Source: an uncultured Anaerolineaceae bacterium
Lineage (GTDB): Bacteria > Chloroflexota > Anaerolineae > Anaerolineales > E44-bin32
NCBI GenBank assembly: GCA_964388955.1
Contig: CAYMCO010000004.1
Location: forward strand, 112,327-176,326
Direction of reading: 5' to 3'
DNA: 64,000 nucleotides
Shown: piece by piece, positions 1 through 64,000 of the stretch
Layout: every line of letters begins with the position of its first letter
How positions within the stretch are numbered: position 1 is the stretch's first letter
The notes under the pieces: generated by a model
Seen by the model: only the letters and a program-made list of their open reading frames with translations
The model's database searches: none
What the model was told of the DNA's origin: nothing
Position numbers and translations under genes: made by a program

Positions 1-22
1 ACGCATCGGGATCTGTGGCCTT

Positions 23-778
23 ATGAAAGCGTATCCAATTGCATTGTTACTGGGTTCAGTCATCGGCCTTCTTTGGCTGGGCTGGGCCCTGCCTCGCCCG
101 CAACTTCCCGGGACCCATGCGGCTCATTCGCTAGGGCGGAGCGATTTCCTCGATGCCGGCCTCTGGGCACTGGCGCTGGGATTGCTGGGCGCTCGTCTGG
201 CTTTCGCAGCAGGCCACTGGAGCTACTATTTCGAGAACCCCACCCAGATCCTGTGGTTCGGCCAAGGAGGGCTCAGTTGGATTGGCGGCGCCCTGGGCGG
301 GCTCCTTGGCATCGGTGTTTATAAGGCCATTTCCGACAAACCTTTCTGGTGGATCGCGGACGCAATTGCATTCCCCGCGGTGATCCTGTTTATTGCCCTC
401 TGGATCGGCTGCCTGCTGGATGGCTGCGCGTACGGGGCTACTGCAGCGGCCACTGGGTTCGGCTGGATCTCGCCGGATATGTTGGGGTCCCTCGCCCGGC
501 GCTGGCCAACGCAAACAGTCGCGGCCGTGGGAGGGCTGGGCCTCCTGCTGGCCCTCGAGCGCTTGAGACACCGGCATCTCAAGCCCGGACTGCTCGCCTG
601 CATTGCGTCCGTCGGTCTGGCAGTGATCTTGCTGGGGCTGAGCCTGGTGCGCGCGGATCCGGTTCCGTTTTTGGGCGGGATTCGACAGGACACCATCGGC
701 GCGTCCCTGCTGCTGGTTGTCAGCCTGGTTTCGGCCGGAGCGCTGCTGGCGCGCGGGGAGAGCAAGGAGGCCGGATGA
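23..778 (+). CDS. lgt: prolipoprotein diacylglyceryl transferase-like integral membrane protein
   Basis: 251-aa multi-TM ORF. The GGLSWIGGALGG, GCLLDGCAYG and RRWPTQ segments resemble Lgt-family signatures. Call is from motif memory only. Confidence 0.55.
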   Translation: MKAYPIALLLGSVIGLLWLGWALPRPQLPGTHAAHSLGRSDFLDAGLWALALGLLGARLAFAAGHWSYYFENPTQILWFGQGGLSWIGGALGGLLGIGVYKAISDKPFWWIADAIAFPAVILFIALWIGCLLDGCAYGATAAATGFGWISPDMLGSLARRWPTQTVAAVGGLGLLLALERLRHRHLKPGLLACIASVGLAVILLGLSLVRADPVPFLGGIRQDTIGASLLLVVSLVSAGALLARGESKEAG

Positions 779-1689
779 CAGCTCTGAAAGTCGCTTTGGT
801 GCAACTTAACACTCGACTGGGCCTGCCGCAAGCGAACCTGGAAAAGCATGTTTCCTATATCGATGAGGCGATGGCCGAAGATGCTGATCTGATCATCTTC
901 CCGGAGCTCTCCCTTACCGGATATGCCCTGCAAGATCTTGTGCCCTCCGTCGCTCGCCGGCCGAGCGGCGAAGATCCGATCTTCGGGCCTTTGTTGGCAG
1001 CCAGCAAAGAGATCGATATCATGGTCGGTTTTGTGGAGGACGGTAAGCGGCACCGCTTCTACATCTCGGCCGCCTACCTATCCGGTGGGGAGACGCTGCA
1101 CGTCCATCGCAAGGTATATTTGCCCACCTACGCGCTCTTCGATGAGGGGCGATTCTTCGCCTGGGGAGACCGAGTGATGGCCTTCGATACGCCTTTGGGC
1201 CGATTCGGTATGCTGATTTGTGAGGATTTCTGGCACATTTCTCCACCCTACCTTCTGTGGCTGGACGGCGCCGATGTGATGCTCTTTCAATCGGCTTCCC
1301 CTGGCCGGGGCCTGAGTCGGGACTCCAAATTCCGCACTTCGCGTTGGGTCGAGCAGATCAACCAGGCATACGCCAGCGTATTCACGACCTTTGTCGCTCA
1401 TACAAACCGGGTCGGATTCGAGGATGGCCTCAATTTCTGGGGCGGGGCGACGGTCTTCAACCCGGAAGGTGATCTGATCGCCCAGGGCCCCTATCATGAA
1501 GAATCCCTGACCATAGCACATCTCGACCTCAACCAGATACGCCGCACACGCACCCGGCTGCCCCTGTTGAGAGATGAGCGCACCGCGCTGATCGCGCGTG
1601 AGCTGGATCGCATCTTGCATGTGGACGGAAGATCGAGGTGGGATCGGTCACCGAAACCAGGACCAGGATGGGCGAATGATGATGGGTGA
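775..1689 (+). CDS. carbon-nitrogen hydrolase (nitrilase superfamily) protein, probable glutaminase partner of NadE
   Basis: Same frame as ORF 349..1689. The ATG at 775 overlaps the upstream stop (ATGA). Glu-Lys-Cys triad contexts are FPELSLTGY, HRKVYLP and GMLICEDFW. Confidence 0.8.
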   Translation: MTALKVALVQLNTRLGLPQANLEKHVSYIDEAMAEDADLIIFPELSLTGYALQDLVPSVARRPSGEDPIFGPLLAASKEIDIMVGFVEDGKRHRFYISAAYLSGGETLHVHRKVYLPTYALFDEGRFFAWGDRVMAFDTPLGRFGMLICEDFWHISPPYLLWLDGADVMLFQSASPGRGLSRDSKFRTSRWVEQINQAYASVFTTFVAHTNRVGFEDGLNFWGGATVFNPEGDLIAQGPYHEESLTIAHLDLNQIRRTRTRLPLLRDERTALIARELDRILHVDGRSRWDRSPKPGPGWANDDG

Positions 1690-2512
1690 TGAACTATCAT
1701 TGGATATCAACGTCGATCTGGCCAGAAGCACGATCGTCGACTTCATCCGCTCGGAGATTCAACGCGCCGGCTTCCAGCGAGCTTTGGTCGGCCTCTCCGG
1801 CGGGGTGGATTCATCCCTCACAGGCTACCTGACCGCCGAAGCGATGGGCCCAGAGAACGTGCTGGCCCTGCGCATGCCCTATGAGACCTCCTCGCCGGAA
1901 TCCATGGATCACGCTGAGTTGGTCATCAAAGCCACAGGAATGAAGCATCTCGATGTGCCCATCACCGAAATGGTCAACCCACTATTGGCCCGCTTTCCCG
2001 AGGCAGGCAGGGTGCGCATGGGAAACATCATGGCCCGCGAGCGGATGATTGTGCTCTATGACCAATCCGTGGCATTCGGCGGGTTGGTGGTGGGGACGGG
2101 CAACAAGAGCGAAATCCTGCTCGGCTACACGACCCTGTACGGGGACGCCGCCTGCGCCATCATGCCGCTGGGCGATCTATACAAGACTCAGGTGCGGACG
2201 CTCGCCGAGGCCGTCGGCGTTCCGGAAGTGATCCTGCAAAAACCCCCCTCGGCCGACCTTTGGGAGGGGCAAACCGATGAAGGGGAGTTGGGATTCAGCT
2301 ATGCGGAGGTCGACAAACTGCTGCTGCACCTTGTTGACGGGCGATACACACCGGACCAGTGCATCGAGGCTGGTTTCGAACCCGAGTTCGTCGCCAAGGT
2401 CTTGGAGCAGATGCGGCGCAACCAATTCAAGCGGATGATGCCTCCCATCGCCAAGCTCAGCAACCGCACCGTAGGCTATGATTTCCTGTACCTGCGGGAC
2501 TGGGGGACCTAG
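1676..2512 (+). CDS. nadE: NAD+ synthetase (ATP pyrophosphatase domain only)
   Basis: PP-loop SGGVDSS with NadE-like sequence throughout. Start chosen at MMMGDEL, giving a 14-nt overlap with the CN-hydrolase gene. An upstream start at 1598 is possible. Confidence 0.85.
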   Translation: MMMGDELSLDINVDLARSTIVDFIRSEIQRAGFQRALVGLSGGVDSSLTGYLTAEAMGPENVLALRMPYETSSPESMDHAELVIKATGMKHLDVPITEMVNPLLARFPEAGRVRMGNIMARERMIVLYDQSVAFGGLVVGTGNKSEILLGYTTLYGDAACAIMPLGDLYKTQVRTLAEAVGVPEVILQKPPSADLWEGQTDEGELGFSYAEVDKLLLHLVDGRYTPDQCIEAGFEPEFVAKVLEQMRRNQFKRMMPPIAKLSNRTVGYDFLYLRDWGT

Positions 2513-2588
2513 CGCCAGCGATGGATGCCTGCGCAAACCTCACCGATGAGGGGTTGAGCACGCACGCCGCGATGATCAGGTTGGCGCC

Positions 2589-3851
2589 TTGATACCGCCC
2601 GCTTTGCAGCATCGCCCATATCGTCTGCTGTGGTTTGGCATGCTGTTCTCGATACTCGGCAGCCGCATGCAGACCGCCGCCGTCCTTTGGCACGTGTACG
2701 AGTTGAGTGATCAACCCATCGCATTGGGGGGCGTCGGCCTGGTGACCATCCTGCCCATCCTGCTGCTCTCGCTGCCGGCCGGGGCAGTCTCCGATATTCG
2801 CGACAGACGCAAGCTGATGTTCATCACCCAAAGTACCTTGGCCCTGCTGGCCGCCCTGCTCGGCGCAATAACCGCCCGTTCTCAGGCGACGGTACCGATG
2901 ATCTACATCATCATCGCCCTCAGTTCGGCGGTTTGGGCTTTCGACACACCCGCCCGCCAATCCTTGATCCCCAATCTGGTCCCCTCGTCCGCGCTCACGA
3001 ATGCCTTCAGCATGAATGGAATCGCCATCGAGCTTGGCGCGATTCTCGGCCCGGGCCTCGGAGGCATGATCATCGCCAGATTGGGCATCGAGTACGCCTA
3101 CTACTGCAACGCGATTTCCTTTGGCGCCGTTCTGCTGGCCCTTGCCCTCATGGGGCCAATCCCGCAGCGAAAGATCTCCAAGTCTCTCCGTCAGCTGCTG
3201 ACGAAGGACCTGAGCGTCGAAGTGGGTGAGGGCCTGCGGTTTGTGCTCGATCACCCCATCATATTCCCGAGCATGCTGCTGGATTTCTTCGCCACGTTCT
3301 TCTCCACCGCAAGCGCACTGCTGCCCATATTCGCCAGAGACATCCTGGGGCTGGGCGCGGTGGGGTACGGCTGGCTTGCCGCGGCTCCCTCGGTGGGCGC
3401 GGCGATGGTGGCGTTGGGGATGGCCTTCGTGACAACCATTCGGAGACAGGGGCCCTTACTCCTGGTCGCGGTAGTGGGATTTGGACTCGCGACGGTCTTG
3501 TTCGGCATATCGCGCGTCTTTTGGCTGACATTTCTTGCCCTCTCCCTGACCGGATCCACCGACATGTTCAGCATGATCCTGCGGAACACGATGCGCCAGA
3601 TTCAGACTCCCGATTCACTGCGCGGGCGCATGACGAGCGTCAATCAGATGTTCTTCATGGGGGGTCCCCAGTTGGGCGAAATGGAAGCGGGGCTGGTCGC
3701 CCAATGGGCAGGGCCGGTCGTGGCGGTGCTCAGCGGCGGCATCGGATGCCTGGTGGCAGTGGGCTGGATCGCCTCCCGTTTTCCGGGTCTGGCCCGCTAT
3801 GATGGCGAGGCCGCCTACACGCCGGAGACAAGGGCCAGCCCGGCGGCCTGA
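2589..3851 (+). CDS. MFS transporter (EntS/MFS_3-like exporter)
   Basis: 420 aa with about 12 predicted TM helices. N-terminal YRLLWFGMLFSILG is typical of this MFS subgroup. TTG start. Confidence 0.8.
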   Translation: MIPPALQHRPYRLLWFGMLFSILGSRMQTAAVLWHVYELSDQPIALGGVGLVTILPILLLSLPAGAVSDIRDRRKLMFITQSTLALLAALLGAITARSQATVPMIYIIIALSSAVWAFDTPARQSLIPNLVPSSALTNAFSMNGIAIELGAILGPGLGGMIIARLGIEYAYYCNAISFGAVLLALALMGPIPQRKISKSLRQLLTKDLSVEVGEGLRFVLDHPIIFPSMLLDFFATFFSTASALLPIFARDILGLGAVGYGWLAAAPSVGAAMVALGMAFVTTIRRQGPLLLVAVVGFGLATVLFGISRVFWLTFLALSLTGSTDMFSMILRNTMRQIQTPDSLRGRMTSVNQMFFMGGPQLGEMEAGLVAQWAGPVVAVLSGGIGCLVAVGWIASRFPGLARYDGEAAYTPETRASPAA

Positions 3852-3928
3852 CGCTCGTCCGAGCCGATCCAGCAGGGAGCCGGTTGACACCGGCCGACTT
3901 GCCGGCTGCGAGAAGGGGATAATCTGTA

Positions 3929-4345
3929 GTGTCCGATAGTGATTCTGCGAAGCGCCAATCCACATTCCGAAAGCAGGTCTATGAGATCGTGCGGGTAATC
4001 CCGCCGGGGCGAGTGATGACCTATGGGGGAATCGCGGCCTTGATTCCTCCGCCAGCGGACATGTTCCTCCCCAGCTACCGCCGTGTTCGGGCCCGCTGGG
4101 CGGGCTATGCCATGCAGAAATGCCCCGAGGAGCTCCCCTGGCATCGGGTGGTGAATGCACAAGGCAGAGTCAGCCCGCGCATGGGCCACGGCCCACACGT
4201 CCAGCGCCTCCTTCTGCAAGAGGAAGGGGTGGCTTTCGATGCGCGAGGATGCATCGATCTGGACGCCTGCCGTTGGTTTCCATCAGAGGACTGGCTGACA
4301 TCGCGTGGGTTGCTGCCGCCCGCCAAGGGGGAGGCGGGCCCATAA
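3929..4345 (+). CDS. alkyltransferase-like (ATL) / MGMT-family DNA-binding protein
   Basis: 138 aa. O6-alkylguanine-transferase DNA-binding domain with PWHRVV, where Trp replaces the catalytic Cys of PCHRV as in ATL proteins. GTG start. Confidence 0.75.
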   Translation: MSDSDSAKRQSTFRKQVYEIVRVIPPGRVMTYGGIAALIPPPADMFLPSYRRVRARWAGYAMQKCPEELPWHRVVNAQGRVSPRMGHGPHVQRLLLQEEGVAFDARGCIDLDACRWFPSEDWLTSRGLLPPAKGEAGP

Positions 4346-4437
4346 GGCAGGTCATTTCTTGATAGATTGACCCGTCATTCGCCGGCCGACAATTGCGGCA
4401 CTTGGGTCGATCATTCCGGGGGGGAGTTCACAGGGAC

Positions 4438-5208
4438 ATGTTCGCGATGCTATTGGCCGGAGGAACCCTGGGGCGGCAGGAGAGCCTTTTTCCCTACGCC
4501 CCGGCAGGTCGGAAGGCGCTCATCGATGTGGCTGGCAAGCCCATGCTGCGCTGGGTGCTGGAAGCCCTTGAAGGCGCCGAACTCATCGATGAAGTCGTGG
4601 TCATCGGCCTGGAACACCGGCCTGACCTGGAGATAGCGAAGACGACGCACTTCATCTCCGACCAAGGCGGCCTGCTCGCCAATGCCAGGAGCGGATTGAG
4701 CTACATCGAGCGCGTGAACCCGGGGGCCGATCGGGTGCTGGTCATTTCCGGGGATGTCCCGGCCGTTAGGTCGGAGATGGTGGATTGGCGTTGCCGGGCC
4801 GCGTTGGATAGCGACGCTGACCTCTCCTACCTTGCCATCGAGCGTGATGTGATGGAATCCCGCTTTCCGGGCTCAAGCCGCTCCTACGTGCGGGTGCAGA
4901 AACTCCAACTGTGCGGCGGTGATTGCCACGTCGTGCGAACCGGGCTCCTGGCTGAGGAACCGCTCTGGGAGCGTTTGATATCCGCCCGCAAGAATCCCCT
5001 TCGCCAGGCCGCCCTGGTCGGCTATGACACCTTGCTCGGGCTTCTCTTGCACCGCCTTTCGCTTCGGGGGGCGGAGCGCAAAATCAGCCGACGCCTCGGG
5101 ATCAATGGGCGCGTGCAGCTTTCGCCATATGCCGAGCTGGGCATGGATGTGGACACCCCCCAGCAGCTGGAAACGCTCCGGGGGGATGTCGCGGGGCGGG
5201 GCATATGA
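4438..5208 (+). CDS. MobA-like NTP transferase domain protein
   Basis: N-terminal MLLAGGTLGRQ nucleotide-binding loop and VISGDVP motif. ATG at 4438 preferred over the 4393 start. Confidence 0.6.
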   Translation: MFAMLLAGGTLGRQESLFPYAPAGRKALIDVAGKPMLRWVLEALEGAELIDEVVVIGLEHRPDLEIAKTTHFISDQGGLLANARSGLSYIERVNPGADRVLVISGDVPAVRSEMVDWRCRAALDSDADLSYLAIERDVMESRFPGSSRSYVRVQKLQLCGGDCHVVRTGLLAEEPLWERLISARKNPLRQAALVGYDTLLGLLLHRLSLRGAERKISRRLGINGRVQLSPYAELGMDVDTPQQLETLRGDVAGRGI

Positions 5209-5723
5209 TCCAGAATGTGCTCCGAATGATGCGGGAAGAGGATGCCCGATGGTCCAGCCGGTTGCATATCGGCGCGCAGCCCGGCCCCCTGCGGAGGGCG
5301 GCGATACTGCTCGCTCACTCCGGCGACTCATGGTTTTGGTTCCTTGGCCTGGGCTTAGTCTGGCGATTCGGGGAAGGGCCTTGGCAGCCCTGGGCGGCCA
5401 GGTTGATTGTCGTGATATTTCTGACCGCCGTTCTGGTCATGGTGCTCAAATTCAGCATCCGCCGCCGCCGACCGGAGGGGACATGGGGTGGTATCTATCG
5501 GGTGACAGATCCGCATTCTTTCCCCTCGGGCCACGCCGCCCGGGTCGCCCTGATCGCCATCCTCAGCCTCGCATGGGCCCCTCCCTGGCTGGCGTTGGTC
5601 CTGCTGGTCTGGGCTCCGCTGGTCGCCTGGGCCCGGGTGGCCATGGGGCTGCACTATCTCTCCGACGTGACCGTCGGCGCGCTGATTGGCGCGATCATGG
5701 CCGGAGCCCGTCTGACCCTGTAG
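5205..5723 (+). CDS. PAP2-family phosphatase (membrane)
   Basis: PAP2 motifs SFPSGHA and HYLSDV, several TM helices, and a 4-nt overlap with the upstream gene. Confidence 0.7.
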   Translation: MIQNVLRMMREEDARWSSRLHIGAQPGPLRRAAILLAHSGDSWFWFLGLGLVWRFGEGPWQPWAARLIVVIFLTAVLVMVLKFSIRRRRPEGTWGGIYRVTDPHSFPSGHAARVALIAILSLAWAPPWLALVLLVWAPLVAWARVAMGLHYLSDVTVGALIGAIMAGARLTL

Positions 5724-7646
5724 TCATCCCCCTACCCCCAACTCGCGCGCCAGCTTCTCCCACTTCGCGAGCGCAGAAGTGAGCGCACGTTGGTGCAGGG
5801 CGTACTGCTCCCCCAGGCTCCGTATTCGCTCCACATTCGCGCCGGCGGCGGACATTCCAGCCGCCAGATCCTGCATCGAACTTTCCAGTTGCGCGATTTG
5901 CTCCTCCAGCCGGCCCAATTCTTGATGATCCCTCCGACTTGCTTCCGCTCGCGACTCGGACGCCCCCGCCATGTTTCTGGACTTCCGGCGCTTGCCCTCC
6001 GCCTTCGACCCCGCCTCACCCGCTCGCGCCGCCAGATATTCCGCATATCCATGGCCAAATACCTGCATCCGTTTCTGGCTCGGCGAAATGGCCCACACCC
6101 GGGTCGCCAAGGCCTCGATCAGGTAGCGATCATGCGAGACCAGCAGAATCGTGCCGGGGAAATCTGCCAACGCGGCCTGCAGAATCTCCTGTGAGGGCAG
6201 ATCCAAATGATTGGTAGGCTCGTCCAGCAACAAGAGGTTGGCGCCCGCCTGGCTCAGCTTGGCCAATGCCAATCGGCCTCGCTCCCCGCCGGATAGGGAC
6301 GCGACACGCTTGTAAACATCATCTCCCGTGAAGAGGAACAGCGCCAACAACGAACGCGCTTCGGAGATGGGCATCCCCGCCGAAGCACCCAGAATTTCGT
6401 CCAATACCGTCCCGCCGGCATCCAAACCCTCGTGGGCTTGTGCGAAATACCCCACCTGTACCCCCGCCCCAAGCTTGATCTCGCCTCTCAGCGGTTCGAG
6501 CTCTCCCATGAGAGTCTTCAAGAAGGTGGTCTTCCCCGCCCCATTGGGGCCGATAATAGCCGCGCACTCCCCGCGCAGCAGGAGCAAATCGGGTATTTCG
6601 AAGAGAAATCCCTCCCCGTCAGGGTAACCTACCGCCAAGTCATGGGTCTCGATGACCCGATCCCCAGATCGGCTTCCGGCGTCGAAATCAATACGCACTT
6701 TTCGGCCGGACCGCGGCGCCTCAATCGCACCATCCCGCATGAAGCGCTCCAGCCGTTTTCGCCTCCCCTGCGCTTGCTTGGTGTTCTGTCCGGCGATATT
6801 GCGGCGGATATATTCACGCTCGCGCTCGATGAACTCCTGTTGGGATTGGAATTCCTTCTGGCGCCGCGCGGCGCGCTCCTCTCGCTGATGGATATAGGCG
6901 GAGTAATTGCCGCGATACGCCTCGATCCCATTGGTGGTCAACTCCCAGACCTGACGGGCGGTTTCATCCAGGAAATAGCGATCGTGCGACACGACGAGCA
7001 CAGCGCCCGCATAATCCGCCAGCCAGCTCTCCATCCACTCAATGGCGAGGATATCCAGGTGATTCGTCGGTTCGTCCAAGAGCAGCATCCCGGGCGACTC
7101 CAACAGCAGCCGCGCCAGCATCGCTCGGGTGCGCTCGCCGCCGGAAAGCCCTTCCAGGGAACGATCGAACTCAGCCTCATCAAAACCCAGCCCGAACAGC
7201 ACCCGCTGCAGCTCAGCGCGGTAGGTGTACCCTCCCTGTCCCTCAAAAGCCTCTTGGACTTTTCCATAGCGGGAGAGCACGCTGGGGGAACCGCCCTGCG
7301 CTGCCATCAGCGCCTCAAGCTCCCGCATCTCCCTTTCGAGATTCAGCAATCCACGGAAAGCACCCAGACAATAATCCCACACGCTCAGCGCCAACTGCGA
7401 GCTCCGGGAAGTCGAGAAGATGACCTCCTGCGGCAGGTACCCGATCGACAGGCCCCGCGCGCGGTGGACCGCGCCTGAATCGGTCGTCTCGATCCCCGCC
7501 AGCAGGCGCAGGAGCGTCGTCTTCCCCACCCCATTCGGACCCACCAGGGCGATCCGGTCGCGTTCGTGGACGGCCAGGGACACCCCACGAAATACATCCT
7601 GAGGGCCGTACGCCTTAGACAATTCAGAAGCCGTCAGTAGAGACAT
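5724..7646 (-). CDS. ABC-F family ATPase (Uup/YheS-like)
   Basis: 640 aa. Two ABC cassettes (GPNGVGKTT and GPNGAGKTT Walker A, two LSGGE signatures), an inter-domain linker, a C-terminal coiled coil, and no TM domain. Confidence 0.9.
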   Translation of the reverse strand: MSLLTASELSKAYGPQDVFRGVSLAVHERDRIALVGPNGVGKTTLLRLLAGIETTDSGAVHRARGLSIGYLPQEVIFSTSRSSQLALSVWDYCLGAFRGLLNLEREMRELEALMAAQGGSPSVLSRYGKVQEAFEGQGGYTYRAELQRVLFGLGFDEAEFDRSLEGLSGGERTRAMLARLLLESPGMLLLDEPTNHLDILAIEWMESWLADYAGAVLVVSHDRYFLDETARQVWELTTNGIEAYRGNYSAYIHQREERAARRQKEFQSQQEFIEREREYIRRNIAGQNTKQAQGRRKRLERFMRDGAIEAPRSGRKVRIDFDAGSRSGDRVIETHDLAVGYPDGEGFLFEIPDLLLLRGECAAIIGPNGAGKTTFLKTLMGELEPLRGEIKLGAGVQVGYFAQAHEGLDAGGTVLDEILGASAGMPISEARSLLALFLFTGDDVYKRVASLSGGERGRLALAKLSQAGANLLLLDEPTNHLDLPSQEILQAALADFPGTILLVSHDRYLIEALATRVWAISPSQKRMQVFGHGYAEYLAARAGEAGSKAEGKRRKSRNMAGASESRAEASRRDHQELGRLEEQIAQLESSMQDLAAGMSAAGANVERIRSLGEQYALHQRALTSALAKWEKLARELGVGG

Positions 7647-7818
7647 CTTTGCCGGCCCGGATTATACCGTAGCAGGACGGCGAGCTCGGCCGGGATGAAC
7701 GCCGCCACAGCGCGTCGCCGGAGGGGAATCTTGACGCGGGATAGGATCCCTATCCCAAGACGCCGCGCCACGAACCGCGTTCGGTGCCCCCGCGTTATTC
7801 TCGCCACCGGCGCTGCGC

Positions 7819-7824
7819 TATAAT
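7819..7824 (+). promoter_or_regulatory. -10-like TATAAT about 30 nt upstream of the 7854 ATG
   Basis: Exact TATAAT hexamer inside an otherwise GC-rich 207-bp intergenic region. A TTGACG at 7731 plus an 8-bp-stem palindrome GGGATAGG-ATC-CCTATCCC (7738..7756) lie further upstream. Confidence 0.35.
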
Positions 7825-7853
7825 TCCTTGGGACGGGATGGATACCAGAGACT

Positions 7854-8249
7854 ATGGCTGAGCCATCTGATTCGGACTATCGAGGGGTTCTAATCTCCGC
7901 AGCATTTATGGCCCTTCTCGGCTGGCTGGGCATCTACCTCGTCGTGACCCGAAGCCTGCCCACTGTCGGGCCTCGATGGCTGCTGTTCTTCCTTTGGACC
8001 CTGGCCGCGACGGGGACGGCGCTCCCTTTCGTGTGGCTGCTTCATCGTCGCTTCGGCGGAGGGCACCCCACCCCCCCGGGGATCGTCATGCGTCAGGGGA
8101 TCGAGGTGGGCCTTTTCGCCGCATTGACCTTGTGGCTGCAGATCAACCGCGCGCTCAGCCTCTCTCTGGCACTGATGATCGCTGTCGGCCTGGGCCTGAT
8201 TGAGGCGTTCCTGCGCTTAATTGAGCGCAGCCGCTGGAGCCCCCGCTGA
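7854..8249 (+). CDS. hypothetical 4-TM membrane protein
   Basis: 131 aa with four hydrophobic helices. Its stop overlaps the selA start (TGATG), suggesting co-translation. Confidence 0.5.
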   Translation: MAEPSDSDYRGVLISAAFMALLGWLGIYLVVTRSLPTVGPRWLLFFLWTLAATGTALPFVWLLHRRFGGGHPTPPGIVMRQGIEVGLFAALTLWLQINRALSLSLALMIAVGLGLIEAFLRLIERSRWSPR

Positions 8250-9592
8250 TGCGGATGCGTGATATCCCCTCTGTGGACCGCCTGCTGCAAACCCCAGCCG
8301 GGGATGGCTGGGTTGAGGCGTACGGGCGCCCCTTGACACTCCAGGCCGTGCGCCACCAGTTGGATGCCGCACGGGATCTCATTCAGGCGGGAGAGGATGA
8401 CGTGCGGCTTGAGGACATATACGCCGGTGTGACGGATATGCTCCGCAAGTGGAACTTCACCTCCCTGCGGCGGGTGATCAACGCCACAGGGGTAATATTG
8501 CACACAAACCTGGGACGGGCGCCCCTAAGCAGGGCCGCCCAGGAGGCGGCTCTGGAAGCCGCCGGTGAATACAGCACTTTGGAGTACGACCTCGATGCGG
8601 GCCAGAGAGGGAAACGGGAGACACATTGCGACGAATCCCTTTGCTTGCTGACCGGCGCCGAGGCTTCATTTGTAGTGAACAACAATGCCTCCGCGGTCCT
8701 GCTGGCGCTCACGGCGCTCGCCAAGGGCCGACAGGTCTTGATCTCCCGAACGCAGTTGATCGAGATCGGCGGCGGCTTCCGCATTCCGGAGGTCCTCAAC
8801 CAATCCGGAAGTCAGTTGGTCGAGGTGGGCACGACCAACCGCACCCACCTCCATGATTTCGAGCGCGCCCTTTGCCACGGAACCGCCCTGATTCTGCGCG
8901 CACACCATTCCAACTTCAAGATCGTTGGTTTCACCACCGAGCCCTCTCTGAGGGAACTGGTTGCACTTGGGGCGCAGCGGGATATCCCGGTCGTGGACGA
9001 CCTCGGCTCGGGCGCCCTGCTGGACACCACCCGATTCGGTCTGGGTCACGAGTTCACCGTGCAGGAGTCGCTGGAGGCGGGCGCCTCGCTGGTCTGCTTC
9101 TCTGGTGACAAGCTGCTGGGAGGCCCGCAGGCGGGGATCATCCTGGGCCGCGAAGCGCTCATGGATGAACTCCGGGCCCATCCTTTGGCGAGAGCCTTGC
9201 GCCCGGACAAGATGTGCCTGGCGGCGTTGAGCGCGACGCTGATCCACTACCTCCGAGACGAGGCGATTGAACATATCCCCATCTGGCAGATGATCAGCGC
9301 CACCAAGGAACAGATGCGATCCCGCGCCTTGCGTTGGAGTCAGACGCTCGGGAAGGGGGAGGTGACCGCCAGCCGCTCCACGGTCGGCGGCGGCAGTCTC
9401 CCGGAGGAAACGCTGCCTACTTGGACCTTGGCGTTGGAGAGCGACCACCCAGATCGCCTGGCGGCCGATCTGCGCGCCGCAGAGCCGCCTGTTATCGGGC
9501 GCATCGCGGAGGGGCGACTGCTCTTGGATCCCCGCACGGTATTCCCCGGGCAGGAAGAAGATCTGCTGCACGCGCTGAGCGCCGCGCTTTGA
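8249..9592 (+). CDS. selA: L-seryl-tRNA(Sec) selenium transferase
   Basis: 447 aa. Motifs IPSVDRLL, RRVINATGVILHTNLGRA, LIEIGGGFRIPEV, GTTNRTH and the PLD-lysine context SGDKLLGGPQAGII are all typical SelA motifs. Confidence 0.85.
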   Translation: MRMRDIPSVDRLLQTPAGDGWVEAYGRPLTLQAVRHQLDAARDLIQAGEDDVRLEDIYAGVTDMLRKWNFTSLRRVINATGVILHTNLGRAPLSRAAQEAALEAAGEYSTLEYDLDAGQRGKRETHCDESLCLLTGAEASFVVNNNASAVLLALTALAKGRQVLISRTQLIEIGGGFRIPEVLNQSGSQLVEVGTTNRTHLHDFERALCHGTALILRAHHSNFKIVGFTTEPSLRELVALGAQRDIPVVDDLGSGALLDTTRFGLGHEFTVQESLEAGASLVCFSGDKLLGGPQAGIILGREALMDELRAHPLARALRPDKMCLAALSATLIHYLRDEAIEHIPIWQMISATKEQMRSRALRWSQTLGKGEVTASRSTVGGGSLPEETLPTWTLALESDHPDRLAADLRAAEPPVIGRIAEGRLLLDPRTVFPGQEEDLLHALSAAL

Positions 9593-9673
9593 ATGCGGGT
9601 TTGCGACGATGAACCGGCGCTCCTGCGGCGTGAGGCTGGAAACCACGTGACGGATTGTGGAGGGAGATGAAAC

Positions 9674-10912
9674 GTGAAATCCGATGTGGATCGTCTCATG
9701 GCGGAGGCCAACCTGGATGCACTCCTGATCATGGGGGATGCCAGGCACAATCCCTACATGGTCTATTTCACGGGAATCGCCCATGTCAGCGGGGCTTACC
9801 TGATCAAACCCCGTGACCGGAACCCGATCCTGTTTCACTACTCCATGGAGCGCGAGGAGGCGAGGCGCACCAGCCTGGAGACCAGGGACCTCACAGACTA
9901 CGATATCCCGGCTCTGCTCGAGCAGGCGGGCGGCGACACTGTGCAAGCCGAAGCGGCTCTGTTGAGAAACATCCTGCGGGAGTACGATCTGAGCGGCAGG
10001 ATCTCGATCTACGGCCGGACGGAAATTGGGCCCTCCTTTGGGTCCCTGTCCTTGCTGCAGGAGCGGTTGCCCGAAGTGCAGTTCGTCGGCGAAGACGGGC
10101 GGCAATCTGTTCTCATCCGCGCCCGGGCGACAAAAGACGCGGACGAAGCGGCCCGTATCCGAAAGATGGGGGAGGTCACCGCTGCGGTAGTGGGGGAGGT
10201 GGCTACTTTCCTGAGCTCGCACCGGGCCAAAGACGGTGTGCTCGTGAATGCGGGGGGGAACCCGCTGACCATCGGCGAGGTGAAACGCCGCATCAACCTG
10301 TGGTTGACGATGCGCGGCGCAGAGAATCCCCAAGACGTAATCTTTGCCATCGGCCGAGATGCTGGCATCCCGCACAGCGCCGGGGGAGCTGATGACCCTC
10401 TGGAATTAGGCAAGACCATCGTCTTCGACATCTACCCGTGTGAAGCGGGCGGTGGATACTTTCACGATTGCACGCGCACATGGTGCTTGGGATATGCCCC
10501 AGATCCCGTGCTCGAATTGTACGAAGATGTGCGCGCAGTGTACGAAAAGGTAGTCGAGCGCCTTGCGGCCGGAAAACCTTGCCGGGATTTCCAGCTTTTG
10601 ACCGCCGAGGAATTCTCCGCCAGGGGCCACCCGACCGTCGTGGAAGACTCAAAGACCCAGCGCGGCTACACCCACAGTCTCGGTCACGGAGTGGGGCTCT
10701 CAGTGCACGAATGGCCGAGTTTCAGCCACCTGGAGAGCAATCAGGATCTGCTGCAGCCAGGCTCCGTAATCACCGTGGAACCCGGGCTGTATTATCCTGA
10801 GCGCGCAATGGGCATGCGCATCGAGGACACTGTGTGGGTGCGCCCGGATGGTCAAATGGAGAGCTTGACCACCTTCCCAAAGGATCTGGTGTTGAAGGTG
10901 CCGGGCGCTTGA
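9674..10912 (+). CDS. M24-family Xaa-Pro aminopeptidase
   Basis: 412 aa. Creatinase/prolidase N-domain plus pita-bread catalytic domain with HSLGHGVGLSVHEWP and VEPGLY...EDTV. Confidence 0.85.
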   Translation: MKSDVDRLMAEANLDALLIMGDARHNPYMVYFTGIAHVSGAYLIKPRDRNPILFHYSMEREEARRTSLETRDLTDYDIPALLEQAGGDTVQAEAALLRNILREYDLSGRISIYGRTEIGPSFGSLSLLQERLPEVQFVGEDGRQSVLIRARATKDADEAARIRKMGEVTAAVVGEVATFLSSHRAKDGVLVNAGGNPLTIGEVKRRINLWLTMRGAENPQDVIFAIGRDAGIPHSAGGADDPLELGKTIVFDIYPCEAGGGYFHDCTRTWCLGYAPDPVLELYEDVRAVYEKVVERLAAGKPCRDFQLLTAEEFSARGHPTVVEDSKTQRGYTHSLGHGVGLSVHEWPSFSHLESNQDLLQPGSVITVEPGLYYPERAMGMRIEDTVWVRPDGQMESLTTFPKDLVLKVPGA

Positions 10913-10964
10913 TATCTCTCCCAGGGCTGAGGCTTGGACACAGCTTCCGGATAGGCGACCATAT

Positions 10965-12005
10965 ATGAGCGATGAGACACGCATCTTGGGAATTGAGACC
11001 TCCTGCGACGAAACCGCGGCTGCACTGGTGGAGAACGGCCGCCACATCCTGACCGACGAGGTGGCCTCGCAATCCCAGATTCACGCCCAGTACGGTGGCG
11101 TGTTTCCGGAGGTCGCCTCGCGCGTGCACATTGAGGTCATCTTCAGCGTCGTGCAGCGCGTTCTCACCCAATCACATGTAGGCCTGGGCGCGGTGGACGC
11201 CATTGCCGTCACCCGAGGACCGGGCCTGGCCGGTTCGCTCGTTGTGGGTCTAAACATGGCAAAGGGCATGGCGCTGGCCGGGGGCCTTCCGCTCCTGGGA
11301 ATCAACCATCTGGAGGCGCATATCTACTCCGCTTGGCTGGTCGCGGACCAGCCGGAGCCGTCCTTCCCGCTGCTGGCGCTCATCGTGTCCGGCGGCCACA
11401 GCGAATTGGCGCTCATGACCGGTCATTTGGAATATCGCAGGCTGGGCGGCACCCTGGATGACGCCGCCGGGGAGGCTTTCGACAAAGTGGCCCGCATGCT
11501 CGGGCTCGCATATCCTGGCGGCCCAGCCATACAGGAAGCCGCCGAGCTCGGGGATCCGCGGGCCTTCCGATTCCCCCGGGCCCGCCTCCAAGGCACTTGG
11601 GACTTTTCCTTCAGCGGCCTCAAGACGGCCGTTCTGCGAGAAGTGCGCGCCCTTCAGCCGGAAATACAGGCCGGCGTCGACGAACCCAGCCCCGGGCTGC
11701 CGGTCGCCGATCTTGCGGCATCTTTCCAAGCTGCAGTGGTAGATGCCCTTGTGAGCAAGACCATCGCCGCGGCCCAGGAGTACGGCGCCCAGATGATCCT
11801 GGTCGCCGGCGGCGTATCCGCCAACAAGCAGTTGCGGGCCAGCTTCGAGGAACAGGCACAGATCCCGGTTCGCTTCCCCCCATTGAGACTGTGCACCGAC
11901 AACGCTGCGATGATCGCCGCTGTGGGCCATCGACGGTTCCTCGCCGGTCAGCGCGATGCGCTGGACATCGACGTGCTGCCCGCCTGGTCCATCGGGAGCT
12001 TATAG
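10965..12005 (+). CDS. tsaD: tRNA N6-adenosine threonylcarbamoyltransferase
   Basis: 346 aa. ILGIETSCDETAAAL N-terminus, NHLEAHI metal motif, Kae1/TsaD-like throughout. Confidence 0.9.
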   Translation: MSDETRILGIETSCDETAAALVENGRHILTDEVASQSQIHAQYGGVFPEVASRVHIEVIFSVVQRVLTQSHVGLGAVDAIAVTRGPGLAGSLVVGLNMAKGMALAGGLPLLGINHLEAHIYSAWLVADQPEPSFPLLALIVSGGHSELALMTGHLEYRRLGGTLDDAAGEAFDKVARMLGLAYPGGPAIQEAAELGDPRAFRFPRARLQGTWDFSFSGLKTAVLREVRALQPEIQAGVDEPSPGLPVADLAASFQAAVVDALVSKTIAAAQEYGAQMILVAGGVSANKQLRASFEEQAQIPVRFPPLRLCTDNAAMIAAVGHRRFLAGQRDALDIDVLPAWSIGSL

Positions 12006-12074
12006 ATCGCGCGCCCTGTAGGTCTGCGCGACGCGCTTCCGAGAACCAATCGCTTCGAATCCCGGATGCAGGAA

Positions 12075-12542
12075 TCAGCGCCCAACGGTTTCCCCAGTGT
12101 CGGCGTCAGATTCCACCTCGAGGCTGGCCATCGCCAGGTGCCTCATGTGCGCCAACATGGCGCTGAAACCACGCATGCGCTGGAAAGAGAGGGCACGCTC
12201 CAAGCCGGTACACCGGTAGAAATCCACGGACACTTGAAGGATCTCCTGTGGTGACAGACCGCCAAGTCCCGCGCCGAGCAGAGAAGCGAAACCACGCACC
12301 GTGGGCGCGGCCGCAGGGATGTCGAAAAAGAAGCGCAAACCTCCGTCTTCCTTTTCGGCATGGATGCGCACGGGGGTCATACACTCCGGCACCGCCTCCG
12401 TTCGCGCATTCTCCGGCTTCAATCGCGCTGGAATCGCCGGCAGTGAATCGGCATACTGCAATAGCAGTTCCAACTTCTCTCGCCCTTCGCAAAGGGCGAA
12501 ATCCTCACAGATCGCCGCCAGCTTCTCAGGGAGATCCGGCAT
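12075..12542 (-). CDS. sufE: SufE-like sulfur acceptor protein
   Basis: SufE/CsdE-type domain with the conserved Cys context [14 protein letters not shown] at 12542 sits 8 nt after the rhodanese stop; the alternative start is at 12587. Confidence 0.75.
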
Positions 12543-12550
12543 CTGATTCT

Positions 12551-13390
12551 TCACCGCTCGATCGGCGCTCCGACGAGATTGCCCCACTCGGTCCAGGAAC
12601 CATCGTAGTTGCGAACATAGGAGTAGCCAAGCAGGTACTTCAAAGCAAACCAGGTGTGCGAGCTGCGCTCCCCAATGCGGCAGTAGGCGATGACGGGTTC
12701 ATCCTTCGCAAGGCCGTGGCTCTCGTATAACGCCCGCAACGATTCGGCGTCTTTGAAAGTCCCATCCTCATTGGTCGCCTTCGACCAAGGGATATTCGCC
12801 GCGCCCGGGATGTGCCCGCCGCGCATCGCCCCCTCCTGTGGATAGTCCGGCATATGCAGCAGTTCACCCCGATACTCCTGGGGGGACCGCACGTCCACCA
12901 GCGGAAGGCCGCGATCAAGATGGGCGAAGACATCCTGACGGAAGGCCCGGACGCTCAAGTCCGGCTCCATGGCCTGATAGTCCGTCTTTGGATAGCTGGG
13001 AGCTTCCTTCACCATGGGCCTGTCCTCGGCCATCCATTTGGCGCGCCCGCCGTCCATGATGCGCAGATCCCGATGGCCAAAGTACTCGAACACCCAGAGT
13101 GCATAGCAGGCAAACCAGTTGCTCTTATCCCCATAGAAGACCACTGTGGTGCTCTCGGAAATCCCTCTCTCCTGACACAGGGCCTCAAAACTGGACTTTG
13201 AGAGGAAATCCCTGCGGACCGGATGCTGCAGTGTCGTGAACCAATCCACCTTCACGGCGCCGGGGATGTGTCCAGTCTCATACAAGAGCGAATCCTCATC
13301 CGATTCGACAACCCGCACATCGGGATCGTCCAGGTGATTCGCAACCCATTCCATATCCACCAATCGTTCCGGATGTGCATACCCTTCCGA
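12551..13390 (-). CDS. thiosulfate/3-mercaptopyruvate sulfurtransferase (tandem rhodanese)
   Basis: Two rhodanese domains with active-site loop YCRIGERSS. Start taken at [11 protein letters not shown] (13390). Confidence 0.85.
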
Positions 13391-13486
13391 CATCAGAACT
13401 CCCTCCGATCTATGCCTATGCCAGCCCGTGAAACCGATCTGTCGCCTCGTGCAGCCAGTGGCTGCGTCAGAGTACTCTCCAACCAC

Positions 13487-13492
13487 ATTATA
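13487..13492 (-). promoter_or_regulatory. -10-like TATAAT (minus strand) upstream of the rhodanese-sufE pair
   Basis: The plus-strand ATTATA lies in a short AT-rich patch between the radical SAM stop (13602) and the rhodanese ATG (13390). Confidence 0.3.
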
Positions 13493-13601
13493 GATGAATT
13501 TTATGGATATTATCTGTTAATTCACGAGGGAATGCGGGGCTCACCGGCGAGAGGCGCGGGCTCCATTCTGCCGTGCCGCCGCGGCGGCCATCAGTCACCG
13601 C

Positions 13602-14600
13602 TCAAGCGGTCCGGTCTCGATCCGGGAAATAGGCCCCCGCTGCAGCCCAGAAACGGGTCCCCAGGCGATCCACAACCTGTGCACGCCGCTCCTCCTCAAG
13701 TGATTCCAAGGCGGATTCGACCGCCTCTTCATCCCTGTCCCCCAGCATGCGCTTCAACTCCTCCAACCGCATTGGGTGCCGGGTGATCACGCCCAATATC
13801 GCTTCCCGCAGGTCAGTCTCACCGGCAAGATGGATCTCCCCCTCGGCGGGATGCAAAACTGCCGCCACCTCACCCAATATGGCGCGCGCCCGCATCATCC
13901 CTTCCTCCCCCGCGGGCCGCACCCAGGCTTCCGCCGGAGGCCGGTACGGCATCGCCAAATGCACACGGTCTGGCCTGATGCGCTCGATTGCAGACCGCAG
14001 GTCACGCAGAGCGGCATCAGGGTCATTGAGCCCCTGCAGCATCATCACTTCCAGCCAGAGCTTGCCGGCAAAGCTGCGGCGGAAGTCCACCAACCCCCTT
14101 ATGTGCTGATCGAAGGGGAAATGAGGATGCGGCCGATTGATCCGCCGGTACAGTTCACGGGATCCGGCATCCAGCGCGGGCAGGACCGCGTCCGCGGCGC
14201 CGAGCTCGCGGCGGACTTGTGGGTCGGACAACAGCGACCCATTTGTGATCACCGCGATGGGCGCCGACGAGAACCTTCGTGTCTCGCGAATCAAAGCCCC
14301 GAGGTGAACGTGCAGGGTTGTTTCGCCGGAACCGACGAACGTCACCCAGTCAATCTCGTTTGTTGCGGGGGACGCCAAGGTCTCCCTCGATTCATCCATG
14401 ATCTCTTGTGTGGGCACGTACTCCGCCCGCTCACCCACCATTGGACGGCTGCGGCCCAATTGGCAGTATACGCAGTTCCAGTTGCAGGTCTTGAGCGGCA
14501 CAGGGTCGATCCCCAGCGACCTGCCCAGACGCCGGGATTGCACGGGACCGAAGACATGGCGTATGCGTTGGATGCCCATCCAGTTTGGGGCCCTTTCCAC
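13602..14600 (-). CDS. radical SAM protein
   Basis: 332 aa. N-terminal GPVQSRRLGRSLGIDP followed by CNWNCVYC (a CX3CX2C radical SAM cluster motif). Confidence 0.8.
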   Translation of the reverse strand: MERAPNWMGIQRIRHVFGPVQSRRLGRSLGIDPVPLKTCNWNCVYCQLGRSRPMVGERAEYVPTQEIMDESRETLASPATNEIDWVTFVGSGETTLHVHLGALIRETRRFSSAPIAVITNGSLLSDPQVRRELGAADAVLPALDAGSRELYRRINRPHPHFPFDQHIRGLVDFRRSFAGKLWLEVMMLQGLNDPDAALRDLRSAIERIRPDRVHLAMPYRPPAEAWVRPAGEEGMMRARAILGEVAAVLHPAEGEIHLAGETDLREAILGVITRHPMRLEELKRMLGDRDEEAVESALESLEEERRAQVVDRLGTRFWAAAGAYFPDRDRTA

Positions 14601-14819
14601 TCACCGCGTACTGAACGAATGGGAATGTGTCCTCTCAATCCCTGAGACTCGGGAGGCGCACTTGCCAGAGTGACCCAGCCAGAAAGGGGCACCATTCTTT
14701 TCGAATCCCACTGGCGGGAACTTCACCTTCGATGAACCAAAGGTCATTGCCCCCCACAAGCCTCTGCGGCAGCCATCCAGCCGGCAGGGACGGTTCGCTC
14801 CGCGCGGCGATCCTGTGGC

Positions 14820-15023
14820 TCACTTCCTCGTCATGACCGCATCGCATTTCGGGCAACGTCTCTCGTAGCAGGGCTGCCCCACCACGTGCGGTTCCTTGTG
14901 ACCACAACTCGGGCAGACGCATTCACCGTCGGGACCGGCCGCCTTGGGGCCGCCGCCCAGCCCTCTTCCGCCGCCCCTGCCTCGTCCTCCCCTTCCCCGG
15001 CCGCGGCCTGACCATGCATTCAT
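14820..15023 (-). CDS. Arg/Gly-rich zinc-ribbon miniprotein
   Basis: 67 aa. N-terminal GRGRGRGGRGRGGGRG tract followed by CVCPSCG...C...CPKC (6 Cys). Sits inside the co-directional cluster. Confidence 0.6.
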   Translation of the reverse strand: MNAWSGRGRGRGGRGRGGGRGLGGGPKAAGPDGECVCPSCGHKEPHVVGQPCYERRCPKCDAVMTRK

Positions 15024-15084
15024 CTCATTCCTTCCTTCCCTTTAATGGATCCCCTTCCCCGGCCATTTTTTCGCGGAGCCAGCA

Positions 15085-15462
15085 TCAATGCCCCCCGCAG
15101 TCGTGTGACCGGCTTTCCCGGCATGGATCGGCGCCCGAGAGCCGGCCGGCCAGGAAATCCTCCACGGCCTGCCGCACACTCCCGACGGCCCCTGTGCCGA
15201 TCTCCACGCCATAGCCCTGGAAGAATCCGATGGCGCGCCGTCCCATGCCGCCGCTCAGCATGACATCTGCACCTTGCTCCTTGATGAATCCAGGGACCAT
15301 GCCCGGCTGATGGTTCTGGAAATACGGGTTGTCGATCACCGCGACTGATCCCAACTCCGCGCCCTCCACATCCACCAAGACAAAGTAGGGGCAGCGGCCG
15401 AAGTGATGGCTCACCCGGCTGTCCAAGTCCCTGTTCTCCTCACTCGAAATAGCCACACGCAT
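15085..15462 (-). CDS. NifX/NifB-C-terminal-like (FeMo-cofactor-binding fold, orange-protein-like) protein
   Basis: 125 aa. HFGRCPYFVLVD and GADVMLSGGMG motifs of the dinitrogenase FeMo-co-binding family. Carries an extra C-terminal CRESRSHDCGGH tail. Confidence 0.8.
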   Translation of the reverse strand: MRVAISSEENRDLDSRVSHHFGRCPYFVLVDVEGAELGSVAVIDNPYFQNHQPGMVPGFIKEQGADVMLSGGMGRRAIGFFQGYGVEIGTGAVGSVRQAVEDFLAGRLSGADPCRESRSHDCGGH

Positions 15463-15465
15463 TTT

Positions 15466-15774
15466 CTATGCCTCCTGATTCAGAAGTTCCGTGAGTTCCT
15501 TGGCAGCGACATATCCTTCAACCGTGATTCTCTGACCGCTCACCCCTGGAACCTGGGCGACCGCCCCCTTCACCTGCGCGGCCAGATATACCGCGATGGG
15601 GCAGAAGGGCGACGACGGGCGGAACGTGTAGCGCACGAACCCACCTTCCTCGACTTCTAACCCCTCCACCAAACGCATGCGCATGATGTCCACATTGGTC
15701 TCAGGGTCAATCACTTGGCGGAGCGCCTCTTCTATCGAGCCCCGAAGGGCAGTGGCTTCAACCCCCCCCGCCAC
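15466..15774 (-). CDS. DUF59 / FeS-assembly SUF-type (MIP18-like) protein
   Basis: IEEALRQVIDPETNVDIMRMRLV is a typical DUF59 core. GTG at 15774 chosen as start, giving a 17-nt overlap with the upstream ATPase. The track ORF extends to 15870. Confidence 0.7.
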   Translation of the reverse strand: MAGGVEATALRGSIEEALRQVIDPETNVDIMRMRLVEGLEVEEGGFVRYTFRPSSPFCPIAVYLAAQVKGAVAQVPGVSGQRITVEGYVAAKELTELLNQEA

Positions 15775-16669
15775 AAGCCACCCCCAGATACTCCCGCACA
15801 CGGCTCCAGATCTTGGCCATTCCTCGCGCCACTTCCCCGTCTGGCTCGAATTCCGTAACCGGCACTCCATGGATCATGGCATCGGTCGCCCCTTCGTCAT
15901 AGGGGAGTACGCCCACTTGTTCAACACCCCGCGCGCGACATGCCGCTTCGATCGCCCTCGCTCCCTCGGGATGCAGATCCCCCTTGTTAATACACACCCA
16001 TGCCGGCACACCGAAGTGCGCCGTGGTCTCGAGCACGCGCTCCATATCATGCCCGCCGGCCGCGCTCGGCTCCGTCACGATCAATGCCAAGTCCGCCCCG
16101 GAAACAGCGGATATCATCGGGCAGCCGATCCCCGGGGGGCCGTCCACCAGCAGGAGATCGAAATCCGTCTCCATCGCGCGCAGACGCGCTCGCTGTTTGA
16201 CCAACGTCACCAGCTTTCCCGAGTTTTCCTGCGCCGCATATAGGGCAGCATGAAACAGCGGGCCATATGGTGTGACAGATTCGAAATATTGCCCCGCCAC
16301 TTGCTCGCACATTGCGATCGCGTCTTCCGGGCAAGCATATGCGCAGGCCGCGCACCCTTCGCAGGCGATGGGATCCATACTGTACGTCCCGTTCGATTGA
16401 ACCAGGGCCTCGAAGCGGCACACCTCAGCGCAGTCGCCACATCCGGTGCATTTTTGGGTGTCGATGCGGGGGACTTGACCGGCGCGAAACTCCTCCTGCC
16501 TGACCAGCATCGGATCCAGGAGAAGCTCGAGATTCGCCGCATCCACATCCGCGTCCGCCAGCACGACTCTCACCTCGGGCTCGCGACGAGCAGCCAGATG
16601 CGCGAAGGCCGCAGTCAAGCTGGTCTTGCCCGTCCCCCCTTTTCCACTCAAGATCACAATTTGCTTCAC
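15758..16669 (-). CDS. MinD/ParA-type P-loop ATPase with inserted 2x[4Fe-4S] ferredoxin domain
   Basis: 303 aa. Deviant Walker A GKGGTGKTS, with CTGCGDCAEVC and CEGCAACAYACP ferredoxin motifs. Confidence 0.85.
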   Translation of the reverse strand: MKQIVILSGKGGTGKTSLTAAFAHLAARREPEVRVVLADADVDAANLELLLDPMLVRQEEFRAGQVPRIDTQKCTGCGDCAEVCRFEALVQSNGTYSMDPIACEGCAACAYACPEDAIAMCEQVAGQYFESVTPYGPLFHAALYAAQENSGKLVTLVKQRARLRAMETDFDLLLVDGPPGIGCPMISAVSGADLALIVTEPSAAGGHDMERVLETTAHFGVPAWVCINKGDLHPEGARAIEAACRARGVEQVGVLPYDEGATDAMIHGVPVTEFEPDGEVARGMAKIWSRVREYLGVACGGGG

Positions 16670-17586
16670 CCGACGCCTGTCTCCGGCAGGAAACCCCGTG
16701 AATTGCGCCGTGCAACAGCTGTCTCTGAGGTTTCACGCTCGGCGGCCAATTCCACAAGCTGCGCATATAAGTCTCGAAAGCGTGGCCGGTATTCGGGAAA
16801 GGCGGCCGCCAGGGTCACGCCCCTGGCGCAGGCCTCCCCGATTCGCCTCTCCAGCGGGATTCGCATCAGAATCGGGATGCCGCTCTCCCGACAGAAAGCC
16901 TCAACCCCGGCCCGGCCGGATCCATCCCGATTGAGCAGAACACCGGCGGGCAGCTTCATCTCACGCACAACCTTCACCGCCAGGCGCAGGTCATGCAGCC
17001 CAAAGGGGGTGGCCTCCGTAACAAGCAATACAACATCCGCGCCGCGCAGAGTCTCAACAACCGGACAGGAAGTCCCAGGGGGGGCGTCGCGAATCACGAC
17101 TTCTCCCTCCCGTCCCGGAACCCAACGCTTGAGCGCACGGATGACGGGTACCGCCATTGGTTCCCCGATATCCAGAATGCCGCGCCCAAACCTCACGCCG
17201 TACATGGCGTCGCCCACTTGCAGAAGGCCCAGTCTGCGGGGCGATTCCCGAATCGCATGCTGAGGGCAATTCCAAGTGCAACTGCCGCAGCCATGGCATA
17301 GCTGGGGAAAGACGAGCGTCTGTCCGCTCAGCACCACGATGGCGTGATACTGGCAGACTTCCGCACAGCGCCCGCAGGCATCGCAGGCGGCATCGTCGAC
17401 ATCTGGTATCAGCATTTCCACCTGCTTGGATCGAGTGAACTCGGGGCGCAAGAACAGGTGCCCATTAGGCGCCTCGACATCGCAGTCCAGGTACGTTACG
17501 GGGCGGCCACTCAGGGCCAACCCCATGCTGGTGGCGACCGTGGTCTTCCCGGTGCCCCCCTTCCCACTGGCGACCGCAATGATCAT
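16666..17586 (-). CDS. MinD/ParA-type P-loop ATPase with inserted 2x[4Fe-4S] ferredoxin domain (paralogue)
   Basis: 306 aa. GKGGTGKTT, CDACGRCAEVC and CHGCGSCTWNCP motifs. 4-nt overlaps with both neighbours. Confidence 0.85.
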   Translation of the reverse strand: MIIAVASGKGGTGKTTVATSMGLALSGRPVTYLDCDVEAPNGHLFLRPEFTRSKQVEMLIPDVDDAACDACGRCAEVCQYHAIVVLSGQTLVFPQLCHGCGSCTWNCPQHAIRESPRRLGLLQVGDAMYGVRFGRGILDIGEPMAVPVIRALKRWVPGREGEVVIRDAPPGTSCPVVETLRGADVVLLVTEATPFGLHDLRLAVKVVREMKLPAGVLLNRDGSGRAGVEAFCRESGIPILMRIPLERRIGEACARGVTLAAAFPEYRPRFRDLYAQLVELAAERETSETAVARRNSRGFLPETGVG

Positions 17587-17960
17587 GCCCGGCGCCTTCG
17601 GCCGCCGTGATGCGCCGGAACTGTGGCGGCTGAGACCCGCTCGAGTTCTCCGCCCTGCATTTGACGCAGCAGATCCTCAATAGGGTCTTCATCGGCAGCG
17701 TACATCTCGATGCCCGCGGCCTCCAGCCCGGTGAACGCGTTGGGGCCAAAAGCTCCGCTCACAACCGCCTTCACGCCTCGCTCCGCCAACGCCTGCGCGG
17801 CCTGTGGTCCGGCCCCACCGGAAGCGCTCCAGGCTGGATTGACCAGCCGCTCCCACTCGCCGCTTTCCGAATCAAAGACCATGAAGACTGCGCAGCGCCC
17901 GAACCGCAGATCCAGGCGCGAACCGGGACTATCCGACCGGGATGAGAATGCGATCTTCAT
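17583..17960 (-). CDS. NifX/NifB-C-terminal-like (orange-protein-like) protein
   Basis: Start at MKIAFSS (ATG 17960, with a GGAAAGGA Shine-Dalgarno upstream). RFGRCAVFMVFD and GVKAVVSGAFG motifs. C-terminal HHGGRRRRA tail. Confidence 0.8.
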   Translation of the reverse strand: MKIAFSSRSDSPGSRLDLRFGRCAVFMVFDSESGEWERLVNPAWSASGGAGPQAAQALAERGVKAVVSGAFGPNAFTGLEAAGIEMYAADEDPIEDLLRQMQGGELERVSAATVPAHHGGRRRRA

Positions 17961-18011
17961 GTCTATCCTTTCCACACCCTCGAGAGGTGCCCCTTCGACG
18001 TCCAACCGCCG

Positions 18012-18812
18012 CTACGCGGCCCGCTGCAAGGTGATGAGCTTCACTCCAGCATCGTGAACTTGACGGAAATTGCCGCCTTGCCGGATCGCCCGCAGAACAG
18101 GTTCGATTTTCTCCACAACGGCACCGGAAAGCAGGTCCACACCATGGTCGAACAGAACAGGGCTCAGGGGAGTGCTCGGACCCAGAAGCATAACCGTCGC
18201 CTCGGGCGGGCAGAGCGCGAGCAATCCCTCCAGGGTGTGATTCGCCAGCGTCATGCTGGTGATAGCCACCAGGTTGCATTTGGGCAACACACGCGGCGCT
18301 GCTTCGGCGGGCAGATCGCCCGGCTGGGGATCGAGATCGAGCACATAGAAGTCTTGCAGCCTTGCACGCAGCCGCGGCACGAAGGGAAAATGCCCAATGA
18401 GAGCGACCGGCCCATCCTGCCCGTGCTCCAGGATCACTTTCTCAGCGTTGATCTCCCTCCATTCCTGGGGAGGGGGTGGAGGCAGCAAGGCATTGATGGC
18501 GGCCACGCCCACGCTGGCCAGCGTCTCCCGGTCGCGCTCTCGAGCAAGCTCAGCCAGTCTTCGCGCTCCGAGCTGTTCCAGACCTCCGGCCTGCGGCACA
18601 CGCGGCGGGCCGCCGTGCCTGTGGCCGCCCGCGAGGGTTGACGCCAGCCCACAGCGGGGGCCGGAAGGCGTTTCAACCACCACGGCGGTCCAGTTCAAGC
18701 CGACGGTCACTTCCAGCACCCCCGCATCCTCGACCCTGGTCAGCAGATCATCGATCACCGCCACAATCTCAACCTCCATGCATATCCATTTTCCAGCGGA
18801 TGGATGGCTCAC
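18012..18812 (-). CDS. DUF4213/DUF364 (putative metal-chelation, Rossmann-like) protein
   Basis: 266 aa. VGLNWTAVVV, GVAAINALL, IGHFPF and LLGPSTPLSPVLF blocks match my memory of DUF364 proteins. ATGA overlap with the upstream miniprotein. Confidence 0.7.
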   Translation of the reverse strand: MSHPSAGKWICMEVEIVAVIDDLLTRVEDAGVLEVTVGLNWTAVVVETPSGPRCGLASTLAGGHRHGGPPRVPQAGGLEQLGARRLAELARERDRETLASVGVAAINALLPPPPPQEWREINAEKVILEHGQDGPVALIGHFPFVPRLRARLQDFYVLDLDPQPGDLPAEAAPRVLPKCNLVAITSMTLANHTLEGLLALCPPEATVMLLGPSTPLSPVLFDHGVDLLSGAVVEKIEPVLRAIRQGGNFRQVHDAGVKLITLQRAA

Positions 18813-19060
18813 CGACCTCCGCGCCCGGGCCGCCCACCGCCGCCAGCGCTCCTGCCGCGCTTGCGGCTCAATCGGCGGGCTCCAGCACGCCCCCCTGCCT
18901 CGACCCAGCGTCGGCCGCGGCCGCCCCGGCCTCTCTCTACTGCTTCCCGGTGCGCGTTTCGACTCTCACATTCGGGGCATGCCAGCTCAGCCCCCGCCCC
19001 TCCCTGACCATGCGGCAATTGCCATATATGGCTGCAGTCCTGGCATTTGAATGTCCGCAT
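18809..19060 (-). CDS. zinc-ribbon miniprotein with Arg/Gly-rich C-terminal tail
   Basis: 83 aa. CQDC...CPEC zinc-ribbon followed by ERGRGGRGRR...GGGGRPGRGGR. Confidence 0.55.
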   Translation of the reverse strand: MRTFKCQDCSHIWQLPHGQGGAGAELACPECESRNAHREAVERGRGGRGRRWVEAGGRAGARRLSRKRGRSAGGGGRPGRGGR

Positions 19061-19105
19061 TCTCGGGGCTCCTATCTTGCCTGCCTGGGCATCGCCGTAA
19101 TCAAC

Positions 19106-19504
19106 TCAACCGCCGCCGTTGCCCCTCCGCTGAGCTTCATAGGCCTCCAGCAGCCGATCCACCTCCGTTCGCACCCTCATCAGATCATCGGCCCATGCCG
19201 CAAGCTGCGTCTCCCCTTCCTCCGTGATGGAATAGACTTTCCGCGGCGGTCCCTGACTGTCCACATCCTGCCGCGACCTCACCCAGCCCGCATGCTCCAT
19301 TTCTCGCAGCATCCGGTAGAGCAGGCTCGGGTCCAGCCGCTCGGGGTCAATGCCGAATCGCTCAATCTCCCCTAACAGCGCGTATCCATGCGCCTCCCCC
19401 TCCAACAGCAGCAACAGCAGGCAGGGCTGCAGGAACTGACGCACCCGCCTTCGTCTGCGCCGGCCGTGCTTCCGCCCCCCTCGCCAACCACGCTCTCCTC
19501 TCAT
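19106..19504 (-). CDS. PadR-family transcriptional regulator with Arg-rich N-terminal extension
   Basis: 132 aa. Winged-helix core PCLLLLLLEGEAHGYALLGEI...LYRMLREMEHAGWV, preceded by MRGERGWRGGRKHGRRRRRRVRQF. Confidence 0.8.
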   Translation of the reverse strand: MRGERGWRGGRKHGRRRRRRVRQFLQPCLLLLLLEGEAHGYALLGEIERFGIDPERLDPSLLYRMLREMEHAGWVRSRQDVDSQGPPRKVYSITEEGETQLAAWADDLMRVRTEVDRLLEAYEAQRRGNGGG

Positions 19505-19537
19505 ACATTCCCTCCCCTTTATGAATCTAGTCCACTA

Positions 19538-19579
19538 ATGATATTTGGTCAATAGTATGATAGTCAATACTTTCATGAT
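19538..19579. promoter_or_regulatory. AT-rich divergent control region with phased short repeats
   Basis: ATGAT occurs at 19538, 19557 and 19575 (19- and 18-bp spacing). GTCAATA occurs at 19548 and 19563. The region lies between the padR start and the SCO gene. Confidence 0.35.
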
Positions 19580-19738
19580 TTTCGTCATTCTGCCAGAATG
19601 GGCTCGCTCGAAATTCACTGCCTTTCCGAGCCGGTGGGCCACTTGCGCTGCAACGCCCCCTCCCCAAAGGAGGGTGCGCGCTTGCCCAGTCCGGCAGGGG
19701 AACCGACGCGCAGCCTGCGTGGTAGAATTTCCAGCGCA

Positions 19739-20353
19739 ATGCCACGTACGGAATCTCACAAGGCCGCCCGTGCTTTCTCGCTGACGCTTGTGATAATCAG
19801 CTTGATCGCCGCCGCCTGCGCCGGAGGCGCGTACGCCTGGCACGGCAGCCCATATGCTGACACCTCGCCTGCCCCCGATTTCGAGCTCACCGATACAGAG
19901 GGGGAGCCCTTCCGGTTGAGCGCCCAGCAAGGCAAAGCTGTGCTGCTCTTTTTCGGCTACACCTCGTGCCCGGATATTTGCCCCGCCACTGTGGGCGAGA
20001 TGCGCTCGGTGTTTGACCAGATGGGAGCGGACGCGTCGAAGGCCATCTTTGCCTTCATCACCGTGGACCCTGAAAGGGACTCGGCCGAGGCCCTGCGGGA
20101 TTACCTGGACAGATTCAACCCCAATTTCGTCGGCCTTTGGGGTGACCCAGGGCGCCTAGCCACCGCCGAGGGCGCGTATGGCGTATTCGCTCAGGCGGAC
20201 GATCACCAACCGGGCGAACCCTATGAAGTGACACACACCGCCAGGGTTTTCCTGATCGACCCCGAAGGGCTGCTGCGCACCAATTACCCGGTCGACACCG
20301 ATCCGCAGGACATCCTTGCCGATCTGCAGTACGTGACCAAGCGCGCGCCATGA
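19739..20353 (+). CDS. SCO1/SenC-family copper chaperone (lipoprotein-like)
   Basis: Thioredoxin fold with FFGYTSCPDICP (CxxxC copper site). Signal sequence ends in IAAAC. Start at MPRTES (19739). Confidence 0.85.
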   Translation: MPRTESHKAARAFSLTLVIISLIAAACAGGAYAWHGSPYADTSPAPDFELTDTEGEPFRLSAQQGKAVLLFFGYTSCPDICPATVGEMRSVFDQMGADASKAIFAFITVDPERDSAEALRDYLDRFNPNFVGLWGDPGRLATAEGAYGVFAQADDHQPGEPYEVTHTARVFLIDPEGLLRTNYPVDTDPQDILADLQYVTKRAP

Positions 20354-20553
20354 AACGCCGCCGCTGTTCCATCGAAGCCCTGGCAGCCGTGCTCGCATTA
20401 ACCGCCTGCAGCCGGACCCGGATCGGGATCGAAGTTCCGGACGCATGGGCCCGGCCGGCGTCCGCCGGCGCCAACAGCGCTCTCCGTATCCATACACTTC
20501 TCTTCCAGCAGGCCGGCCCAATCACCATCCAGGTGCCGTTTGAGGACCGATGA
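20350..20553 (+). CDS. PCuAC (DUF461)-like lipoprotein remnant lacking the copper-ligand core
   Basis: 67 aa. LTAC lipobox. The N-terminal PCuAC block DAWARPASAGANSAL joins directly to a C-terminal-type block LLFQQAGPITIQVPFE. ATGA overlap with the SCO gene. Confidence 0.45.
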   Translation: MKRRRCSIEALAAVLALTACSRTRIGIEVPDAWARPASAGANSALRIHTLLFQQAGPITIQVPFEDR

Positions 20554-20590
20554 CCCCTCCTCTACCGCGCTGCAGCCAGACGAAGGCGAA

Positions 20591-22042
20591 ATGAATACTC
20601 AGCCACGGCTCACTGTCTCGCATACGGCATCAGTTTACCGGCCGCGGCAAATCCGGGACCTTCTCCATCTTCCCCTCATGGGGCGGCTATTGCGCTGGCG
20701 GTGGGGCCGCCTGGTCTTTCAGTCCATCCTCATGGCGGTCGCCTTGCTGATGGTCTACGACGGATTCACGGGCCCACAGATGGCGGCGGACAACACCGCC
20801 ACCCTGTTCGCCTGGGTGCACTACCGGGGTTTCATCATCCTGGCCCTGCTGCTGGTGGGCAACCTGTTCTGCTTCGCCTGCCCGTTTACGCTGCCGCGCA
20901 CGCTGGCCATGCGGCTCAGCGGCGCGGGCCAGCGCTTTCCCCGGTTCCTGCGCAATAAATGGATCGCCATCGGGTCGCTATTCCTCATCTTCTGGCTCTA
21001 CGAATGGCTCGACCTCTGGGCCAGCCCGTGGCTCACGGCCTGGCTCATCGTGGCCTACTTCGTGGCCGCCTTTGCCCTGGAGTCGCTCTTTGCCGAATCT
21101 CCCTTCTGCAAGTATGTCTGCCCACTGGGTGCCTTCAATTTCGTGCACAGCCGGATCTCCCCTTTGCAGATCACGGCCCGGGATCCGGCAGTGTGCCGTG
21201 ACTGCGAGGGCAAGGAATGCGTGAACGGAACCACCCAGGTCCTGGGCTGCGGCACCGAGCTCTTCGTGCCCACCCTGCGCTCAAACATGGATTGCGTGTT
21301 GTGCCTGGACTGCGCCCGGGCCTGCCCCTATGACAACGTGGCGCTGCAAGTGCGCCGGCCTCTGGAGGAGCTGGCCTCCGACCGTTCGGCGAAGCACTGG
21401 GGAGGCATCCTGCTGACGACTTCGCTGGTCTTCATGGGCCTGATGAACGCCTTTGGAATGGTCAAACCAGTGCGCTCCCTGCAGTCCTGGCTTGGAGAGC
21501 TCGGCCTGCGCTGGGAGGGTGGGCAGCTACTATTGCTGTTTGGCATCGGCGGGCTGGTGCTGCCTGCGGCGGCCACCCTCGGAGCCGCCTGGCTCAGCGG
21601 CCGGTTGGCCGGACCCGAGAGGCGGGAGGCGGGCAGAGAATACGCGGCCCGATACGCCTCTGCCTTTATCCCTATGGGATTTGGCGTCTGGCTGGCGCAT
21701 TACGGCTTCCACCTCGCCATCAGCGGGCTGGCTGTCGTGCCGGCCCTGCAATCCTTCTTCCTACGGCACGGCTCGCTGTTATTGGGGGGCAAGGCAAACT
21801 GGAACCTCAGCTATCTGCTCCCGGCGGAGTGGATCTTTCCTCTCCAGGTCCTCGCGGTGCTCGCCGGGTTCCTGGTCTCACTTGTCGTGCTGACCAGAAG
21901 TGCCTTGGAGTCTTCCAGCGAGCCCATTAACGCCTTTCTCGAGCTGCTCCCTTGGGCGGCCCTGCTCTTCCTGATCACAGTGGCCGCCCTGGCGGTTTTC
22001 AACCTGCCGATGGAAATGCGCGGCATGATGATGGCGACATGA
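20591..22042 (+). CDS. membrane-bound polyferredoxin (CcoG/NapH/FesM-like)
   Basis: Multi-TM protein with Cys motifs CFACP, CKYVCPLG, CRDCEGKEC and CVLCLDCARACP. ATG at 20591 chosen; a TTG at 20540 is possible. Confidence 0.75.
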   Translation: MNTQPRLTVSHTASVYRPRQIRDLLHLPLMGRLLRWRWGRLVFQSILMAVALLMVYDGFTGPQMAADNTATLFAWVHYRGFIILALLLVGNLFCFACPFTLPRTLAMRLSGAGQRFPRFLRNKWIAIGSLFLIFWLYEWLDLWASPWLTAWLIVAYFVAAFALESLFAESPFCKYVCPLGAFNFVHSRISPLQITARDPAVCRDCEGKECVNGTTQVLGCGTELFVPTLRSNMDCVLCLDCARACPYDNVALQVRRPLEELASDRSAKHWGGILLTTSLVFMGLMNAFGMVKPVRSLQSWLGELGLRWEGGQLLLLFGIGGLVLPAAATLGAAWLSGRLAGPERREAGREYAARYASAFIPMGFGVWLAHYGFHLAISGLAVVPALQSFFLRHGSLLLGGKANWNLSYLLPAEWIFPLQVLAVLAGFLVSLVVLTRSALESSSEPINAFLELLPWAALLFLITVAALAVFNLPMEMRGMMMAT

Positions 22043-22602
22043 GAACCCTCCGCTTGGCTTCGGGCCTCGTGTGGGCCGCATTGTTCCTCTCCATCGCCCA
22101 GCCCACGGCCGCTTCCGGGCCGGGCACGGGCGGCCGGCGCATCCAACTGGACAACGAACCGGCAGGCCCTTTCCGGTTGCGCGTCGTCACGTCTCCCACC
22201 CCGCCATCGGTCGAGAACCTGTATCTGGAGGTCAAGGTGCTCGACGGCGCCTCGGGAAACACGGTCACCGACGCTCAGGTGCTCACCTGGGCCCATCCAG
22301 CGCAGGGCGATGCACCCAGAATTGAAGCGCAGGCCAACCACGACATCGCCCCCATCCCCACGGAATATGCCGCCCACTTGCCGGTCCCAGAGGCGGGCAT
22401 GTGGCGGATCCATGTGCAGGTCACCGGAGTACAGGGCAGCGGCGAAGTATCTTTCCTGCAGCGGGTGAACAACCGGACATCTCTGGGCTGGGTCATCGCC
22501 ATCGGCGTGCCACTCGGGGGACTGAGCCTGCTGGCAGTCTTCTTTCTCTGGCTGCAGCGCAGCCAGGGCGGGTCGCGCGTGGGTGCCCGGCCCGATTCCT
22601 GA
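22039..22602 (+). CDS. secreted beta-rich protein with C-terminal TM anchor (FixH/YtkA-like, weak)
   Basis: 187 aa from MRTLRLASGLVW. Signal peptide, a C-terminal TM helix, and an ATGA overlap with the polyferredoxin gene. Confidence 0.5.
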   Translation: MRTLRLASGLVWAALFLSIAQPTAASGPGTGGRRIQLDNEPAGPFRLRVVTSPTPPSVENLYLEVKVLDGASGNTVTDAQVLTWAHPAQGDAPRIEAQANHDIAPIPTEYAAHLPVPEAGMWRIHVQVTGVQGSGEVSFLQRVNNRTSLGWVIAIGVPLGGLSLLAVFFLWLQRSQGGSRVGARPDS

Positions 22603-22792
22603 GGGGCGGACACTCCCACCGCATGCTTCGACCCACCGTGATCGGCCAGGGCGAAAACGGACTTTATCGATCCTCCTATTGGAACGATCCGCGCCCCCTC
22701 AAGAATCTGAAGGGTATGCCGGTCCAGCTTCCAGCGGGGCTTGGCGCGCCGAGGGCTATGGGATTTCCGCGTGAATATGAGGATAAACGCTG

Positions 22793-23704
22793 CTAGAGCA
22801 GGGTATCCAGCACCAATGCGGCGAAGACCAGGGCCAGGTATGTGTTCGAAAAACGATACATCCGCCAGGCCACCCGAGTGTCCTTGTCTCTAAGCACATG
22901 GTATGCCTGGAAGATCAACCCCGCGCCGAGCACCATCGCCGCCACCACGTAGAGCCACTCGCCGAGATGCACGACCGGCAGCAGAAATGTCAAGGCCACC
23001 ACCTGCACACTGTAGAGCAGAATCATCCAGCGCGCTTCCCGATCGCCATATACTACGGGCATCATCGGGATTCCCGCCCGCGCGTAGTCCCGCCGGCGCA
23101 CAAGGGCCATTGCCCAGAAGTGTGGCGGGGTCCAGAAGAATACGACCGCAGCCAGAAACAGGCCCGCGATGGACAGCCCGCCGGTGGCCGCCGCCCAACC
23201 CACCAGCGGCGGAAAGCAGCCTGCCCCACCTCCCACCACGATGTTCTGGGCCGTCGTGGGCTTCAGGATCATGCTGTAGAACACTACATAGTAAAGCACA
23301 CCTGTCAGTGCCAGGAGCGCGCTCAGCAGATTGACAAACAGCGCCAGGGCGGTGACGCCCAGAACACATAGCGAGATCCCAAAGACCAGCGCCTCGCGGC
23401 GGTCCAGCCGTTCGGCTGGCAGCGGCCTTGCCCGCGTCCGACGCATCAAGCGATCCAAATCCCGATCGACATAGTGATTCAAGGCGCTGGCACCCCCCGC
23501 CGTCAGCGCGCCACCAAGCAGAGTCCAGAACACGACCTTGACACCGGGCCACCCGGCCGCTCCGACAACCATGGCAGCCAATGTGGTCAGCAGTTGTAAG
23601 GCCACGATAATCGGCTTCGTCAGTGTAAGGAAATCGCGGAGCCTCGCCATGCGCGGGGGGCTATCGAGGTGTGTTCTCTCCTGGTTTTCCACGTTCAGCG
23701 CCAC
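22793..23704 (-). CDS. ctaB: protohaem IX farnesyltransferase (haem O synthase)
   Basis: 303 aa UbiA-fold protein. NHYVDRDLD and PPHFWA motifs are typical of CtaB/CyoE. Confidence 0.9.
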   Translation of the reverse strand: MALNVENQERTHLDSPPRMARLRDFLTLTKPIIVALQLLTTLAAMVVGAAGWPGVKVVFWTLLGGALTAGGASALNHYVDRDLDRLMRRTRARPLPAERLDRREALVFGISLCVLGVTALALFVNLLSALLALTGVLYYVVFYSMILKPTTAQNIVVGGGAGCFPPLVGWAAATGGLSIAGLFLAAVVFFWTPPHFWAMALVRRRDYARAGIPMMPVVYGDREARWMILLYSVQVVALTFLLPVVHLGEWLYVVAAMVLGAGLIFQAYHVLRDKDTRVAWRMYRFSNTYLALVFAALVLDTLL

Positions 23705-23767
23705 TGGCCGTTATCCTCCTGGGCCCTTGTCCGCGTGTCAGAGGCCTCGCCCGCGCCCCTTCGGTCC

Positions 23768-24058
23768 TTAGGAACGCACCGCAACATAGGCGAAAACAAT
23801 GAGCAAGACCACGGGAATCAAGAGTATGTACATGTAGATCCGTGAATCGGTTTTCAGATGCATGTAGAAGCCGGCCACCAAGGCGGCTTTGCTGATCGAG
23901 AACAAAGCGAAGAGCCCGTTCCGAAGATCCTGGGGAACGCCCAGCCCGGTGGAGAGAAGCACTTCGACCACCGTGATGACTGCCAAAATGAGAAATACCA
24001 CGGCGTATGTGAGCCGAGAGATCGGCCTTCCTTCTGCTGAAGAGATATTCGCTTTCAT
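23768..24058 (-). CDS. ctaF: cytochrome c oxidase subunit IV (prokaryotic COX4 family)
   Basis: 96 aa with 3 TM helices and KAALVAGFYMHL, which is typical of the family. Lies immediately downstream of subunit III. Confidence 0.65.
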   Translation of the reverse strand: MKANISSAEGRPISRLTYAVVFLILAVITVVEVLLSTGLGVPQDLRNGLFALFSISKAALVAGFYMHLKTDSRIYMYILLIPVVLLIVFAYVAVRS

Positions 24059-24060
24059 AT

Positions 24061-24666
24061 TTACAGCCCCGAGAGCAGGTAGATCAATGTAAACAGCACG
24101 ATCCAGACCACATCCACGAAGTGCCAGTAGATGCCAAACACCTCGACACCCATATAGTTTCCGGCATCATATGCCCCCCGGGATGCCTTTACCGCGGTCA
24201 GCACGGCCCATATGATGCCTGCAAAGACATGCAGCCCGTGGAAGCCGGTTAACGTGAAGAAGCTGGAGGCGAACACGCTGCTGCCAAGCGTCATCCCTTT
24301 CCCGACGAGCTTGGAGAACTCAACCAACTGTCCTGTCAGGAACCCAGCGCCCAGCATGATGGTCACGATGAGGAATCGGACCAGCCCCGCCTGGTCGCCT
24401 CTTTGGATAGCAGAGATGCCCATTACCACGCTGAAGCTGGAGGTCAGCAGTATGAAGGTGTTGACTCCGACGAGGACCACATCCAGCAGCGCGGCCTGCT
24501 CGGGAGCAGGGTGGTTGAGCTCATAGAAGAGGAAGGTGGAGATCAAGCCGCCGAAGAACATCACCTCCGAGGCAATGAATAACCAGATCCCCAACTTGAG
24601 GTGATCGACGCCCAGCGCCTTTCCGGCCTGGAAGCGTCCTTCGTCGGCCATGAGTGATTCGGACAT
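24061..24666 (-). CDS. ctaE: cytochrome c oxidase subunit III
   Basis: Start at MSESLMADEG (24666). Multi-TM with FFTLTGFHGLHV and WHFVDVVW motifs. Confidence 0.85.
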   Translation of the reverse strand: MSESLMADEGRFQAGKALGVDHLKLGIWLFIASEVMFFGGLISTFLFYELNHPAPEQAALLDVVLVGVNTFILLTSSFSVVMGISAIQRGDQAGLVRFLIVTIMLGAGFLTGQLVEFSKLVGKGMTLGSSVFASSFFTLTGFHGLHVFAGIIWAVLTAVKASRGAYDAGNYMGVEVFGIYWHFVDVVWIVLFTLIYLLSGL

Positions 24667-24682
24667 CGGCCTGCTCCCTCCC

Positions 24683-26311
24683 TCAATCTCCCGCGGGTTC
24701 CGCCGCGATGTGCCTCTCAGCCGGCACGGCCGGCTCGCCATAGTCATACGGTCCACGGGTTACTCTGGGCAGACGCTCGAAGTTCCCCGGCGGAGGCGGC
24801 GAGGTGGTCTGCCATTCCAAGGTCAGGGCGCGCCATGGGTTGGCGGATGCCCGGGGCCCGCGCAGCCAACTCCACGCCATATTGAGCACGAAGATCAAGA
24901 TCGATGTGCCGAGGACATAGGCGCCGATGCTCGAGACCATGTTAAGAGATGCCAGCTCAGGCCGGTAGTCCACCACCCGGCGCGGCATGCCCTGCAAGCC
25001 CAGCAGAAACATCGGCAGGTAGGTCAAGTTGGCCCCGATGAATGTCAAATAGAACTGCAGTTGTCCCAGAGATTCGTTGTACCTACGGCCGGTGACCTTC
25101 GGGAACCAGTAGTAGAACCCCGCCAGGATCGAGAACACACTGCCGCCAAACAGCACATAGTGCAGGTGGCCCACAATGAAATAGGTGTCATGCACATGCA
25201 GATCGAAGGGGATGGATGCCTGGAATACCCCGGTGATGCCACCGATCAAGAACATGGAGATGAACCCCAGGGTGAACAGCATGGGCGTCTTCAAATCCAG
25301 CTTGCCTCCCCATATTGTGGCCAACCAGGAGAAGATCTTGATCCCGGTAGGCACAGCGATGATCATGGAGGTGATCATGAACGGCACTCGCAGGCCGGGG
25401 GCCATTCCACTGGCGAACATGTGGTGTGCCCAAACCGTCATCCCCAGCACCGCGATGGCCATGCTGGACAGCGCGATGGCCTTGTAGCCGAAGATCGGTT
25501 TGCGGGAAAATGGCGGCAGCACCTCGGAGATGATCCCCATACCCGGCAGCACCATGATGTACACGGCTGGGTGCGAATAGAACCAGAACACGTTCTGCCA
25601 AAGGATGGGATCGCCCCCGGCCTGGACCGTGAAGAACAGGGTCCCGAGCATTCGGTCGAACACCAGCAGGATGAGCCCGGCGGTCAACATGGGAGTGGCG
25701 ATGAGCACAATCAGAGCGGTGGCGAACATGCTCCATACAAAAAGAGGCATTGACCAGAAGGTCATCCCCTCGGCTCGCATAGTGATGATGGTGGTCAAGA
25801 AGTTGATGGCTCCCATAATGGAGGAGGTGCCCAGGACCGCCACGGCAAGCGCCCACAGGGTCTGACCGTCAGGGACAACTGTCGAAAGCGGTGCATAGGC
25901 CGTCCATCCGCTCTCCGCAGGCCCCACCAAAGCGCTCGTCGCCAAAATCAACCCTGCGACAGGAAACAGCCAGTATGACAAGGCGTTCAATCTCGGAAAG
26001 GCCATGTCCCGGGCCCCGATCATGAGCGGGACGAAATAATTGCCGAACCCCGCCCAGACGGGGATGACCCAAAAGAAGACCATGATCGAGCCGTGATTGG
26101 TGATCACCTGGTTGTACAGTTCACCGTTGAGCAGACTGATGCCAGGCCGGAGCAGCTCCGTCCGGATCAACATCGCCAAGGTGCCGCCCACAAGGAAGAA
26201 GAACAGCGCGGTCACCATGTACTGCACACCGATCACCTTGTGATCCGTGTTCCATCTGAAGTAGCGGCGCCAACCCCCGCCGCTTTTCATCGCGTATTCC
26301 GCTGTGGCCAT
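24683..26311 (-). CDS. ctaD: cytochrome c oxidase subunit I (haem-copper oxidase, A-type)
   Basis: 542 aa. WFYSHPAVY, HHMF and HFHYV-like (HLHYVLFGG) signatures, 12 or more TM helices. Confidence 0.95.
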   Translation of the reverse strand: MATAEYAMKSGGGWRRYFRWNTDHKVIGVQYMVTALFFFLVGGTLAMLIRTELLRPGISLLNGELYNQVITNHGSIMVFFWVIPVWAGFGNYFVPLMIGARDMAFPRLNALSYWLFPVAGLILATSALVGPAESGWTAYAPLSTVVPDGQTLWALAVAVLGTSSIMGAINFLTTIITMRAEGMTFWSMPLFVWSMFATALIVLIATPMLTAGLILLVFDRMLGTLFFTVQAGGDPILWQNVFWFYSHPAVYIMVLPGMGIISEVLPPFSRKPIFGYKAIALSSMAIAVLGMTVWAHHMFASGMAPGLRVPFMITSMIIAVPTGIKIFSWLATIWGGKLDLKTPMLFTLGFISMFLIGGITGVFQASIPFDLHVHDTYFIVGHLHYVLFGGSVFSILAGFYYWFPKVTGRRYNESLGQLQFYLTFIGANLTYLPMFLLGLQGMPRRVVDYRPELASLNMVSSIGAYVLGTSILIFVLNMAWSWLRGPRASANPWRALTLEWQTTSPPPPGNFERLPRVTRGPYDYGEPAVPAERHIAAEPAGD

Positions 26312-26347
26312 CCCATCACTCCCAATTCGATTTCGACCCGGGTCTCA

Positions 26348-27370
26348 CTATCGCTTCAGCAGATATTGCACCAGAGCGTTGATCTCCTCGTCCGAGAGTC
26401 TCTCGGCGAAATCCTGCGGCATAACCCCCTCGGGGAAGCCCTCCACCACATTTGCGTTCGGATCCAAGATCGATTGCCGGATGTATGCCGGGGCATCCAT
26501 GCCCGGGACTCGCTCGCCGGCGCGCTCGCCAATGCCGTCCAGATCAGGCCCCACCTGCCCCTCTGCGCCAGCATCAGCGAGGGTGTGGCATGCCCCACAG
26601 CCCTGGGCCACGAATAGTGCACGCTGCCCATCCACCGAATCCAGCGGCTGTTCCGCCGTCGCTCGCTGACTGGACAACCAGCTCTCGAATTCCTCGGGGG
26701 TCTCAACAATCGCATCGGTCACCATGCCGGCATGCCCGGGGCCGCACAATTCAGCGCACTGCACTTGGTATGTCCCGGTGCGTACTGGCCGCAGGGTCAG
26801 GTCAGAAATCCGGCCCGGGGTGGCGTCTCGCTTGACCCGGAACTGGGGCACATAGAAAGAATGGATCACATCTTCAGAGGTGATCTGCAGATGGGCCTCC
26901 CGGTTCAACGGCAAATGGAGCACAGAGGAGGTGACCCCGGACTCGGGGTAGGTGAATTGCCATGAGAACTGGCGGCCCACCACCTCGATCACCAAAGGAT
27001 TCTCACCGGGAAGCTCCGACTTGGTCAGGACTTGATAGGAATACAGGCTGATGCTTACCACAATAACCACGGGAATCAACGTCCAAACAATCTCCAGTGC
27101 CGTGTTCCCGTGGATCGGTGGGCCGTCCTCCTGATCGCCGGGCTGGCGCCGGAAGCGCAGCACCGCATACACCAGTCCCCCCTCAACAACCAAGAAGATG
27201 ACGGCCGACACACCCAACATCACTCGAAACAGCTGGTCAACCAACTCCGCACGCTGCGCACCAGGGCGCGGCAATATCCCCGACACATCCACCGCAACGG
27301 CAACGTAGACGCCAATGGCGATCAGGGCGATCGATATGGCGGCTATGGCGAGAATTCTCCCTCTATTCAA
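26348..27370 (-). CDS. ctaC: cytochrome c oxidase subunit II with fused C-terminal cytochrome c domain
   Basis: CuA site CAELCGPGHAGM and C-terminal CGACH haem c motif. TTG at 27370 is preceded by GGAGGAG 8 nt upstream; the track ORF extends to 27439. Confidence 0.9.
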   Translation of the reverse strand: MNRGRILAIAAISIALIAIGVYVAVAVDVSGILPRPGAQRAELVDQLFRVMLGVSAVIFLVVEGGLVYAVLRFRRQPGDQEDGPPIHGNTALEIVWTLIPVVIVVSISLYSYQVLTKSELPGENPLVIEVVGRQFSWQFTYPESGVTSSVLHLPLNREAHLQITSEDVIHSFYVPQFRVKRDATPGRISDLTLRPVRTGTYQVQCAELCGPGHAGMVTDAIVETPEEFESWLSSQRATAEQPLDSVDGQRALFVAQGCGACHTLADAGAEGQVGPDLDGIGERAGERVPGMDAPAYIRQSILDPNANVVEGFPEGVMPQDFAERLSDEEINALVQYLLKR

Positions 27371-27514
27371 TTGGCCGTCTCCTCCCCCAAGTTGAGTCCG
27401 CAGCCGACCGCAGCGGCTGCGCGCGATCCTCCCCACCAATTGGAAATGTCCTGCTGACCAACCCGCATGATTCTACCATCTCCACCCATATCTATCCATT
27501 TATTATTGTTCAGA

Positions 27515-27523
27515 TGATATAAT
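27515..27523 (+). promoter_or_regulatory. extended -10 element TGATATAAT upstream of the cupredoxin gene
   Basis: Exact TGnTATAAT about 95 nt upstream of 27618. The same 9-mer recurs at 38762. Confidence 0.4.
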
Positions 27524-27617
27524 CCGGCCGCAAGCGGATGGCCCCGAAATCTACGGGGCGACCACATCGAGGAGCAGAGAAGAAGAAAAGCAGAGGCGAA
27601 CCTTCACGCTGATTGGA

Positions 27618-28001
27618 TTGGGCCTCCTTGTCGCAGTCATCGCAGGTGCCTGCGGTGGATCAACAGCGCCCGATTCGGCAGAAGTCTCAGTCAGCATGGC
27701 CGAGTTCTCCTTCACCCCCTCCGTCGTGTCCGCGCCGGCGAGCGCCAAGATCACGTTGAAGCTCACCAATAACGGCACGGTAGATCATAACTGGGTTCTC
27801 ATGGAGGCCGCATACACCGCAGAGCCTCCATTTTCGGATGAAGATCAATCCCACGTGCTCCAGGAATTCACCTTATCGCCGGGCGAGCAACAGACAGTTA
27901 CCTTCACCGCGCCGAGCGATCCGGGCAAGTATCAAGTCGTCTGCAGCGCGCCCGGGCACCTGGAGGCAGGCATGCAGGGGACATTTACCTTCACAGAATG
28001 A
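27618..28001 (+). CDS. type-1 (blue) copper protein, auracyanin/plastocyanin-like lipoprotein
   Basis: 127 aa. Signal sequence with AGAC lipobox. Ligand set His (VDHNW) plus CSAPGHLEAGM. TTG start. Confidence 0.8.
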   Translation: MGLLVAVIAGACGGSTAPDSAEVSVSMAEFSFTPSVVSAPASAKITLKLTNNGTVDHNWVLMEAAYTAEPPFSDEDQSHVLQEFTLSPGEQQTVTFTAPSDPGKYQVVCSAPGHLEAGMQGTFTFTE

Positions 28002-28091
28002 CCAATGGCCAAATGACAGAGAGGCGACCGATATACAAGGGCTCCCCCACCGAAGAGGGTCCCGCGGCGTCCTTCAGCGCCCCTCTAGGCC

Positions 28092-28120
28092 AGCGGCGCA
28101 GGCAATGAGCCTGCGCCGCT
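28092..28120. terminator. bidirectional terminator-like hairpin between convergent genes
   Basis: Perfect 12-bp stem AGCGGCGCAGGC / GCCTGCGCCGCT with a 5-nt loop AATGA. No U-tract on either side. Confidence 0.5.
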
Positions 28121-28157
28121 CCATAACCCCGGAAATGCCACCCCCATAGTGCGTGGA

Positions 28158-28937
28158 TCAGGCTTGGCGGTAATAGACGACCAAGCCGATAATCAGCAGC
28201 GCGGCCACAGCGCCCAGGATGATCAGGCTTTGTGTCCGCCCCAAGGGGCCGGCCTCCTCAGGCACAGGCGTAGGTGCGGTGGCGGTGGGGCTCAGGCTGA
28301 GGACGTAGGCCGCTACATCTTCAACCTGGGCTGGGCTCAGGGGCCCCCCGTACTGCTCCCCCCAGGCGGGCATGATCGTCCCCTCGATCCCCTGCCCGAC
28401 TACCTGGCGTATAAAGGCATCCGGATTGATGCCCGACCAGGTTTTCGCCAGCGGCCAGCCGAAGCGTCCCTGCGCCTCTGCGCCATGGCAGGCCGCGCAG
28501 TTGCTCTGGAAGATCACCGCGCCTTCACTAGGGTCGCCGGTTACATTCGGCAGCGGAGTGATCTCGGGGGGTTGAATGGTGGGCGCTGGTTGCACAGGCT
28601 CAGTTCCATTCAAGATGCCCACCAAGTACGCCGCGATGTCTTCGATATCCTGGTCGGAAAGCGGGCCGCCATATACCGTTCCCCAGGCCGGCATCACCGT
28701 TCCCTCTATTCCTTGCGCGACGACCTGGCGGATGGTCGCATCAGCATCTACCCCAGGGAATGATTCCAGGGAGGCGCCCACGCGGCCCTTGGCATCTTCA
28801 CCGTGGCACATGGCGCAGTTCTCAAGGTACAGTTGTGCGCCCCGCTCCGGATCGCCGCCCTCTTGCGCGGCCGCGCCCATGAAAAGCAGGCCAGCCATCA
28901 TCAGGATCCAAGGAACAGATCTAAGTGTGCGGAGCAT
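28158..28937 (-). CDS. dihaem cytochrome c with C-terminal membrane anchor
   Basis: 259 aa. Signal peptide, two tandem class-I cytochrome c domains (CAMCH, CAACH; repeated GIEGTxMPAWG), and a C-terminal TM helix. Confidence 0.8.
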   Translation of the reverse strand: MLRTLRSVPWILMMAGLLFMGAAAQEGGDPERGAQLYLENCAMCHGEDAKGRVGASLESFPGVDADATIRQVVAQGIEGTVMPAWGTVYGGPLSDQDIEDIAAYLVGILNGTEPVQPAPTIQPPEITPLPNVTGDPSEGAVIFQSNCAACHGAEAQGRFGWPLAKTWSGINPDAFIRQVVGQGIEGTIMPAWGEQYGGPLSPAQVEDVAAYVLSLSPTATAPTPVPEEAGPLGRTQSLIILGAVAALLIIGLVVYYRQA

Positions 28938-29018
28938 TCATCGCCTCCGATTGCCGCGGCCCCCTGCGGGCCACCGAGCCATCCGCCCGGCGCACGTCAA
29001 GGTCCCGGATCCAGCCGC

Positions 29019-29852
29019 TCACCGCAACGTCAGCATATAGGCGATCAGATCGGCCGCCTCTTGTTTTGTCAGTTGGTCGCCAAAGGAAGGGGGCATTACA
29101 CCCGCGTCGTAGCCGGCGACCACAAAAGCCCCGGGCCGGACAATAGATTCCAGGAGATACTGCTCCGCGGTGGTCGCCTCTCCGGTGTAATCGGCCTGTT
29201 CAAAGCGCGTGGAGGCGCGTTCGCCGATACCCGGAGCGTCCCCTGAAGGCAGCCAGGCAGGGCCCACATCCGCCAGCACATGGCAGGCCTCACAGCCCAA
29301 GCTGGACGCCAATCGCTCCCCCTCCTGCGGGTCGCCCTCGGGGAGCCGTATGGTGATATCTGTGCCCACGACCGGCTCGGAGGGCACCGGCGTTGACGTC
29401 TCCGCCCCTGCCAAGGCGCGACTCTCCCAGTTCATGATGAATGCCACAACATTCTTGATCTGGTCCGGCCGCAGCGGGCCGCCGTATTCCTGTGACCAAG
29501 TGGGCATGCGCTGTGGATAATTGGTGCCTTCGCTGGGCACGGGCCTCCCGGCGGAAATCGTGCCCTCCAGATAATCCTCGACCGTGCCCGCGAACCCCAC
29601 CTCCTCCAATCGCTGGCCGTTGAACATGGCGGCGGTGTTGATGGCGGGAGCAAGACCTTCGACGCCCTTTCCCTGTGGGCCGTGGCAAGTACGGCAGTTT
29701 GAGTCAAAGATCGCCGCGCCTTCTTCTATGCTGCGCGAGGCGAAGGCGGCAGTATAGGTCCGCATGCGCTGGGATTCGTTGATGCCCACTACGGCCAGCA
29801 CGACAATGAAAATCACAAAGCACAGCGTCCCAAGGGTGATATACCATTTCAC
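29019..29852 (-). CDS. dihaem cytochrome c, N-terminally membrane anchored
   Basis: 277 aa. N-terminal TM helix with CRTCH and CEACH motifs. Directly downstream of cytochrome b. Confidence 0.8.
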   Translation of the reverse strand: MKWYITLGTLCFVIFIVVLAVVGINESQRMRTYTAAFASRSIEEGAAIFDSNCRTCHGPQGKGVEGLAPAINTAAMFNGQRLEEVGFAGTVEDYLEGTISAGRPVPSEGTNYPQRMPTWSQEYGGPLRPDQIKNVVAFIMNWESRALAGAETSTPVPSEPVVGTDITIRLPEGDPQEGERLASSLGCEACHVLADVGPAWLPSGDAPGIGERASTRFEQADYTGEATTAEQYLLESIVRPGAFVVAGYDAGVMPPSFGDQLTKQEAADLIAYMLTLR

Positions 29853-29855
29853 GGC

Positions 29856-31445
29856 CTATACCCCCCCATCGTAGTGGCTGTCTTGATGCAGGTATATGGA
29901 CTCGCTGAATTCCCCAGGCTCTCCGGTCTCAGAGTTCTGCCAGACCACCCGCAAAGTGATCTTCTTCAACTTGGGTTGCCAATCCTCCACGATCATGAAC
30001 CCCTGGAAATCGGTGCGCACCGGATCGTCGATGCTCACCAGTTCGTCGTCGAAAGACTCCAGAAGGTCTTGCATCGCGTAGGTGGGCGCGCTCGCCCATT
30101 CGGCGGCCTGGTAGGTGCCGAACTCGAGCTCCTCCCAGGGCGCCTCCCGCACTGGGCCGGCCTTCGTCTGGGGGAATAGGGAGGCCACGGCTTCCTGTTC
30201 GGGCGAAGTCTGCACCCCGTACAGGGGTGTCCCCATGTATGTCAGCGCTGCGACCAGAATGACGCTCACAACGGAGACGCTGATCCCCAAGGCGCGATCC
30301 CCATAGCGCCTGCTCGGGCCGACCTCCCAATAAGGCAAAAAGAGCAATGCAAACAGCAAGATCGGCGGCACCACCAGACCCCAGAAGACTTTGTCTCCCA
30401 GTTTGAGCATTCCCTGCAGCCACAAGAAGTACCAGGGCGCGGTGGTGTGCAGTGGGGTGACCAGGGGGTCCGCATGCGCCTCCAGTTTCGCGTGCCAGAA
30501 GAAGGCCGCCACGATGACCGTTGCGGCCACAAAGAGCGATGCATAGAAGAGTTCCCGGGTAAGCACGTTCGGGATGAAGTCCACGCGGTCACCGCGGCCA
30601 ATCCGCGTCGCGGTGTCTCCCCCCACCTCTTCCGTCTCGGGCGGCAAGCTGTGCCCGTGAATGATCACTTTGTAGTAGTGCACCGAGAATGCCACAATGC
30701 CGGCAATCGGGAGCGCGATCACATGCAGCAGATAGAAGCGGAGAAGACCGGCGGGGCCGAACTGCGGCCCCCCACGGACCAGGATGTTCAGCGCGCGTCC
30801 AAGCGCCTCTGGGGGCGCGGCCTCCACCATGGAGGACCCGATGGTCACCGCCCACAGACTGAGTTGATCCCAGGGCAGTAGGTAGCCCGAGAAGGAAAGG
30901 ATCAACGTGATCAACAAGAGTATCACTCCGGTGAACCACGTGAACTGCCGCGGCTTCTTGTAGGAGCCAGTGATGAATGTGCGCAACATGTGCAGGCCGA
31001 CGACGGCCACCATGGCCTCCGCCCCGAAGCGATGCAAATCGCGCGACAGTTGGCCGAAGGGCACGTTGCTCAGGATGGCCAACATATCCTCATAGGCCAC
31101 CTCCGGTGAAGGCGTATACCAGATCATCAAGTACACGCCGGTGAGGATCTCCAATGCGAAGAAGAAGGTCGCCAGCCAGCCCAGACGAAGCGTGGGATAG
31201 AAACGATCCACCAACTCATGATAGTAGGTCGGCCGGATGTGGAACCAGAAGCTCTCTTTGTGCGGTTTGATGCGCGGGTTGGGCCGCGGCGCTGGATCGC
31301 CACGCAGAATGGACCGGAATTCCTTGAAATCGATCCCCGTGGTGACGCGGGTGAATATGTCATCCACCTTTGCAGTCGTCGCCTTTCGGGCGCCCTTCTC
31401 CTTGACTTGATCGAGAAAGGGCAGATGCACGCGAAATCTTGCCAT
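29856..31445 (-). CDS. cytochrome b (b6 plus subunit-IV-like parts fused) with soluble C-terminal extension
   Basis: Start at MARFRVHLPF (31445), 16 nt after the Rieske stop. Multi-TM with Qo-site-like APWYFLWLQ, and about 115 non-hydrophobic residues at the C-terminus. Confidence 0.85.
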   Translation of the reverse strand: MARFRVHLPFLDQVKEKGARKATTAKVDDIFTRVTTGIDFKEFRSILRGDPAPRPNPRIKPHKESFWFHIRPTYYHELVDRFYPTLRLGWLATFFFALEILTGVYLMIWYTPSPEVAYEDMLAILSNVPFGQLSRDLHRFGAEAMVAVVGLHMLRTFITGSYKKPRQFTWFTGVILLLITLILSFSGYLLPWDQLSLWAVTIGSSMVEAAPPEALGRALNILVRGGPQFGPAGLLRFYLLHVIALPIAGIVAFSVHYYKVIIHGHSLPPETEEVGGDTATRIGRGDRVDFIPNVLTRELFYASLFVAATVIVAAFFWHAKLEAHADPLVTPLHTTAPWYFLWLQGMLKLGDKVFWGLVVPPILLFALLFLPYWEVGPSRRYGDRALGISVSVVSVILVAALTYMGTPLYGVQTSPEQEAVASLFPQTKAGPVREAPWEELEFGTYQAAEWASAPTYAMQDLLESFDDELVSIDDPVRTDFQGFMIVEDWQPKLKKITLRVVWQNSETGEPGEFSESIYLHQDSHYDGGV

Positions 31446-31461
31446 TCCTTCTCTCCTCGGT

Positions 31462-32106
31462 CTAGATCCCTCCACCCGGCTGTGAATTCGGAGCGCCCCG
31501 GATGGCCCGGCTCGTATTGATTCGCAGGGAGGATGCATTCGGCGGGATTTCAACCGGGCTCGCCTCGTGACTGTCAAAGGTCGGTTCCGTGGTGGAGAGA
31601 ACGTTGCCAACACCATCTACCACTTCAATCACGAATGCGTCCAAGTTGCGGCGCGCGGGCCCATCGATGCGCGCCCCCGTCTTGAGGAATTTCGAACCGT
31701 GACAGGGGCATTCGAAGCGGTCATTTGGCGGCGTCCATTTGTACAAGCAACCCAAGTGCGTACACACTTTGTAGATAGCGCGCACCCCCTTCGTCAACGG
31801 ATAATCCTCCGGTTGGCGAGGATCGCTCAGTGAATCCGGCCCGATGTTCACCAACCAGAACCTGCCTCCGGGGAACTCCTTGGGACTTGTATCCGCAGGG
31901 GGAATCTGCTCCACCGGGATCGTAAACACCCCTCCAAACTCGCCTTGCGGGATGCGGGGGTAGGCATACCAGATGGTGGCTCCTGTCACGCCCAGAGAAG
32001 CAGCGGTGATTGTGAAACCCCACAGATAATAGAGAAACTCGCGCCGATTGATCCGCTGGTCCTCTGCGCCCTCCTCGACCGCGGTCGCCACAACCTCATC
32101 ACTCAT
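31462..32106 (-). CDS. Rieske [2Fe-2S] protein
   Basis: 214 aa. CTHLGC...CPCHGSKF cluster boxes, with an N-terminal Tat-like RREF and a TM helix. Confidence 0.85.
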   Translation of the reverse strand: MSDEVVATAVEEGAEDQRINRREFLYYLWGFTITAASLGVTGATIWYAYPRIPQGEFGGVFTIPVEQIPPADTSPKEFPGGRFWLVNIGPDSLSDPRQPEDYPLTKGVRAIYKVCTHLGCLYKWTPPNDRFECPCHGSKFLKTGARIDGPARRNLDAFVIEVVDGVGNVLSTTEPTFDSHEASPVEIPPNASSLRINTSRAIRGAPNSQPGGGI

Positions 32107-32220
32107 ATACAGTCTCCTGGGTTAATTGGAGGGGATCCAAAGCGGATGGTGGTCAATCTTCGGGATCTCCTGGATGCCTCTGGCGGTGACGACACGCATT
32201 CTTACATATCCGCCTAATTG

Positions 32221-32226
32221 TGTCAA
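32221..32226 (-). promoter_or_regulatory. -35-like TTGACA (minus strand) upstream of the Rieske/cytochrome b operon
   Basis: Perfect TTGACA on the minus strand, preceded by an A7 tract (T7 on plus, 32234..32240), about 115 nt upstream of the Rieske ATG. The -10 is only weak (TAAGAAT). Confidence 0.35.
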
Positions 32227-32549
32227 GATTACACGTTTTTTTATGCCTATTCCGGAGCTATCTCGCTCCATACTTGCCGGCAAACCGCAGCATGGACGGA
32301 GTGCTTATCGAGAAGGCCAGAATCGCCAAAGCGTTCCCAAAATCGAGACCACCAAGCCCAGCAGGAATAAGCCCAAGAAAATCAAGTAGGTCAGGCGGTT
32401 GGTGGACCAGTGCTGCCCGAGGCCGGCACGGGGGCGCTCCGGAGGGATTTCATCATGGAGCGACCTGGCCCAAGGGCGGGCCCACAGACACCCAGGGTGC
32501 TCAGGGAGCCCATACCGCATTCCGCTAGAAATGGATCGGGAGAGAAGGT

Positions 32550-32567
32550 TTGTGAACTTGGACACAA
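32550..32567. promoter_or_regulatory. Rex/CRP-family-like inverted repeat upstream of cydA
   Basis: TTGTGAA-CTTG-GACACAA. The left half equals the Rex operator half-site TTGTGAA as I recall it; the right half matches 5 of 7. A -10-like TATAAA follows at 32573..32578. About 170 nt upstream of the cydA ATG. Confidence 0.4.
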
Positions 32568-32739
32568 ACGGATATAAATACAGTCGGGGCTTGGGGGAGC
32601 GACTGAATGCTGACCATACCAGCGATCGTATCGCGGGTTGTTGGTTGTCCCCTACCGCATATCCGCGCTGGGCGGCATATCGTGTCAGCGCCGGGCCCCC
32701 GGTCCGGATCCGCATGCTGAAGATGCCGGGAGGCTTCAT

Positions 32740-34110
32740 ATGAGTATCGTGAACTTGGCTCGCCTCCAATTCGCAATCACCGCCATCTATCACTTCTTCT
32801 TCGTCCCCCTCACTATGGGCCTATCCATCTTGGTCGCCTTGATGGAAACGAGGTACGTGCGCTCCAACGATGAGACCTACAAGCGCATGGTGCGGTTCTG
32901 GGGGAATCTTTTCTTGATCAACTTCGCGCTGGGCGTGGTCACCGGGCTGGTGATGGAGTTTCAATTCGGGATGAACTGGTCGGAGTACTCGCGGTTCGTC
33001 GGCGATGTCTTCGGCGCGCCCCTGGCGATAGAGGCGCTGGTGGCTTTCTTCCTCGAATCGACCTTCCTGGGCATATGGGTTTTCGGATGGGAGAAGCTTT
33101 CCAAGCGCGCCCATGCAGCCGCGATGTGGATGGTGGCCATCGGATCGAATCTGTCCGCGTTGTGGATCTTGATCGCCAACTCCTTCATGCAAGAGCCGGT
33201 GGGATATACGATCCGAAATTCGCGCGCGGAGATGACCGATTTTGTCGCTCTGCTCACCAACCCGAACATATTCGTGCAGTTCCCCCATGTATTCGGCGCG
33301 GGGTTGACAACCGCCGCATTCTTCATATTGGGAATCAGCGCCTATCACTTGATTCGGAAGAAGGAACATCAGGCCTTCTTCTTTCGCTCATTCCGCTGGG
33401 CGGCCACAGCCGGAGTGATCGGCACCCTGATCGTGATCATCGCCGGCCATATCCAGGGCCAGCACGTTGTCCGCATGCAGCCCATGAAGATGGCCGCGGC
33501 GGAGGCGCTTTGGGAAACGCAGGATCCGGCCTCTTTCTCGATCTTTACCATCGCCAATGAGCGGCAAATGCGAGATATCTTCTCCATCCGCATTCCCAAC
33601 CTGCTGAGCATCCTGGTCTACAACAGCACGAAGGGGGAAGTCCTGGGGGTACGTGATCTGCAGGCACAGTACGTCGAGCAGTATGGCCCGGGCAATTACG
33701 TGCCCTCCGTGTTTACCGCTTACTGGACGTTCCGCTTGATGGTGGGGGCGGGCTTCCTGATGTTCGCATTAGCCGCCTATGCCCTATACAGGACACTACG
33801 TACCGGGGCCCTCAGCGACAATCGGATTCACCGGCTGCTGCCCCTGGCTATCGGGCTGCCGTATTTGGCGAACACCACCGGATGGCTGCTGGCCGAGATG
33901 GGCAGAGCACCCTGGGCAGTCTACGGATTGCAGCGCATGGAGGAGGCGGTCTCGCCCAACACCGGACTCGGCGCGCTCCTGTTTTCGCTGATCGGGTTCA
34001 CCCTGCTGTACGCGGCGCTCATCGCAGTCGATGGCTATCTGCTGGCCAAGTATGCCCTGCGAGGGCCGGTTCAAGAGCCCACAGTCGGCCAATCCGGCAA
34101 TAGCGCCTGA
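32740..34110 (+). CDS. cydA: cytochrome bd ubiquinol oxidase subunit I
   Basis: Start at MSIVNLARLQFAITAIYHFFFVPLT (ATG 32740). CydA-like throughout, including the Q-loop region. Confidence 0.9.
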   Translation: MSIVNLARLQFAITAIYHFFFVPLTMGLSILVALMETRYVRSNDETYKRMVRFWGNLFLINFALGVVTGLVMEFQFGMNWSEYSRFVGDVFGAPLAIEALVAFFLESTFLGIWVFGWEKLSKRAHAAAMWMVAIGSNLSALWILIANSFMQEPVGYTIRNSRAEMTDFVALLTNPNIFVQFPHVFGAGLTTAAFFILGISAYHLIRKKEHQAFFFRSFRWAATAGVIGTLIVIIAGHIQGQHVVRMQPMKMAAAEALWETQDPASFSIFTIANERQMRDIFSIRIPNLLSILVYNSTKGEVLGVRDLQAQYVEQYGPGNYVPSVFTAYWTFRLMVGAGFLMFALAAYALYRTLRTGALSDNRIHRLLPLAIGLPYLANTTGWLLAEMGRAPWAVYGLQRMEEAVSPNTGLGALLFSLIGFTLLYAALIAVDGYLLAKYALRGPVQEPTVGQSGNSA

Positions 34111-34131
34111 GAGGACAAAAGGAGGCCTACT

Positions 34132-35145
34132 ATGGATCTTCCCACGCTCTGGTACGCGCTGATCGCGGTCCTCTTCTTGGGATATTTCATACTGGAAGGT
34201 TTCGACTTCGGGGTAGGGATCCTGTCCCCCTTTCTATCCAGAGAGGATCAGGAGCGGCGCATAATCATCAACACCATTGGCCCCCATTGGGACGCCAATG
34301 AAGTCTGGCTGATCACCGCTGGGGGGGCGATGTTCGCAGCCTTCCCACACTGGTACGCGACGCTCTTCAGCGGCTTCTACATTCCCCTCTTCCTATTGCT
34401 GATAGCCTTGATAGGGCGAGGCGTGGCCTTTGAATTTCGGGGCAAGCGGGAACACGAATCCTGGCGGATGATTTGGGATTGGCTGCTGTTCCTCGGCAGC
34501 GCCATCCCGCCGCTGCTCCTGGGGATCGCCATGGCCAACCTCATCCGCGGCGTCCCGATTGACGCAAATATGACCTATGTCGGTGGCTTCTGGAACCTGC
34601 TCAATCCCTTCTCCCTGCTCTGTGGTGTCTTGACCCTCGCCCTTTTCACCTTTCACGGGGCGAATTTCCTGGCGCTAAAGACGGTCGGCATGGTTGCCCG
34701 GCGGGCCCAGGGGGCCGCCGCCCGGCTGTGGATTCCCGCTTTGGGGATCGCGTGCGTGGTCTCCGGGTGGGGCTGGATTTCCTTGGGCGGTTCCTCCGCA
34801 ATGGGAGGCACGGCGGCGCCGATGCTGGTCGGCGCGTTGGCCGCGATCCTCGGCAGCGGTTTGGCCGATTTGCGTGCCCGGAACGGCTGGGGGTTCGCCC
34901 TGAGCAGCGCGGCCATCGCACTTTCCACCCTCGCCTTGTTCGTCGCGCTGTTCCCACGCCTGATGGTCTCCAGCTTGGATCCAGCCTGGAGTTTGACCAT
35001 CGGAAGTGCCTCTGCAAGTCCCTACACATTGAAGGTGATGAGCGTGGTGGCCCTCGTATTCATCCCCGTTGTGCTGCTCTATCAGGGTTGGTCCTACCGC
35101 GTCTTCCGGGAACGGATTGGGGGCGAATCCAAGTTGGAGTATTGA
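34132..35145 (+). CDS. cydB: cytochrome bd ubiquinol oxidase subunit II
   Basis: 337 aa. MDLPTLWYALIAVLFLGYFILEGFDFG N-terminus is typical of CydB. Confidence 0.9.
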   Translation: MDLPTLWYALIAVLFLGYFILEGFDFGVGILSPFLSREDQERRIIINTIGPHWDANEVWLITAGGAMFAAFPHWYATLFSGFYIPLFLLLIALIGRGVAFEFRGKREHESWRMIWDWLLFLGSAIPPLLLGIAMANLIRGVPIDANMTYVGGFWNLLNPFSLLCGVLTLALFTFHGANFLALKTVGMVARRAQGAAARLWIPALGIACVVSGWGWISLGGSSAMGGTAAPMLVGALAAILGSGLADLRARNGWGFALSSAAIALSTLALFVALFPRLMVSSLDPAWSLTIGSASASPYTLKVMSVVALVFIPVVLLYQGWSYRVFRERIGGESKLEY

Positions 35146-35221
35146 CCATGGCCTGGCGTCGAAGCCCATGCAGGGAGGCGCGATTCCGTCGAAACCGCAG
35201 GCGCCGGGTGAACCGTTCGAT

Positions 35222-36913
35222 ATGAATCTGACCGCGCGACTGCTAAGAGAGGCATCACCGTACCGACTGCCGCTCATCGCCATCGCGGCGACCTGCGCGC
35301 TGACCGGGATCACGATCGTGGTGCAGGCCCACGCGCTCAGCTTCAGCATTGCACGGGCGTTCCTGGGTGGCTGGTCCCTATCTGCCCTGATTCCCATGAT
35401 ACTGGCCTTCACCTTCGCAAGCCTCGTCCGAGCGGGGCTGACCTCAGTTCGGATCCTCAGCGGCCAACGCCTGGCGAACCACGTCATTGCCAGCTTCCGT
35501 TCTCGGTTGGTGGCACACCTGTTCGAACTCGGGCCCGTACGTGTCAGCGCCGAGCGCAGCGGCGAACTGGCCAACACATTGGCCGAGGGCGTCGAGCACC
35601 TGGATGCCTACTTCGGGGGATATGTGCCGCAGATCGTCGCTACGGCTTCAATCCCCCTCATCCTGTTGGCCTTCGCCTTCCCCGTTGAGCCCCTCTCGGC
35701 CCTCCTGTTGCTCCTCACCGCCCCATTTCTATTGCTGCTGATGTACTTAATTGGGTCGGCAGCCGATCGGCTGGCGCGCCGACAATTCACCGCCCTCAGC
35801 CGGCTGAGTGCCCAGTTTATCGATTCCCTGCGGGGGCTGACTGCCCTCAAGCTGCTGGGCGCAAGTCGGGGGCGCTCCGATGTGATCGCAGAATCGAGCG
35901 AGCAGCTGCGAGAAAGGACTTTGGGCGTGCTGCGGCTGGCATTCCTCTCCGCCATGTCCCTCGAGATGTTGGCGATGATCAGCACAGCGATCGTTGCAGT
36001 TCAGGTTGGGCTGCGGCTGCTGAATGGGAAGCTCGGCTTCCAGCAGGGGCTCTTCGTCCTGCTGCTTGCCCCCGAGTTCTACCAGCCACTTCGAGCGCTT
36101 GGGGCGTGTTTCCACGCCGGCACGGCCGGGGCTTCCGCCGCGGAACGGATTTTCGAAATCCTCGATACAAGCCCCGAGAAGGTGCCCATCCAGCCTGGTT
36201 GGCGCCAGCATCAGATCGAGAGGACTGCGGTTGAATTCCGAAACGTGCATTTCTCCTATCCGGGGCGCCCGAAATCTGTGCTGCGCGGGGCGTCATTTTC
36301 TGTCCCGGCAGGGAGGACTGTGGCGCTGATCGGGCCCAGCGGCGAGGGCAAGTCGACCGTCGCCCACCTACTGCTCGGTTTTCTAAGACCAACGCGCGGG
36401 GAAATCATCGTGAACGGCTCCCCCCTGGCGCAGCACGACCTCGAGGCCTGGCGTTCCAACGTCTCATGGATACCACAGCATCCCTACCTCTTCAATCGCT
36501 CTGTGGAGGAAAATATCCGCCTCGCAAAACCATCGGCTTCCAATGCAGAGCTGATCGAAGCCGCGCGCCTCGCCGCCGCAGACCGCTTCATCCGGGCGTT
36601 GCCGCAGGGCTACGATACAGTTATCGGGGAGCGTGGCCTGCGTCTGAGCCGCGGGGAGGCACAGCGCGTCGCTCTGGCCAGGGCATTTCTCAAGGATGCC
36701 CCCTTCGTGATTCTCGACGAGCCCAGCGCGCACTTGGATCCGGAAACCGAAGCGCTCATTCGAACCTGCATGGAAAGCTTGCTGGCGGGGCGGAGCGCCC
36801 TGCTGATCGCCCACCGTTTGGGCAGCATACCTCAGCCAGCTGAAGTCATCGCCCTGTTCGACGGGCAGGTCTCTGAAAATGGGATTCCCACCGGCGCCTC
36901 GCCCGGGAGGTAG
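35222..36913 (+). CDS. cydD: thiol reductant ABC exporter subunit (CydD-type)
   Basis: Six-TM domain plus ABC ATPase (GPSGEGKST, LSRGEAQR). First of two ABC half-transporters after cydAB. The D versus C assignment rests on gene order only. Confidence 0.8.
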   Translation: MNLTARLLREASPYRLPLIAIAATCALTGITIVVQAHALSFSIARAFLGGWSLSALIPMILAFTFASLVRAGLTSVRILSGQRLANHVIASFRSRLVAHLFELGPVRVSAERSGELANTLAEGVEHLDAYFGGYVPQIVATASIPLILLAFAFPVEPLSALLLLLTAPFLLLLMYLIGSAADRLARRQFTALSRLSAQFIDSLRGLTALKLLGASRGRSDVIAESSEQLRERTLGVLRLAFLSAMSLEMLAMISTAIVAVQVGLRLLNGKLGFQQGLFVLLLAPEFYQPLRALGACFHAGTAGASAAERIFEILDTSPEKVPIQPGWRQHQIERTAVEFRNVHFSYPGRPKSVLRGASFSVPAGRTVALIGPSGEGKSTVAHLLLGFLRPTRGEIIVNGSPLAQHDLEAWRSNVSWIPQHPYLFNRSVEENIRLAKPSASNAELIEAARLAAADRFIRALPQGYDTVIGERGLRLSRGEAQRVALARAFLKDAPFVILDEPSAHLDPETEALIRTCMESLLAGRSALLIAHRLGSIPQPAEVIALFDGQVSENGIPTGASPGR

Positions 36914-36952
36914 CGTGAAATCACTTGCCCTTCACGCCCATGGGGGTGACAT

Positions 36953-38716
36953 GTGAGCGGGCTTCTTCTCCGGCTGGCGGGCTTGGCCCGGCCCATGGCG
37001 GCACGTATCGTGCTGTCCGTGCTGCTGGGGGCTGGAACGATACTCAGTGGAGTTTGCTTGCTCGCCATCTCGGCCTTCGTGGTGGCGAAAGCCGCGCTCC
37101 TGCCCCCCATCGCCGAACTGCAGCTCGCCATTGTGGGCCTGCGATTCACTGGGATCGCCAGGGGCGTACTGCGCTACCTGGAACGGTATACGTCCCATGG
37201 CATCACCCTCCATATTCTGGGCCGGCTGCGGGTGTGGTTCTATGATCTTTTGGCTCCTCTGGCCCCGGCGCGCTTGCTGACCCGCCATTCCGGCGATCTG
37301 ATGGCCCGCATCCTAGCGGATATCGCGACGCTCGAGGATTTCTATGCGCGTGTACTCACACCCCCCGCTGTCGCTCTGCTGACGGTAGTTGGGGGGACCC
37401 TTGTACTCGCCGGCCTGGATTTGCGTCTGGCGCTGTCCACACTCGGATTCTTCGTTCTCGCCGCGCTCGGGCTTCCCCTACTCTCGGAAAGACTGACCCG
37501 TGAGCCGGGAGCAAGATTGGTGCAGTTGAGATCCCAATTATACGTCGCTTCCCTGGACGCCGTGGGCGGCATGGCGGATCTGTTGGCGTTCGGTCACGCT
37601 CCGCTCCAGGCCCGCCTCGTGGAGAAGCTAACCGCCGAGGGCGCTCGGCACAAGGAGAGATGGGCGCGCGTCGATGCGCTCGGCGAGGCGATGTGCAGCT
37701 TGCTGGCTCAATTCTCGATCGCGGCTGCGCTCTTGATTCTCATCCCCATTGTGCGTTCCGGTGCTCTCGATGGGATACTGCTGGCGGTGATCCCTCTGGG
37801 CTTGCTCGCTGGGTTCGAGGCCTTTGGCCCGCTGACAAGCGCCTTCCGCAGACTACATGCCAGTCGGGAAGCGGCCCGGCGGCTGGAAGAGGTGGTTGCG
37901 GCGCCCCCCGCGGTAAGCGAACCGCCCGAACCGAAGCCACTTCCCAGAAACGCGGGGCTGGTGATTGACGACCTGAGCTTTCGATATGAAGCCGGGCGTC
38001 CGCTCGCCCTGGATGGCATCACGCTCGAACTACCGGAAGGCAGCTCGACCGCGATCGTCGGCCCCAGCGGATCGGGGAAGACTACCCTGGTCCATCTCTT
38101 GAACCGATTCTGGGATTATTCGCAGGGCCGGATCCTGATCGGCGGGGTTGAAATACGGGATTGCACGCCAGAAACCATCCGCCGCTGGTTCAGCGTCCTG
38201 CCCCAAGATCCCTACCTTTTCACGGGCACCATCCGGCAGAATCTGCTGCTGGCAAACCCGCAGGCTTCAGAGGGAGCGCTCCTGCAGTCGCTGCGAGTGG
38301 CGCAAGCGCAGGCATTCGTGGCAGAGCTTCCCGAAGGGCTGGACACTTTTGTCGGCGAAGGAGGTGTTCAGCTCAGCGGCGGTCAGCGGCAACGCATCGC
38401 TCTGGCGCGCAGCCTGCTGAAAGACAGCCCCATCCTGATCCTGGATGAACCCACCAATCATGTCGATCCCATCCTGGCGCGCGCTCTGATGCACTCGCTG
38501 CGGGCATGCACGACGGATCGGTCTTGGCTCGTGATCACACATCGACTACTGGACCTAGAATGCATGGACCAGATCGTCATTCTGCGCGCCGGGCGCATCG
38601 TAGGCCGAGGGACACATCGATCGCTCATGGCGTCTGGGGGCTACTATCGACCCTTGTGGGAGGCGCAGGTCGAACATCTGAAGATCGAAGCCGCTCACGA
38701 GGTGATCCGTGAATGA
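36953..38716 (+). CDS. cydC: thiol reductant ABC exporter subunit (CydC-type)
   Basis: 587 aa. TM domain plus ABC ATPase (GPSGSGKTT, LSGGQRQR). GTG start. Confidence 0.8.
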   Translation: MSGLLLRLAGLARPMAARIVLSVLLGAGTILSGVCLLAISAFVVAKAALLPPIAELQLAIVGLRFTGIARGVLRYLERYTSHGITLHILGRLRVWFYDLLAPLAPARLLTRHSGDLMARILADIATLEDFYARVLTPPAVALLTVVGGTLVLAGLDLRLALSTLGFFVLAALGLPLLSERLTREPGARLVQLRSQLYVASLDAVGGMADLLAFGHAPLQARLVEKLTAEGARHKERWARVDALGEAMCSLLAQFSIAAALLILIPIVRSGALDGILLAVIPLGLLAGFEAFGPLTSAFRRLHASREAARRLEEVVAAPPAVSEPPEPKPLPRNAGLVIDDLSFRYEAGRPLALDGITLELPEGSSTAIVGPSGSGKTTLVHLLNRFWDYSQGRILIGGVEIRDCTPETIRRWFSVLPQDPYLFTGTIRQNLLLANPQASEGALLQSLRVAQAQAFVAELPEGLDTFVGEGGVQLSGGQRQRIALARSLLKDSPILILDEPTNHVDPILARALMHSLRACTTDRSWLVITHRLLDLECMDQIVILRAGRIVGRGTHRSLMASGGYYRPLWEAQVEHLKIEAAHEVIRE

Positions 38717-38761
38717 GAGCGGAGAGATCGCCCGGCCGCCGACATCCCGGTGCGGCTCACT

Positions 38762-38770
38762 TGATATAAT
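38762..38770 (+). promoter_or_regulatory. extended -10 element TGATATAAT upstream of the MFS gene
   Basis: Exact TGnTATAAT about 63 nt upstream of 38833, identical to the 9-mer at 27515. Confidence 0.4.
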
Positions 38771-38832
38771 CCCGTCCTGACTGGCGCCGGCGGTGCTCCA
38801 GGCTCGCCTCATTATCAGCTCGGGGGAAGCGT

Positions 38833-40128
38833 TTGATCCCAGAAGGACAGTCCCAAACCAGGGCCAGCGGCTATCTGGAATTGGTGCGAAGCAATCCCAA
38901 TTTCCGCGCCCTGTGGCTCGGTCAAATCGTCAGCCTATTGGGGGATTGGTTCAACCTAATCGCCTCCGCATCCCTGGTTGCCAAGCTGACGGGATCTGAA
39001 TTGGGAGTGGGGGCGCTGTTCGTTGTGCGTTTCCTCGCCCCCTTCCTCATCAGCCCGCTGGCCGGGGTTTGGACCGATCGCTACAACCGCAAACATCTGC
39101 TCATCCTGGCCGACCTCTCGCGCGCCCTCATCGTGCTCGGCTTTCTGTTTGTTCGCGAACCCGAGCAAACCTGGTTGCTGTTTGCCCTGACGACCGCTCA
39201 ACTGGCCATCGGCGGGATCTTCTTCCCGGGGCGCAATGCCATCATCCCCGATTTGGTGAGCAGGCAAGAGTTGGGGGCTGCCAACACGCTCAGCTCTACG
39301 ACCTGGGCGACCATGCTGGCGATTGGTTCCGCGCTGGGCGGCCTGGCGGCGGGCAAGTGGGGTATCTATCCGGCGTTCGTGATCGATTCGAGCACCTTCT
39401 TGCTCTCGGCGATGCTGATTTCCCGCATCCGCTACCGCAAGCCAGCCCCCCTCGACGATGGGGAGCAGGGGGTCCTGCCGGCGCTACGCCAATACCTGCA
39501 AGGGTTGCGCTATCTCAGACGGCACGCCGACATCTTGGCCATTGGCATGCATAAGGCAGCCATGAGCCTGGCGGTATACGGCGTGTTCAACGTCATCCAG
39601 GTCATGGTCGCGCGCGACATATTCGTGATCGGGGAAGCGGGCGCCATTACCTTGGGGCTGCAATACATGGCGGGAGGGCTCGGCACTGGCCTGGGTCCAA
39701 TCATCACCCGGCACCTCACCCGAGACCGGGAGCCATGGCTGCGCGCCGCCCTCGGCCTCGCCTACATACTGGCTATGGCAGGCTTGATCACTATTTCCAG
39801 CCTGCACAGCCTTGCCCTGGTGCTCCTGGGCACATTCGTGCTCGAATTCGGCGGGGGGATCAACTGGGTCTTTTCGACGCAGTTGCTGATGAAATTGGTG
39901 CCAAACCGGGTCCGCGGCCGCGTGTTCTCCACAGAATTCGCCTCCTTCACTCTCACCAGCGCCCTGGGGGCCGGCTTGGGAGGCTGGATTCTAGAACATG
40001 CCGGCCTCGAATTGAGCACCCTTCTGCGCTGGCTGGGGCTGCTGGCGCTCGTCCCGGGTTTGCTATGGACTCTGTGGCTTATCCGCCGACGGGCCGCCGC
40101 GACCCCAGTGAAGTTGGATTCCCCTTAA
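38833..40128 (+). CDS. MFS transporter (MFS_3-like)
   Basis: 431 aa with about 12 TM helices and NPNFRALWLGQIVSLLGDWF at the N-terminus. TTG start is uncertain. Confidence 0.75.
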   Translation: MIPEGQSQTRASGYLELVRSNPNFRALWLGQIVSLLGDWFNLIASASLVAKLTGSELGVGALFVVRFLAPFLISPLAGVWTDRYNRKHLLILADLSRALIVLGFLFVREPEQTWLLFALTTAQLAIGGIFFPGRNAIIPDLVSRQELGAANTLSSTTWATMLAIGSALGGLAAGKWGIYPAFVIDSSTFLLSAMLISRIRYRKPAPLDDGEQGVLPALRQYLQGLRYLRRHADILAIGMHKAAMSLAVYGVFNVIQVMVARDIFVIGEAGAITLGLQYMAGGLGTGLGPIITRHLTRDREPWLRAALGLAYILAMAGLITISSLHSLALVLLGTFVLEFGGGINWVFSTQLLMKLVPNRVRGRVFSTEFASFTLTSALGAGLGGWILEHAGLELSTLLRWLGLLALVPGLLWTLWLIRRRAAATPVKLDSP

Positions 40129-40348
40129 ACCATCACATTTCGATCTTGGTCAGAACTGTCGCTCTCGTGGTCGCCGTGGATATCCGCCCTCAACGACCAG
40201 CCGCCCTCCTCGACACGTGGGTTCGCCATCGGCCGGGGGAACAGGTGTTGCTGGAAACTGCCCCCGATGGGAATGATAACCCAGCATACCGAAGTCACGC
40301 GAAGCGATATAATCTCTTGCGATACCTGGAGTGCTATCGAAGGTAGAG

Positions 40349-40384
40349 GTTGAGATGATTGTGAGTGTTGAGATGATTTTGAGT
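40349..40384 (+). repeat. tandem 18-bp duplication (17/18 identical)
   Basis: GTTGAGATGATTGTGAGT followed by GTTGAGATGATTTTGAGT. Encodes VEMIVS-VEMILS at the 5' end of the small ORF. Confidence 0.9.
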
Positions 40385-40642
40385 GCTGTGCTGATACTGG
40401 CCGTGATTGTCCTGGCTACGATCTTCCATCAGGACTTGGTGCGCCTCGTCAATCAGAACGAGGACTACAAGCCACCTGAACTGAGACCGGGCTCCATGGT
40501 CAGATACCTGGAAAATGAAGAAGTCCGCCGCTGGACGTTGGAAGAACCCTGGCGGAAGTACCGCAGCGTGCCGGTAGTCGTCGGATTCCGGAAGATGATC
40601 GACGCCACTCAGCGACAAGACGATCAGGTAGACGCGGACTGA
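40355..40642 (+). CDS. hypothetical single-TM small protein
   Basis: 95 aa from ATG 40355, preceded by AGGTAGAGG. TATAAT at 40308..40313. N-terminal TM helix then a charged soluble tail. No family recognised. Confidence 0.4.
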   Translation: MIVSVEMILSAVLILAVIVLATIFHQDLVRLVNQNEDYKPPELRPGSMVRYLENEEVRRWTLEEPWRKYRSVPVVVGFRKMIDATQRQDDQVDAD

Positions 40643-40893
40643 GCACGATTCGTCAGCTATCCTCCAGAGCCGCGGAGCGAACCATCCTCGGTCTTGGTTC
40701 CACGTCCACCTGCAGATCAGGGCCCATGCGTGATAGTGAGCCTGCTGTCTCGTCGTCCGTAGGTGGTCGCTGTCGCCCGAATCATCAAGCACGGGCCGAC
40801 TCAATTGACCCCATCGGGTTCCATTCCCCAAGCATCGGGCGCCTGAGAATCTCGGGCCCTCCGCGAACCGTCGCCGGGCAACCGGCGGGCCGG

Positions 40894-42672
40894 CTATGAC
40901 AGCGGCCAGACGAGCGGGACCAGCGCAATTGCCACCGCGAAGATCAGCAATGCGAGGGGCAATCCGACCTTCAGAAAGTCTGTGAACCGGTAACCTCCGG
41001 GTCCGTAGACCATCAGGCAGGCCGGCTCCAACGGCGTGAGATAGGATGTGTTGGCCGCCACCGCGACCATCATGGCGAACGTGCGTGGATTCAGGTTCAG
41101 GTGCAGTGCAGCCTGGATGGCAATCGGCACAACGATGATGGCCGCCGCCTGATGTGCCATCGGCTGGGTGAGCGCAACGGTGACTGCAAAGAACCCCGCC
41201 AGCAACCACAGTGGATTGGCGTCCCCCAGCCACGCAACAATCTCCGCGGCCAGGAACTGCGCGGCCCCCGAACGCTCCAAAGCCGTTCCAAGTCCGAGCA
41301 TGCTGCCGATGAGAATCAGCGCCCGCCAGTCGACCTCCCGATAGGCCTCCTCGGGGGTCAAGCAGCCCGCCAAGAATACCACCAGCGCGCCGATCAACAT
41401 CGCAACCGGCAGGGAGACGATGTTGAAAGTCACCAAGGCCAATGATCCCACGAAGGCGGCAATTGCGGCCCGGGCGCGCGACTGGTTGAAGCGTTCCTCC
41501 TCCACCTCCCCAATCACATTGAAGATCTCGTCCTCTGCAAGCCAAGCGATATTGGCCCGCCGCCCCTGGGTGAGCAGCACATCGCCAACCCGGAATCGCA
41601 CCTGGCCAATCTGCTGCCGGATTGTCTGCCCCTGACGGTAGATCGCCAGCACCTGGAGGCCGTACCTCTCCCGGAAGCGCAGGCCCTTCAGTGTTCGTCC
41701 GATCAGCGGTGACCCCGGCAAGAGGATGGCCTCCACCAGGTGAATCTCATCCCCCTGAAGCTCCGGATCGGACAGCGATACGTCGCCCTTGATATCGATG
41801 CCTACCGTCTCTTTGATCTTAAGGATCTCATCCCGGCGCCCCTCGACCAGAAGGAGGTCCTCGGCATGCAGCTCGCGGTCGGCGCGGGGCGCAAGATAGC
41901 GATCCTCGTCGCGGATGATGCGCAGCACCGTCAAATCCAAGTCCCGGCCCAGGCCCGATTCGCCCAGCGTCTTTCCGGCCAGCGGAGAGTCGGGGAGCAC
42001 CAATACCTCGGTGAAATACGCCCGGATGCCAAGCCCGCCACCCAGCTCATCGGGGTGGCGCCGGTCGGGTACCAGGCGCCGCCCCAGCGTGTACATAAAC
42101 AGCAAGCCAGCCACTGCGATGGGGAGGCCTACCGGCGCCAGTTCGAAGATGCCCATCGGAGGGAGATCGTACCGGGTCATCAACCCGCTGATCACGATGT
42201 TGCTGGAAGTACTCACAATGGTGACAGAACTGGTGACGATTGAGGCTATCGCCAGCGGCATAAGCAGGCGAGATGCGCTGGTACGCGTCCGGTTCGCGAG
42301 GCCGATCACGATCGGGACGAAAAAAGCAGTGGAGGCGGTATTGCTGATAAACGCCCCCAAGCCGGCCGAGGCGGCCATTACCACCGCGAGCAGCCGGTTT
42401 AGATCATCGCCCGTAAATCGGATGATGGCCCGCCCGGTCATCTCGACCACCCCGGTGCGCAGCAAGGAAGCGGTCAGAATGAACAAGCCAAGGATCATCA
42501 ACACGGTATCGCTGCCAAACCCGGCGAATGCCTCCTCCGCTGGCAGCAGACCCGTAAGGATTAGGGTCGCCAGCACTCCCAGGGCAACCACATCCGGCGG
42601 CACCCATTCAAAGGAGAACAGGATGACCGCCACGGCAATGATCAGGAGCACAAGCGCTATCTCAGGAGTCAA
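40894..42672 (-). CDS. SLC13/DASS-type anion permease with two central TrkA-C (RCK-C) domains
   Basis: 592 aa. N- and C-terminal multi-TM halves flank two repeats of a TrkA-C-like module (LAGKTLGESGL...; LIGRTLKGLRFRERYG...). Confidence 0.85.
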   Translation of the reverse strand: MTPEIALVLLIIAVAVILFSFEWVPPDVVALGVLATLILTGLLPAEEAFAGFGSDTVLMILGLFILTASLLRTGVVEMTGRAIIRFTGDDLNRLLAVVMAASAGLGAFISNTASTAFFVPIVIGLANRTRTSASRLLMPLAIASIVTSSVTIVSTSSNIVISGLMTRYDLPPMGIFELAPVGLPIAVAGLLFMYTLGRRLVPDRRHPDELGGGLGIRAYFTEVLVLPDSPLAGKTLGESGLGRDLDLTVLRIIRDEDRYLAPRADRELHAEDLLLVEGRRDEILKIKETVGIDIKGDVSLSDPELQGDEIHLVEAILLPGSPLIGRTLKGLRFRERYGLQVLAIYRQGQTIRQQIGQVRFRVGDVLLTQGRRANIAWLAEDEIFNVIGEVEEERFNQSRARAAIAAFVGSLALVTFNIVSLPVAMLIGALVVFLAGCLTPEEAYREVDWRALILIGSMLGLGTALERSGAAQFLAAEIVAWLGDANPLWLLAGFFAVTVALTQPMAHQAAAIIVVPIAIQAALHLNLNPRTFAMMVAVAANTSYLTPLEPACLMVYGPGGYRFTDFLKVGLPLALLIFAVAIALVPLVWPLS

Positions 42673-42735
42673 GAGTCCACCTGAGGCTGCCGCGGCCCAC
42701 CCCGAGATCCGACGAAGGCCCCCGCAGCGCCGGAG

Positions 42736-45231
42736 TCAAGCCTCTCTCGCTCGGTAGGCCGGCGCCTGCAGCCATCTACCGTTTGATTCAAGCCGCCAAT
42801 AGGGATGCCAGGCCACGCCAAACAAATCGAGCTGGATATACTTCTTATACGGTTTCACCACTTTGATCTCGATCTGCTCCCCGGCCTCCGCCCAGCGCTC
42901 GTCAATGTCATCCAGATCCGCCGCCACCTCCGCCTCCATATCAGCGAGATCGCCCCGCAAATCCTCTATAGCGGCTTGGGACTCCTCCACGTCCGCCTTC
43001 GCCTTCTGCGTCATGCGCCGCTTGGTCAGGGAGGTGGTTACCCGGCGGCGGGACCCCATGAACAGGCCGAGCACGTTCTCGGCGTGGGTGGCCATTTCTT
43101 CCATCTTCCTGGCGGACAGCTCGGCCTGGTCCTCGCTCAGCTCACGCTCCTCATGCGCCAGCTTATCGCGCAGCGATTCGATCTTCTTCCCATATTTCTT
43201 CTGCAGCTCCGCCGCCTCGGCATCCCTGGCTTCTTTGGCCGCCAACGCGCACTGCGCTTTGAATTCCGCTTCCGTGGTCCCGGGTTGGGCGACCAGTTCC
43301 AGCGCCGGATTCGACAGGAGATGCAATTCCGCGCTGTGATACACGAAATCCAGGAAATCCTTTACCAGCGCCTTCATCGTCTTCTCATCGCTCAGCGGCG
43401 CAGAAAGGGGAGCGAAACGCGCCCCCGGCGCGGGGGCCGGATCGAGCGATGCGGTGTCCACATGAGCCACCTGCCCGGCCTCCCACTCAGTACGCCGCGG
43501 AGCCGGATCTTCCAAGAGGCAGGCGAGATAGGCCTCATGGTCCAGATCCAGGCCGCGATCCAGGTATCGCACGGCGGCTTGCGCCAGCAAGGTGGGGCGG
43601 TACATGATCGACCCGCTCGAAACGTCCCTCAGATCCAGGGATTCGGATTTCAGCGCCTGGGCGATCGTCAGGTTGTTGGGAAGAAATACCTCATCCACCC
43701 CGCGGGGCACGGCGGGGCGAATCTCGCTTCCAGACTCTGACTCCGCCTGGCTCGATGGGCCAGGCTCCGCCCCGACGGCCGCGCCAAGCGGCGCAGGCGC
43801 AGCAGGGGGCTGAGCGCCAACTGCCTGAGATTCGGCCAGGGCGTTCAATTGGGAAATTTGATCGCGCGTGATGGGCCCCTTCAGATAGGCCATTGCCCAG
43901 CGCGTATAGAAGACCTGCGGCCTATCCGCGTGCACGTTGTTCAGCAGAAAGACGCGCTTGTCGAGATCCGAGATCAGCTTGTCGGCCCAGGTGCGGTCAT
44001 AGCCGCCCTGGCTGGCGACGATGTTATCCAGGCCATCCAACAGGCGGGCTTTGTCCTGTTCGGTCTGCAGCCGGCCGATGAACCAAGTGCCGGCGTTGCT
44101 CAGCCCTTTATAGTCCAGGTCGACCGGGTTCTGGGTGGCCAACAACAGCCCGACCCCGAAGGCGCGCGCTTGCTTGAGGAGGCGCATGAGCGGATCCTTC
44201 GAGGGCGGCTTGGCGACCGGCGGAAGGAAACCGAGCACCTCATCGAAGTAGATCAACGCCCGAAGGGATGGTGATCCGGGCTGGGTACGCATCCATGATT
44301 CCACCGCCGTGAGCAGCAGGGTTACAAAGAACATTCGCTCCCGCTCAGAGAGATGGGACAGGTAGAAAATGCTCTGCCGGGGTCGCCCTTCCGCAGTCCA
44401 CAGGAAGGATTGGATATCCAGCGGGGCGCCCTCCATCCAGGCCTGGAAAGTCGGGGAGGCCAGCAGGCCATTGAGCGCCATCGCCAACTCAAAACGCTTC
44501 TCGACGGGGTAGAACTGCTCCAACTCCAGAGCGCCCAACTGATCGAAGGGCGGACGTTGGATCAACCCGATCAGCTCCGACAGCTTGAGATCCTGGCCGC
44601 CCGCCCACAGATGTTCGAGGATATTGGCCAGCAGGATGTGCTCCCTGGACCGCACCGGATCGGCCTCGATGCCGACCAGACTCAGCAGGGCGGTCACGGT
44701 GGTCGATATCCGCTCCCGCAACGACTCCGCGTTGTCCTCCCAGGGAATATCCGGCGCCTGCAGGGAAGCCAGCACGCTGACCGGCAATCCGGCGTCCGAT
44801 CCCGGCGTGTACACGACGTAGTCGGCAGCGGACCGCACAGCGCCGATGCGCTCCGGTGCGATGTCCCACTCCGCAAGCCCCTTCCGCCACAGGCCGGCGA
44901 CCCGCACGGCCAGCTCTTCTTGGGATATGCCGTCTCGGCGCGCTTCATCTGGATCGACCCAAGGCGCAAAATCCGCCGGCGAAAGCTCCGGAAAATGCAG
45001 CAGCAGATTGCCGATGTCGCCCTTCGGATCGATGAGGATGGCCGGGATCCCTTCCAGGGCGGCCTCCTCCAAAATGTCGATACAAAGCCCGGTCTTCCCC
45101 GAACCGGTCATCCCCACGACAACCCCATGCGTGGTGAGATCGTCGGGATCGTACAAGACCGGGGTGTCGAGAATCTGCTTGTCGCGGACGTCAAACCGAC
45201 GGCCAATATAGAACTTGCCCTCGCTGTCCAC
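42736..45231 (-). CDS. HerA/YjgR-like (DUF87/DUF853) P-loop ATPase with long coiled-coil C-terminal region
   Basis: 831 aa. Walker A GMTGSGKTG, IDPKGD, Walker B-like IYFDEV, and LATQNPVDLD. The C-terminal ~250 aa are rich in heptad-like charged repeats. Confidence 0.8.
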   Translation of the reverse strand: MDSEGKFYIGRRFDVRDKQILDTPVLYDPDDLTTHGVVVGMTGSGKTGLCIDILEEAALEGIPAILIDPKGDIGNLLLHFPELSPADFAPWVDPDEARRDGISQEELAVRVAGLWRKGLAEWDIAPERIGAVRSAADYVVYTPGSDAGLPVSVLASLQAPDIPWEDNAESLRERISTTVTALLSLVGIEADPVRSREHILLANILEHLWAGGQDLKLSELIGLIQRPPFDQLGALELEQFYPVEKRFELAMALNGLLASPTFQAWMEGAPLDIQSFLWTAEGRPRQSIFYLSHLSERERMFFVTLLLTAVESWMRTQPGSPSLRALIYFDEVLGFLPPVAKPPSKDPLMRLLKQARAFGVGLLLATQNPVDLDYKGLSNAGTWFIGRLQTEQDKARLLDGLDNIVASQGGYDRTWADKLISDLDKRVFLLNNVHADRPQVFYTRWAMAYLKGPITRDQISQLNALAESQAVGAQPPAAPAPLGAAVGAEPGPSSQAESESGSEIRPAVPRGVDEVFLPNNLTIAQALKSESLDLRDVSSGSIMYRPTLLAQAAVRYLDRGLDLDHEAYLACLLEDPAPRRTEWEAGQVAHVDTASLDPAPAPGARFAPLSAPLSDEKTMKALVKDFLDFVYHSAELHLLSNPALELVAQPGTTEAEFKAQCALAAKEARDAEAAELQKKYGKKIESLRDKLAHEERELSEDQAELSARKMEEMATHAENVLGLFMGSRRRVTTSLTKRRMTQKAKADVEESQAAIEDLRGDLADMEAEVAADLDDIDERWAEAGEQIEIKVVKPYKKYIQLDLFGVAWHPYWRLESNGRWLQAPAYRAREA

Positions 45232-45281
45232 TGCTGCCTCCCTATATCAAGGTTCGAGATCCTGGAGAACCATCCTGCGCC

Positions 45282-46406
45282 TCAGCGACTCGCCAGGCCG
45301 AAAACGCGCTCGAACTCCGCCTCGTACTGGGCGGCAATTTCTGGGTCATGGATGATGATCACATTCTCGTCGTTGATCGCCTCCGCGCTGTGACTGAAGT
45401 TGTAGGAACCTGTAATGACGGTTCGTCCGTCCAGGATCATAACCTTATGGTGCATGCTGTTCGTGTTACCGTCCAGCCGCAGATCGACTCCCATTCTACG
45501 CAAGAAATCCAATTCCGTGCCAGGATCCCCCGCCTGGTCGGTTTCGATCACACCCCGCACCCGCACGCCGTCACGCGATCGCTCCGCCAGCACCGATTCC
45601 AGCGCGTCAAGCGTGAAGGCAAAGGCCAAGAAATCGATGCGCTCCTCGGCGCCCCGCAGCAGTTCGGCCAGGCGCCGCGCCACCCCGTCCTCGGGTGCAA
45701 ACCACACTTCGACCCTGGACGAGTCAACCACCACCAGGCGATGGGGGGTGTCGGCACGGGAAAGCGACCCGAACCGGCCTTCCAAGAACATCTCCTCAAA
45801 CTCGCGCTCGTAGTCCTCCGCGATCATGGGCGATCGTACGCCCACCAGATTGTTGTCGTTGCGATAGGCGCCGTTGACCGTCAGGTTCATCGAGCCGGTC
45901 CACACCTCAATCCCATCGACGATCACAAACTTGTGATGCATCAAGGAGTCCTGGCCGTCATCCCTTACCTCGATACCCTCCTCGATCAGGTCTTGGATTT
46001 CTTCTTCGCCCAAGTTGTCGCTTTCGGCCACCACCCGCACATTCACGCCTCTGCGATGTGCACGAAGGAGGGCGTCCCGCACGCTCCACAGATCCAGGCG
46101 GAATACGGCCACATCCAAGGCATAACCGGCCTGGTCCATGGACCGCGTCAATTCCTCATCGGGGCCGCCCCGAAAGGGTCCCGTGCCATCTTCGAGCGGA
46201 TCCGTGAAATAAACATGAATCAAGCCCGGGTCCGGCTCGGACGTCAGACCGGGACCGCGGTCCGGAGGTGCCTCAGACCTGGACAACACCAAGTATGCGG
46301 CTACAAGCAGGCCAAACGCCACCCAGGCCAGAGCCGTCGGCCAGCGTCCCACATCCCTGAGGCGCGCTTTCAGCCCGTCATCGCGGTCAGACCCAGACCG
46401 ATTCAT
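45282..46406 (-). CDS. membrane-anchored phospholipase D-family protein with two HKD motifs
   Basis: 374 aa. N-terminal TM helix (ALAWVAFGLLVAAYLVL). HHKFVIVDG...GSMNLT and HHKVMILDG...GSYNFS motifs. Confidence 0.8.
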   Translation of the reverse strand: MNRSGSDRDDGLKARLRDVGRWPTALAWVAFGLLVAAYLVLSRSEAPPDRGPGLTSEPDPGLIHVYFTDPLEDGTGPFRGGPDEELTRSMDQAGYALDVAVFRLDLWSVRDALLRAHRRGVNVRVVAESDNLGEEEIQDLIEEGIEVRDDGQDSLMHHKFVIVDGIEVWTGSMNLTVNGAYRNDNNLVGVRSPMIAEDYEREFEEMFLEGRFGSLSRADTPHRLVVVDSSRVEVWFAPEDGVARRLAELLRGAEERIDFLAFAFTLDALESVLAERSRDGVRVRGVIETDQAGDPGTELDFLRRMGVDLRLDGNTNSMHHKVMILDGRTVITGSYNFSHSAEAINDENVIIIHDPEIAAQYEAEFERVFGLASR

Positions 46407-46782
46407 CGCCCTTCATCCCCCTGGCGCCCGTCGCGTCAGCGCGTTCCGATTATAGACAAAGCGGCATGAACCTCAAAGCGGGGGAGCGGAGGGGGTGCGC
46501 TCCATTTCAGAGGGCAGCCGCATCTGAAGATGGAAGCCGCACCGGCCCTTCGTCATCCTCCGATCTCTGGGCGTCCCGGCCGCGCAGACCTGCGGTCGTG
46601 GTCATCGCTTTCCCTGCCGCGGCCCCTTTTCGCCCCCCTCCCGAAACCCTCCCCCACCACCTTCTCCCCAGTGGTCCAACAGGTTGGCCGAATTGGGGCA
46701 GCTCATTGAAGGTTGGAAAGCGCGAGGAAGAGACCAACGAGTGACATCCCGCCCAGCGAAGCATGACCTCTGTCCCTGAATT

Positions 46783-46798
46783 TTAAGGTGCACCTTAA
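46783..46798. promoter_or_regulatory. perfect 16-bp palindrome, candidate DtxR/IdeR-family operator
   Basis: TTAAGGTGCACCTTAA equals its own reverse complement. It abuts a -10-like TATAGT (46801..46806), about 80 nt upstream of the dtxR-like ATG. Confidence 0.55.
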
Positions 46799-46876
46799 TC
46801 TATAGTATTAGGGAGGCCTGAATTCATTTCTGTGACCGCAGGTGTCCAGGAGACAGGCGAAGCACGAGGCAAGCTT

Positions 46877-47578
46877 ATGGGGCAAGAACCGGGGTACGGC
46901 CGCAGCACAGAAATGTACCTCAAGACTATTGCCGAACTGACGGAGCCGGGCGAGTTGGTGGCGATCTCCTCTCTCGCCGAGCGGATGGATATCTCCCCCG
47001 TCTCCGCGACGGAGATGGTCCACCGTATGCAGGAGAAAGGATTGCTGAAACATACGCCCTATCAGGGAGTCGCCTTGACGACAGCCGGTCGCCGCATCGC
47101 CATGGCCACCCTCCGGCGGCACCGCCTTTGGGAGCGATTTCTGGTCGACGCCCTTGGCCTGCCCTGGGAGGAAGTGCATGAAATCGCCTGCAATCTGGAA
47201 CACGCCGCTGGAGCGCAGGTCGCTGAAGCGCTGAGCGCTTTTCTCGGTGACCCGGATCGCTGCCCGCACGGCAATCCTATTCCCGAAGCAGGCCCCCGCA
47301 ATACCCCAGCCGCAGAGACACATCTGGACGAGCTAAACGCCGGGGAGGGGGCGATCGTCAGCCGCATCAAACCAGAATCTTCAGTCGTGCTCCGCAGCCT
47401 TGCGCCCTCAGGCATTCGACCTGGATCGCGGATCCGGGTGCGCGCCGTCGGACCCTTGGACGGGCCGCTTGCCATCGATACACCCCAAGGCCCTGTCAGC
47501 TTGGGCGCCAAGCTCGCGGCCCATGTGCGTATCGAACGCCTGCCAGAGAGAACACGGGCCGAGGTCGGAAAAGAATGA
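46877..47578 (+). CDS. DtxR/MntR/IdeR-family metal-dependent regulator with C-terminal FeoA/SH3-like domain
   Basis: Start at MGQEPGYGRSTEMYLKTI. HTH segment ISSLAERMDISPVSATEMVHRM, dimerisation/metal domain with HRLWERFL, and a C-terminal GEGAIVSRI...IRPGSRIRV domain. Confidence 0.85.
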   Translation: MGQEPGYGRSTEMYLKTIAELTEPGELVAISSLAERMDISPVSATEMVHRMQEKGLLKHTPYQGVALTTAGRRIAMATLRRHRLWERFLVDALGLPWEEVHEIACNLEHAAGAQVAEALSAFLGDPDRCPHGNPIPEAGPRNTPAAETHLDELNAGEGAIVSRIKPESSVVLRSLAPSGIRPGSRIRVRAVGPLDGPLAIDTPQGPVSLGAKLAAHVRIERLPERTRAEVGKE

Positions 47579-49629
47579 ACTCCTGCCATTCCTCCCCGGG
47601 CCACGCCGAATCCACACTCGAGGTGGGATTCCCTGACCGTGGTCGGGCGAAGGCCGACCCATCCCACGCCCGGGGCCCAGGCGCTATTTCCCCGTTGGAG
47701 AGCGCCGGGGCAATCGCGCTGGTCGGTCATCCAAACGTGGGCAAATCGGCCCTGTTCCAACACCTGACCGGATTGCACGTCACAGTCTCCAATTACCCGG
47801 GGACAACAATCGAGGTCATTCACGGTCCCAGCCAGACCCTGGAGGGCGCCGAGATCGTCGACACGCCGGGCGTGGTGACCCTGCCCTCCAGCACCACAGA
47901 CGAGCAGGCGACCGTCCGTCTGCTGCTCAGTGGGCCGCTGAAGGCCGTTATTCAGGTGGGGGACGCCAAGAACCTGCACCGCTCCCTGCTGTTGACCGTC
48001 ATTCTGGCGGAGATGGAAATCCCTATGGTGCTTGCGCTCAACATGGTGGACGAAGCGCATTCCCGCGGTATCGAACTGAACACGGATGCGCTCGTCGCTC
48101 GCATTCACGCGCCCGCCGTGAAGACGGTCGCTGTGCGAGGCGAGGGTTTGGAGGATCTTCTTTCGGCCGTCCGCCAGGCGCCAGCCCCTCATTTACATCT
48201 GCAGTATGCGCAGGAGATCGAGGCCGCTGTCGCGGAAATATCCCCGCATTTGCCACCCGCCGGGATCAGCCCCCGCTCGCTGGCGTTGCTTTGGTTCTCC
48301 AATGACCCCGCTGTGGACGATTTTCTGGCTCAGGCCTGTGACCGGACAGGGTATCTACATCTGATTGAGCACCGAGATAGGCTGCAGTTGGCGTTCGGGG
48401 AGCCGCTCTCCCTGGTGATCCAGCGGGCGCGCCTGGATTTCGTGGAGCAACTGGCAGCGGGCGTGGTGCTGGACAGCGGTGGGCCCTGGTCCGATTTCTC
48501 CTCTCGTCTCGGCCGGCTGGCCACGCATCCTTTTTGGGGCATTCCCATCCTGCTGCTGGTCCTGTTTGGCATGTATTGGTTCGTAGGGGTATTTGGAGCA
48601 GGAACGCTTGTCGATCTGCTGGAACGGGGGCTCTTCCGGGGGGTGATCAACCCCCCGCTGGTCTCCTGGGTGCAGAAGACCTCACCACTGCCCATGCTGT
48701 CCGACCTGCTGGTGGGAGAATATGGTCTCTGGACTATGGGTATGACCTACGCCGTAGCCTTGATTCTCCCCATCGTCACCACCTTCTTCCTGGCATTCAG
48801 CCTCATGGAGGATTCCGGGTACCTGCCGCGTCTTGCAGCATTTACCAACCGAATGTTCCGATTTATCGGGCTCAATGGCAAGGCAGTGCTACCCATGGTG
48901 CTCGGGCTGGGCTGTGTGACTATGGCGACCATGACTTCCCGCATTATGGAAACCAAACGCGACCGGCTGATGGTGATCTTGCTGCTGGCGCTGGCAATAC
49001 CTTGCTCCGCGCAACTGGGCATCGTCATGGGCATGCTCGCCAGCGTCTCCTTTGTCGCCACGGCGATCTGGGCGCTGGTCGTTCTGGGTGTACTGCTCGT
49101 CATTGGCTGGCTCGCAGCCAGGATTTTGCCTGGCGAGCGCACCTCGCTCCTGCTCGAGTTGCCACCCCTGCGCCGGCCGGCAATCTCGAACGTGCTGGCG
49201 AAGACGACCGCCCGCATCGAATGGTATCTGAAGGAGGTCTTGCCCCTCTTTCTCCTCGGAGCGCTGATCATGTTCATCATGGACAAGACGGGAGCGCTGG
49301 ACTGGTTGATCCGCGCCGCGGAGCCCCTGGTCTCAGGATGGCTCGGCCTGCCCGCACAAGCAAGCGCGGCCTTCATCCTCGGATTTCTGCGCCGCGATTT
49401 CGGAGCCACGGGCCTCTTTGTGATGGAGTCTCAGGGCTTGCTTGACCCCCGTCAAACCCTGGTCGCCATGGTCACCATCACCCTGTTCATACCCTGCATC
49501 GCCAGCGTGTTGATGATCGCCAAAGAGCGTGGCTGGCGGACCTCGTTGGCGGTGATGGGCTTGGTGATGCCATTGGCGTTTCTGACCGGCGGATTGCTCA
49601 ACTTGGCTCTGCTGGGAGTTGGATGGTGA
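47575..49629 (+). CDS. feoB: ferrous iron transporter FeoB
   Basis: 684 aa. N-terminal G-domain GHPNVGKSALF...DTPG followed by a multi-TM gate domain. ATGA overlap with the regulator gene. Confidence 0.9.
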   Translation: MNSCHSSPGHAESTLEVGFPDRGRAKADPSHARGPGAISPLESAGAIALVGHPNVGKSALFQHLTGLHVTVSNYPGTTIEVIHGPSQTLEGAEIVDTPGVVTLPSSTTDEQATVRLLLSGPLKAVIQVGDAKNLHRSLLLTVILAEMEIPMVLALNMVDEAHSRGIELNTDALVARIHAPAVKTVAVRGEGLEDLLSAVRQAPAPHLHLQYAQEIEAAVAEISPHLPPAGISPRSLALLWFSNDPAVDDFLAQACDRTGYLHLIEHRDRLQLAFGEPLSLVIQRARLDFVEQLAAGVVLDSGGPWSDFSSRLGRLATHPFWGIPILLLVLFGMYWFVGVFGAGTLVDLLERGLFRGVINPPLVSWVQKTSPLPMLSDLLVGEYGLWTMGMTYAVALILPIVTTFFLAFSLMEDSGYLPRLAAFTNRMFRFIGLNGKAVLPMVLGLGCVTMATMTSRIMETKRDRLMVILLLALAIPCSAQLGIVMGMLASVSFVATAIWALVVLGVLLVIGWLAARILPGERTSLLLELPPLRRPAISNVLAKTTARIEWYLKEVLPLFLLGALIMFIMDKTGALDWLIRAAEPLVSGWLGLPAQASAAFILGFLRRDFGATGLFVMESQGLLDPRQTLVAMVTITLFIPCIASVLMIAKERGWRTSLAVMGLVMPLAFLTGGLLNLALLGVGW

Positions 49630-49850
49630 ACAGAACCGTGCAGCTGTTTACATGCCCCCTATGCGGCTATCGCTTCATCCCCCACACCCAGTTGGGGTGT
49701 GCCTCCTGCGTCATTCACAGAGACTGCGGCCTGATCTGCTGCCCAGCCTGCGGATACTCGACCACCGATCCGCGCGCATCGAAGATCGTCGATTGGATAT
49801 CCAGCGCGCTCGGAAGAAAGCGCCAGCATGAGAAGACGAAAGGGACATAG
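49623..49850 (+). CDS. Cys-rich miniprotein (8 Cys in CPLC / CASC / CGLICCPAC)
   Basis: 75 aa. Its ATG overlaps the feoB stop (ATGGTGA). No family recognised. Confidence 0.5.
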   Translation: MVNRTVQLFTCPLCGYRFIPHTQLGCASCVIHRDCGLICCPACGYSTTDPRASKIVDWISSALGRKRQHEKTKGT

Positions 49851-50157
49851 TCAAGGCCGCAGGGGTTTCCTGGGCGCCTTGATTCGTCCTCGAGGCCCAG
49901 GGCGGCGAAAGAGGGGCGGCTGCCAACGAGCCACCCTCACATTGGCCGACATCCCGGCCGGCAGTCGGGTCCAAGTCCGTGGCTTCCGCCCCATCGACCC
50001 GGTTCGGCGCCAGCGCCTGCAAGCCTATGGCCTTTGCCTGGGCCAGCATCTGGAAGTAGTGCAACAATCCCCGGTCACCATCATCCGCGCCGCGCATACC
50101 GAGTTGGCGATGGAGAAGGACCTGGCAAGATCAATCGTGGTGCGGGCAAAGACGTGA
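49828..50157 (+). CDS. feoA: FeoA-domain protein with Arg-rich N-terminal extension
   Basis: FeoA/SH3-like core LADIPAGSRVQVRGF...LGQHLEVVQQSPVTIIR, preceded by about 35 Arg/Gly-rich residues. Start is uncertain. Confidence 0.7.
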   Translation: MRRRKGHSQGRRGFLGALIRPRGPGRRKRGGCQRATLTLADIPAGSRVQVRGFRPIDPVRRQRLQAYGLCLGQHLEVVQQSPVTIIRAAHTELAMEKDLARSIVVRAKT

Positions 50158-50221
50158 TGCGCAGGGCGCCGGGGGAGCCGCCTGATGGGACGTCTCCGCA
50201 CAGGGTTGACCCGGTCGAAGG

Positions 50222-51772
50222 ATGACATCCAAAAAGAGGTTGGAAGCGGTGCTACAGAGGATCACCCGCATACTCGAGCAGGGCAACCCGCAGAGGAGCC
50301 TGCAGACAAAGGTGACACTCTTGATTCTGGGCCCCTCCCTGCTGATCCTGGCGGTCGCGGGCGCGGTGGGATACGCGCAATCACGCCACCGAGTGCTGAG
50401 GAACATGTCCTTGCTGACATCTCAGACCGCCCAGGTAATCCAAGTGGCCCTGCGTCGAGATATGCTCGCCTCCGATTTTGAGAGCATGCAGGAGACGTTG
50501 GATATCATCGCCCGGGACAAGCATATCGATAACCTATATCTGCTGGACACGGATGGCCGGGTGGTGTTCGCGCCCCACAAGGCGAGCGTCGGCGAAGTTT
50601 TCAGCAACAAGGAACCTGCTTGCCAGCCCTGCCATTCACTTTCCCCGGCGGAGCGACCGCTGGGAGTGGCTGTGACAAATAGCGCGGGCCAGCCGGTGTT
50701 CCGCAGCATGCAGCCTATCGAGGTCCAGCCCGAATGCAGCCGCTGCCATGATCCCGATCAGCGCATCATCGGTCTGCTGTTGACAGATGTGGCCATATCA
50801 CCTTTCGAATCTGCTATCGCCCAAGAGACCCGTAATTCGCTCCTCTGGTGGGTTGGCACCATCATTCTGATCGTGATATTGGTCAATCTGGCGATCTCGC
50901 GCTTTGTGCTGCGCAGGATCAGCCATCTATCGGCCGCGATCGATCGTTTCGGACAGAATATGGAGCCCCCTTCGCTCCCCGATTCCCCCATGGATGAGAT
51001 CGGGAAGCTGAGCGGAGCTTTCGAATCCATGACGGCCCGCATCATCCAGCGAGAGGGTGAGAACAAGGATCTGACCGCGGCATTGGGGAGGCGGATGGAA
51101 GAGCGGGACAGGCTGCTGAAGCGCCTGATTGAGGCACAGGAACAGGAACGCAAGCGTCTGGCGCGAGAGCTGCATGACGACCTCGGTCAAGGGCTGAGCA
51201 CCGTGGCGCTGAACGTTGAGCTTGTGCAGAGCTCGATGCAGACCGATTCCGAATCCGCCCATCGCCACCTCGCGAGAATCCATGAGCTGGTCGCCGACGC
51301 CACCGAGCGGATGTACGATTTGATTCTCGGGCTTCGGCCCTCCTCCCTGGACGACTTGGGGCTGGTGGCGGCCCTGCGGGCGCTCGTCGGCCGCACCCTG
51401 GAAGCGGCTGGAATAGAGTGCGATTTCAACGTCCCGCAAGGCGACCGGCGATTGCCTCAAGAGGTCGAGATCACCCTGTTCCGCATCATTCAAGAGGCGC
51501 TCACCAACGTCGTCAAGCACGCGCACGCTGGCCATGTCGAACTCAAGCTCTGCCGGCAGGACGGCCTGTTGATCACAGAGATCAACGACAACGGCGTCGG
51601 CTTCAATCCCCTGGATCTCGACCGGCCCGGAGCGGCCGAGCGCGGTCTGGGGCTGCTGGGGATGCGCGAACGAGTGGAGCAATGCCAGGGGACGATCTCC
51701 ATTTGCAGCCAGCCCGGGCAAGGCACCCATATCATCGTGGAGCTACCGCTGAGGGAGACATGGCATGCGTGA
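50222..51772 (+). CDS. NarL-class sensor histidine kinase with periplasmic domain carrying two CXXCH motifs
   Basis: 516 aa. Two TM helices flank a ~150-aa loop containing CQPCH (50621..50635) and CSRCH (50735..50749). Followed by HAMP, HisKA_3 (ELHDDLGQ) and HATPase_c domains. Confidence 0.85.
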   Translation: MTSKKRLEAVLQRITRILEQGNPQRSLQTKVTLLILGPSLLILAVAGAVGYAQSRHRVLRNMSLLTSQTAQVIQVALRRDMLASDFESMQETLDIIARDKHIDNLYLLDTDGRVVFAPHKASVGEVFSNKEPACQPCHSLSPAERPLGVAVTNSAGQPVFRSMQPIEVQPECSRCHDPDQRIIGLLLTDVAISPFESAIAQETRNSLLWWVGTIILIVILVNLAISRFVLRRISHLSAAIDRFGQNMEPPSLPDSPMDEIGKLSGAFESMTARIIQREGENKDLTAALGRRMEERDRLLKRLIEAQEQERKRLARELHDDLGQGLSTVALNVELVQSSMQTDSESAHRHLARIHELVADATERMYDLILGLRPSSLDDLGLVAALRALVGRTLEAAGIECDFNVPQGDRRLPQEVEITLFRIIQEALTNVVKHAHAGHVELKLCRQDGLLITEINDNGVGFNPLDLDRPGAAERGLGLLGMRERVEQCQGTISICSQPGQGTHIIVELPLRETWHA

Positions 51773-52406
51773 GCGTATTCGGGTCCTGATCGCCGACGAC
51801 CATACGATCTTCCGCTCTGGATTGAACATGCTGCTGTCGAGCCAACCGGATATCGAAGTTGTCGGCGAGGCGACGGACGGCGACGAGTCCATCGCCGCCG
51901 CGGCCCGCCTGCGGCCCGACGTGATCCTGATGGACATCGGCATGCCCAACCTGAATGGAATAGAGGCCACGCGGCAGATCCGCGAGCGCGTGCCCGAAGC
52001 CGAGGTGTTGGTGCTCACCATGCATCGCTCCGACGAGTACTTCTTCCAGATGCTGGAAGCCGGTGCTTCGGGGTACATCCTCAAGGGCGCGGAGACCCAA
52101 GAATTGATCAGCGCCGTGCGCACCGTAGCGAAAGGGGAGGTCTTCCTATATCCGTCACTGGCCGGGAAGCTGGTGAAAGAGTATCTGAAACGAACCAACA
52201 TCGAGGGAGAGGACTCCCCCTTGTCTGAACGCGAAAGGCAGATCCTCAGGCTCATCGCCGAAGGGTTCACCGGCAAAGAGATCGCGGACCGCCTGGTGAT
52301 CAGCCCAAGCACGGTTCACTCCCACCGCACGAACATCATGCACAAATTGGAGCTGAAGAGCCGCCATGAGTTGGTGCGCTATGCCCGCCAGCGAGGGCTG
52401 CTCTAA
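51765..52406 (+). CDS. NarL/LuxR-family response regulator
   Basis: 213 aa. Receiver domain (LIADDH...DVILMDIGMP) plus a LuxR-type HTH (LSERERQILRLIAEGFTGKEIA). 8-nt overlap with the kinase gene. Confidence 0.9.
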   Translation: MRERIRVLIADDHTIFRSGLNMLLSSQPDIEVVGEATDGDESIAAAARLRPDVILMDIGMPNLNGIEATRQIRERVPEAEVLVLTMHRSDEYFFQMLEAGASGYILKGAETQELISAVRTVAKGEVFLYPSLAGKLVKEYLKRTNIEGEDSPLSERERQILRLIAEGFTGKEIADRLVISPSTVHSHRTNIMHKLELKSRHELVRYARQRGLL

Positions 52407-52468
52407 TCTCCCTCTTCTAATCCAGCTCAACCAACCCGCATATTGACCGCGCGCCAAGATGCCTGGCG

Positions 52469-52495
52469 GAAAACGCCAACGGCTTTGGCGTTTTC
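52469..52495 (+). terminator. intrinsic terminator-like hairpin after the response regulator gene
   Basis: Perfect 11-bp stem GAAAACGCCAA / TTGGCGTTTTC with a 5-nt loop. The 3' arm ends in TTTTC. Confidence 0.55.
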
Positions 52496-52570
52496 GGAGG
52501 CCCACTTGGCACACACTCCGATTACATCCTCCGGCCACTTCCAATATTCTGGTATGGAGGAAGGCTCACT

Positions 52571-52954
52571 ATGGTTGGCCGGAAGGTGTTGGTCCTTTGG
52601 ACCAATCCGCTCTTTCATGAGACCATCCGTGTCCTGCTGCAGCAGGCGGACGTGGAGGTCGTCGGCGCCCTGCGCCGGCTTTCCCATTGGCAAGAACAGG
52701 TCCAGGCCCACCATCCGGATACGGTGATTATCGAGACTGGCGAGGACGAGAGCGCCAGCAACGGAGAGACCCTCTCCATCCTGCGCTCCGGACCAGCGGT
52801 CATCCGGCTCAGCCTTTCGGACAACGAGCTCAGCCTCTACAAACGGCAGCACAGGAGCATCAGCAGCACAGATGAGTTGATCGAGCTTATTCTGCCGGAC
52901 GCCGATCAGTCGCCGCCCGAGGAGAGCGAGGCAGATGCCCAAGGAACTACCTGA
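52571..52954 (+). CDS. hypothetical receiver-like (pseudo-receiver) protein
   Basis: 127 aa with a strong GGAGGAAGG Shine-Dalgarno. Alternating beta/alpha pattern like a CheY fold, but the acidic pocket and phospho-acceptor positions read VLWTN and IIETG. Confidence 0.5.
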   Translation: MVGRKVLVLWTNPLFHETIRVLLQQADVEVVGALRRLSHWQEQVQAHHPDTVIIETGEDESASNGETLSILRSGPAVIRLSLSDNELSLYKRQHRSISSTDELIELILPDADQSPPEESEADAQGTT

Positions 52955-53477
52955 GCGCACCGGGCCGCGCATGCGTTGGTTTCCGCTAGCCATCGGCGTC
53001 CTGCTTGCGGTGTTGTTGGCAGTATTGATCAGCCAGCGCGCCACCCTTTCCTCGCCCGAGCAGCCGATTGATTTCAGTCACCTGCGTCACAGCCAATCCG
53101 GTGTGGAATGCTTGTTCTGCCATCCGAACGCCCTGCGCTCTGACATCGCTGGACTCCCCTCTGTGCAGAAGTGCGCCGGATGCCATCAGGTGATTGCCAC
53201 GGATCAGCCGGAAATCAATCGGGTACTCGGATACTGGGAGAATGGGCAGGCCATCCCATGGCGGCCAGTCGTCAATTTGGATGATTACGTATTCTTCAGC
53301 CACCACGCGCACACCCGGGCCGGGGTCAGCTGCGAGACGTGTCATGGGGATGTCGCTCAAATGGACACCGCCCGCGAGGTCCTTCACATGGACATGGGCT
53401 GGTGTCTCGATTGCCATCTGGAGCAATCGCCCGAGCGGGTCGGCAAACTCGTCGATTGTCTAACCTGTCACGAATGA
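52935..53477 (+). CDS. actA: alternative complex III pentahaem cytochrome c subunit
   Basis: 180 aa. N-terminal TM helix and five CXXCH motifs (CLFCH, CAGCH, CETCH, CLDCH, CLTCH). First gene of the act cluster. Confidence 0.85.
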   Translation: MPKELPERTGPRMRWFPLAIGVLLAVLLAVLISQRATLSSPEQPIDFSHLRHSQSGVECLFCHPNALRSDIAGLPSVQKCAGCHQVIATDQPEINRVLGYWENGQAIPWRPVVNLDDYVFFSHHAHTRAGVSCETCHGDVAQMDTAREVLHMDMGWCLDCHLEQSPERVGKLVDCLTCHE

Positions 53478-55705
53478 GGCATGGGCATATGGGTAGAAAG
53501 ATCGATCGCCGCACCTTCTTGAAGCTCACCGCCGGTGCCACCGCTGTCGCCACCGGGCTGAGCCCACGCACCCGCCGCGTGCTGCTGGAACCCTATGTGC
53601 GCCCGCCCGAGGAGGCCCTGCCCGGACAGGCAACTTGGTATGCGAGCACCTGCCGGCAGTGCCCCGCCGGATGCGGCATCCTGGTGCGGGTCATCAACGG
53701 GCGGCCGCGTAAGATCGAAGGCAACCCGGACCACCCCCTCAACCGAGGAAAGCTCTGCGCCCGTGGCCAGGCCGGTCTGCAGGCTCTATATGATCCAGAC
53801 CGGCTGCGCAACGCAGTCCGGCAGGCGGCAGCACCGGGCTATCACTACTTCGAGCCAATCGCCTGGGGTCAGGCGCTCGATCAGATCGCTTCCCGCCTCA
53901 GCGGCGCGGGAAGCGGGACACGGGTCGCGTTCCTGGCGAACTGGTTGCCGGATCACCTATACGATCTCGCCAGCCGATTCTTGGGGGCGTTCGATGTAGG
54001 CCCCCCTGTGGTTTATGACCTCCACACCGCCCTCGAGGGGCGCTCCGTGCTCGCCGAAGCGGCTGAGCATTGGTTCGACACGCGCGACTTGCCCATCTAC
54101 GACATCTCGCGGGCCGAGGTGATCTTCTCCTTCGGTGCGAACTTCCTTGAGACGTGGATGTCCCCCGTCTCCCAAGCGGTCGATTTTGGCGGTATGCGCC
54201 AGGGTCAGGTGAGCGGACGGGGTCATTTCGTCCAATTCGAACCCCGCCTGTCTTCCACAGGCGCAACCGCGGATGAGTGGGTGCCCATCCGGCCGGGGAC
54301 GGAGGGATTTGTGGCCCTGGGGATCGGCCGTGTGATCGTGGAGGAAAACCTGGGGCAGGTGGGGTTGCAGCGGGCGAACGCCGGTCTATATCGGGACGTG
54401 AGCGTGGCGCAAGCCGCTGAGGCGAGCGGAATGCCGGCCGATGAGCTCCGGCGCCTGGCGCGGATCCTCGCCAGCGTCGAGAGACCGCTCGCGATCCCCG
54501 GGGGTTCCCTCTCCGGGGTATCCAACGGCGTCGCGGCAGCCGAAGCCATCATGGCGCTGAATGTGATCCTGCAGCGCCTGGGCCGCGAGGGCGGCGTCTT
54601 CCTGCCTCAGCCCTTGCCCACCCAGACTTTCTCGAACCGGACCACACCCAGTTCATACCATCAGATGGCAGAGTTGATTGACAGCATGCGGCGAGGGCTG
54701 GTGGATGTGCTCTTCATCCACGGCGCCAACCCCGTCTATGAACTTCCTCCCTGGATGGATTTCCTGCGGTCAATGCAGAAAGTGCCGCTGGTCGTGTCAT
54801 TCAGTTCCATAGTGGATGAGACGGCGGCATATGCCGATCTGGTGCTGCCGGACCATTCCTATCTGGAAGCATGGGGATACGAGGTGAACCGGATCGGGGT
54901 CGATCGCCCTATCGTGAGCAGTCAGCAGCCAGTGACGCGGCCGCTGTACGACACCCGCTCGACGGCAGATGTGCTGCTGGCCCTTGCGGCGCGCCTGGGC
55001 GGTAGGGCCGCGGAGGCCCTGCCCTGGACGAACGAGGTCGACTACTTGAGGGAACAGGCCAGCGCGTTGCTGGGCTCCAGCATCGGCGCATTCGATGCCC
55101 AGACCCCGGGCGGATTTTGGAGCACCTGGCGCCAACTCGGCGGATGGTGGGCCCGGAACCCCATCCGGCGCGAGCCTGTCACCACCCGCTCGTTGTCCGC
55201 CCCCCTGCAGGTGCCTGAGCCGATGCTTGTGGGGGATGAAACCCGCTTTCCGCTGCTCCTCGTCCCTTTCGAATCCATCACTCTGACCGATGGCCGAGGC
55301 GCCAATCAGCCCTGGCTGCAAGAGACCCCAGATCCGATGACGACCGCGCGTTGGGGAACATGGATCGAGCTGAACCCCGAGACGGCGGCCCGGCTGGGCG
55401 TCGAGAACAACGATCTGGTGCGCGTTGTCTCGACATACGATGAGATTGAGATTCCCGTGGTGGCCTATCCCGCCATCCGCCCAGACGTGGTTGCCATCCC
55501 CACCGGGCAAGGTCACAAAGATGGGGGGCGGTTTGCGGCCAACCGCGGGGCCAACGTGATGGCAGTGATGGCAACTCCCAAGAATCCCTTCGCCGATCAC
55601 ATGCCGTGGGCATCCACCCGAGTGCGGGTCGAGCCCACCGGCAAGAGACAGCAACTCGCCCGATTGGAGAGCTTGGATGCCGAAGGTCGCGAAACACTCC
55701 GCTGA
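53474..55705 (+). CDS. actB: alternative complex III molybdopterin-oxidoreductase-like subunit (ActB1)
   Basis: Tat signal DRRTFLKLTAGATAVA, N-terminal Cys cluster CRQCPAGCG, and a large MopB-like fold. ATG at 53474 overlaps the actA stop; ATG at 53489 is also possible. Confidence 0.85.
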   Translation: MRHGHMGRKIDRRTFLKLTAGATAVATGLSPRTRRVLLEPYVRPPEEALPGQATWYASTCRQCPAGCGILVRVINGRPRKIEGNPDHPLNRGKLCARGQAGLQALYDPDRLRNAVRQAAAPGYHYFEPIAWGQALDQIASRLSGAGSGTRVAFLANWLPDHLYDLASRFLGAFDVGPPVVYDLHTALEGRSVLAEAAEHWFDTRDLPIYDISRAEVIFSFGANFLETWMSPVSQAVDFGGMRQGQVSGRGHFVQFEPRLSSTGATADEWVPIRPGTEGFVALGIGRVIVEENLGQVGLQRANAGLYRDVSVAQAAEASGMPADELRRLARILASVERPLAIPGGSLSGVSNGVAAAEAIMALNVILQRLGREGGVFLPQPLPTQTFSNRTTPSSYHQMAELIDSMRRGLVDVLFIHGANPVYELPPWMDFLRSMQKVPLVVSFSSIVDETAAYADLVLPDHSYLEAWGYEVNRIGVDRPIVSSQQPVTRPLYDTRSTADVLLALAARLGGRAAEALPWTNEVDYLREQASALLGSSIGAFDAQTPGGFWSTWRQLGGWWARNPIRREPVTTRSLSAPLQVPEPMLVGDETRFPLLLVPFESITLTDGRGANQPWLQETPDPMTTARWGTWIELNPETAARLGVENNDLVRVVSTYDEIEIPVVAYPAIRPDVVAIPTGQGHKDGGRFAANRGANVMAVMATPKNPFADHMPWASTRVRVEPTGKRQQLARLESLDAEGRETLR

Positions 55706-56414
55706 TCATGTCGCCAACCCGGAGCACCGCTGGGGGATGGTCATTGATCTGGACCGATGCACCGGATGCCAGGCGTGCGTGGTCGCCTGCCACGCGGAGA
55801 ATAACGTCCCCGTTGTCGGTGAGCGCGAGGCCGTCCGCAGGCGCACCATGCATTGGATCCGCATCGAACGCTATTGGGAGGGGGAGTTCCCCAACGTGCG
55901 GGCGCGTTTCATGCCTGTTCTCTGCCAACAATGCGGGGAGGCCCCATGTGAGCCCGTGTGCCCGGTATTTGCCACCTATCACACCCCGGAGGGGCTGAAC
56001 GCACAGGTCTACAACCGCTGTATCGGCACACGCTTCTGTGGCAGCGCCTGCCCATATAAGGTGCGCATGTTCAATTGGTTCCGGCCGGATTTTCCGGAGC
56101 CGCTGGAACAACAGCTCAACCCGGATGTTTCTGTTCGGGGGCGAGGCATCATCGAGAAATGCTCCTTCTGCATCCAGCGCATCCGGAGAGCCGAGCTGCG
56201 GGCTGATCTGGAAGGCACAGCCCCGGACGATGGGGCGATCCAGCCTGCCTGCGTGCAGACTTGCCCCTCCTCCGCCCTGCTGTTCGGCGATTTGGGGGAT
56301 CCGGATAGCCGCGTAAGCCGCCTGGCGCGGGGCAACCGCGCCTTCCGGCTGCTGGAAGGCCTGGGCACAGATCCGGCTGTGATCTATCTCAAGGGAGGCG
56401 AAGCCAATGCCTGA
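55677..56414 (+). CDS. actB: alternative complex III 4Fe-4S ferredoxin subunit (ActB2)
   Basis: 245 aa. WGMVIDLDRCTGCQACVVACHAENN plus further Cys clusters (CQQCGEAPC, CIGTRFCGSACP, CSFC). Confidence 0.85.
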   Translation: MPKVAKHSADHVANPEHRWGMVIDLDRCTGCQACVVACHAENNVPVVGEREAVRRRTMHWIRIERYWEGEFPNVRARFMPVLCQQCGEAPCEPVCPVFATYHTPEGLNAQVYNRCIGTRFCGSACPYKVRMFNWFRPDFPEPLEQQLNPDVSVRGRGIIEKCSFCIQRIRRAELRADLEGTAPDDGAIQPACVQTCPSSALLFGDLGDPDSRVSRLARGNRAFRLLEGLGTDPAVIYLKGGEANA

Positions 56415-57849
56415 CGCGGCCCCGACACCACCGCAAGAAGGTCCGACTCAGAGCGAGGGGGCTGAACTCAGCGACGAAATCCATGGCCGGTTGCTCCTCG
56501 AGAAGCGGACCGACCGGGAGATCAATGAGGCGGTGCTGCGACCTATGCTCCACTCCGGATGGGGATTTTGGTCCCTGGCCGCGGTGCTCGTGGCCATCAT
56601 CCTGTGGGGTCTGTACGCTTGGTTTTATCAGGTTCGCTGGGGTATGGGGGTAGCGGGCATCAACCAGCCCGTCTATTGGGGCCTGTACATCACGACCTTT
56701 GTGTTCTGGGTCGGGATCAGCCACGCCGGCACCATGATCTCGGCGGTGCTCCGGCTGCTGCGGGTGGATTGGCGCCGTCCCATCACCCGCGGTGCCGAGG
56801 CGATGACCGCCTTCGCCTTGATGATGGCCGCCTTGTATCCGCTGATTCACCTGGGCCGAGTGTGGAAATTCTATTGGATGATCCCGTATCCGAACAATCG
56901 GGCCATGTGGCCCAACTTCCAGTCTCCGCTTATGTGGGATATGGTCGCCATCTTCACCTACTTGATCGGCTCTTCCCTGTATCTGTACCTGGCATTGATC
57001 CCCGATCTGGCTGTCGCCAGAGACTACACGCAAGGGTGGCGCTACAGGCTCTACCGGATATTCTCTCTGGGGTGGCGGGGAACGGAGAGCGAGTGGCATA
57101 AGATGCATCGCGCGCTCTCGATATTCAGTGTGATCATCATCCCCGTCTTCCTCTCCGTGCACTCGATTGTCTCCTGGGACTTTGCGGTCACCATCCAACC
57201 CCGCTGGCACAGCACGATCTTCGCACCCTATTTCGTGATCGGCGCAGTCTATTCGGGGCTCTCCGCGCTGGCCACCATCCTCATCATTGTGCGCAAGACC
57301 ATGCATTTGGAGGACTTTCTGCGGCGCGAGCACTTCGACGGCTTGGGGAAACTGGTCATGGTGGCCGGCCTGGCTTGGATCTACTTCTGGTTCGCCGGCT
57401 TCATCGTCGAATGGTACGGCAAGGAGCCCGTCATCCAAGCGTTGATTCACGAGGAAATCAGCGGGCCATTGGCGCCCTTCTTCTGGCTTCAGATAGCCGC
57501 AAATGTGATCCCTCCCGCCCTGCTCGTCTCCAGGCGGCTGCGCACCAATCCGACCACCTTGCTGCTGATCACGTTGTTGGTCAATGTGGGGATGTTCACC
57601 GAACGGGCCCTGATCGTGATCGGTAATCTGCAGCGCAATTATCTGCCTTTCGATTGGGGCACCTACCATCCAAGCTGGGTGGAGGTCAGCATCGTGGCAA
57701 TGACCTTCGCTGGGTTCGCGCTGCTCTACACACTGTTCTCCCGGATCGTCCCCTACGTGCCGATCTGGGAAATCCGGGAGGGTCGCCTGCGCTACACGCT
57801 TCGCCGCATTGGCCGCCTGCTGGTTCCCACCGCGGCGGAGATAGAATAG
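56407..57849 (+). CDS. actC: alternative complex III NrfD/PsrC-like quinol-interacting membrane subunit
   Basis: 480 aa with about 10 TM helices. NrfD-family-like, with an 8-nt overlap with actB2. Confidence 0.85.
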   Translation: MPDAAPTPPQEGPTQSEGAELSDEIHGRLLLEKRTDREINEAVLRPMLHSGWGFWSLAAVLVAIILWGLYAWFYQVRWGMGVAGINQPVYWGLYITTFVFWVGISHAGTMISAVLRLLRVDWRRPITRGAEAMTAFALMMAALYPLIHLGRVWKFYWMIPYPNNRAMWPNFQSPLMWDMVAIFTYLIGSSLYLYLALIPDLAVARDYTQGWRYRLYRIFSLGWRGTESEWHKMHRALSIFSVIIIPVFLSVHSIVSWDFAVTIQPRWHSTIFAPYFVIGAVYSGLSALATILIIVRKTMHLEDFLRREHFDGLGKLVMVAGLAWIYFWFAGFIVEWYGKEPVIQALIHEEISGPLAPFFWLQIAANVIPPALLVSRRLRTNPTTLLLITLLVNVGMFTERALIVIGNLQRNYLPFDWGTYHPSWVEVSIVAMTFAGFALLYTLFSRIVPYVPIWEIREGRLRYTLRRIGRLLVPTAAEIE

Positions 57850-57858
57850 GAGTCCGCT

Positions 57859-58383
57859 ATGGCCGAAGGGGTCCAACTGCTCGCCCTGTTCGAGGAATCC
57901 ACCGCCACCGCCCAGGCCATCGACGCCCTCCACGACGCGGGCATCCCCGATGAAAAGGTCGTGGTGATGACCGGCGTCCCCTATCCCGAGAGGGCGCTCG
58001 GCCGACGTGTAGAGTGGCTGCGGCTTCCCTATATCGTCGTGGCAGGGGCCTTCGTCGGCCTGCTGTTCGGCCTGTTTCTGGCGGTCATCACCCCACATCT
58101 CTACCGGCTGGACATCGGCGGGCATCCGCCTGTGGGATTCCCTCCAGCCGGGGTGATCATCTTCGTGTTCGCCATGATGGCCACCATCATCTCTACATTT
58201 CTGGGCGTGATCTGGGAGATGGGATTTCCGGAATTCGGGCCAAAGCACTATCACAAGATGGTCAGCGATGGATACCTCGCTGTGCTCGTAGACACCACAG
58301 AAGAACTCCAAGAGACGGTGCGCCGCATTCTGCACGAGGGTGGGGCGCGCGAGGTCGAGCGTCCGGAGAAACAGCTACTATGA
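57859..58383 (+). CDS. actD: alternative complex III subunit ActD (DUF3341-like)
   Basis: 174 aa. Soluble N-terminal domain (LLALFEESTATAQAIDALHDAG) plus two TM helices. Position between actC and actE. Confidence 0.65.
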   Translation: MAEGVQLLALFEESTATAQAIDALHDAGIPDEKVVVMTGVPYPERALGRRVEWLRLPYIVVAGAFVGLLFGLFLAVITPHLYRLDIGGHPPVGFPPAGVIIFVFAMMATIISTFLGVIWEMGFPEFGPKHYHKMVSDGYLAVLVDTTEELQETVRRILHEGGAREVERPEKQLL

Positions 58384-58892
58384 GCAGAAGAACACGCAGA
58401 GGCTTGACCTTCATCGCCATCGTACTTGCGCCTTTTGTCATTGGCCTGTTGATCACCTATCAATGGATCCGCATCCCCTTCACCACGGATCTTGCCATCT
58501 CTCCGGCGATCGACTACCAGGAGGGTCCCAGGCGACTCCCGCCGGATGGGGCGGTTCCATACCAGGGCGAGGCGCTTATCTCTGGGGAGTTTCCACAGAA
58601 TCCCGTCCCCAGCAGCCCAGAGTCCCTGCAGCGAGGGGAGATCCTCTATCACCTCCATTGCGCCATCTGCCATGGGAATGCTGGCCGGGGGGACGGCCCA
58701 TTGGCGGATCGTTTCAGCCGCACCCCCGAAAACCTCTCCGGCGCCCAGGCGGCGGCCGAATTCGACGGATCGGTATACCTGGCTATCCTGCAGGGCTTCG
58801 GGGAAATGCCTTCGCTCGCCGAAAACTTGACCCGGCGCGAGCGCTGGGACGTGATCAACTACATACGGACCCTGCCCGGCCAAGGGGAGTAG
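58380..58892 (+). CDS. actE: alternative complex III monohaem cytochrome c subunit
   Basis: 170 aa from MSRRTRRGLTF (ATG 58380, overlapping the actD stop). One TM helix and a single CAICH motif. Confidence 0.75.
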   Translation: MSRRTRRGLTFIAIVLAPFVIGLLITYQWIRIPFTTDLAISPAIDYQEGPRRLPPDGAVPYQGEALISGEFPQNPVPSSPESLQRGEILYHLHCAICHGNAGRGDGPLADRFSRTPENLSGAQAAAEFDGSVYLAILQGFGEMPSLAENLTRRERWDVINYIRTLPGQGE

Positions 58893-58904
58893 GAGAGGTC
58901 TATC

Positions 58905-59951
58905 ATGGGGAAGCAGAAAATCCTGATTGGGGCTTCGGTCGCCATCGGTGCTTTGTTCTTCAGCGCTTGCCGGCCGCAGGCCGGCCTTCCGGCAGGGCCG
59001 ACACCGATCCCCACTCTCGCCCCGGTGGAGGCCTTCGAAGCCGAGCCGCTGCCCAGCGAGACCCCTGTGGGGGCCATCTTGAGCTATCCGGCGCGCCCCC
59101 CCTCCGCGCAGCAAGGCCAGGACCTGTATTTCAACTACTGCCTCGAATGCCACGGGCCGGATGGCACAGGCGCGATGCCAAAGGCGCGCAATTTCCTTGA
59201 CCTCGACTACATGCGCGGCGAAGCGCCTGCGACCTTTTACGCAGCGGTGACCGAAGGCCGCGGCGAGATGCCCGCCTACCAAGACATCCTGAACTCAGAT
59301 GAACGCTGGGACGCCGTCTACTACATCTGGCGGCTGTCCACCAGCGAACAGACCCTGGAGCAGGGGTCTCAGATCTACGAGCAGAACTGCGCCTCCTGTC
59401 ATGGCGAGAACGGTTCGGGTGAATTGCTGGGCGCGGCCGATTTCACGAATCTGCGTGAGATGGCGAACTTGGCTCCGCGCGACTTGTATCTGACTGTGAC
59501 CCAGGGTCGCGGCTCCATGCCCGGATGGCAGCCGCTCTTGAGCCAAGACCAGCGATGGGCGGTCATCGACTACGTATCGTCATTCTCGTACGATCCGGCG
59601 TTGGAGGCGGAGGGGGCAACGACGCCAGACGCTGCCCCCCCAAGCCAACCGCCCACCTGCGACGCTCAGCAGGAGAATCCCTTCGCCTGGGACGACGCCG
59701 ATGCCGTTGCGGCTGGGGGCGCGATCTTTGAGGCCCAGTGCACCATCTGCCATGGTCAAGATGGCCGGGGAGGTCTGCCCGGCACGGTGGACTTCACCTC
59801 CCAGAATGTGAGCGCGGAGCTGCAAGAGACGGCTGGGGAGAAGTTCTGCCTGATCACCGGGGGGATGGGGGCCATGCCGTCTTTCCGCCAGACTCTGACA
59901 GCAGAGGAGCGATGGCAGGCCCTCACATTCCTGGCCTCACTGGGAAAGTAG
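58905..59951 (+). CDS. trihaem class-I cytochrome c lipoprotein
   Basis: 348 aa. Signal sequence ending FFSAC, and three class-I domains (CLECH, CASCH, CTICH), each followed by a GxMP motif. Confidence 0.8.
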
Positions 59952-60058
59952 GAGAGAGACACCCCCAAGGCCGGGACCTGGAAGAAAGGAGGTGCGTCGG
60001 CAGAGAACCCCTTTTCGTCTCGCCGTAAGAACGCTTCACAATATGAGGAGAATATCGC

Positions 60059-60754
60059 ATGCGACAGAAATACCTGATTGGATTGGCCGTATTCACCTGC
60101 CTGGCCATCGCCTTATCCGCCTGCGCCGGCTCACAGGGGCCACCCGGGCCCGAGGGTCCGCCCGGCCCCCAGGGCCCCGCCGGTCCCGCAGGGCCTACTG
60201 GGCCCGAAGGCCCGCCCGGGCCGGCAGGAGCAGACCTCACGGAGGAACAGCAGGCCGCGCTGGAATACGCGGGCATGCTGTCCGAATCTTTCGCCTTCCC
60301 ATCGGTGGAGAACACACCCAGAGGATGCCCCTCCTGTCACGTCCTGGTTGACGAGGAGACCGGCAAATACACCTTGCCGTACGAGGCGCACGAACGCGCC
60401 GAAGTGCGCGGCGAGGAGCACCCCGATGTCGCCCCGGACGGCACCTCGCTGGCTGTGACCGAGGAAGTGAAGGTGACCACCTGCCTGCAGTGCCATGCCT
60501 CCGGCACGGGCGCCCGGGAGGATATGGGGGTTGTGGCACCGCTGGCGCTACGGGACATCGTGCACCCGGCGCACCTGTACAGCTCGACGTTCAAGTTCCA
60601 TTATGGTGGCAACTGTTTCACCTGTCACAATGTGAACGGCGAAGGGGAATTCGAGCTGCTCACGGAAGCCGTGGAAACCAACGAGAAGGGCGTCCCAGAC
60701 CCTGCCAATCTGCCCATCCCAGGAGCGATGATATTCGACGAGGAAGGGCAGTAG
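60059..60754 (+). CDS. trihaem cytochrome c lipoprotein with collagen-like Gly-X-Y stalk
   Basis: 231 aa. LSAC lipobox, ten consecutive G-X-Y triplets, then CPSCH, CLQCH and CFTCH, all in one frame. Confidence 0.75.
60137..60229 (+). repeat. collagen-like (Gly-X-Y)x10 coding repeat
   Basis: [31 protein letters not shown], read directly from the frame of ORF 60059..60754. Confidence 0.9.
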
Positions 60755-60981
60755 GAAGGGGGGCTCCGCCGCCCGGAGCTCTCGTCCGAGCTGAATGTAA
60801 GTGGCGCGCAGGCGCCGTGGCGGGAAGGTCCATGGGGGGGCCCGCCGCGGCGCTTTGCGCCCGTCGCGGTGCAGACTCAGGTCACGTCAAGCCGGGAAAC
60901 TGAAAGGGAGCAACCCTTCGCCCGATCGTCTTCATGAGCGGTGGACGGCTTGGGTGGGTGGGCGTGTTCAACATCCGCGCC

Positions 60982-62103
60982 TCAAAGCCCCTTCAGAATC
61001 TCCCGCACCAGCCCCGGCCCACGATAGACCAGTCCGGTATACATCTGGACCAGCGAGGCGCCGGCCTCCAGCTTCTCCCGCGCCGAGGCGGGGTCGTCGA
61101 CGCCGCCTACCCCGATGATGGGCAGCGATCCCCCGCTCAGCCGGTGGATCTCGCGCACGGACTGAGTTGCCCGCTCGCGCAGCGGCGCCCCGCTCAGGCC
61201 CCCGGTCTCCCGGCCGCGCGGGGAATGCAGGCCGTCGCGCGCCACGGTCGTGTTGGAGGCGATCACACCGTCGAGCCCCACCTCAATGATGGCACCCACC
61301 GCATCTGCGAGTTCCTGTGTGGTGAGATCCGGCGCCAGCTTGACCAACAGCGGGACCCGTCGGGCGGTCGCGGCCGCGAGCTCATCCCGGGCCGCCAGCA
61401 GCTCCTCCAGCAGCGCCGACAAATGGGCCCGGGCCTGCAAGCGGCGCAGGCCGATGGTGTTTGGAGAGGACACATTCACCGCCAGGTAGTCGGAAACCGG
61501 ATAGAATGCCCGCAGCAGCACCAGATAGTCCTCGCGCGCGCGGCCCAAAGGCGTATCCGCTCCTTTCCCGATGTTGACCCCCACCACAACCCCTTCCGGC
61601 CGGCTTCTGCGCAGCCGCCGGAGCAGGTCTGCGGCACCCGCGTTAGGGAAACCCATGCGGTTGATGAGCGCAGCATCTTCCGGCAGCCGGAAGATGCGCG
61701 GGCGGGGGTTGCCCGCCTGGGGCATGGGGGTCACCGTCCCCAGCTCCAGATGGCCGAATCCCAGGCACGCCAGGCCATGCATCGCTATCCCTTGCTTGTC
61801 ATAGCCTGCGGCCAGGCCAATGGGGTTGTCAAAATCAATCCCGAAGGCGCTGACCTTCAGCGCCCGATCCGGGACCGTGAAAACCCTGCGAAGGGCGGCC
61901 CTGACTGGCGGCAAGCACCCCGCCAGCGCGAGCAATCGCAGGGTCAGGTTGTGCGCACGTTCCGCATCCAGCCTGAACAGCAACCGGCGCAGCCACCCAT
62001 AGGGACTTATGCGATCCAGGCTGCGGACAGCGGATGATTCTACCTGGTGGCCCGTTCTGCATTCTCCGTTCGAATCCGCGCGGTTTCCCCTGGGCCGCTC
62101 CAT
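60982..62103 (-). CDS. pyrD: dihydroorotate dehydrogenase (quinone), class 2
   Basis: LFRLDAERAH, NPIGLAAGYDK, GFGHLELGTVTP and NVSSPNT motifs. ATG at 62103 preferred over the TTG at 62136. Confidence 0.85.
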   Translation of the reverse strand: MERPRGNRADSNGECRTGHQVESSAVRSLDRISPYGWLRRLLFRLDAERAHNLTLRLLALAGCLPPVRAALRRVFTVPDRALKVSAFGIDFDNPIGLAAGYDKQGIAMHGLACLGFGHLELGTVTPMPQAGNPRPRIFRLPEDAALINRMGFPNAGAADLLRRLRRSRPEGVVVGVNIGKGADTPLGRAREDYLVLLRAFYPVSDYLAVNVSSPNTIGLRRLQARAHLSALLEELLAARDELAAATARRVPLLVKLAPDLTTQELADAVGAIIEVGLDGVIASNTTVARDGLHSPRGRETGGLSGAPLRERATQSVREIHRLSGGSLPIIGVGGVDDPASAREKLEAGASLVQMYTGLVYRGPGLVREILKGL

Positions 62104-62122
62104 AGCGCTGGCATCTCGCGCC

Positions 62123-63580
62123 TCAACGCGCACCAAGAAACTGCCTCACCGCGTTCGCTTGATCGCGCGACACGCTCCCTACTGCCTCCCAATAATCCAT
62201 CAACTGGGAGAGTGTGAACACGCTGTGGAACGCGTACCCCGCCTCTCGCAGCGCCTCTTGGGCGCCGGCCTGGCGGTCGATGAGCACAGCTACATCGCGT
62301 ATGACCAGGCCCACGCTCTCCAAGTGCTCAATCGCTTCAAATTTGCTACCCGCAGTGGTGGCAAGGTCATCGATCAATACAACCCTTTCCCCCGGCCGAA
62401 AAGCGCCTTCCACTGGGGACTGGGTGCCATAGTCTTTGACCCGCTTGCGAGGGTAGACCATGGGTAGATCCGCCTGCAGCGCGATGGCGGTCGCGATGGG
62501 CAGGCCGGCGTAAGGCAATCCGGCCAGGCGGTCAAAGCGCAGCCCCTCCAGGAGCGGGCGGTATGCGGCCGCGACCCGGGCGAGCAAGGCCGGATGGGAG
62601 GCCAGCAGGCGCAGGTCCAGATAGATGGGGGATTGGGTTCCCGACTTCAGTCTAAACTCACCGAACTTGACGCATCCGGCCCGCAGCAGCCCATCCGCCA
62701 CCTGCAGCAGCTCTGGGCGGAGAGACGAGGCCGGCGCCTCGCCCACACTTCCCCGGACACGATTGATGCGGTCGCGCAGCTCCCTCGCCCTCGCGCGCGG
62801 ATCTCTTGCCCGGGCGATGGCACGCGAGACCGGCACGATCATTCCCGAGCCGTCCGCCCGGAGCCCGGCGCGCAAGGCGCCCTCCAGATCCGCACCTTGG
62901 GCGCCTACCCCCGGCGCCAGCAACCAGAGATCGGGGGAGACGCCCCGCACAGCGGCCACCGCGCGCGGGTCCGTTGCACCCACCACCAGCCCCAGATTAT
63001 CCGCCTTGTTCCACTCTCTCGCTCGCCGCGCGAGCTGTAGGTAAAGGGGTTCCCCTCCGGGGCCCCTGCTCCGGACCTGCAGTTCGTCTGCCCCCGGGTT
63101 TGAAGTCTTGCACAGCAGGAAGGCGCCCCGGCGGGGATCCCCGATGAAAGGGGCAATCGAATCGGACCCCATGTAGGGGTTCACCGTGACCGCATCCGCT
63201 CCCAGAACATCGAAGGCCGCCGCGGCATATGCACTGGCGCTGGAGGCGATATCGCCCCACTTGGCATCCAGAATCACCGGTGTGCCCTCGGGCACGGCCC
63301 GGATGACGGCCCCCAGCGCGGTCCACCCCTCGGCTCCCAATGCCGCGAAGAAGGCGCTGTTCGGTTTGAAGGCGCAGGCGAAATCAGCGCAGGCCTCGAT
63401 GATGCCGATGCAGGAATCGCGCGCCGCTGACCCAGAAGAGGCCTCCAGGAACTCCGGATGGGGGTCCAGGCCCACGCACAAGAGCGAGTTTGCGCTGGCG
63501 ATGCGTGCCTCGAGGCGGGAGAAGAAAGACGCCTGCCCCCTCATCTCGGTCCGCCTAGGCCGTTGACGAGCCTGCGCCAT
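62123..63580 (-). CDS. pyrF-pyrE: bifunctional orotidine-5'-phosphate decarboxylase (type 2) / orotate phosphoribosyltransferase
   Basis: N-terminal half reads LLCVGLDPH...DAKWGDI (ODCase type 2). C-terminal half reads FRLKSGTQSPIYLDLR...VVLIDDLATTAGS (OPRTase PRPP loop). Start at MAQARQ (63580). Confidence 0.8.
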   Translation of the reverse strand: MAQARQRPRRTEMRGQASFFSRLEARIASANSLLCVGLDPHPEFLEASSGSAARDSCIGIIEACADFACAFKPNSAFFAALGAEGWTALGAVIRAVPEGTPVILDAKWGDIASSASAYAAAAFDVLGADAVTVNPYMGSDSIAPFIGDPRRGAFLLCKTSNPGADELQVRSRGPGGEPLYLQLARRAREWNKADNLGLVVGATDPRAVAAVRGVSPDLWLLAPGVGAQGADLEGALRAGLRADGSGMIVPVSRAIARARDPRARARELRDRINRVRGSVGEAPASSLRPELLQVADGLLRAGCVKFGEFRLKSGTQSPIYLDLRLLASHPALLARVAAAYRPLLEGLRFDRLAGLPYAGLPIATAIALQADLPMVYPRKRVKDYGTQSPVEGAFRPGERVVLIDDLATTAGSKFEAIEHLESVGLVIRDVAVLIDRQAGAQEALREAGYAFHSVFTLSQLMDYWEAVGSVSRDQANAVRQFLGAR

Positions 63581-63644
63581 GATGTCCAGCCCTCCGGGAT
63601 GCCGATCGATGTGTTTCGCTTCAAGCCCATTCCGCCTCGCTATG

Positions 63645-64000
63645 CTATGCCTTGCCCAGCACCATCGCCAGCAGCGCCATCCGCACGTACAGGCCGGACT
63701 CCATCTGCCGGAAGTATGCCGCTCGGGGATCCGAATCCACCTCCATGCTGATTTCTCCAACCCGGGGGAAGGGGTGCATAAGGATCATGACCTCCTTGGC
63801 CTTTGCCATCGTCTCCGGCGTGACGTGGTACAGATCCTTCACTCTGTCATATTCTGTGAGGTCCCCGAAACGTTCCTTCTGCACGCGGGTGACGTAGAGC
63901 ACGTCGCTTTCCCCAATGAACTCGTCCAGATCACTGCTCTCCGCCTGCGGGACCCCGGTCGCCTCCAGCTCCGCCATCAGCTCCTCCGGCATACGCAGGA
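63645..64000 (-). CDS. pyrB: aspartate carbamoyltransferase catalytic subunit, 3' part (5' end outside window)
   Basis: C-terminal PyrB sequence [12 protein letters not shown]...ILMHPFPRV...[21 protein letters not shown]. The gene continues past the window edge. Confidence 0.8.

Follow-up and report, generated by a model that had tools for sequence, protein, structure and literature searches.

The ten genes that run from a PadR regulator to a radical SAM enzyme on one strand of the window (the whole stretch of 64,000 nucleotides analyzed here) are a Chloroflexi-style variant of the widespread orange protein complex (ORP)-type loci, and not a one-off new system. The core of the locus, consisting of two NifX-fold proteins and two paralogous MinD-type ATPases with 2x[4Fe-4S] inserts, is of the ORP type, and neighbourhoods of this type are widespread among Bacteria and Archaea of anaerobic or facultative habit. 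On balance, the ten genes seem to form a conserved unit, an Anaerolineae version of the ORP-type locus, with a role in assembling or transferring an Fe-S-based cluster.

The ORF listing places all ten genes on the minus strand, and their coordinates bear out both the co-directional arrangement and the overlaps reported in the first-pass annotation, which amount to 4 nt at 18812/18809, 17586/17583 and 16669/16666 and to 17 nt at 15774/15758. The protein families assigned at that stage also hold after a Pfam profile search, apart from a weak match in the case of the first zinc ribbon and the lack of any significant Pfam match in that of the second miniprotein. For the first NifX-like protein the most probable start is 17960 (125 aa), matching the gene call in a close relative, the longest ORF beginning at 18005; for the radical SAM enzyme it is 14579 (325 aa; P0121), within a longer ORF from 14600. 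Since gaps of ~240 nt and 61 nt occur ahead of the radical SAM gene and the second miniprotein gene, respectively, internal promoters are possible within the cluster. The latter is not a self-contained assembly line, because no Mrp/NBP35 carrier, IscU-like scaffold or cysteine desulfurase is present inside the ten genes.

Features of the ten-gene cluster and its surroundings (positions in the window)
Feature	Position	Strand	Evidence
PadR-family regulator, first gene of the cluster	19106..19504	-	Pfam PadR 2e-15
Zinc-ribbon miniprotein, CxxC...CxxC, GR-rich C-terminal tail	18809..19060	-	Zn_ribbon_8 1.6e-4, below cutoff
DUF4213+DUF364 protein, enolase-N-like and Rossmann-like fold	18012..18812	-	Pfam DUF4213 5.6e-14, DUF364 1.9e-38
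NifX-like protein 1 (PF02579)	17583..17960	-	Nitro_FeMo-Co 4.4e-20
MinD/Mrp-class P-loop ATPase 1, inserted 2x[4Fe-4S] ferredoxin domain	16666..17586	-	Pfam ParA/CbiA and Fer4
MinD/Mrp-class P-loop ATPase 2, inserted 2x[4Fe-4S] domain	15758..16669	-	Pfam ParA/CbiA and Fer4
DUF59 / FeS_assembly_P protein, conserved Cys-Pro motif SSPFCPIA	15466..15774	-	Pfam 2.3e-15
NifX-like protein 2, Cys/His C-terminal tail (PCRESRSHDCGGH)	15085..15462	-	Nitro_FeMo-Co 9.2e-19
Second miniprotein, 67 aa	14820..15023	-	GR-rich N-terminus, then CxCPxCGHx3Hx3GxPCx4CPxC
Radical SAM enzyme, COG0731-like	13602..14579	-	Pfam Radical_SAM 2e-13
Rhodanese, two-domain sulfurtransferase	12551..13393	-	Family via syntenic L001 gene, PF00581
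SufE-like sulfur acceptor, paired with the rhodanese	12075..12542	-	Family via syntenic L001 gene, PF02657
SCO1, COX1/COX2, UbiA	19598-27439		
Cytochromes c, cytochrome b, Rieske	28158-32106		
Cytochrome bd with CydDC-like ABC pair	32638-38716		
Molybdopterin/NrfD/cytochrome c complex, ACIII/Psr-like	53339-59951		

The ORP-type core was found in at least 546 species-representative genomes belonging to many bacterial and archaeal phyla. Its conservation was assessed in 80 species-level loci from many phyla, in which ATPase 1 is followed by ATPase 2 in 78 cases and accompanied by a NifX1-type protein in 69 and a NifX2-type protein in 56; counts were also made in 39 large ATPase-anchored loci. 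The locus had been put forward as an expanded and undescribed system, an idea which is not supported in view of the recurrence of the radical SAM, DUF364, DUF59 and both miniprotein families beside the ATPase pair in many phyla, and of the gene order from the zinc ribbon to the radical SAM enzyme, which is identical in the Anaerolineae genome GCA_011174825.1 (L169), at about 60% identity (52-70%). At the start of the L169 contig, PadR is present only as a C-terminal fragment. Statistically, the accessory genes and the core are linked whichever of the two is taken as the anchor: the radical SAM gene, for example, is present in 14 of the 39 ATPase-anchored loci, and the converse linkage is seen in 14/35 radical SAM-anchored loci. 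Of the related neighbourhoods, 36 have Mrp-type carriers, among them true MrpORP fusions (the MrpORP equivalog scores 557 bits, its cutoff being 450), 21 have NifU_N/IscU-like genes, 10 have Fur and 4 have FeoB.

PadR and DUF59 are the marks of the Chloroflexota flavour. The window PadR has a Gly/Arg-rich N-terminal extension beginning with MRGERGWRGGRKHGRRRRRR, and related Chloroflexota loci likewise begin with PadR genes whose N-termini are similarly GR-rich. The ATG is preceded, at a distance of 6 nt, by the ribosome-binding site GGAGG, and a sigma-70-like promoter (10/12 positions matching) was detected at 19567-19538; the ten-gene unit is probably autoregulated by PadR. DUF59 occurs in half of the Chloroflexota loci (13/26) and is rare in other phyla, its overall frequency being 9/39 in the ATPase-anchored loci. 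The window copy scores only 43.5 bits with the NCBIfam SUF_assoc model, the cutoff of which is 143.

The two ATPases are paralogues showing 28% identity, the first of which is Orp3/Orp4-like. The motif SGKGGTGKT, the eight ferredoxin cysteines, Cys174 of DxPPGxxCP and Cys232 are invariant in the alignment, and the Walker A motif, the eight ferredoxin cysteines and the switch-II cysteine are invariant in both paralogues. The AF2 model of ATPase 1 (pLDDT 90) has the MinD fold, and its nearest structures are FleN, MinD, the ATPase-type, Ni-inserting HypB, Cfd1, ApbC and NifH/BchL. The C-terminal tail of this protein, consisting of ~20 residues, was modelled with low confidence.

The NifX1-type gene lies immediately upstream of the first ATPase gene in 36 of the 39 large loci. 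Its product in the window ends in a basic tail, HHGGRRRRA, and GR-rich tails are frequent among its homologues. The Cys/His tail attributed at first pass to the second NifX-like protein is directly readable in the translation (GADPCRESRSHDCGGH), and 48 of the 64 NifX2-type homologues have cysteine in this tail. NifX-like 2 matches the structures of PH0822 and TM1816 at ~1e-27 and the D. gigas orange protein (2wfb) at 1e-8, and aligns to positions 266-365 of MrpORP, its C-terminal domain, at 5.8e-18; it is a free-standing counterpart of this domain. The suggestion that the core is ORP-like is upheld by the last two of these matches.

The DUF4213+DUF364 protein matches PDB 3l5o (Dhaf4260) at 2.2e-20, and DUF364 genes occur in 10 of the 39 large loci; the contexts of DUF364 homologues differ, one lying in a full ORP-type locus, one in a NifX+MBL neighbourhood and one in an unrelated setting. 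All cysteines of the radical SAM enzyme belong to one CxxxCxxC cluster motif, and the protein carries a C-terminal winged-helix domain; in the AF2 model (pLDDT 82), residues 256-312 are arranged helix-helix-helix-strand-strand. It reached the cutoff of no NCBIfam subfamily and matched no PDB sequence, and the Foldseek matches are those of generic radical SAM proteins (TM about 0.4-0.5, 12-20% identity), which do not indicate a substrate. The zinc-ribbon miniprotein is 70% identical to its L169 counterpart over 44 aligned residues and is also conserved in L001 and L006; a Zn_ribbon_8 family is represented in 27 related loci, mostly with a Cys-rich tail, which the window copy does not have. The second miniprotein belongs to a family conserved in 28 related loci, most members of which show at the N-terminus the motif MPRGDGTGP, common to DUF5320; the miniprotein is also present in L169, and in L001 it is kept, although the gene was not called.

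Based on the position of the residues in the sequence, the two ATPases may form an ATP-dependent heterodimer resembling SIMIBI metallochaperone and NifH-type dimers, in which a cluster or metal bridging the interface between the subunits might be held by the switch-II Cys174. The 2x[4Fe-4S] insert of each subunit might supply or relay electrons, and the dimer would assemble or reduce an Fe-S-based cluster or exchange it with the two NifX-fold carriers, the Cys/His tail of NifX2 possibly acting as a ligand. DUF59 may be an Fe-S maturation adaptor that takes the place of the DUF59 domain found in carriers of the Mrp/ApbC type, and the radical SAM protein and DUF364, the fold of which is known to bind SAM derivatives and to cyclise them, might perform SAM-dependent chemistry on the cofactor or on one of the small GR-rich Cys proteins.

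These ten genes might also constitute a redox-stress or low-potential module for Fe-S repair or protection, switched on in the anoxic or reducing state of a facultative aerobe, an explanation to which we attach a small but real likelihood. Expression of the orp genes occurs only at low redox potential, the D. vulgaris Hildenborough operons being on only when it is very low, via an Fe-S-sensing regulator (PMC8359166). The window host combines O2 reductases with O2-sensitive locus machinery, PadR-family regulators are typically stress-responsive (PMC2954201), and rubrerythrin/ferritin and peroxiredoxin-like genes are present in some related neighbourhoods. However, a repair system would not usually include conserved enzymes dependent on SAM and a number of dedicated carriers, and this explanation mostly overlaps the main one, differing from it solely in the physiological role.

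It is unlikely that the system handles a Mo/W sulfide heterometal cluster (such as the Mo-Cu-S cluster of the D. gigas orange protein, thiomolybdate or a Mo/W cofactor intermediate) rather than plain Fe-S, with DUF364 as a Mo/W chelator and the radical SAM enzyme catalysing a step akin to that of MoaA or a W-maturase. Proteins of the NifX fold bind FeMo-co, a Mo-Cu-S cluster is present in ORP (PMC6345978), to which the 2wfb match of NifX2 corresponds, DUF364 genes adjoin molybdate, tungstate and vanadium transporters (PMC2954201), and one DUF364 gene in a modABC operon is cofit with nifH (bioRxiv 10.1101/2024.03.05.583561). Among 83 ORP-type neighbourhoods, however, Mo/W transporter or Moco genes are not enriched, the enriched genes (Fur, FeoB, NifU_N and Mrp) being iron-related instead; in addition, the radical SAM enzyme scores only about 25 bits with MoaA and the tungsten-cofactor maturase, far below the cutoffs of 284-380 bits, and does not have the cysteines for the second cluster which MoaA requires.

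That the radical SAM enzyme with its winged helix is a maturase of a small GR-rich or Cys-rich protein (the miniprotein, the zinc ribbon or one of DUF5320 type), onto which the ATPase/NifX set only loads clusters, is quite unlikely. Its top structural match is the pyruvate formate-lyase activating enzyme with its peptide substrate (3cb8, 5.8e-8), but this match is not better than those with TYW1, NifB, viperin and MoaA; the combination of a single-cluster radical SAM protein with an additional winged-helix domain would suit a maturase, but no SPASM or RRE-type domain is present. Small conserved MPxxDGTGP/GR-rich proteins are abundant in the loci (60 motif matches versus 0 expected), but show no preferential co-occurrence with the enzyme, the miniprotein being present in 6/21 loci with radical SAM and 12/35 without it. 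Lastly, a role of the MinD-like ATPases in cell division or positioning, the first idea for the Desulfovibrio ORP system, with the metal clusters only as redox sensors, is very improbable: MinD, FleN and FlhG are among the nearest structures, and morphological defects upon loss of orp expression and the location of MrpORP at the cell pole have been described (PMC8359166, PMC6345978), but neither MinC/MinE nor division genes are present in the neighbourhoods, the partners that recur there are carriers of metal clusters and scaffold proteins for Fe-S, and the cited authors themselves term the role unclear (PMC8359166).

The preferred reading, that an Fe-S-based cluster is assembled or transferred, retains the assembly and trafficking theme of the first-pass annotation, which fits the families; what is not supported of the dedicated pathway for an unusual metal-sulfur cofactor proposed there is the singular nature of the system, the supply of sulfur by rhodanese and SufE and the link with respiration. 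The rhodanese and SufE genes were found in none of the 80 diverse loci, lie beside the locus only in the same-genus relatives L001 and L002, and are absent from L169, where a Mrp/ParA gene follows the radical SAM gene. Since an AT-rich promoter-like island with TATAAT is also present upstream of the rhodanese gene (about 13490-13530), this pair lies outside the system and is a separate neighbouring unit. The four respiratory complexes, including the O2 reductases, do exist as annotated, but their adjacency to the locus is restricted to same-genus relatives and thus carries no functional signal.

Several known families share features with the locus. The window DUF364 protein belongs to the same two-domain family as Dhaf4260 and the methyl-azetidinecarboxylate synthase Orf5; an enzyme of the DUF364 family cyclises methyl-SAM (PMC12930334). 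Co-occurrence of radical SAM and DUF364 has also been noted in Orf5-type clusters, but Orf5 is partnered, in a natural-product cluster of Streptomyces, by a radical SAM methylase that depends on B12, whereas the partner in the window is a small single-cluster enzyme in a metal-cluster context. Both NifX-like proteins score above the Pfam threshold of the NifX/NafY/NifB C-terminal family (PF02579; TM1816, PH0822, MTH1175), but no nif genes were detected among the window ORFs scanned for families, and the Cys/His tail of NifX2 resembles the MrpORP domain, the bound cluster of which is 3Fe-4S and not FeMo-co.

The ATPases have the deviant Walker A motif GKGGxGK[ST] and the fold class of the Mrp/NBP35/ApbC/Cfd1 carriers, Cfd1 and ApbC being among the top structural matches, and both have a DUF59 partner, which in many Mrp proteins (e.g., in L011) is the N-terminal domain. 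Unlike these carriers, the window ATPases have one invariant switch-II cysteine in place of the CxxC and a ferredoxin domain inserted after switch I, and they score far below the ApbC and MrpORP cutoffs. The dimeric SIMIBI ATPase fold is shared with the NifH/BchL/CfbC reductases, and the switch-II cysteine, seven residues past the Walker B Asp, occupies what we take to be the position of the NifH ligand Cys132, although the second NifH ligand has no equivalent at the matching position. In contrast to these reductases, the electron carrier is the inserted ferredoxin domain, a heterodimer of paralogues rather than a homodimer is predicted, and nothing like the catalytic partners NifDK or BchNB is encoded in the window.

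The closest parallel is the ORP system of D. vulgaris Hildenborough (Orp3, Orp4, Orp5, Orp8 and Orp9/MrpORP, with OrpR), in which Orp3, Orp4 and Orp8 co-purify as an Fe-S-containing complex to which MrpORP passes clusters (PMC6345978). Paired MinD ATPases with two [4Fe-4S] motifs each, small NifX/Di-Nase-fold proteins homologous to the orange protein, small Cys-containing miniproteins and tight clustering are common to both. Two defining Desulfovibrio features, the MrpORP fusion and sigma-54/OrpR control, are absent from the window, which contains no Mrp gene and has PadR in place of sigma-54/OrpR/IHF; both true MrpORP and sigma-54 activators are carried, as in D. vulgaris, by loci retrieved with the window ATPase. 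Instead of two divergent operons, the window has one co-directional cluster, its host has O2 reductase genes, and DUF59, DUF364 and the radical SAM enzyme are added to the shared core.

The ten minus-strand ORFs described in the first-pass annotation were all found again in an ORF check of the window, together with the 4-nt and 17-nt overlaps between them, and two start sites were corrected (those of the NifX1 and radical SAM genes). The profile-HMM check proposed there upheld the family assignments in Pfam, weakly in the case of the zinc ribbon, the only exception being the second miniprotein; despite their weak or absent Pfam matches, both of these small proteins are conserved in the related loci.

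Genes of the cluster and other features of the window
Feature	Coordinates	Strand	Match or remark
PadR	19106-19504	minus	Pfam, 2e-15
Zinc-ribbon protein	18809-19060	minus	weak Zn_ribbon_8 match
DUF4213+DUF364 protein		minus	Pfam, 5.6e-14 and 1.9e-38
NifX1	start probably 17960	minus	Nitro_FeMo-Co (PF02579), 4.4e-20
ATPase 1		minus	CbiA/ParA P-loop; Fer4 matches restricted to residues about 55-120
ATPase 2		minus	CbiA/ParA P-loop; Fer4 matches restricted to residues about 55-120
DUF59		minus	FeS_assembly_P, 2.3e-15
NifX2		minus	Nitro_FeMo-Co (PF02579), 9.2e-19
Second miniprotein	14820-15023	minus	no significant Pfam match
Non-coding gap, about 240 nt	14580-14819		between miniprotein and radical SAM genes
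Radical SAM	start probably 14579	minus	Radical_SAM, 2e-13
AT-rich island	13490-13530		TATAAT; upstream of rhodanese
Rhodanese, then SufE	3' of cluster		precomputed Pfam matches on syntenic genes of L001, a same-genus relative
PCuAC/LpqE-like gene	20350-20553		in-frame internal deletion
Two conserved proteins	20540-22602		no Pfam match
HerA/DUF87-like and PLD-like pair	42736-46406	minus	weak HerA/DUF87 match
231-aa ORF	60059-60754		collagen-like triple-helix repeat, 1.9e-6

The nearest named homologs occur in MAGs of the Anaerolineales, the Anaerolineae, and other Chloroflexota. Three metagenome contigs from same-genus relatives (L001-L003, about 86% identity) show full synteny with the window, extending over the COX operon, SCO1, rhodanese, SufE, TsaD, and SelA. 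The first-pass annotation had called for a survey of neighborhood conservation, and the order was found to recur in L169, a contig of GCA_011174825.1 placed in the Anaerolineae by the NCBI name ("Anaerolineae bacterium") of a homolog of its DUF364 protein; the core recurs across many phyla. L169 and the window share the order zinc ribbon, DUF364, NifX1, ATPase 1, ATPase 2, DUF59, NifX2, miniprotein, and radical SAM, at 52-70% amino-acid identity (about 60%); PadR is present in L169 only as a fragment at the contig end, and a Mrp/ParA gene, not rhodanese, comes after the radical SAM gene. Further Chloroflexota loci (L004-L006) have kept PadR, NifX, both ATPases, DUF59, and NifX. A radical SAM gene lies close by in these loci, which additionally carry Mrp/ParA, CooT, DUF8180, or CGGC genes. 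Since the gene order is conserved, a chance juxtaposition of unrelated genes was rejected. The non-coding gap before the radical SAM gene (12767-13005 in L001) is conserved only within the genus; it matched nothing in Rfam and shows neither a clear promoter nor a clear terminator, and no riboswitch was found in an Rfam scan of positions 11900-19800.

The four respiratory complexes previously placed around the locus, including two O2 reductases, were confirmed: around the locus lie genes for SCO1, a heme-copper oxidase, a complex of Rieske protein and cytochromes b and c, FeoB, cytochrome bd plus a CydDC-like pair, and a molybdopterin/NrfD/cytochrome c complex. Homologs of COX1, SCO1, rhodanese, and SufE adjoin the locus in L001-L003 only. 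Since this adjacency is not conserved (0/39 large related loci in the case of rhodanese and SufE), the earlier proposal that these two proteins supply persulfide sulfur was dropped, and neither rhodanese-SufE as the sulfur donor nor the respiratory operons as functional partners of the system were retained; nothing in the neighborhood comparison connected the locus with sulfur mobilization or with the respiratory complexes. The AT-rich island before rhodanese, in a region of 62% GC, contrasts with the tight coupling of the genes within the cluster, and its sequence suggests that rhodanese-SufE may have an independent promoter; the island was missed by the promoter consensus scan, its spacer being at odds with the consensus.

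The PCuAC/LpqE-like copper chaperone gene, which lies between SCO1 and a CcoG-like membrane protein, encodes a product of 67 aa, versus 142 aa in L001 (86% identity), residues 48-123 being missing. One of the two conserved proteins encoded between SCO1 and the oxidase operon is a membrane-bound protein of 500 aa with several CxxC/CxxxCP motifs, which appears to resemble the CcoG/NapH-type polyferredoxins. Farther along, an 831-aa HerA/DUF87-like protein adjoins a two-domain protein of the PLD-like nuclease family, and the two could constitute a defence- or DNA-processing-type pair.

The distribution of the system was studied by scanning one genome per GTDB species with the ATPase alignment as the query: at least 600 stretches matched, and at least 546 of these were confirmed. 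The best 80 of these belong to Chloroflexota, Planctomycetota, Desulfobacterota, Omnitrophota, Acidobacteriota, Bipolaricaulota, Bathyarchaeia, methanogens, and others, most of them stemming from lineages labelled anaerobes. The co-occurrence of the window proteins was determined by tblastn in those 39 of the 80 loci that span at least 16 kb, and recurrent neighbors were identified by de novo clustering of all the ORFs in the related loci, the representatives being annotated by Pfam and NCBIfam.

Occurrence of gene families in the related loci
Family	tblastn, loci of at least 16 kb	De novo clustering, related loci
ATPase 2	39/39	
NifX1-type	36/39	
NifX2-type	30/39	
Radical SAM	14/39	
DUF364	10/39	
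DUF59	9/39	
CGGC	8/39	
Miniprotein	8/39 (22/80 of the best 80)	
PadR	5/39	
Rhodanese	0/39	
SufE	0/39	
Mrp-type carriers, including true MrpORP fusions		36
DUF5320		36
Miniprotein family		28
Zn_ribbon_8 with Cys-rich tails		27
MBL-fold		24
NifU_N		21
ARMT1/DUF89		16
DUF134		14
Sigma-54 activators		12
Fur		10
Methyltransferase		9
TrmO-like		7
DUF1847		5

When the loci were compared by taxon, PadR (10/26 Chloroflexota loci) and DUF59 (13/26) proved to be Chloroflexota traits, DUF134 was seen both in Archaea and in Chloroflexota, and DUF1847 was confined to Archaea. As for the radical SAM gene, 13/26 Chloroflexota, 4/6 archaeal, 3/7 planctomycete, and 0/7 Desulfobacterota loci carry it. No functional account of COG1149/COG1433, DUF5320, DUF134, DUF1847, or CGGC was found in the literature.

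The radical SAM enzyme has only three cysteine residues, all of them in the CxxxCxxC motif, and no auxiliary-cluster cysteines. Its model (pLDDT 82) consists of a partial barrel and a C-terminal winged helix; no PDB sequence match was obtained, and Foldseek returned PFL-AE, TYW1, DesII, NifB, RlmN, viperin, and MoaA, all scoring about equally weakly. Because these structural matches are generic and all the named NCBIfam subfamilies scored at most 31.5 bits, versus cutoffs of 130-425, its assignment as a TYW1, MoaA, NifB, viperin, PFL-AE, or W-cofactor maturase was rejected. The family includes 984 clusters at 50% identity with E values of at most 1e-30. In a reverse test, metagenomes were scanned with a diverse radical SAM alignment as the anchor, which gave 35 loci of at least 9 kb. 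In 14 of them, a gene for an ATPase, NifX, or MrpORP lies no more than 8 kb away, and other accessory families are found in several more; radical SAM proteins of this family are therefore a genuine and frequent component. Across Bacteria and Archaea, this COG0731-like enzyme and the ATPase/NifX core are linked whichever of the two is taken as the anchor.

The DUF364 protein shows the expected DUF4213 N-terminal domain and a Rossmann-like DUF364 domain (PF04016), with a match to 3l5o (2.2e-20). Among four homolog contexts, there was one complete ORP-type locus, one group consisting of MBL, NifX, rubrerythrin, and DUF364, one unrelated context, and one contig end that was uninformative; DUF364 is an accessory with a looser association. 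Its family has been tied by genome context to the transport of Mo, W, V, and Fe (PMC2954201), a DUF364 gene within a modABC operon shows cofitness with nifH (bioRxiv 10.1101/2024.03.05.583561), and the first biochemical activity reported for a DUF364 enzyme was methyl-SAM cyclisation (PMC12930334). No Mo/W transporters were apparent among the low-frequency and recurrent neighbor families when the N-terminal sequences of the cluster representatives were read, and the neighbor spectrum (Mrp, NifU_N, DUF59, Fur, and FeoB) points to iron-sulfur rather than Mo/W chemistry. That SAM-using enzymes (radical SAM, DUF364, methyltransferase, and TrmO-like) recur suggests an extra organic or radical step. 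In further Anaerolineae loci (L004 10987-12356, L006 11039-14112), a Mrp/ParA ATPase, the nickel-binding CooT, and DUF8180 flank the radical SAM gene, an arrangement that for some variants hints at a nickel or CODH connection. Only two related loci contain CooT/DUF8180, and the window contains neither these genes nor the Mrp/ParA one.

The two ATPases, which share 28% identity, have in common a deviant Walker A motif (SGKGGTGKT), a switch I DxD, the eight ferredoxin cysteines, and Cys232, all of which are invariant in the alignment. So is a single cysteine, Cys174, located in DxPPGxxCP seven residues past the Walker B Asp. The NifH cluster ligand Cys132 likewise stands seven residues after Asp125; since the spacing is the same, the ATPases might possibly have an inter-subunit metal site at this cysteine. 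The confident model of ATPase 1 (pLDDT 90) shows a MinD fold with an insertion, its nearest folds being FleN/MinD, ATPase-type HypB, Cfd1, ApbC, NifH, and BchL; the ferredoxin insertion was not present in any of the solved structures compared. In the NifX1-type proteins, the C-terminal tail is GR-rich or of the EGHW type. That of the NifX2-type ones usually contains a cysteine (48/64 cases) and ends in CDH, as in MrpORP, or in PCRESxEHxH in the Chloroflexota. The family Cys-Pro motif is retained in DUF59.

An N-terminal MPxxDGTGP motif followed by Gly/Arg repeats is common to the miniprotein family, DUF5320, and one Fur-family regulator of the ORP-type loci (e.g., L027 354-584, L026 2922-3317, and L042 133-603). 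It gave 60 matches in loci L004-L086 versus 0 in shuffled ORFs. Degenerate GR-rich forms occur at PadR N-termini, where the motif regex missed them, and in NifX1-type tails; in the window, they are carried by PadR, the zinc ribbon, and the miniprotein. It is conceivable, but in our opinion rather unlikely, that a widespread Nif-independent pathway driven by ATP and SAM builds or decorates a complex Fe-S-based cofactor on NifX-like carriers, with the MPxxDGTGP/GR-rich peptide as a docking or sensing tag. This pathway would involve the ferredoxin-insert ATPase pair, the NifX-fold carriers, the single-cluster radical SAM enzyme, DUF364, a class I methyltransferase, and a TrmO-like protein; the cofactor would be ligand-bearing or heterometallic, and the tag would be borne by the miniproteins, DUF5320, and some regulators (clearly in one Fur-family protein, as degenerate GR-rich N-termini in the PadR regulators). 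Its logic would be analogous to that of NifB/NifEN or HydE/F/G, and it would persist in O2-respiring Chloroflexota.

Few gene clusters of unknown function are as widespread in anaerobes as the ORP-type loci. To these, the window adds a probably PadR-controlled Chloroflexota architecture which is kept at about 60% identity, lacks MrpORP, and always includes DUF59, as well as the two-way tie between the COG0731-like radical SAM enzyme and the ATPase/NifX core. Together with the O2-reductase host, these features shift the hypotheses toward Fe-based rather than Mo/W chemistry and toward the involvement of SAM, and they provide definite targets for biochemical work.

The Mrp/NBP35/ApbC Fe-S carriers share the deviant Walker A motif with the two ATPases, but their cluster-bridging CxxC is absent, since outside the ferredoxin insert the ATPases have only the single invariant residues Cys174 and Cys232; their ApbC score is 24.8 bits versus a cutoff of 348. 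The NifX/NafY nitrogenase cofactor carriers share the PF02579 domain, but the nif context (nifB, nifEN, and nifHDK) is absent: no nif genes were detected among the window ORFs scanned for families or among the recurrent neighbor families. Nor is the SUF system (SufBCD, SufS, SufE/SufU, and SufT-type DUF59) matched, only SufE and rhodanese adjoining the cluster in a non-conserved manner, and the DUF59 scores are low (SUF_assoc, 43.5 bits versus 143; SufT, 22.8 versus 203).

The ORP complex of D. vulgaris Hildenborough consists of Orp3, Orp4, Orp5, Orp8, and Orp9; Fe-S chromophores accompany Orp3-Orp4-Orp8 on co-purification, both domains of MrpORP bind clusters, which it passes on to the complex, and a role in cell division has been tentatively proposed (PMC6345978). 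Expression of the orp genes is restricted to low redox potential via the Fe-S sensor OrpR (PMC8359166). As the first-pass annotation stated, the pairing of NifX-fold proteins with ferredoxin-inserted MinD ATPases is the ORP-type core, and both features are present here: the two paralogous ATPases, each with two [4Fe-4S] ferredoxin motifs, are like Orp3/Orp4, and the NifX/Di-Nase-fold proteins are like Orp8, with a match to the D. gigas ORP 2wfb (1e-8). The small Cys-rich, [2Fe-2S]-binding Orp5 could be compared by description with the two small CxxC proteins, the Zn_ribbon_8 copy in the window being without the Cys-rich tail found in most related loci. MrpORP, in which a Mrp/NBP35 P-loop domain is fused to a Di-Nase domain, is absent: the best NCBIfam MrpORP score is 65 bits versus a cutoff of 450, covering only the C-terminal domain, and no Mrp-like gene was found in the whole 64-kb window, whereas the related locus L058 carries a true equivalog (557 bits). 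In Desulfovibrio, control is exerted by sigma-54 promoters and the enhancer-binding protein OrpR, whereas here the cluster is headed by PadR with a sigma-70-like promoter match upstream; no sigma-54 activator homolog was found in the window, and among the related loci compared by taxon such activators occur in Planctomycetota and Desulfobacterota only. The restriction to anaerobes does not apply either, since the window has genes for both a heme-copper and a cytochrome bd oxidase, and the term "anaerobe-specific" is therefore not absolute. The locus had been put forward as an undescribed system; it does not amount to a new kind of system, the ORP-type kind being already known, and is a member of this neighborhood family in a Chloroflexota-specific architecture, from which MrpORP and sigma-54 control, two features of the prototype in Desulfovibrio, are missing and in which conserved accessories are added.

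Follow-up and report, generated by a model that had tools for sequence, protein, structure and literature searches.

Collagen-like adhesins, spore fibres and phage fibres are known from bacteria, as are tethered cytochromes with floppy linkers, and the locus described here joins the two. Scl1 and Scl2 of Streptococcus, BclA of Bacillus and Lcl of Legionella function as adhesins or as spore fibres; their tracts comprise tens of Gly-X-Y triplets, and their anchoring is by LPXTG or an exosporium basal layer. Among the tethered cytochromes, the lipoprotein cytochromes c550/c551 of Bacillus consist of an anchor, a linker and a haem domain and carry electrons away from a quinol-oxidising complex by restricted diffusion. 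The same arrangement is found in cytochrome cy of Rhodobacter, which serves as a shuttle of restricted diffusion from a quinol-oxidising complex (PMC8361435). In the Chloroflexota, auracyanin and the cytochrome c551 of Roseiflexus act as small redox acceptors of ACIII (PMC10873879).

In the full-text literature, we found no paper that mentions 'collagen-like' and 'multiheme cytochrome' together, and the sole co-mention of 'Collagen triple helix repeat' with 'c-type cytochrome' stems from one paper on Methanosarcina corrosion. Moreover, the words 'cytochrome' and 'lipoprotein' are both absent from a 2022 review of prokaryotic collagen-like proteins. These searches bear out the initial annotation of the locus, which was aware of no collagen-like protein attached to a cytochrome. 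Both components are known; their combination and its breadth appear to be undescribed.

The window, i.e. the whole stretch of 64,000 nucleotides from an uncultured Anaerolineaceae bacterium that was analysed, encodes a lipobox, an unbroken Gly-X-Y tract and three CXXCH haem motifs in a single reading frame. The conserved collagen-type tract constitutes the entire tether of multihaem cytochromes, and it does so in two families that are encoded near respiratory complexes. Our reading, which we favor on balance but hold with reserve, is that the protein in the window is a membrane-tethered trihaem electron carrier in the regulon and on the output side of ACIII, which would stand on a trimeric collagen stalk.

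Architecture of the trihaem lipoprotein

The gene and the features of its product are the following:

60059..60754, + strand: gene of the putative trihaem c-type cytochrome lipoprotein with a collagen-like stalk, 231 aa, as read from the ORF
60059..60124, + strand: predicted signal peptide with the lipobox L-S-A-C22 at its end, read from the sequence
60128..60235, + strand: collagen-like region with 12 unbroken Gly-X-Y triplets, aa 24-59
60236..60289, + strand: conserved helix straight after the tract, a candidate nucleation or neck helix, or else packed on the haem domain
60320..60751, + strand: trihaem domain, belonging to an uncharacterised family without a solved relative
60326..60340, + strand: CXXCH 1, CPSCH, aa 90-94, invariant in alignments of 93 and 94 sequences
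60482..60496, + strand: CXXCH 2, CLQCH, aa 142-146, invariant
60614..60628, + strand: CXXCH 3, CFTCH, aa 186-190, invariant
60419..60421, + strand: His121, a candidate for a distal ligand of haem, without variation in A1 and with almost none in the divergent A3
60563..60574, + strand: His169 and His172 (HPAH), two further candidates for distal ligands, without variation in either A1 or A3

An AGGAG motif is located about 8 nt 5' of the ATG. The lipobox is preceded by a charged n-region and a hydrophobic core and agrees with the pattern [LVI][ASTVI][GAS]C of bacterial lipoproteins, and the protein is presumably lipidated at Cys22. Overall, it displays the succession of anchor, linker and cytochrome domain by which tethered cytochromes are recognized. 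The initial annotation had taken the frame to be genuinely coding, with a collagen-type tract between the lipobox and the three haem motifs, and both the ORF and the homologues agree with this description.

The strict Gly-X-Y register runs from G24 through D59 and is composed of GSQ, ten GP(x) triplets and GAD. The ten triplets that had been counted before, at 60137-60229, are thus the GP(x) core, but with the flanking GSQ and GAD the full tract amounts to 12. Likewise, the tract had been called rich in Pro at both variable positions, which holds for X (10/12) but not for Y (3/12). In 100 first-order Markov simulations of the window at 62% GC, the longest Gly-X-Y run in six frames comprised 4-7 triplets as compared to the 12 real ones, and apart from the trihaem tract the window contains no long run except for the shadow of this tract on the reverse complement. 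With the Pfam model Collagen (PF01391), the protein scores 28.0 bits and just exceeds the gathering cut-off (27.2); the margin is narrow because the tract is short. With the NCBIfam models of Scl and Lcl, the protein remains far below the cut-offs (26 vs 325 bits), and membership in these adhesin families was therefore rejected.

The trihaem domain was modelled by AF2 from a diverse alignment with a pLDDT of 94.2 and a pTM of 0.82, and the helix after the tract reached a pLDDT of ~93-95. This domain-only model supersedes a full-length single-chain model (pLDDT 70.7). Foldseek found no match with the full-length model and nothing below E=2.7 when the domain model was compared to the PDB, and sequence searches of the PDB resulted only in collagen peptides or in matches at the level of the CXXCH motif. 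The Pfam models Cytochrome_C7, CIII and MtrC II/IV all scored the trihaem protein below threshold, and a few of its relatives just pass multihaem thresholds. A class-I monohaem cytochrome c fold was not detected, as neither PF00034 nor PF13442 matched the protein. H121, H169 and H172 as well as the three CXXCH motifs are invariant or nearly so in members down to ~30% identity. The protein therefore combines several CXXCH motifs with matching distal His residues, as is expected of a multihaem cytochrome, and judging from these residues the domain probably contains three bis-His haems.

Conservation and distribution of Gly-X-Y tethers

The search for homologues used only the C-terminal domain (aa 58-231) as query, which kept the collagen repeat from biasing the retrieval. 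It resulted in 240 homologues, nearly all of which are unannotated and originate from metagenomes of Anaerolineae or Chloroflexota. Among the full-length sequences within the best 120 of these 240, 84 of 98 possess a Gly-X-Y tract of 4-18 triplets (median 9), and the remaining 14 carry irregular linkers of Pro, Ser, Thr or Glu in its place. The initial annotation had proposed to examine the conservation and the length variation of the tract in homologues, and both are clearly present. In the homologues, Pro occupies the X position in 68% of the triplets, and the Y position is mostly taken by Ala (39%), Gln (22%), Pro (11%) and Glu (8%).

The position of the tract within the protein is conserved as well. 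It starts exactly two residues past the lipobox Cys in 59 homologues and ends approximately 30 residues N-terminal to the first CXXCH. In the 90 members that possess a lipobox, one register accounts for a median of 90% of the linker between the Cys and the helix, and no genuine second Gly register was present in any of them; two single-Gly breaks (in P0019 and P0031) were noticed by eye in the homologue listing. The helix that follows the tract has the consensus 'LTEEQ..ALE.A', with L60, Q64 and A71 being nearly invariant.

Close relatives illustrate what is allowed to change. In the window protein's own 90% cluster, with relatives of 87-99% identity from JGI and Logan data, all 12 triplets are kept, and every one of the eight substitutions within the tract affects an X or a Y position. 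In another cluster, one member is shorter by exactly one triplet. A strict Gly register in combination with varying X and Y residues and a varying length is the pattern to be expected if the Gly periodicity itself is under selection. We therefore conclude from the aligned homologues that Gly is selected at every third position.

A profile search among 1.84 billion cluster representatives retrieved only 108 relatives of the trihaem domain, and these differ in their N-termini. Next to proteins with a lipobox and a Gly-X-Y tract, there exist proteins in which an uncleaved TM helix precedes the Gly-X-Y tract (mostly from MAGs labelled Bathyarchaeia or Thaumarchaeota), proteins with irregular linkers that are acidic or Pro/Ala-rich, more distant relatives with DUF11-like or Big_7 Ig-like domains, and nine members, mostly from Actinomycetota or Thermoleophilia, that have exactly one SLH motif instead of the tract. 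Many of the versions from Anaerolineales comprise ~440-477 aa, since class-I cytochrome c domains are fused to the C-terminal side of the trihaem domain. The exchange of the tract for irregular linkers or other domains in some homologues suggests that its minimal role is that of a spacer.

Scanning ~1 Mb of related DNA uncovered a second cytochrome with a Gly-X-Y tether that is unrelated to the trihaem family. It is a lipoprotein of ~360 aa with 12-14 triplets and six CXXCH motifs, which is matched above threshold by the Pfam models Cytochrome_C7, c3 and MtrC-II/IV and reaches 28.8 bits with Collagen. The gene of this hexahaem cytochrome is located directly 3' of the ACIII cluster in the loci L014 and L040. 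A search with the hexahaem domain alone yielded more than 2,156 relatives (E <= 1e-10), and among the full-length sequences within the best 120 of these, 77 of 78 possess a lipobox and 5-15 Gly-X-Y triplets. The tract is therefore not unique to the trihaem protein, since it is carried by a second multihaem family. In public databases, members of both families are annotated as 'hypothetical' or 'cytochrome c3 family'.

Shadow frames aside, all Gly-X-Y runs of at least seven triplets within the ~1 Mb belong to cytochrome ORFs, with the exception of one ORF that is cut by the end of its locus. The idea that Gly-X-Y is a general style of lipoprotein linkers in this organism was rejected on this account and because the adjoining cytochrome lipoprotein possesses an irregular, Pro-rich linker. 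Nothing was found in favor of a heterotrimer of trihaem and hexahaem chains; within L014, their tracts differ in length (11 vs 13 triplets).

Genomic context and the link to ACIII

The trihaem gene of the window is preceded by the following genes:

50222..51772, + strand: sensor kinase of the HisKA_3 type by Pfam, a putative dihaem sensor whose periplasmic domain contains two CXXCH motifs
51765..52406, + strand: response regulator of the LuxR/GerE type, syntenic with the trihaem gene in ~20 loci
52935..53477, + strand: ActA-like multihaem subunit of ACIII
53489..56414, + strand: ActB1 (molybdopterin-like, with TAT signal) and ActB2 (4Fe-4S) as separate genes
56407..58383, + strand: ActC (NrfD-like) and ActD
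58380..58892, + strand: ActE-like monohaem cytochrome c, membrane-anchored
58905..59951, + strand: lipoprotein in which three class-I cytochrome c domains are combined with a Pro-rich linker, irregular and not Gly-X-Y

We compared 69 loci from GTDB species representatives and six further loci, 75 in total. The 69 loci belong mostly to MAGs of Anaerolineales, Promineifilaceae or Bellilinea, and all of them are from uncultured organisms. The sensor kinase, the response regulator and ActA-E are syntenic with the trihaem gene in 15 of the 75 loci, or in 14 besides the window's own second assembly. The commonest order, found in 12 loci that are either complete or cut by a contig end, is kinase, regulator, trihaem gene (or its fusion with class-I domains), ActA-E and class-I cytochrome. 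The initial annotation had placed the trihaem gene at the end of the ACIII operon. This is correct for the window, as well as for its second assembly (L001) and for L005/L006, but in most relatives the gene opens the cluster and is located between the response regulator and ActA.

The unit of kinase, regulator and trihaem gene also occurs without ACIII in several loci, e.g. L016, L026, L027, L028 and L032. Where this unit is present, the regulator gene starts ~1.3-1.5 kb 5' of the match to the trihaem domain. All 22 kinase ORFs from loci with a trihaem gene whose alignment extends over nearly the whole kinase possess a pair of periplasmic CXXCH motifs, spaced by about 38 residues. Other members of the trihaem family adjoin an NrfCD-like module with a cupredoxin, or a Rieske/cytochrome b complex. 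Furthermore, other genomes encode fusions of the trihaem protein with class-I domains that are homologous to those of the neighbouring lipoprotein (58905-59951). A scan for promoters and terminators around the trihaem gene revealed nothing informative.

The loci retrieved by the trihaem domain contain ActA and ActE as genes separate from the trihaem gene. A canonical Act subunit is recognized by its homology and by a fixed place in the act operon, neither of which applies to the trihaem gene. Since its position in the operon varies from first to last and since it also occurs without ACIII, it encodes an accessory partner and not a core Act subunit. Judged by gene order, the trihaem protein is an accessory redox partner of quinol-oxidising complexes. 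The synteny with ACIII, the placement beside NrfCD-like modules or Rieske/cytochrome b complexes and the fusions with class-I cytochrome c domains all argue for a role as electron carrier.

Nature of the stalk and comparison with known systems

We consider it somewhat probable, with ample room for doubt, that the Gly-X-Y tract forms a short homotrimeric, non-hydroxylated triple helix. To our knowledge, the collagen triple helix is the only structure in which a Pro-rich tract must have Gly at each third position, and the retention of this Gly across two cytochrome families and two types of anchor argues for such a helix. A hint at a trimer is also given by the paralogues with a single SLH motif, since in the single-SLH proteins OmpM and SlpA the SLH copies of three chains build the binding domain (PMC10628300). 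In the tracts of the homologues, GPP makes up 21% of the penultimate C-terminal triplets as compared to 7.6% overall, i.e. it is enriched approximately threefold. Collagen nucleation normally begins at the C-terminal end (PMC11923368), and the enrichment of GPP beside the conserved helix fits such a nucleation. With regard to size, the non-hydroxylated phage protein SPP1 gp12 builds collagen-like trimers at a length of only 64 aa (PMC6316719), indicating that a tract of such size can be triple-helical.

In the proposed mechanism, Cys22 would be lipidated and the entire stretch from the Cys to the folded haem domain would be the collagen-like region. Three chains would probably zip this tract into a triple helix, aided by their shared anchoring in the membrane and perhaps also by the conserved helix at its C-terminal end or by the haem domain. 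If helical, the stalk would be ~10 nm long in the present protein (36 residues at 0.286 nm per residue) and ~8 nm at the family median (27 residues); the initial annotation had envisaged a rigid stalk of about 8-9 nm that would carry a nine-haem cluster. Three trihaem domains would thereby be held at a fixed height over the membrane, where electrons might pass between them and both the periplasmic ACIII cytochromes and the neighbouring class-I cytochrome lipoprotein. Whether as a rigid trimer or as an extended monomer, the protein would keep a low-potential multihaem head near ACIII as a non-diffusible electron carrier, in a role comparable to that of cytochrome cy (PMC8361435) or of the soluble acceptors of ACIII in Roseiflexus (PMC10873879).

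A monomeric tract is indeed the most serious rival to the triple helix. In this case, the tract would be an extended, semi-rigid spacer of the polyproline-II type with the same tethered-carrier role, which we regard as a real possibility, though as less probable than the triple helix. The expected stability of a triple helix is low, as the tract is short, unhydroxylated and poor in salt bridges. The 956 triplets of the homologue tracts contain only 19 K/R as compared to 154 E/D, and with almost no Lys or Arg the stabilising KGE/KGD salt bridges are absent. For comparison, free (GPP)10 melts at ~27 C and (GPO)6 at 10 C (PMC7824840), and the Tm of Scl2 is given as ~36 C in the 2022 review; GPA and GPQ triplets should be weaker than GPP or GPO. 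The shortness of the tract, its lack of hydroxyproline and the few salt bridges thus count against a triple helix, although the deficit in stability might be made up by the co-anchoring of three chains in the membrane or by a head that trimerises. A triple helix is also not indispensable to the haem domain, since the tract is interchangeable with irregular linkers of similar length (the 14 of 98 full-length homologues within the best 120 of 240) and is replaced by folded spacer domains (DUF11 or Big_7) in distant relatives. Cytochrome cy likewise functions on a long flexible linker (PMC8361435). However, if the tract were a monomeric spacer, it would not require a Gly at each third position. 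Apart from the two single-Gly breaks that were noticed, the register is nevertheless kept in both cytochrome families and behind both kinds of anchor, whereas X, Y and the length drift. An example of an unconstrained linker is present in the same operon in the form of an irregular Pro-rich stretch.

A second rival concerns function only and is compatible with either structure of the stalk. The tethered cytochrome might mainly serve in signalling, by relaying the redox state of the periplasmic cytochromes or of the quinol pool to the dihaem sensor of the kinase, possibly as an alternative to electron carriage or in addition to it. The tightest linkage of the trihaem gene is that to kinase and regulator, which persists in the loci without ACIII listed above, and the two periplasmic CXXCH motifs occur in every kinase ORF of nearly full length. 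The adjacency of a regulator is equally expected of a regulated target, however, and in the window the kinase is encoded ~8 kb away from the trihaem gene. The fusions with class-I cytochrome c and the clusters of the ACIII, NrfCD-like and bc type rather indicate electron transport, and we therefore judge signalling as the main role to be unlikely. Far less credible still is an artefact, i.e. a tract that results from a GC-rich shadow frame or from a mis-assembled repeat. It is true that the complementary strand is also Gly-X-Y and that repeats can mis-assemble. However, a second assembly is identical (over 13,942 nt, including the whole gene, the Logan assembly of SRR14802573 shows 0 mismatches to the window, although its reads are perhaps not independent), and hundreds of homologues agree in frame, signal peptide and haem motifs. 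Moreover, the repeat is degenerate at the DNA level, with 68-80% matches and with all four Gly codons present, so that the tract is neither a recent product of slippage nor a perfect repeat prone to collapse. The identical assembly, the homologues and the degenerate repeat effectively refute this explanation.

Returning to the triple helix, one could ask how far it extends beyond the present protein. We suggest only tentatively that collagen helices might be a general device, used in mostly uncultured Chloroflexota and possibly in some archaea, for building trimeric multihaem assemblies, anchored by lipid or by a TM helix, that wire ACIII or other quinol oxidoreductases to their acceptors. Such assemblies might present heads of nine and eighteen haems on stalks of ~8-13 nm at a defined height in the envelope, and the host cells may lack an outer membrane that retains soluble carriers. 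If this holds true, it would be the first use of the collagen fold in bioenergetics. A triple-helical tract would determine how many heads are assembled (three) as well as how high the haem cluster is positioned, and electron transfer in the envelope of Chloroflexota would then follow a new design principle. This phylum is abundant in sediments, groundwater and sludge but biochemically poorly characterised. A triple-helical tract would also provide collagen biophysics with natural candidates for minimal, non-hydroxylated triple helices of variable length. The tethered cytochromes are small, and these predictions can be tested easily.

With the proteins Scl1/Scl2, BclA and Lcl, the trihaem protein shares an unbroken Gly-X-Y tract without hydroxyproline that matches PF01391, a preference for Pro at X and for Gln, Thr or Ala at Y, and the location of one end on the cell envelope with a globular domain at the other. 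In contrast to these proteins, its tract is short, at only 4-19 triplets, and begins two residues past the predicted lipidated Cys, and its globular domain is a redox protein. Bucl8 of Burkholderia, which is itself trimeric, resembles it in that a collagen-like region is placed on a functional membrane protein that is not a fibre. However, Bucl8 is an efflux channel of the diderm outer membrane with an extracellular (Gly-Ala-Ser)n tract and without redox cofactors. The gp12 protein of SPP1 is likewise very short and non-hydroxylated and forms trimers with a central collagen-like fold (PMC6316719), but it binds a viral capsid and possesses neither a membrane anchor nor an enzyme or redox domain.

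Among eukaryotic proteins, the membrane collagens, which are mentioned in the 2022 review, offer an analogy for the stalk in the form of XIII and XVII. These and other collagen-stalked oligomers serve as a working analogy here; the homology is confined to the repeat, and their stalks are hydroxylated and far longer. In the collectins, in C1q and in ColQ-tailed acetylcholinesterase, the collagen stalk is nucleated by a C-terminal neck or head, and three heads extend from the anchor. Auracyanin, a blue-copper protein, and the monohaem cytochrome c551 of Roseiflexus are unrelated in sequence to the trihaem protein and have no collagen-like tether. Finally, cytochrome cy and the cytochromes c550/c551 of Bacillus are monomeric, monohaem class-I cytochromes on flexible, irregular linkers, whereas the protein described here combines a trihaem fold with a strict Gly-X-Y tether.

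A second cytochrome family with a collagen-like tether

The arrangement of a lipobox followed by a Gly-X-Y tract is not confined to the trihaem family. Two related loci, L014 and L040, carry just downstream of ACIII (alternative complex III) a gene for another cytochrome of this kind:

L014, 18679-19770: cytochrome with a collagen-like tether and six CXXCH motifs
L040, 18642-19736: cytochrome with a collagen-like tether and six CXXCH motifs

In both proteins, the lipobox is followed by 12-14 Gly-X-Y triplets and a c3/c7-like domain containing the six CXXCH motifs. This family is unrelated to the trihaem family, yet it has the same design of lipobox and Gly-X-Y tract. Its relatives number more than 2,156, and among its best matches the tract is present in 77 of 78 full-length sequences.

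Two further open reading frames contain Gly-X-Y repeats:

L060, 10744-11094, plus strand: frame directly after a trihaem homologue, with lipobox and 12 Gly-X-Y triplets
Window, 59923-60315, minus strand: 130-aa antisense frame over the complement of the tract

Within its 186 visible residues the L060 frame contains no CXXCH motif, and its C-terminal part lies beyond the end of the locus. In the antisense frame the complement of the tract also reads as Gly-X-Y; this is a shadow frame rather than a gene, and related loci show the same one.

Other anchors and domains in trihaem relatives

Some proteins related through the trihaem domain, most of them encoded in Actinomycetota or Thermoleophilia MAGs, have a cell-wall-binding SLH motif, always a single copy, where the collagen-like tract would be, while others possess DUF11 or Big_7 domains (SLH, DUF11 and Big_7 forms together: proteins P0120, P0151, P0160, P0165, P0172, P0186, P0190, P0193 and P0219; loci L054, L063, L068, L072 and L073). 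A different anchor is found in L038, L039, L043, L052, L056 and L066, where an uncleaved N-terminal TM helix is directly followed by 8-17 Gly-X-Y triplets. The source MAGs of these variants bear the labels Bathyarchaeia or Thaumarchaeota. The trihaem variant of L038 adjoins an HMG-CoA reductase gene, which is consistent with an archaeal contig but is no proof of one; L042, from the same MAG, is a paralogue without the tract.

Fusions with additional haem-binding sequence

Longer forms, in which a Gly-X-Y-trihaem protein is fused to additional haem-binding sequence, comprise 437-477 aa, or 657 aa in P0126 (loci L008, L011-L014, L016, L017, L019, L021, L025-L027, L031, L033 and L040; proteins P0121 and P0126). 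For P0121 and P0126, the two compared with Pfam, the added part consists of class-I cytochrome c domains, the same domain type as in the separate neighbouring gene of the window. The fused forms support a functional link between the trihaem protein and this neighbour.

Genes around the ACIII cluster

The surroundings of the trihaem gene in the window include:

32638-38716: cydA and cydB (cytochrome bd oxidase), then two ABC-transporter genes
47575-49629: FeoB, with FeoA
50222-51772, plus strand: HisKA_3 sensor kinase, preceding the ACIII genes
52571-52954, plus strand: 127-aa frame between response regulator and ActA
52935-58892: ACIII cluster, with ActB as two genes

The two ABC-transporter genes look like cydDC, and no haem-copper oxidase was found in the 64,000 nt. 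ActB is split: B1 is molybdopterin-like and carries a TAT signal, and B2 is an Fe-S protein. Since the cluster contains only one NrfD-like gene, ActF is absent from it. The 127-aa frame, without a match in Pfam, occupies the slot that the trihaem gene takes in most related genomes.

FeoB lies directly upstream of the two-component system, whose kinase has two CXXCH motifs (CQPCH and CSRCH) about 38 aa apart between its two TM helices. Both are kept in all 22 kinase frames with near-whole-kinase alignments from loci with a trihaem gene. The kinase appears to be a redox sensor with two c-type haems.
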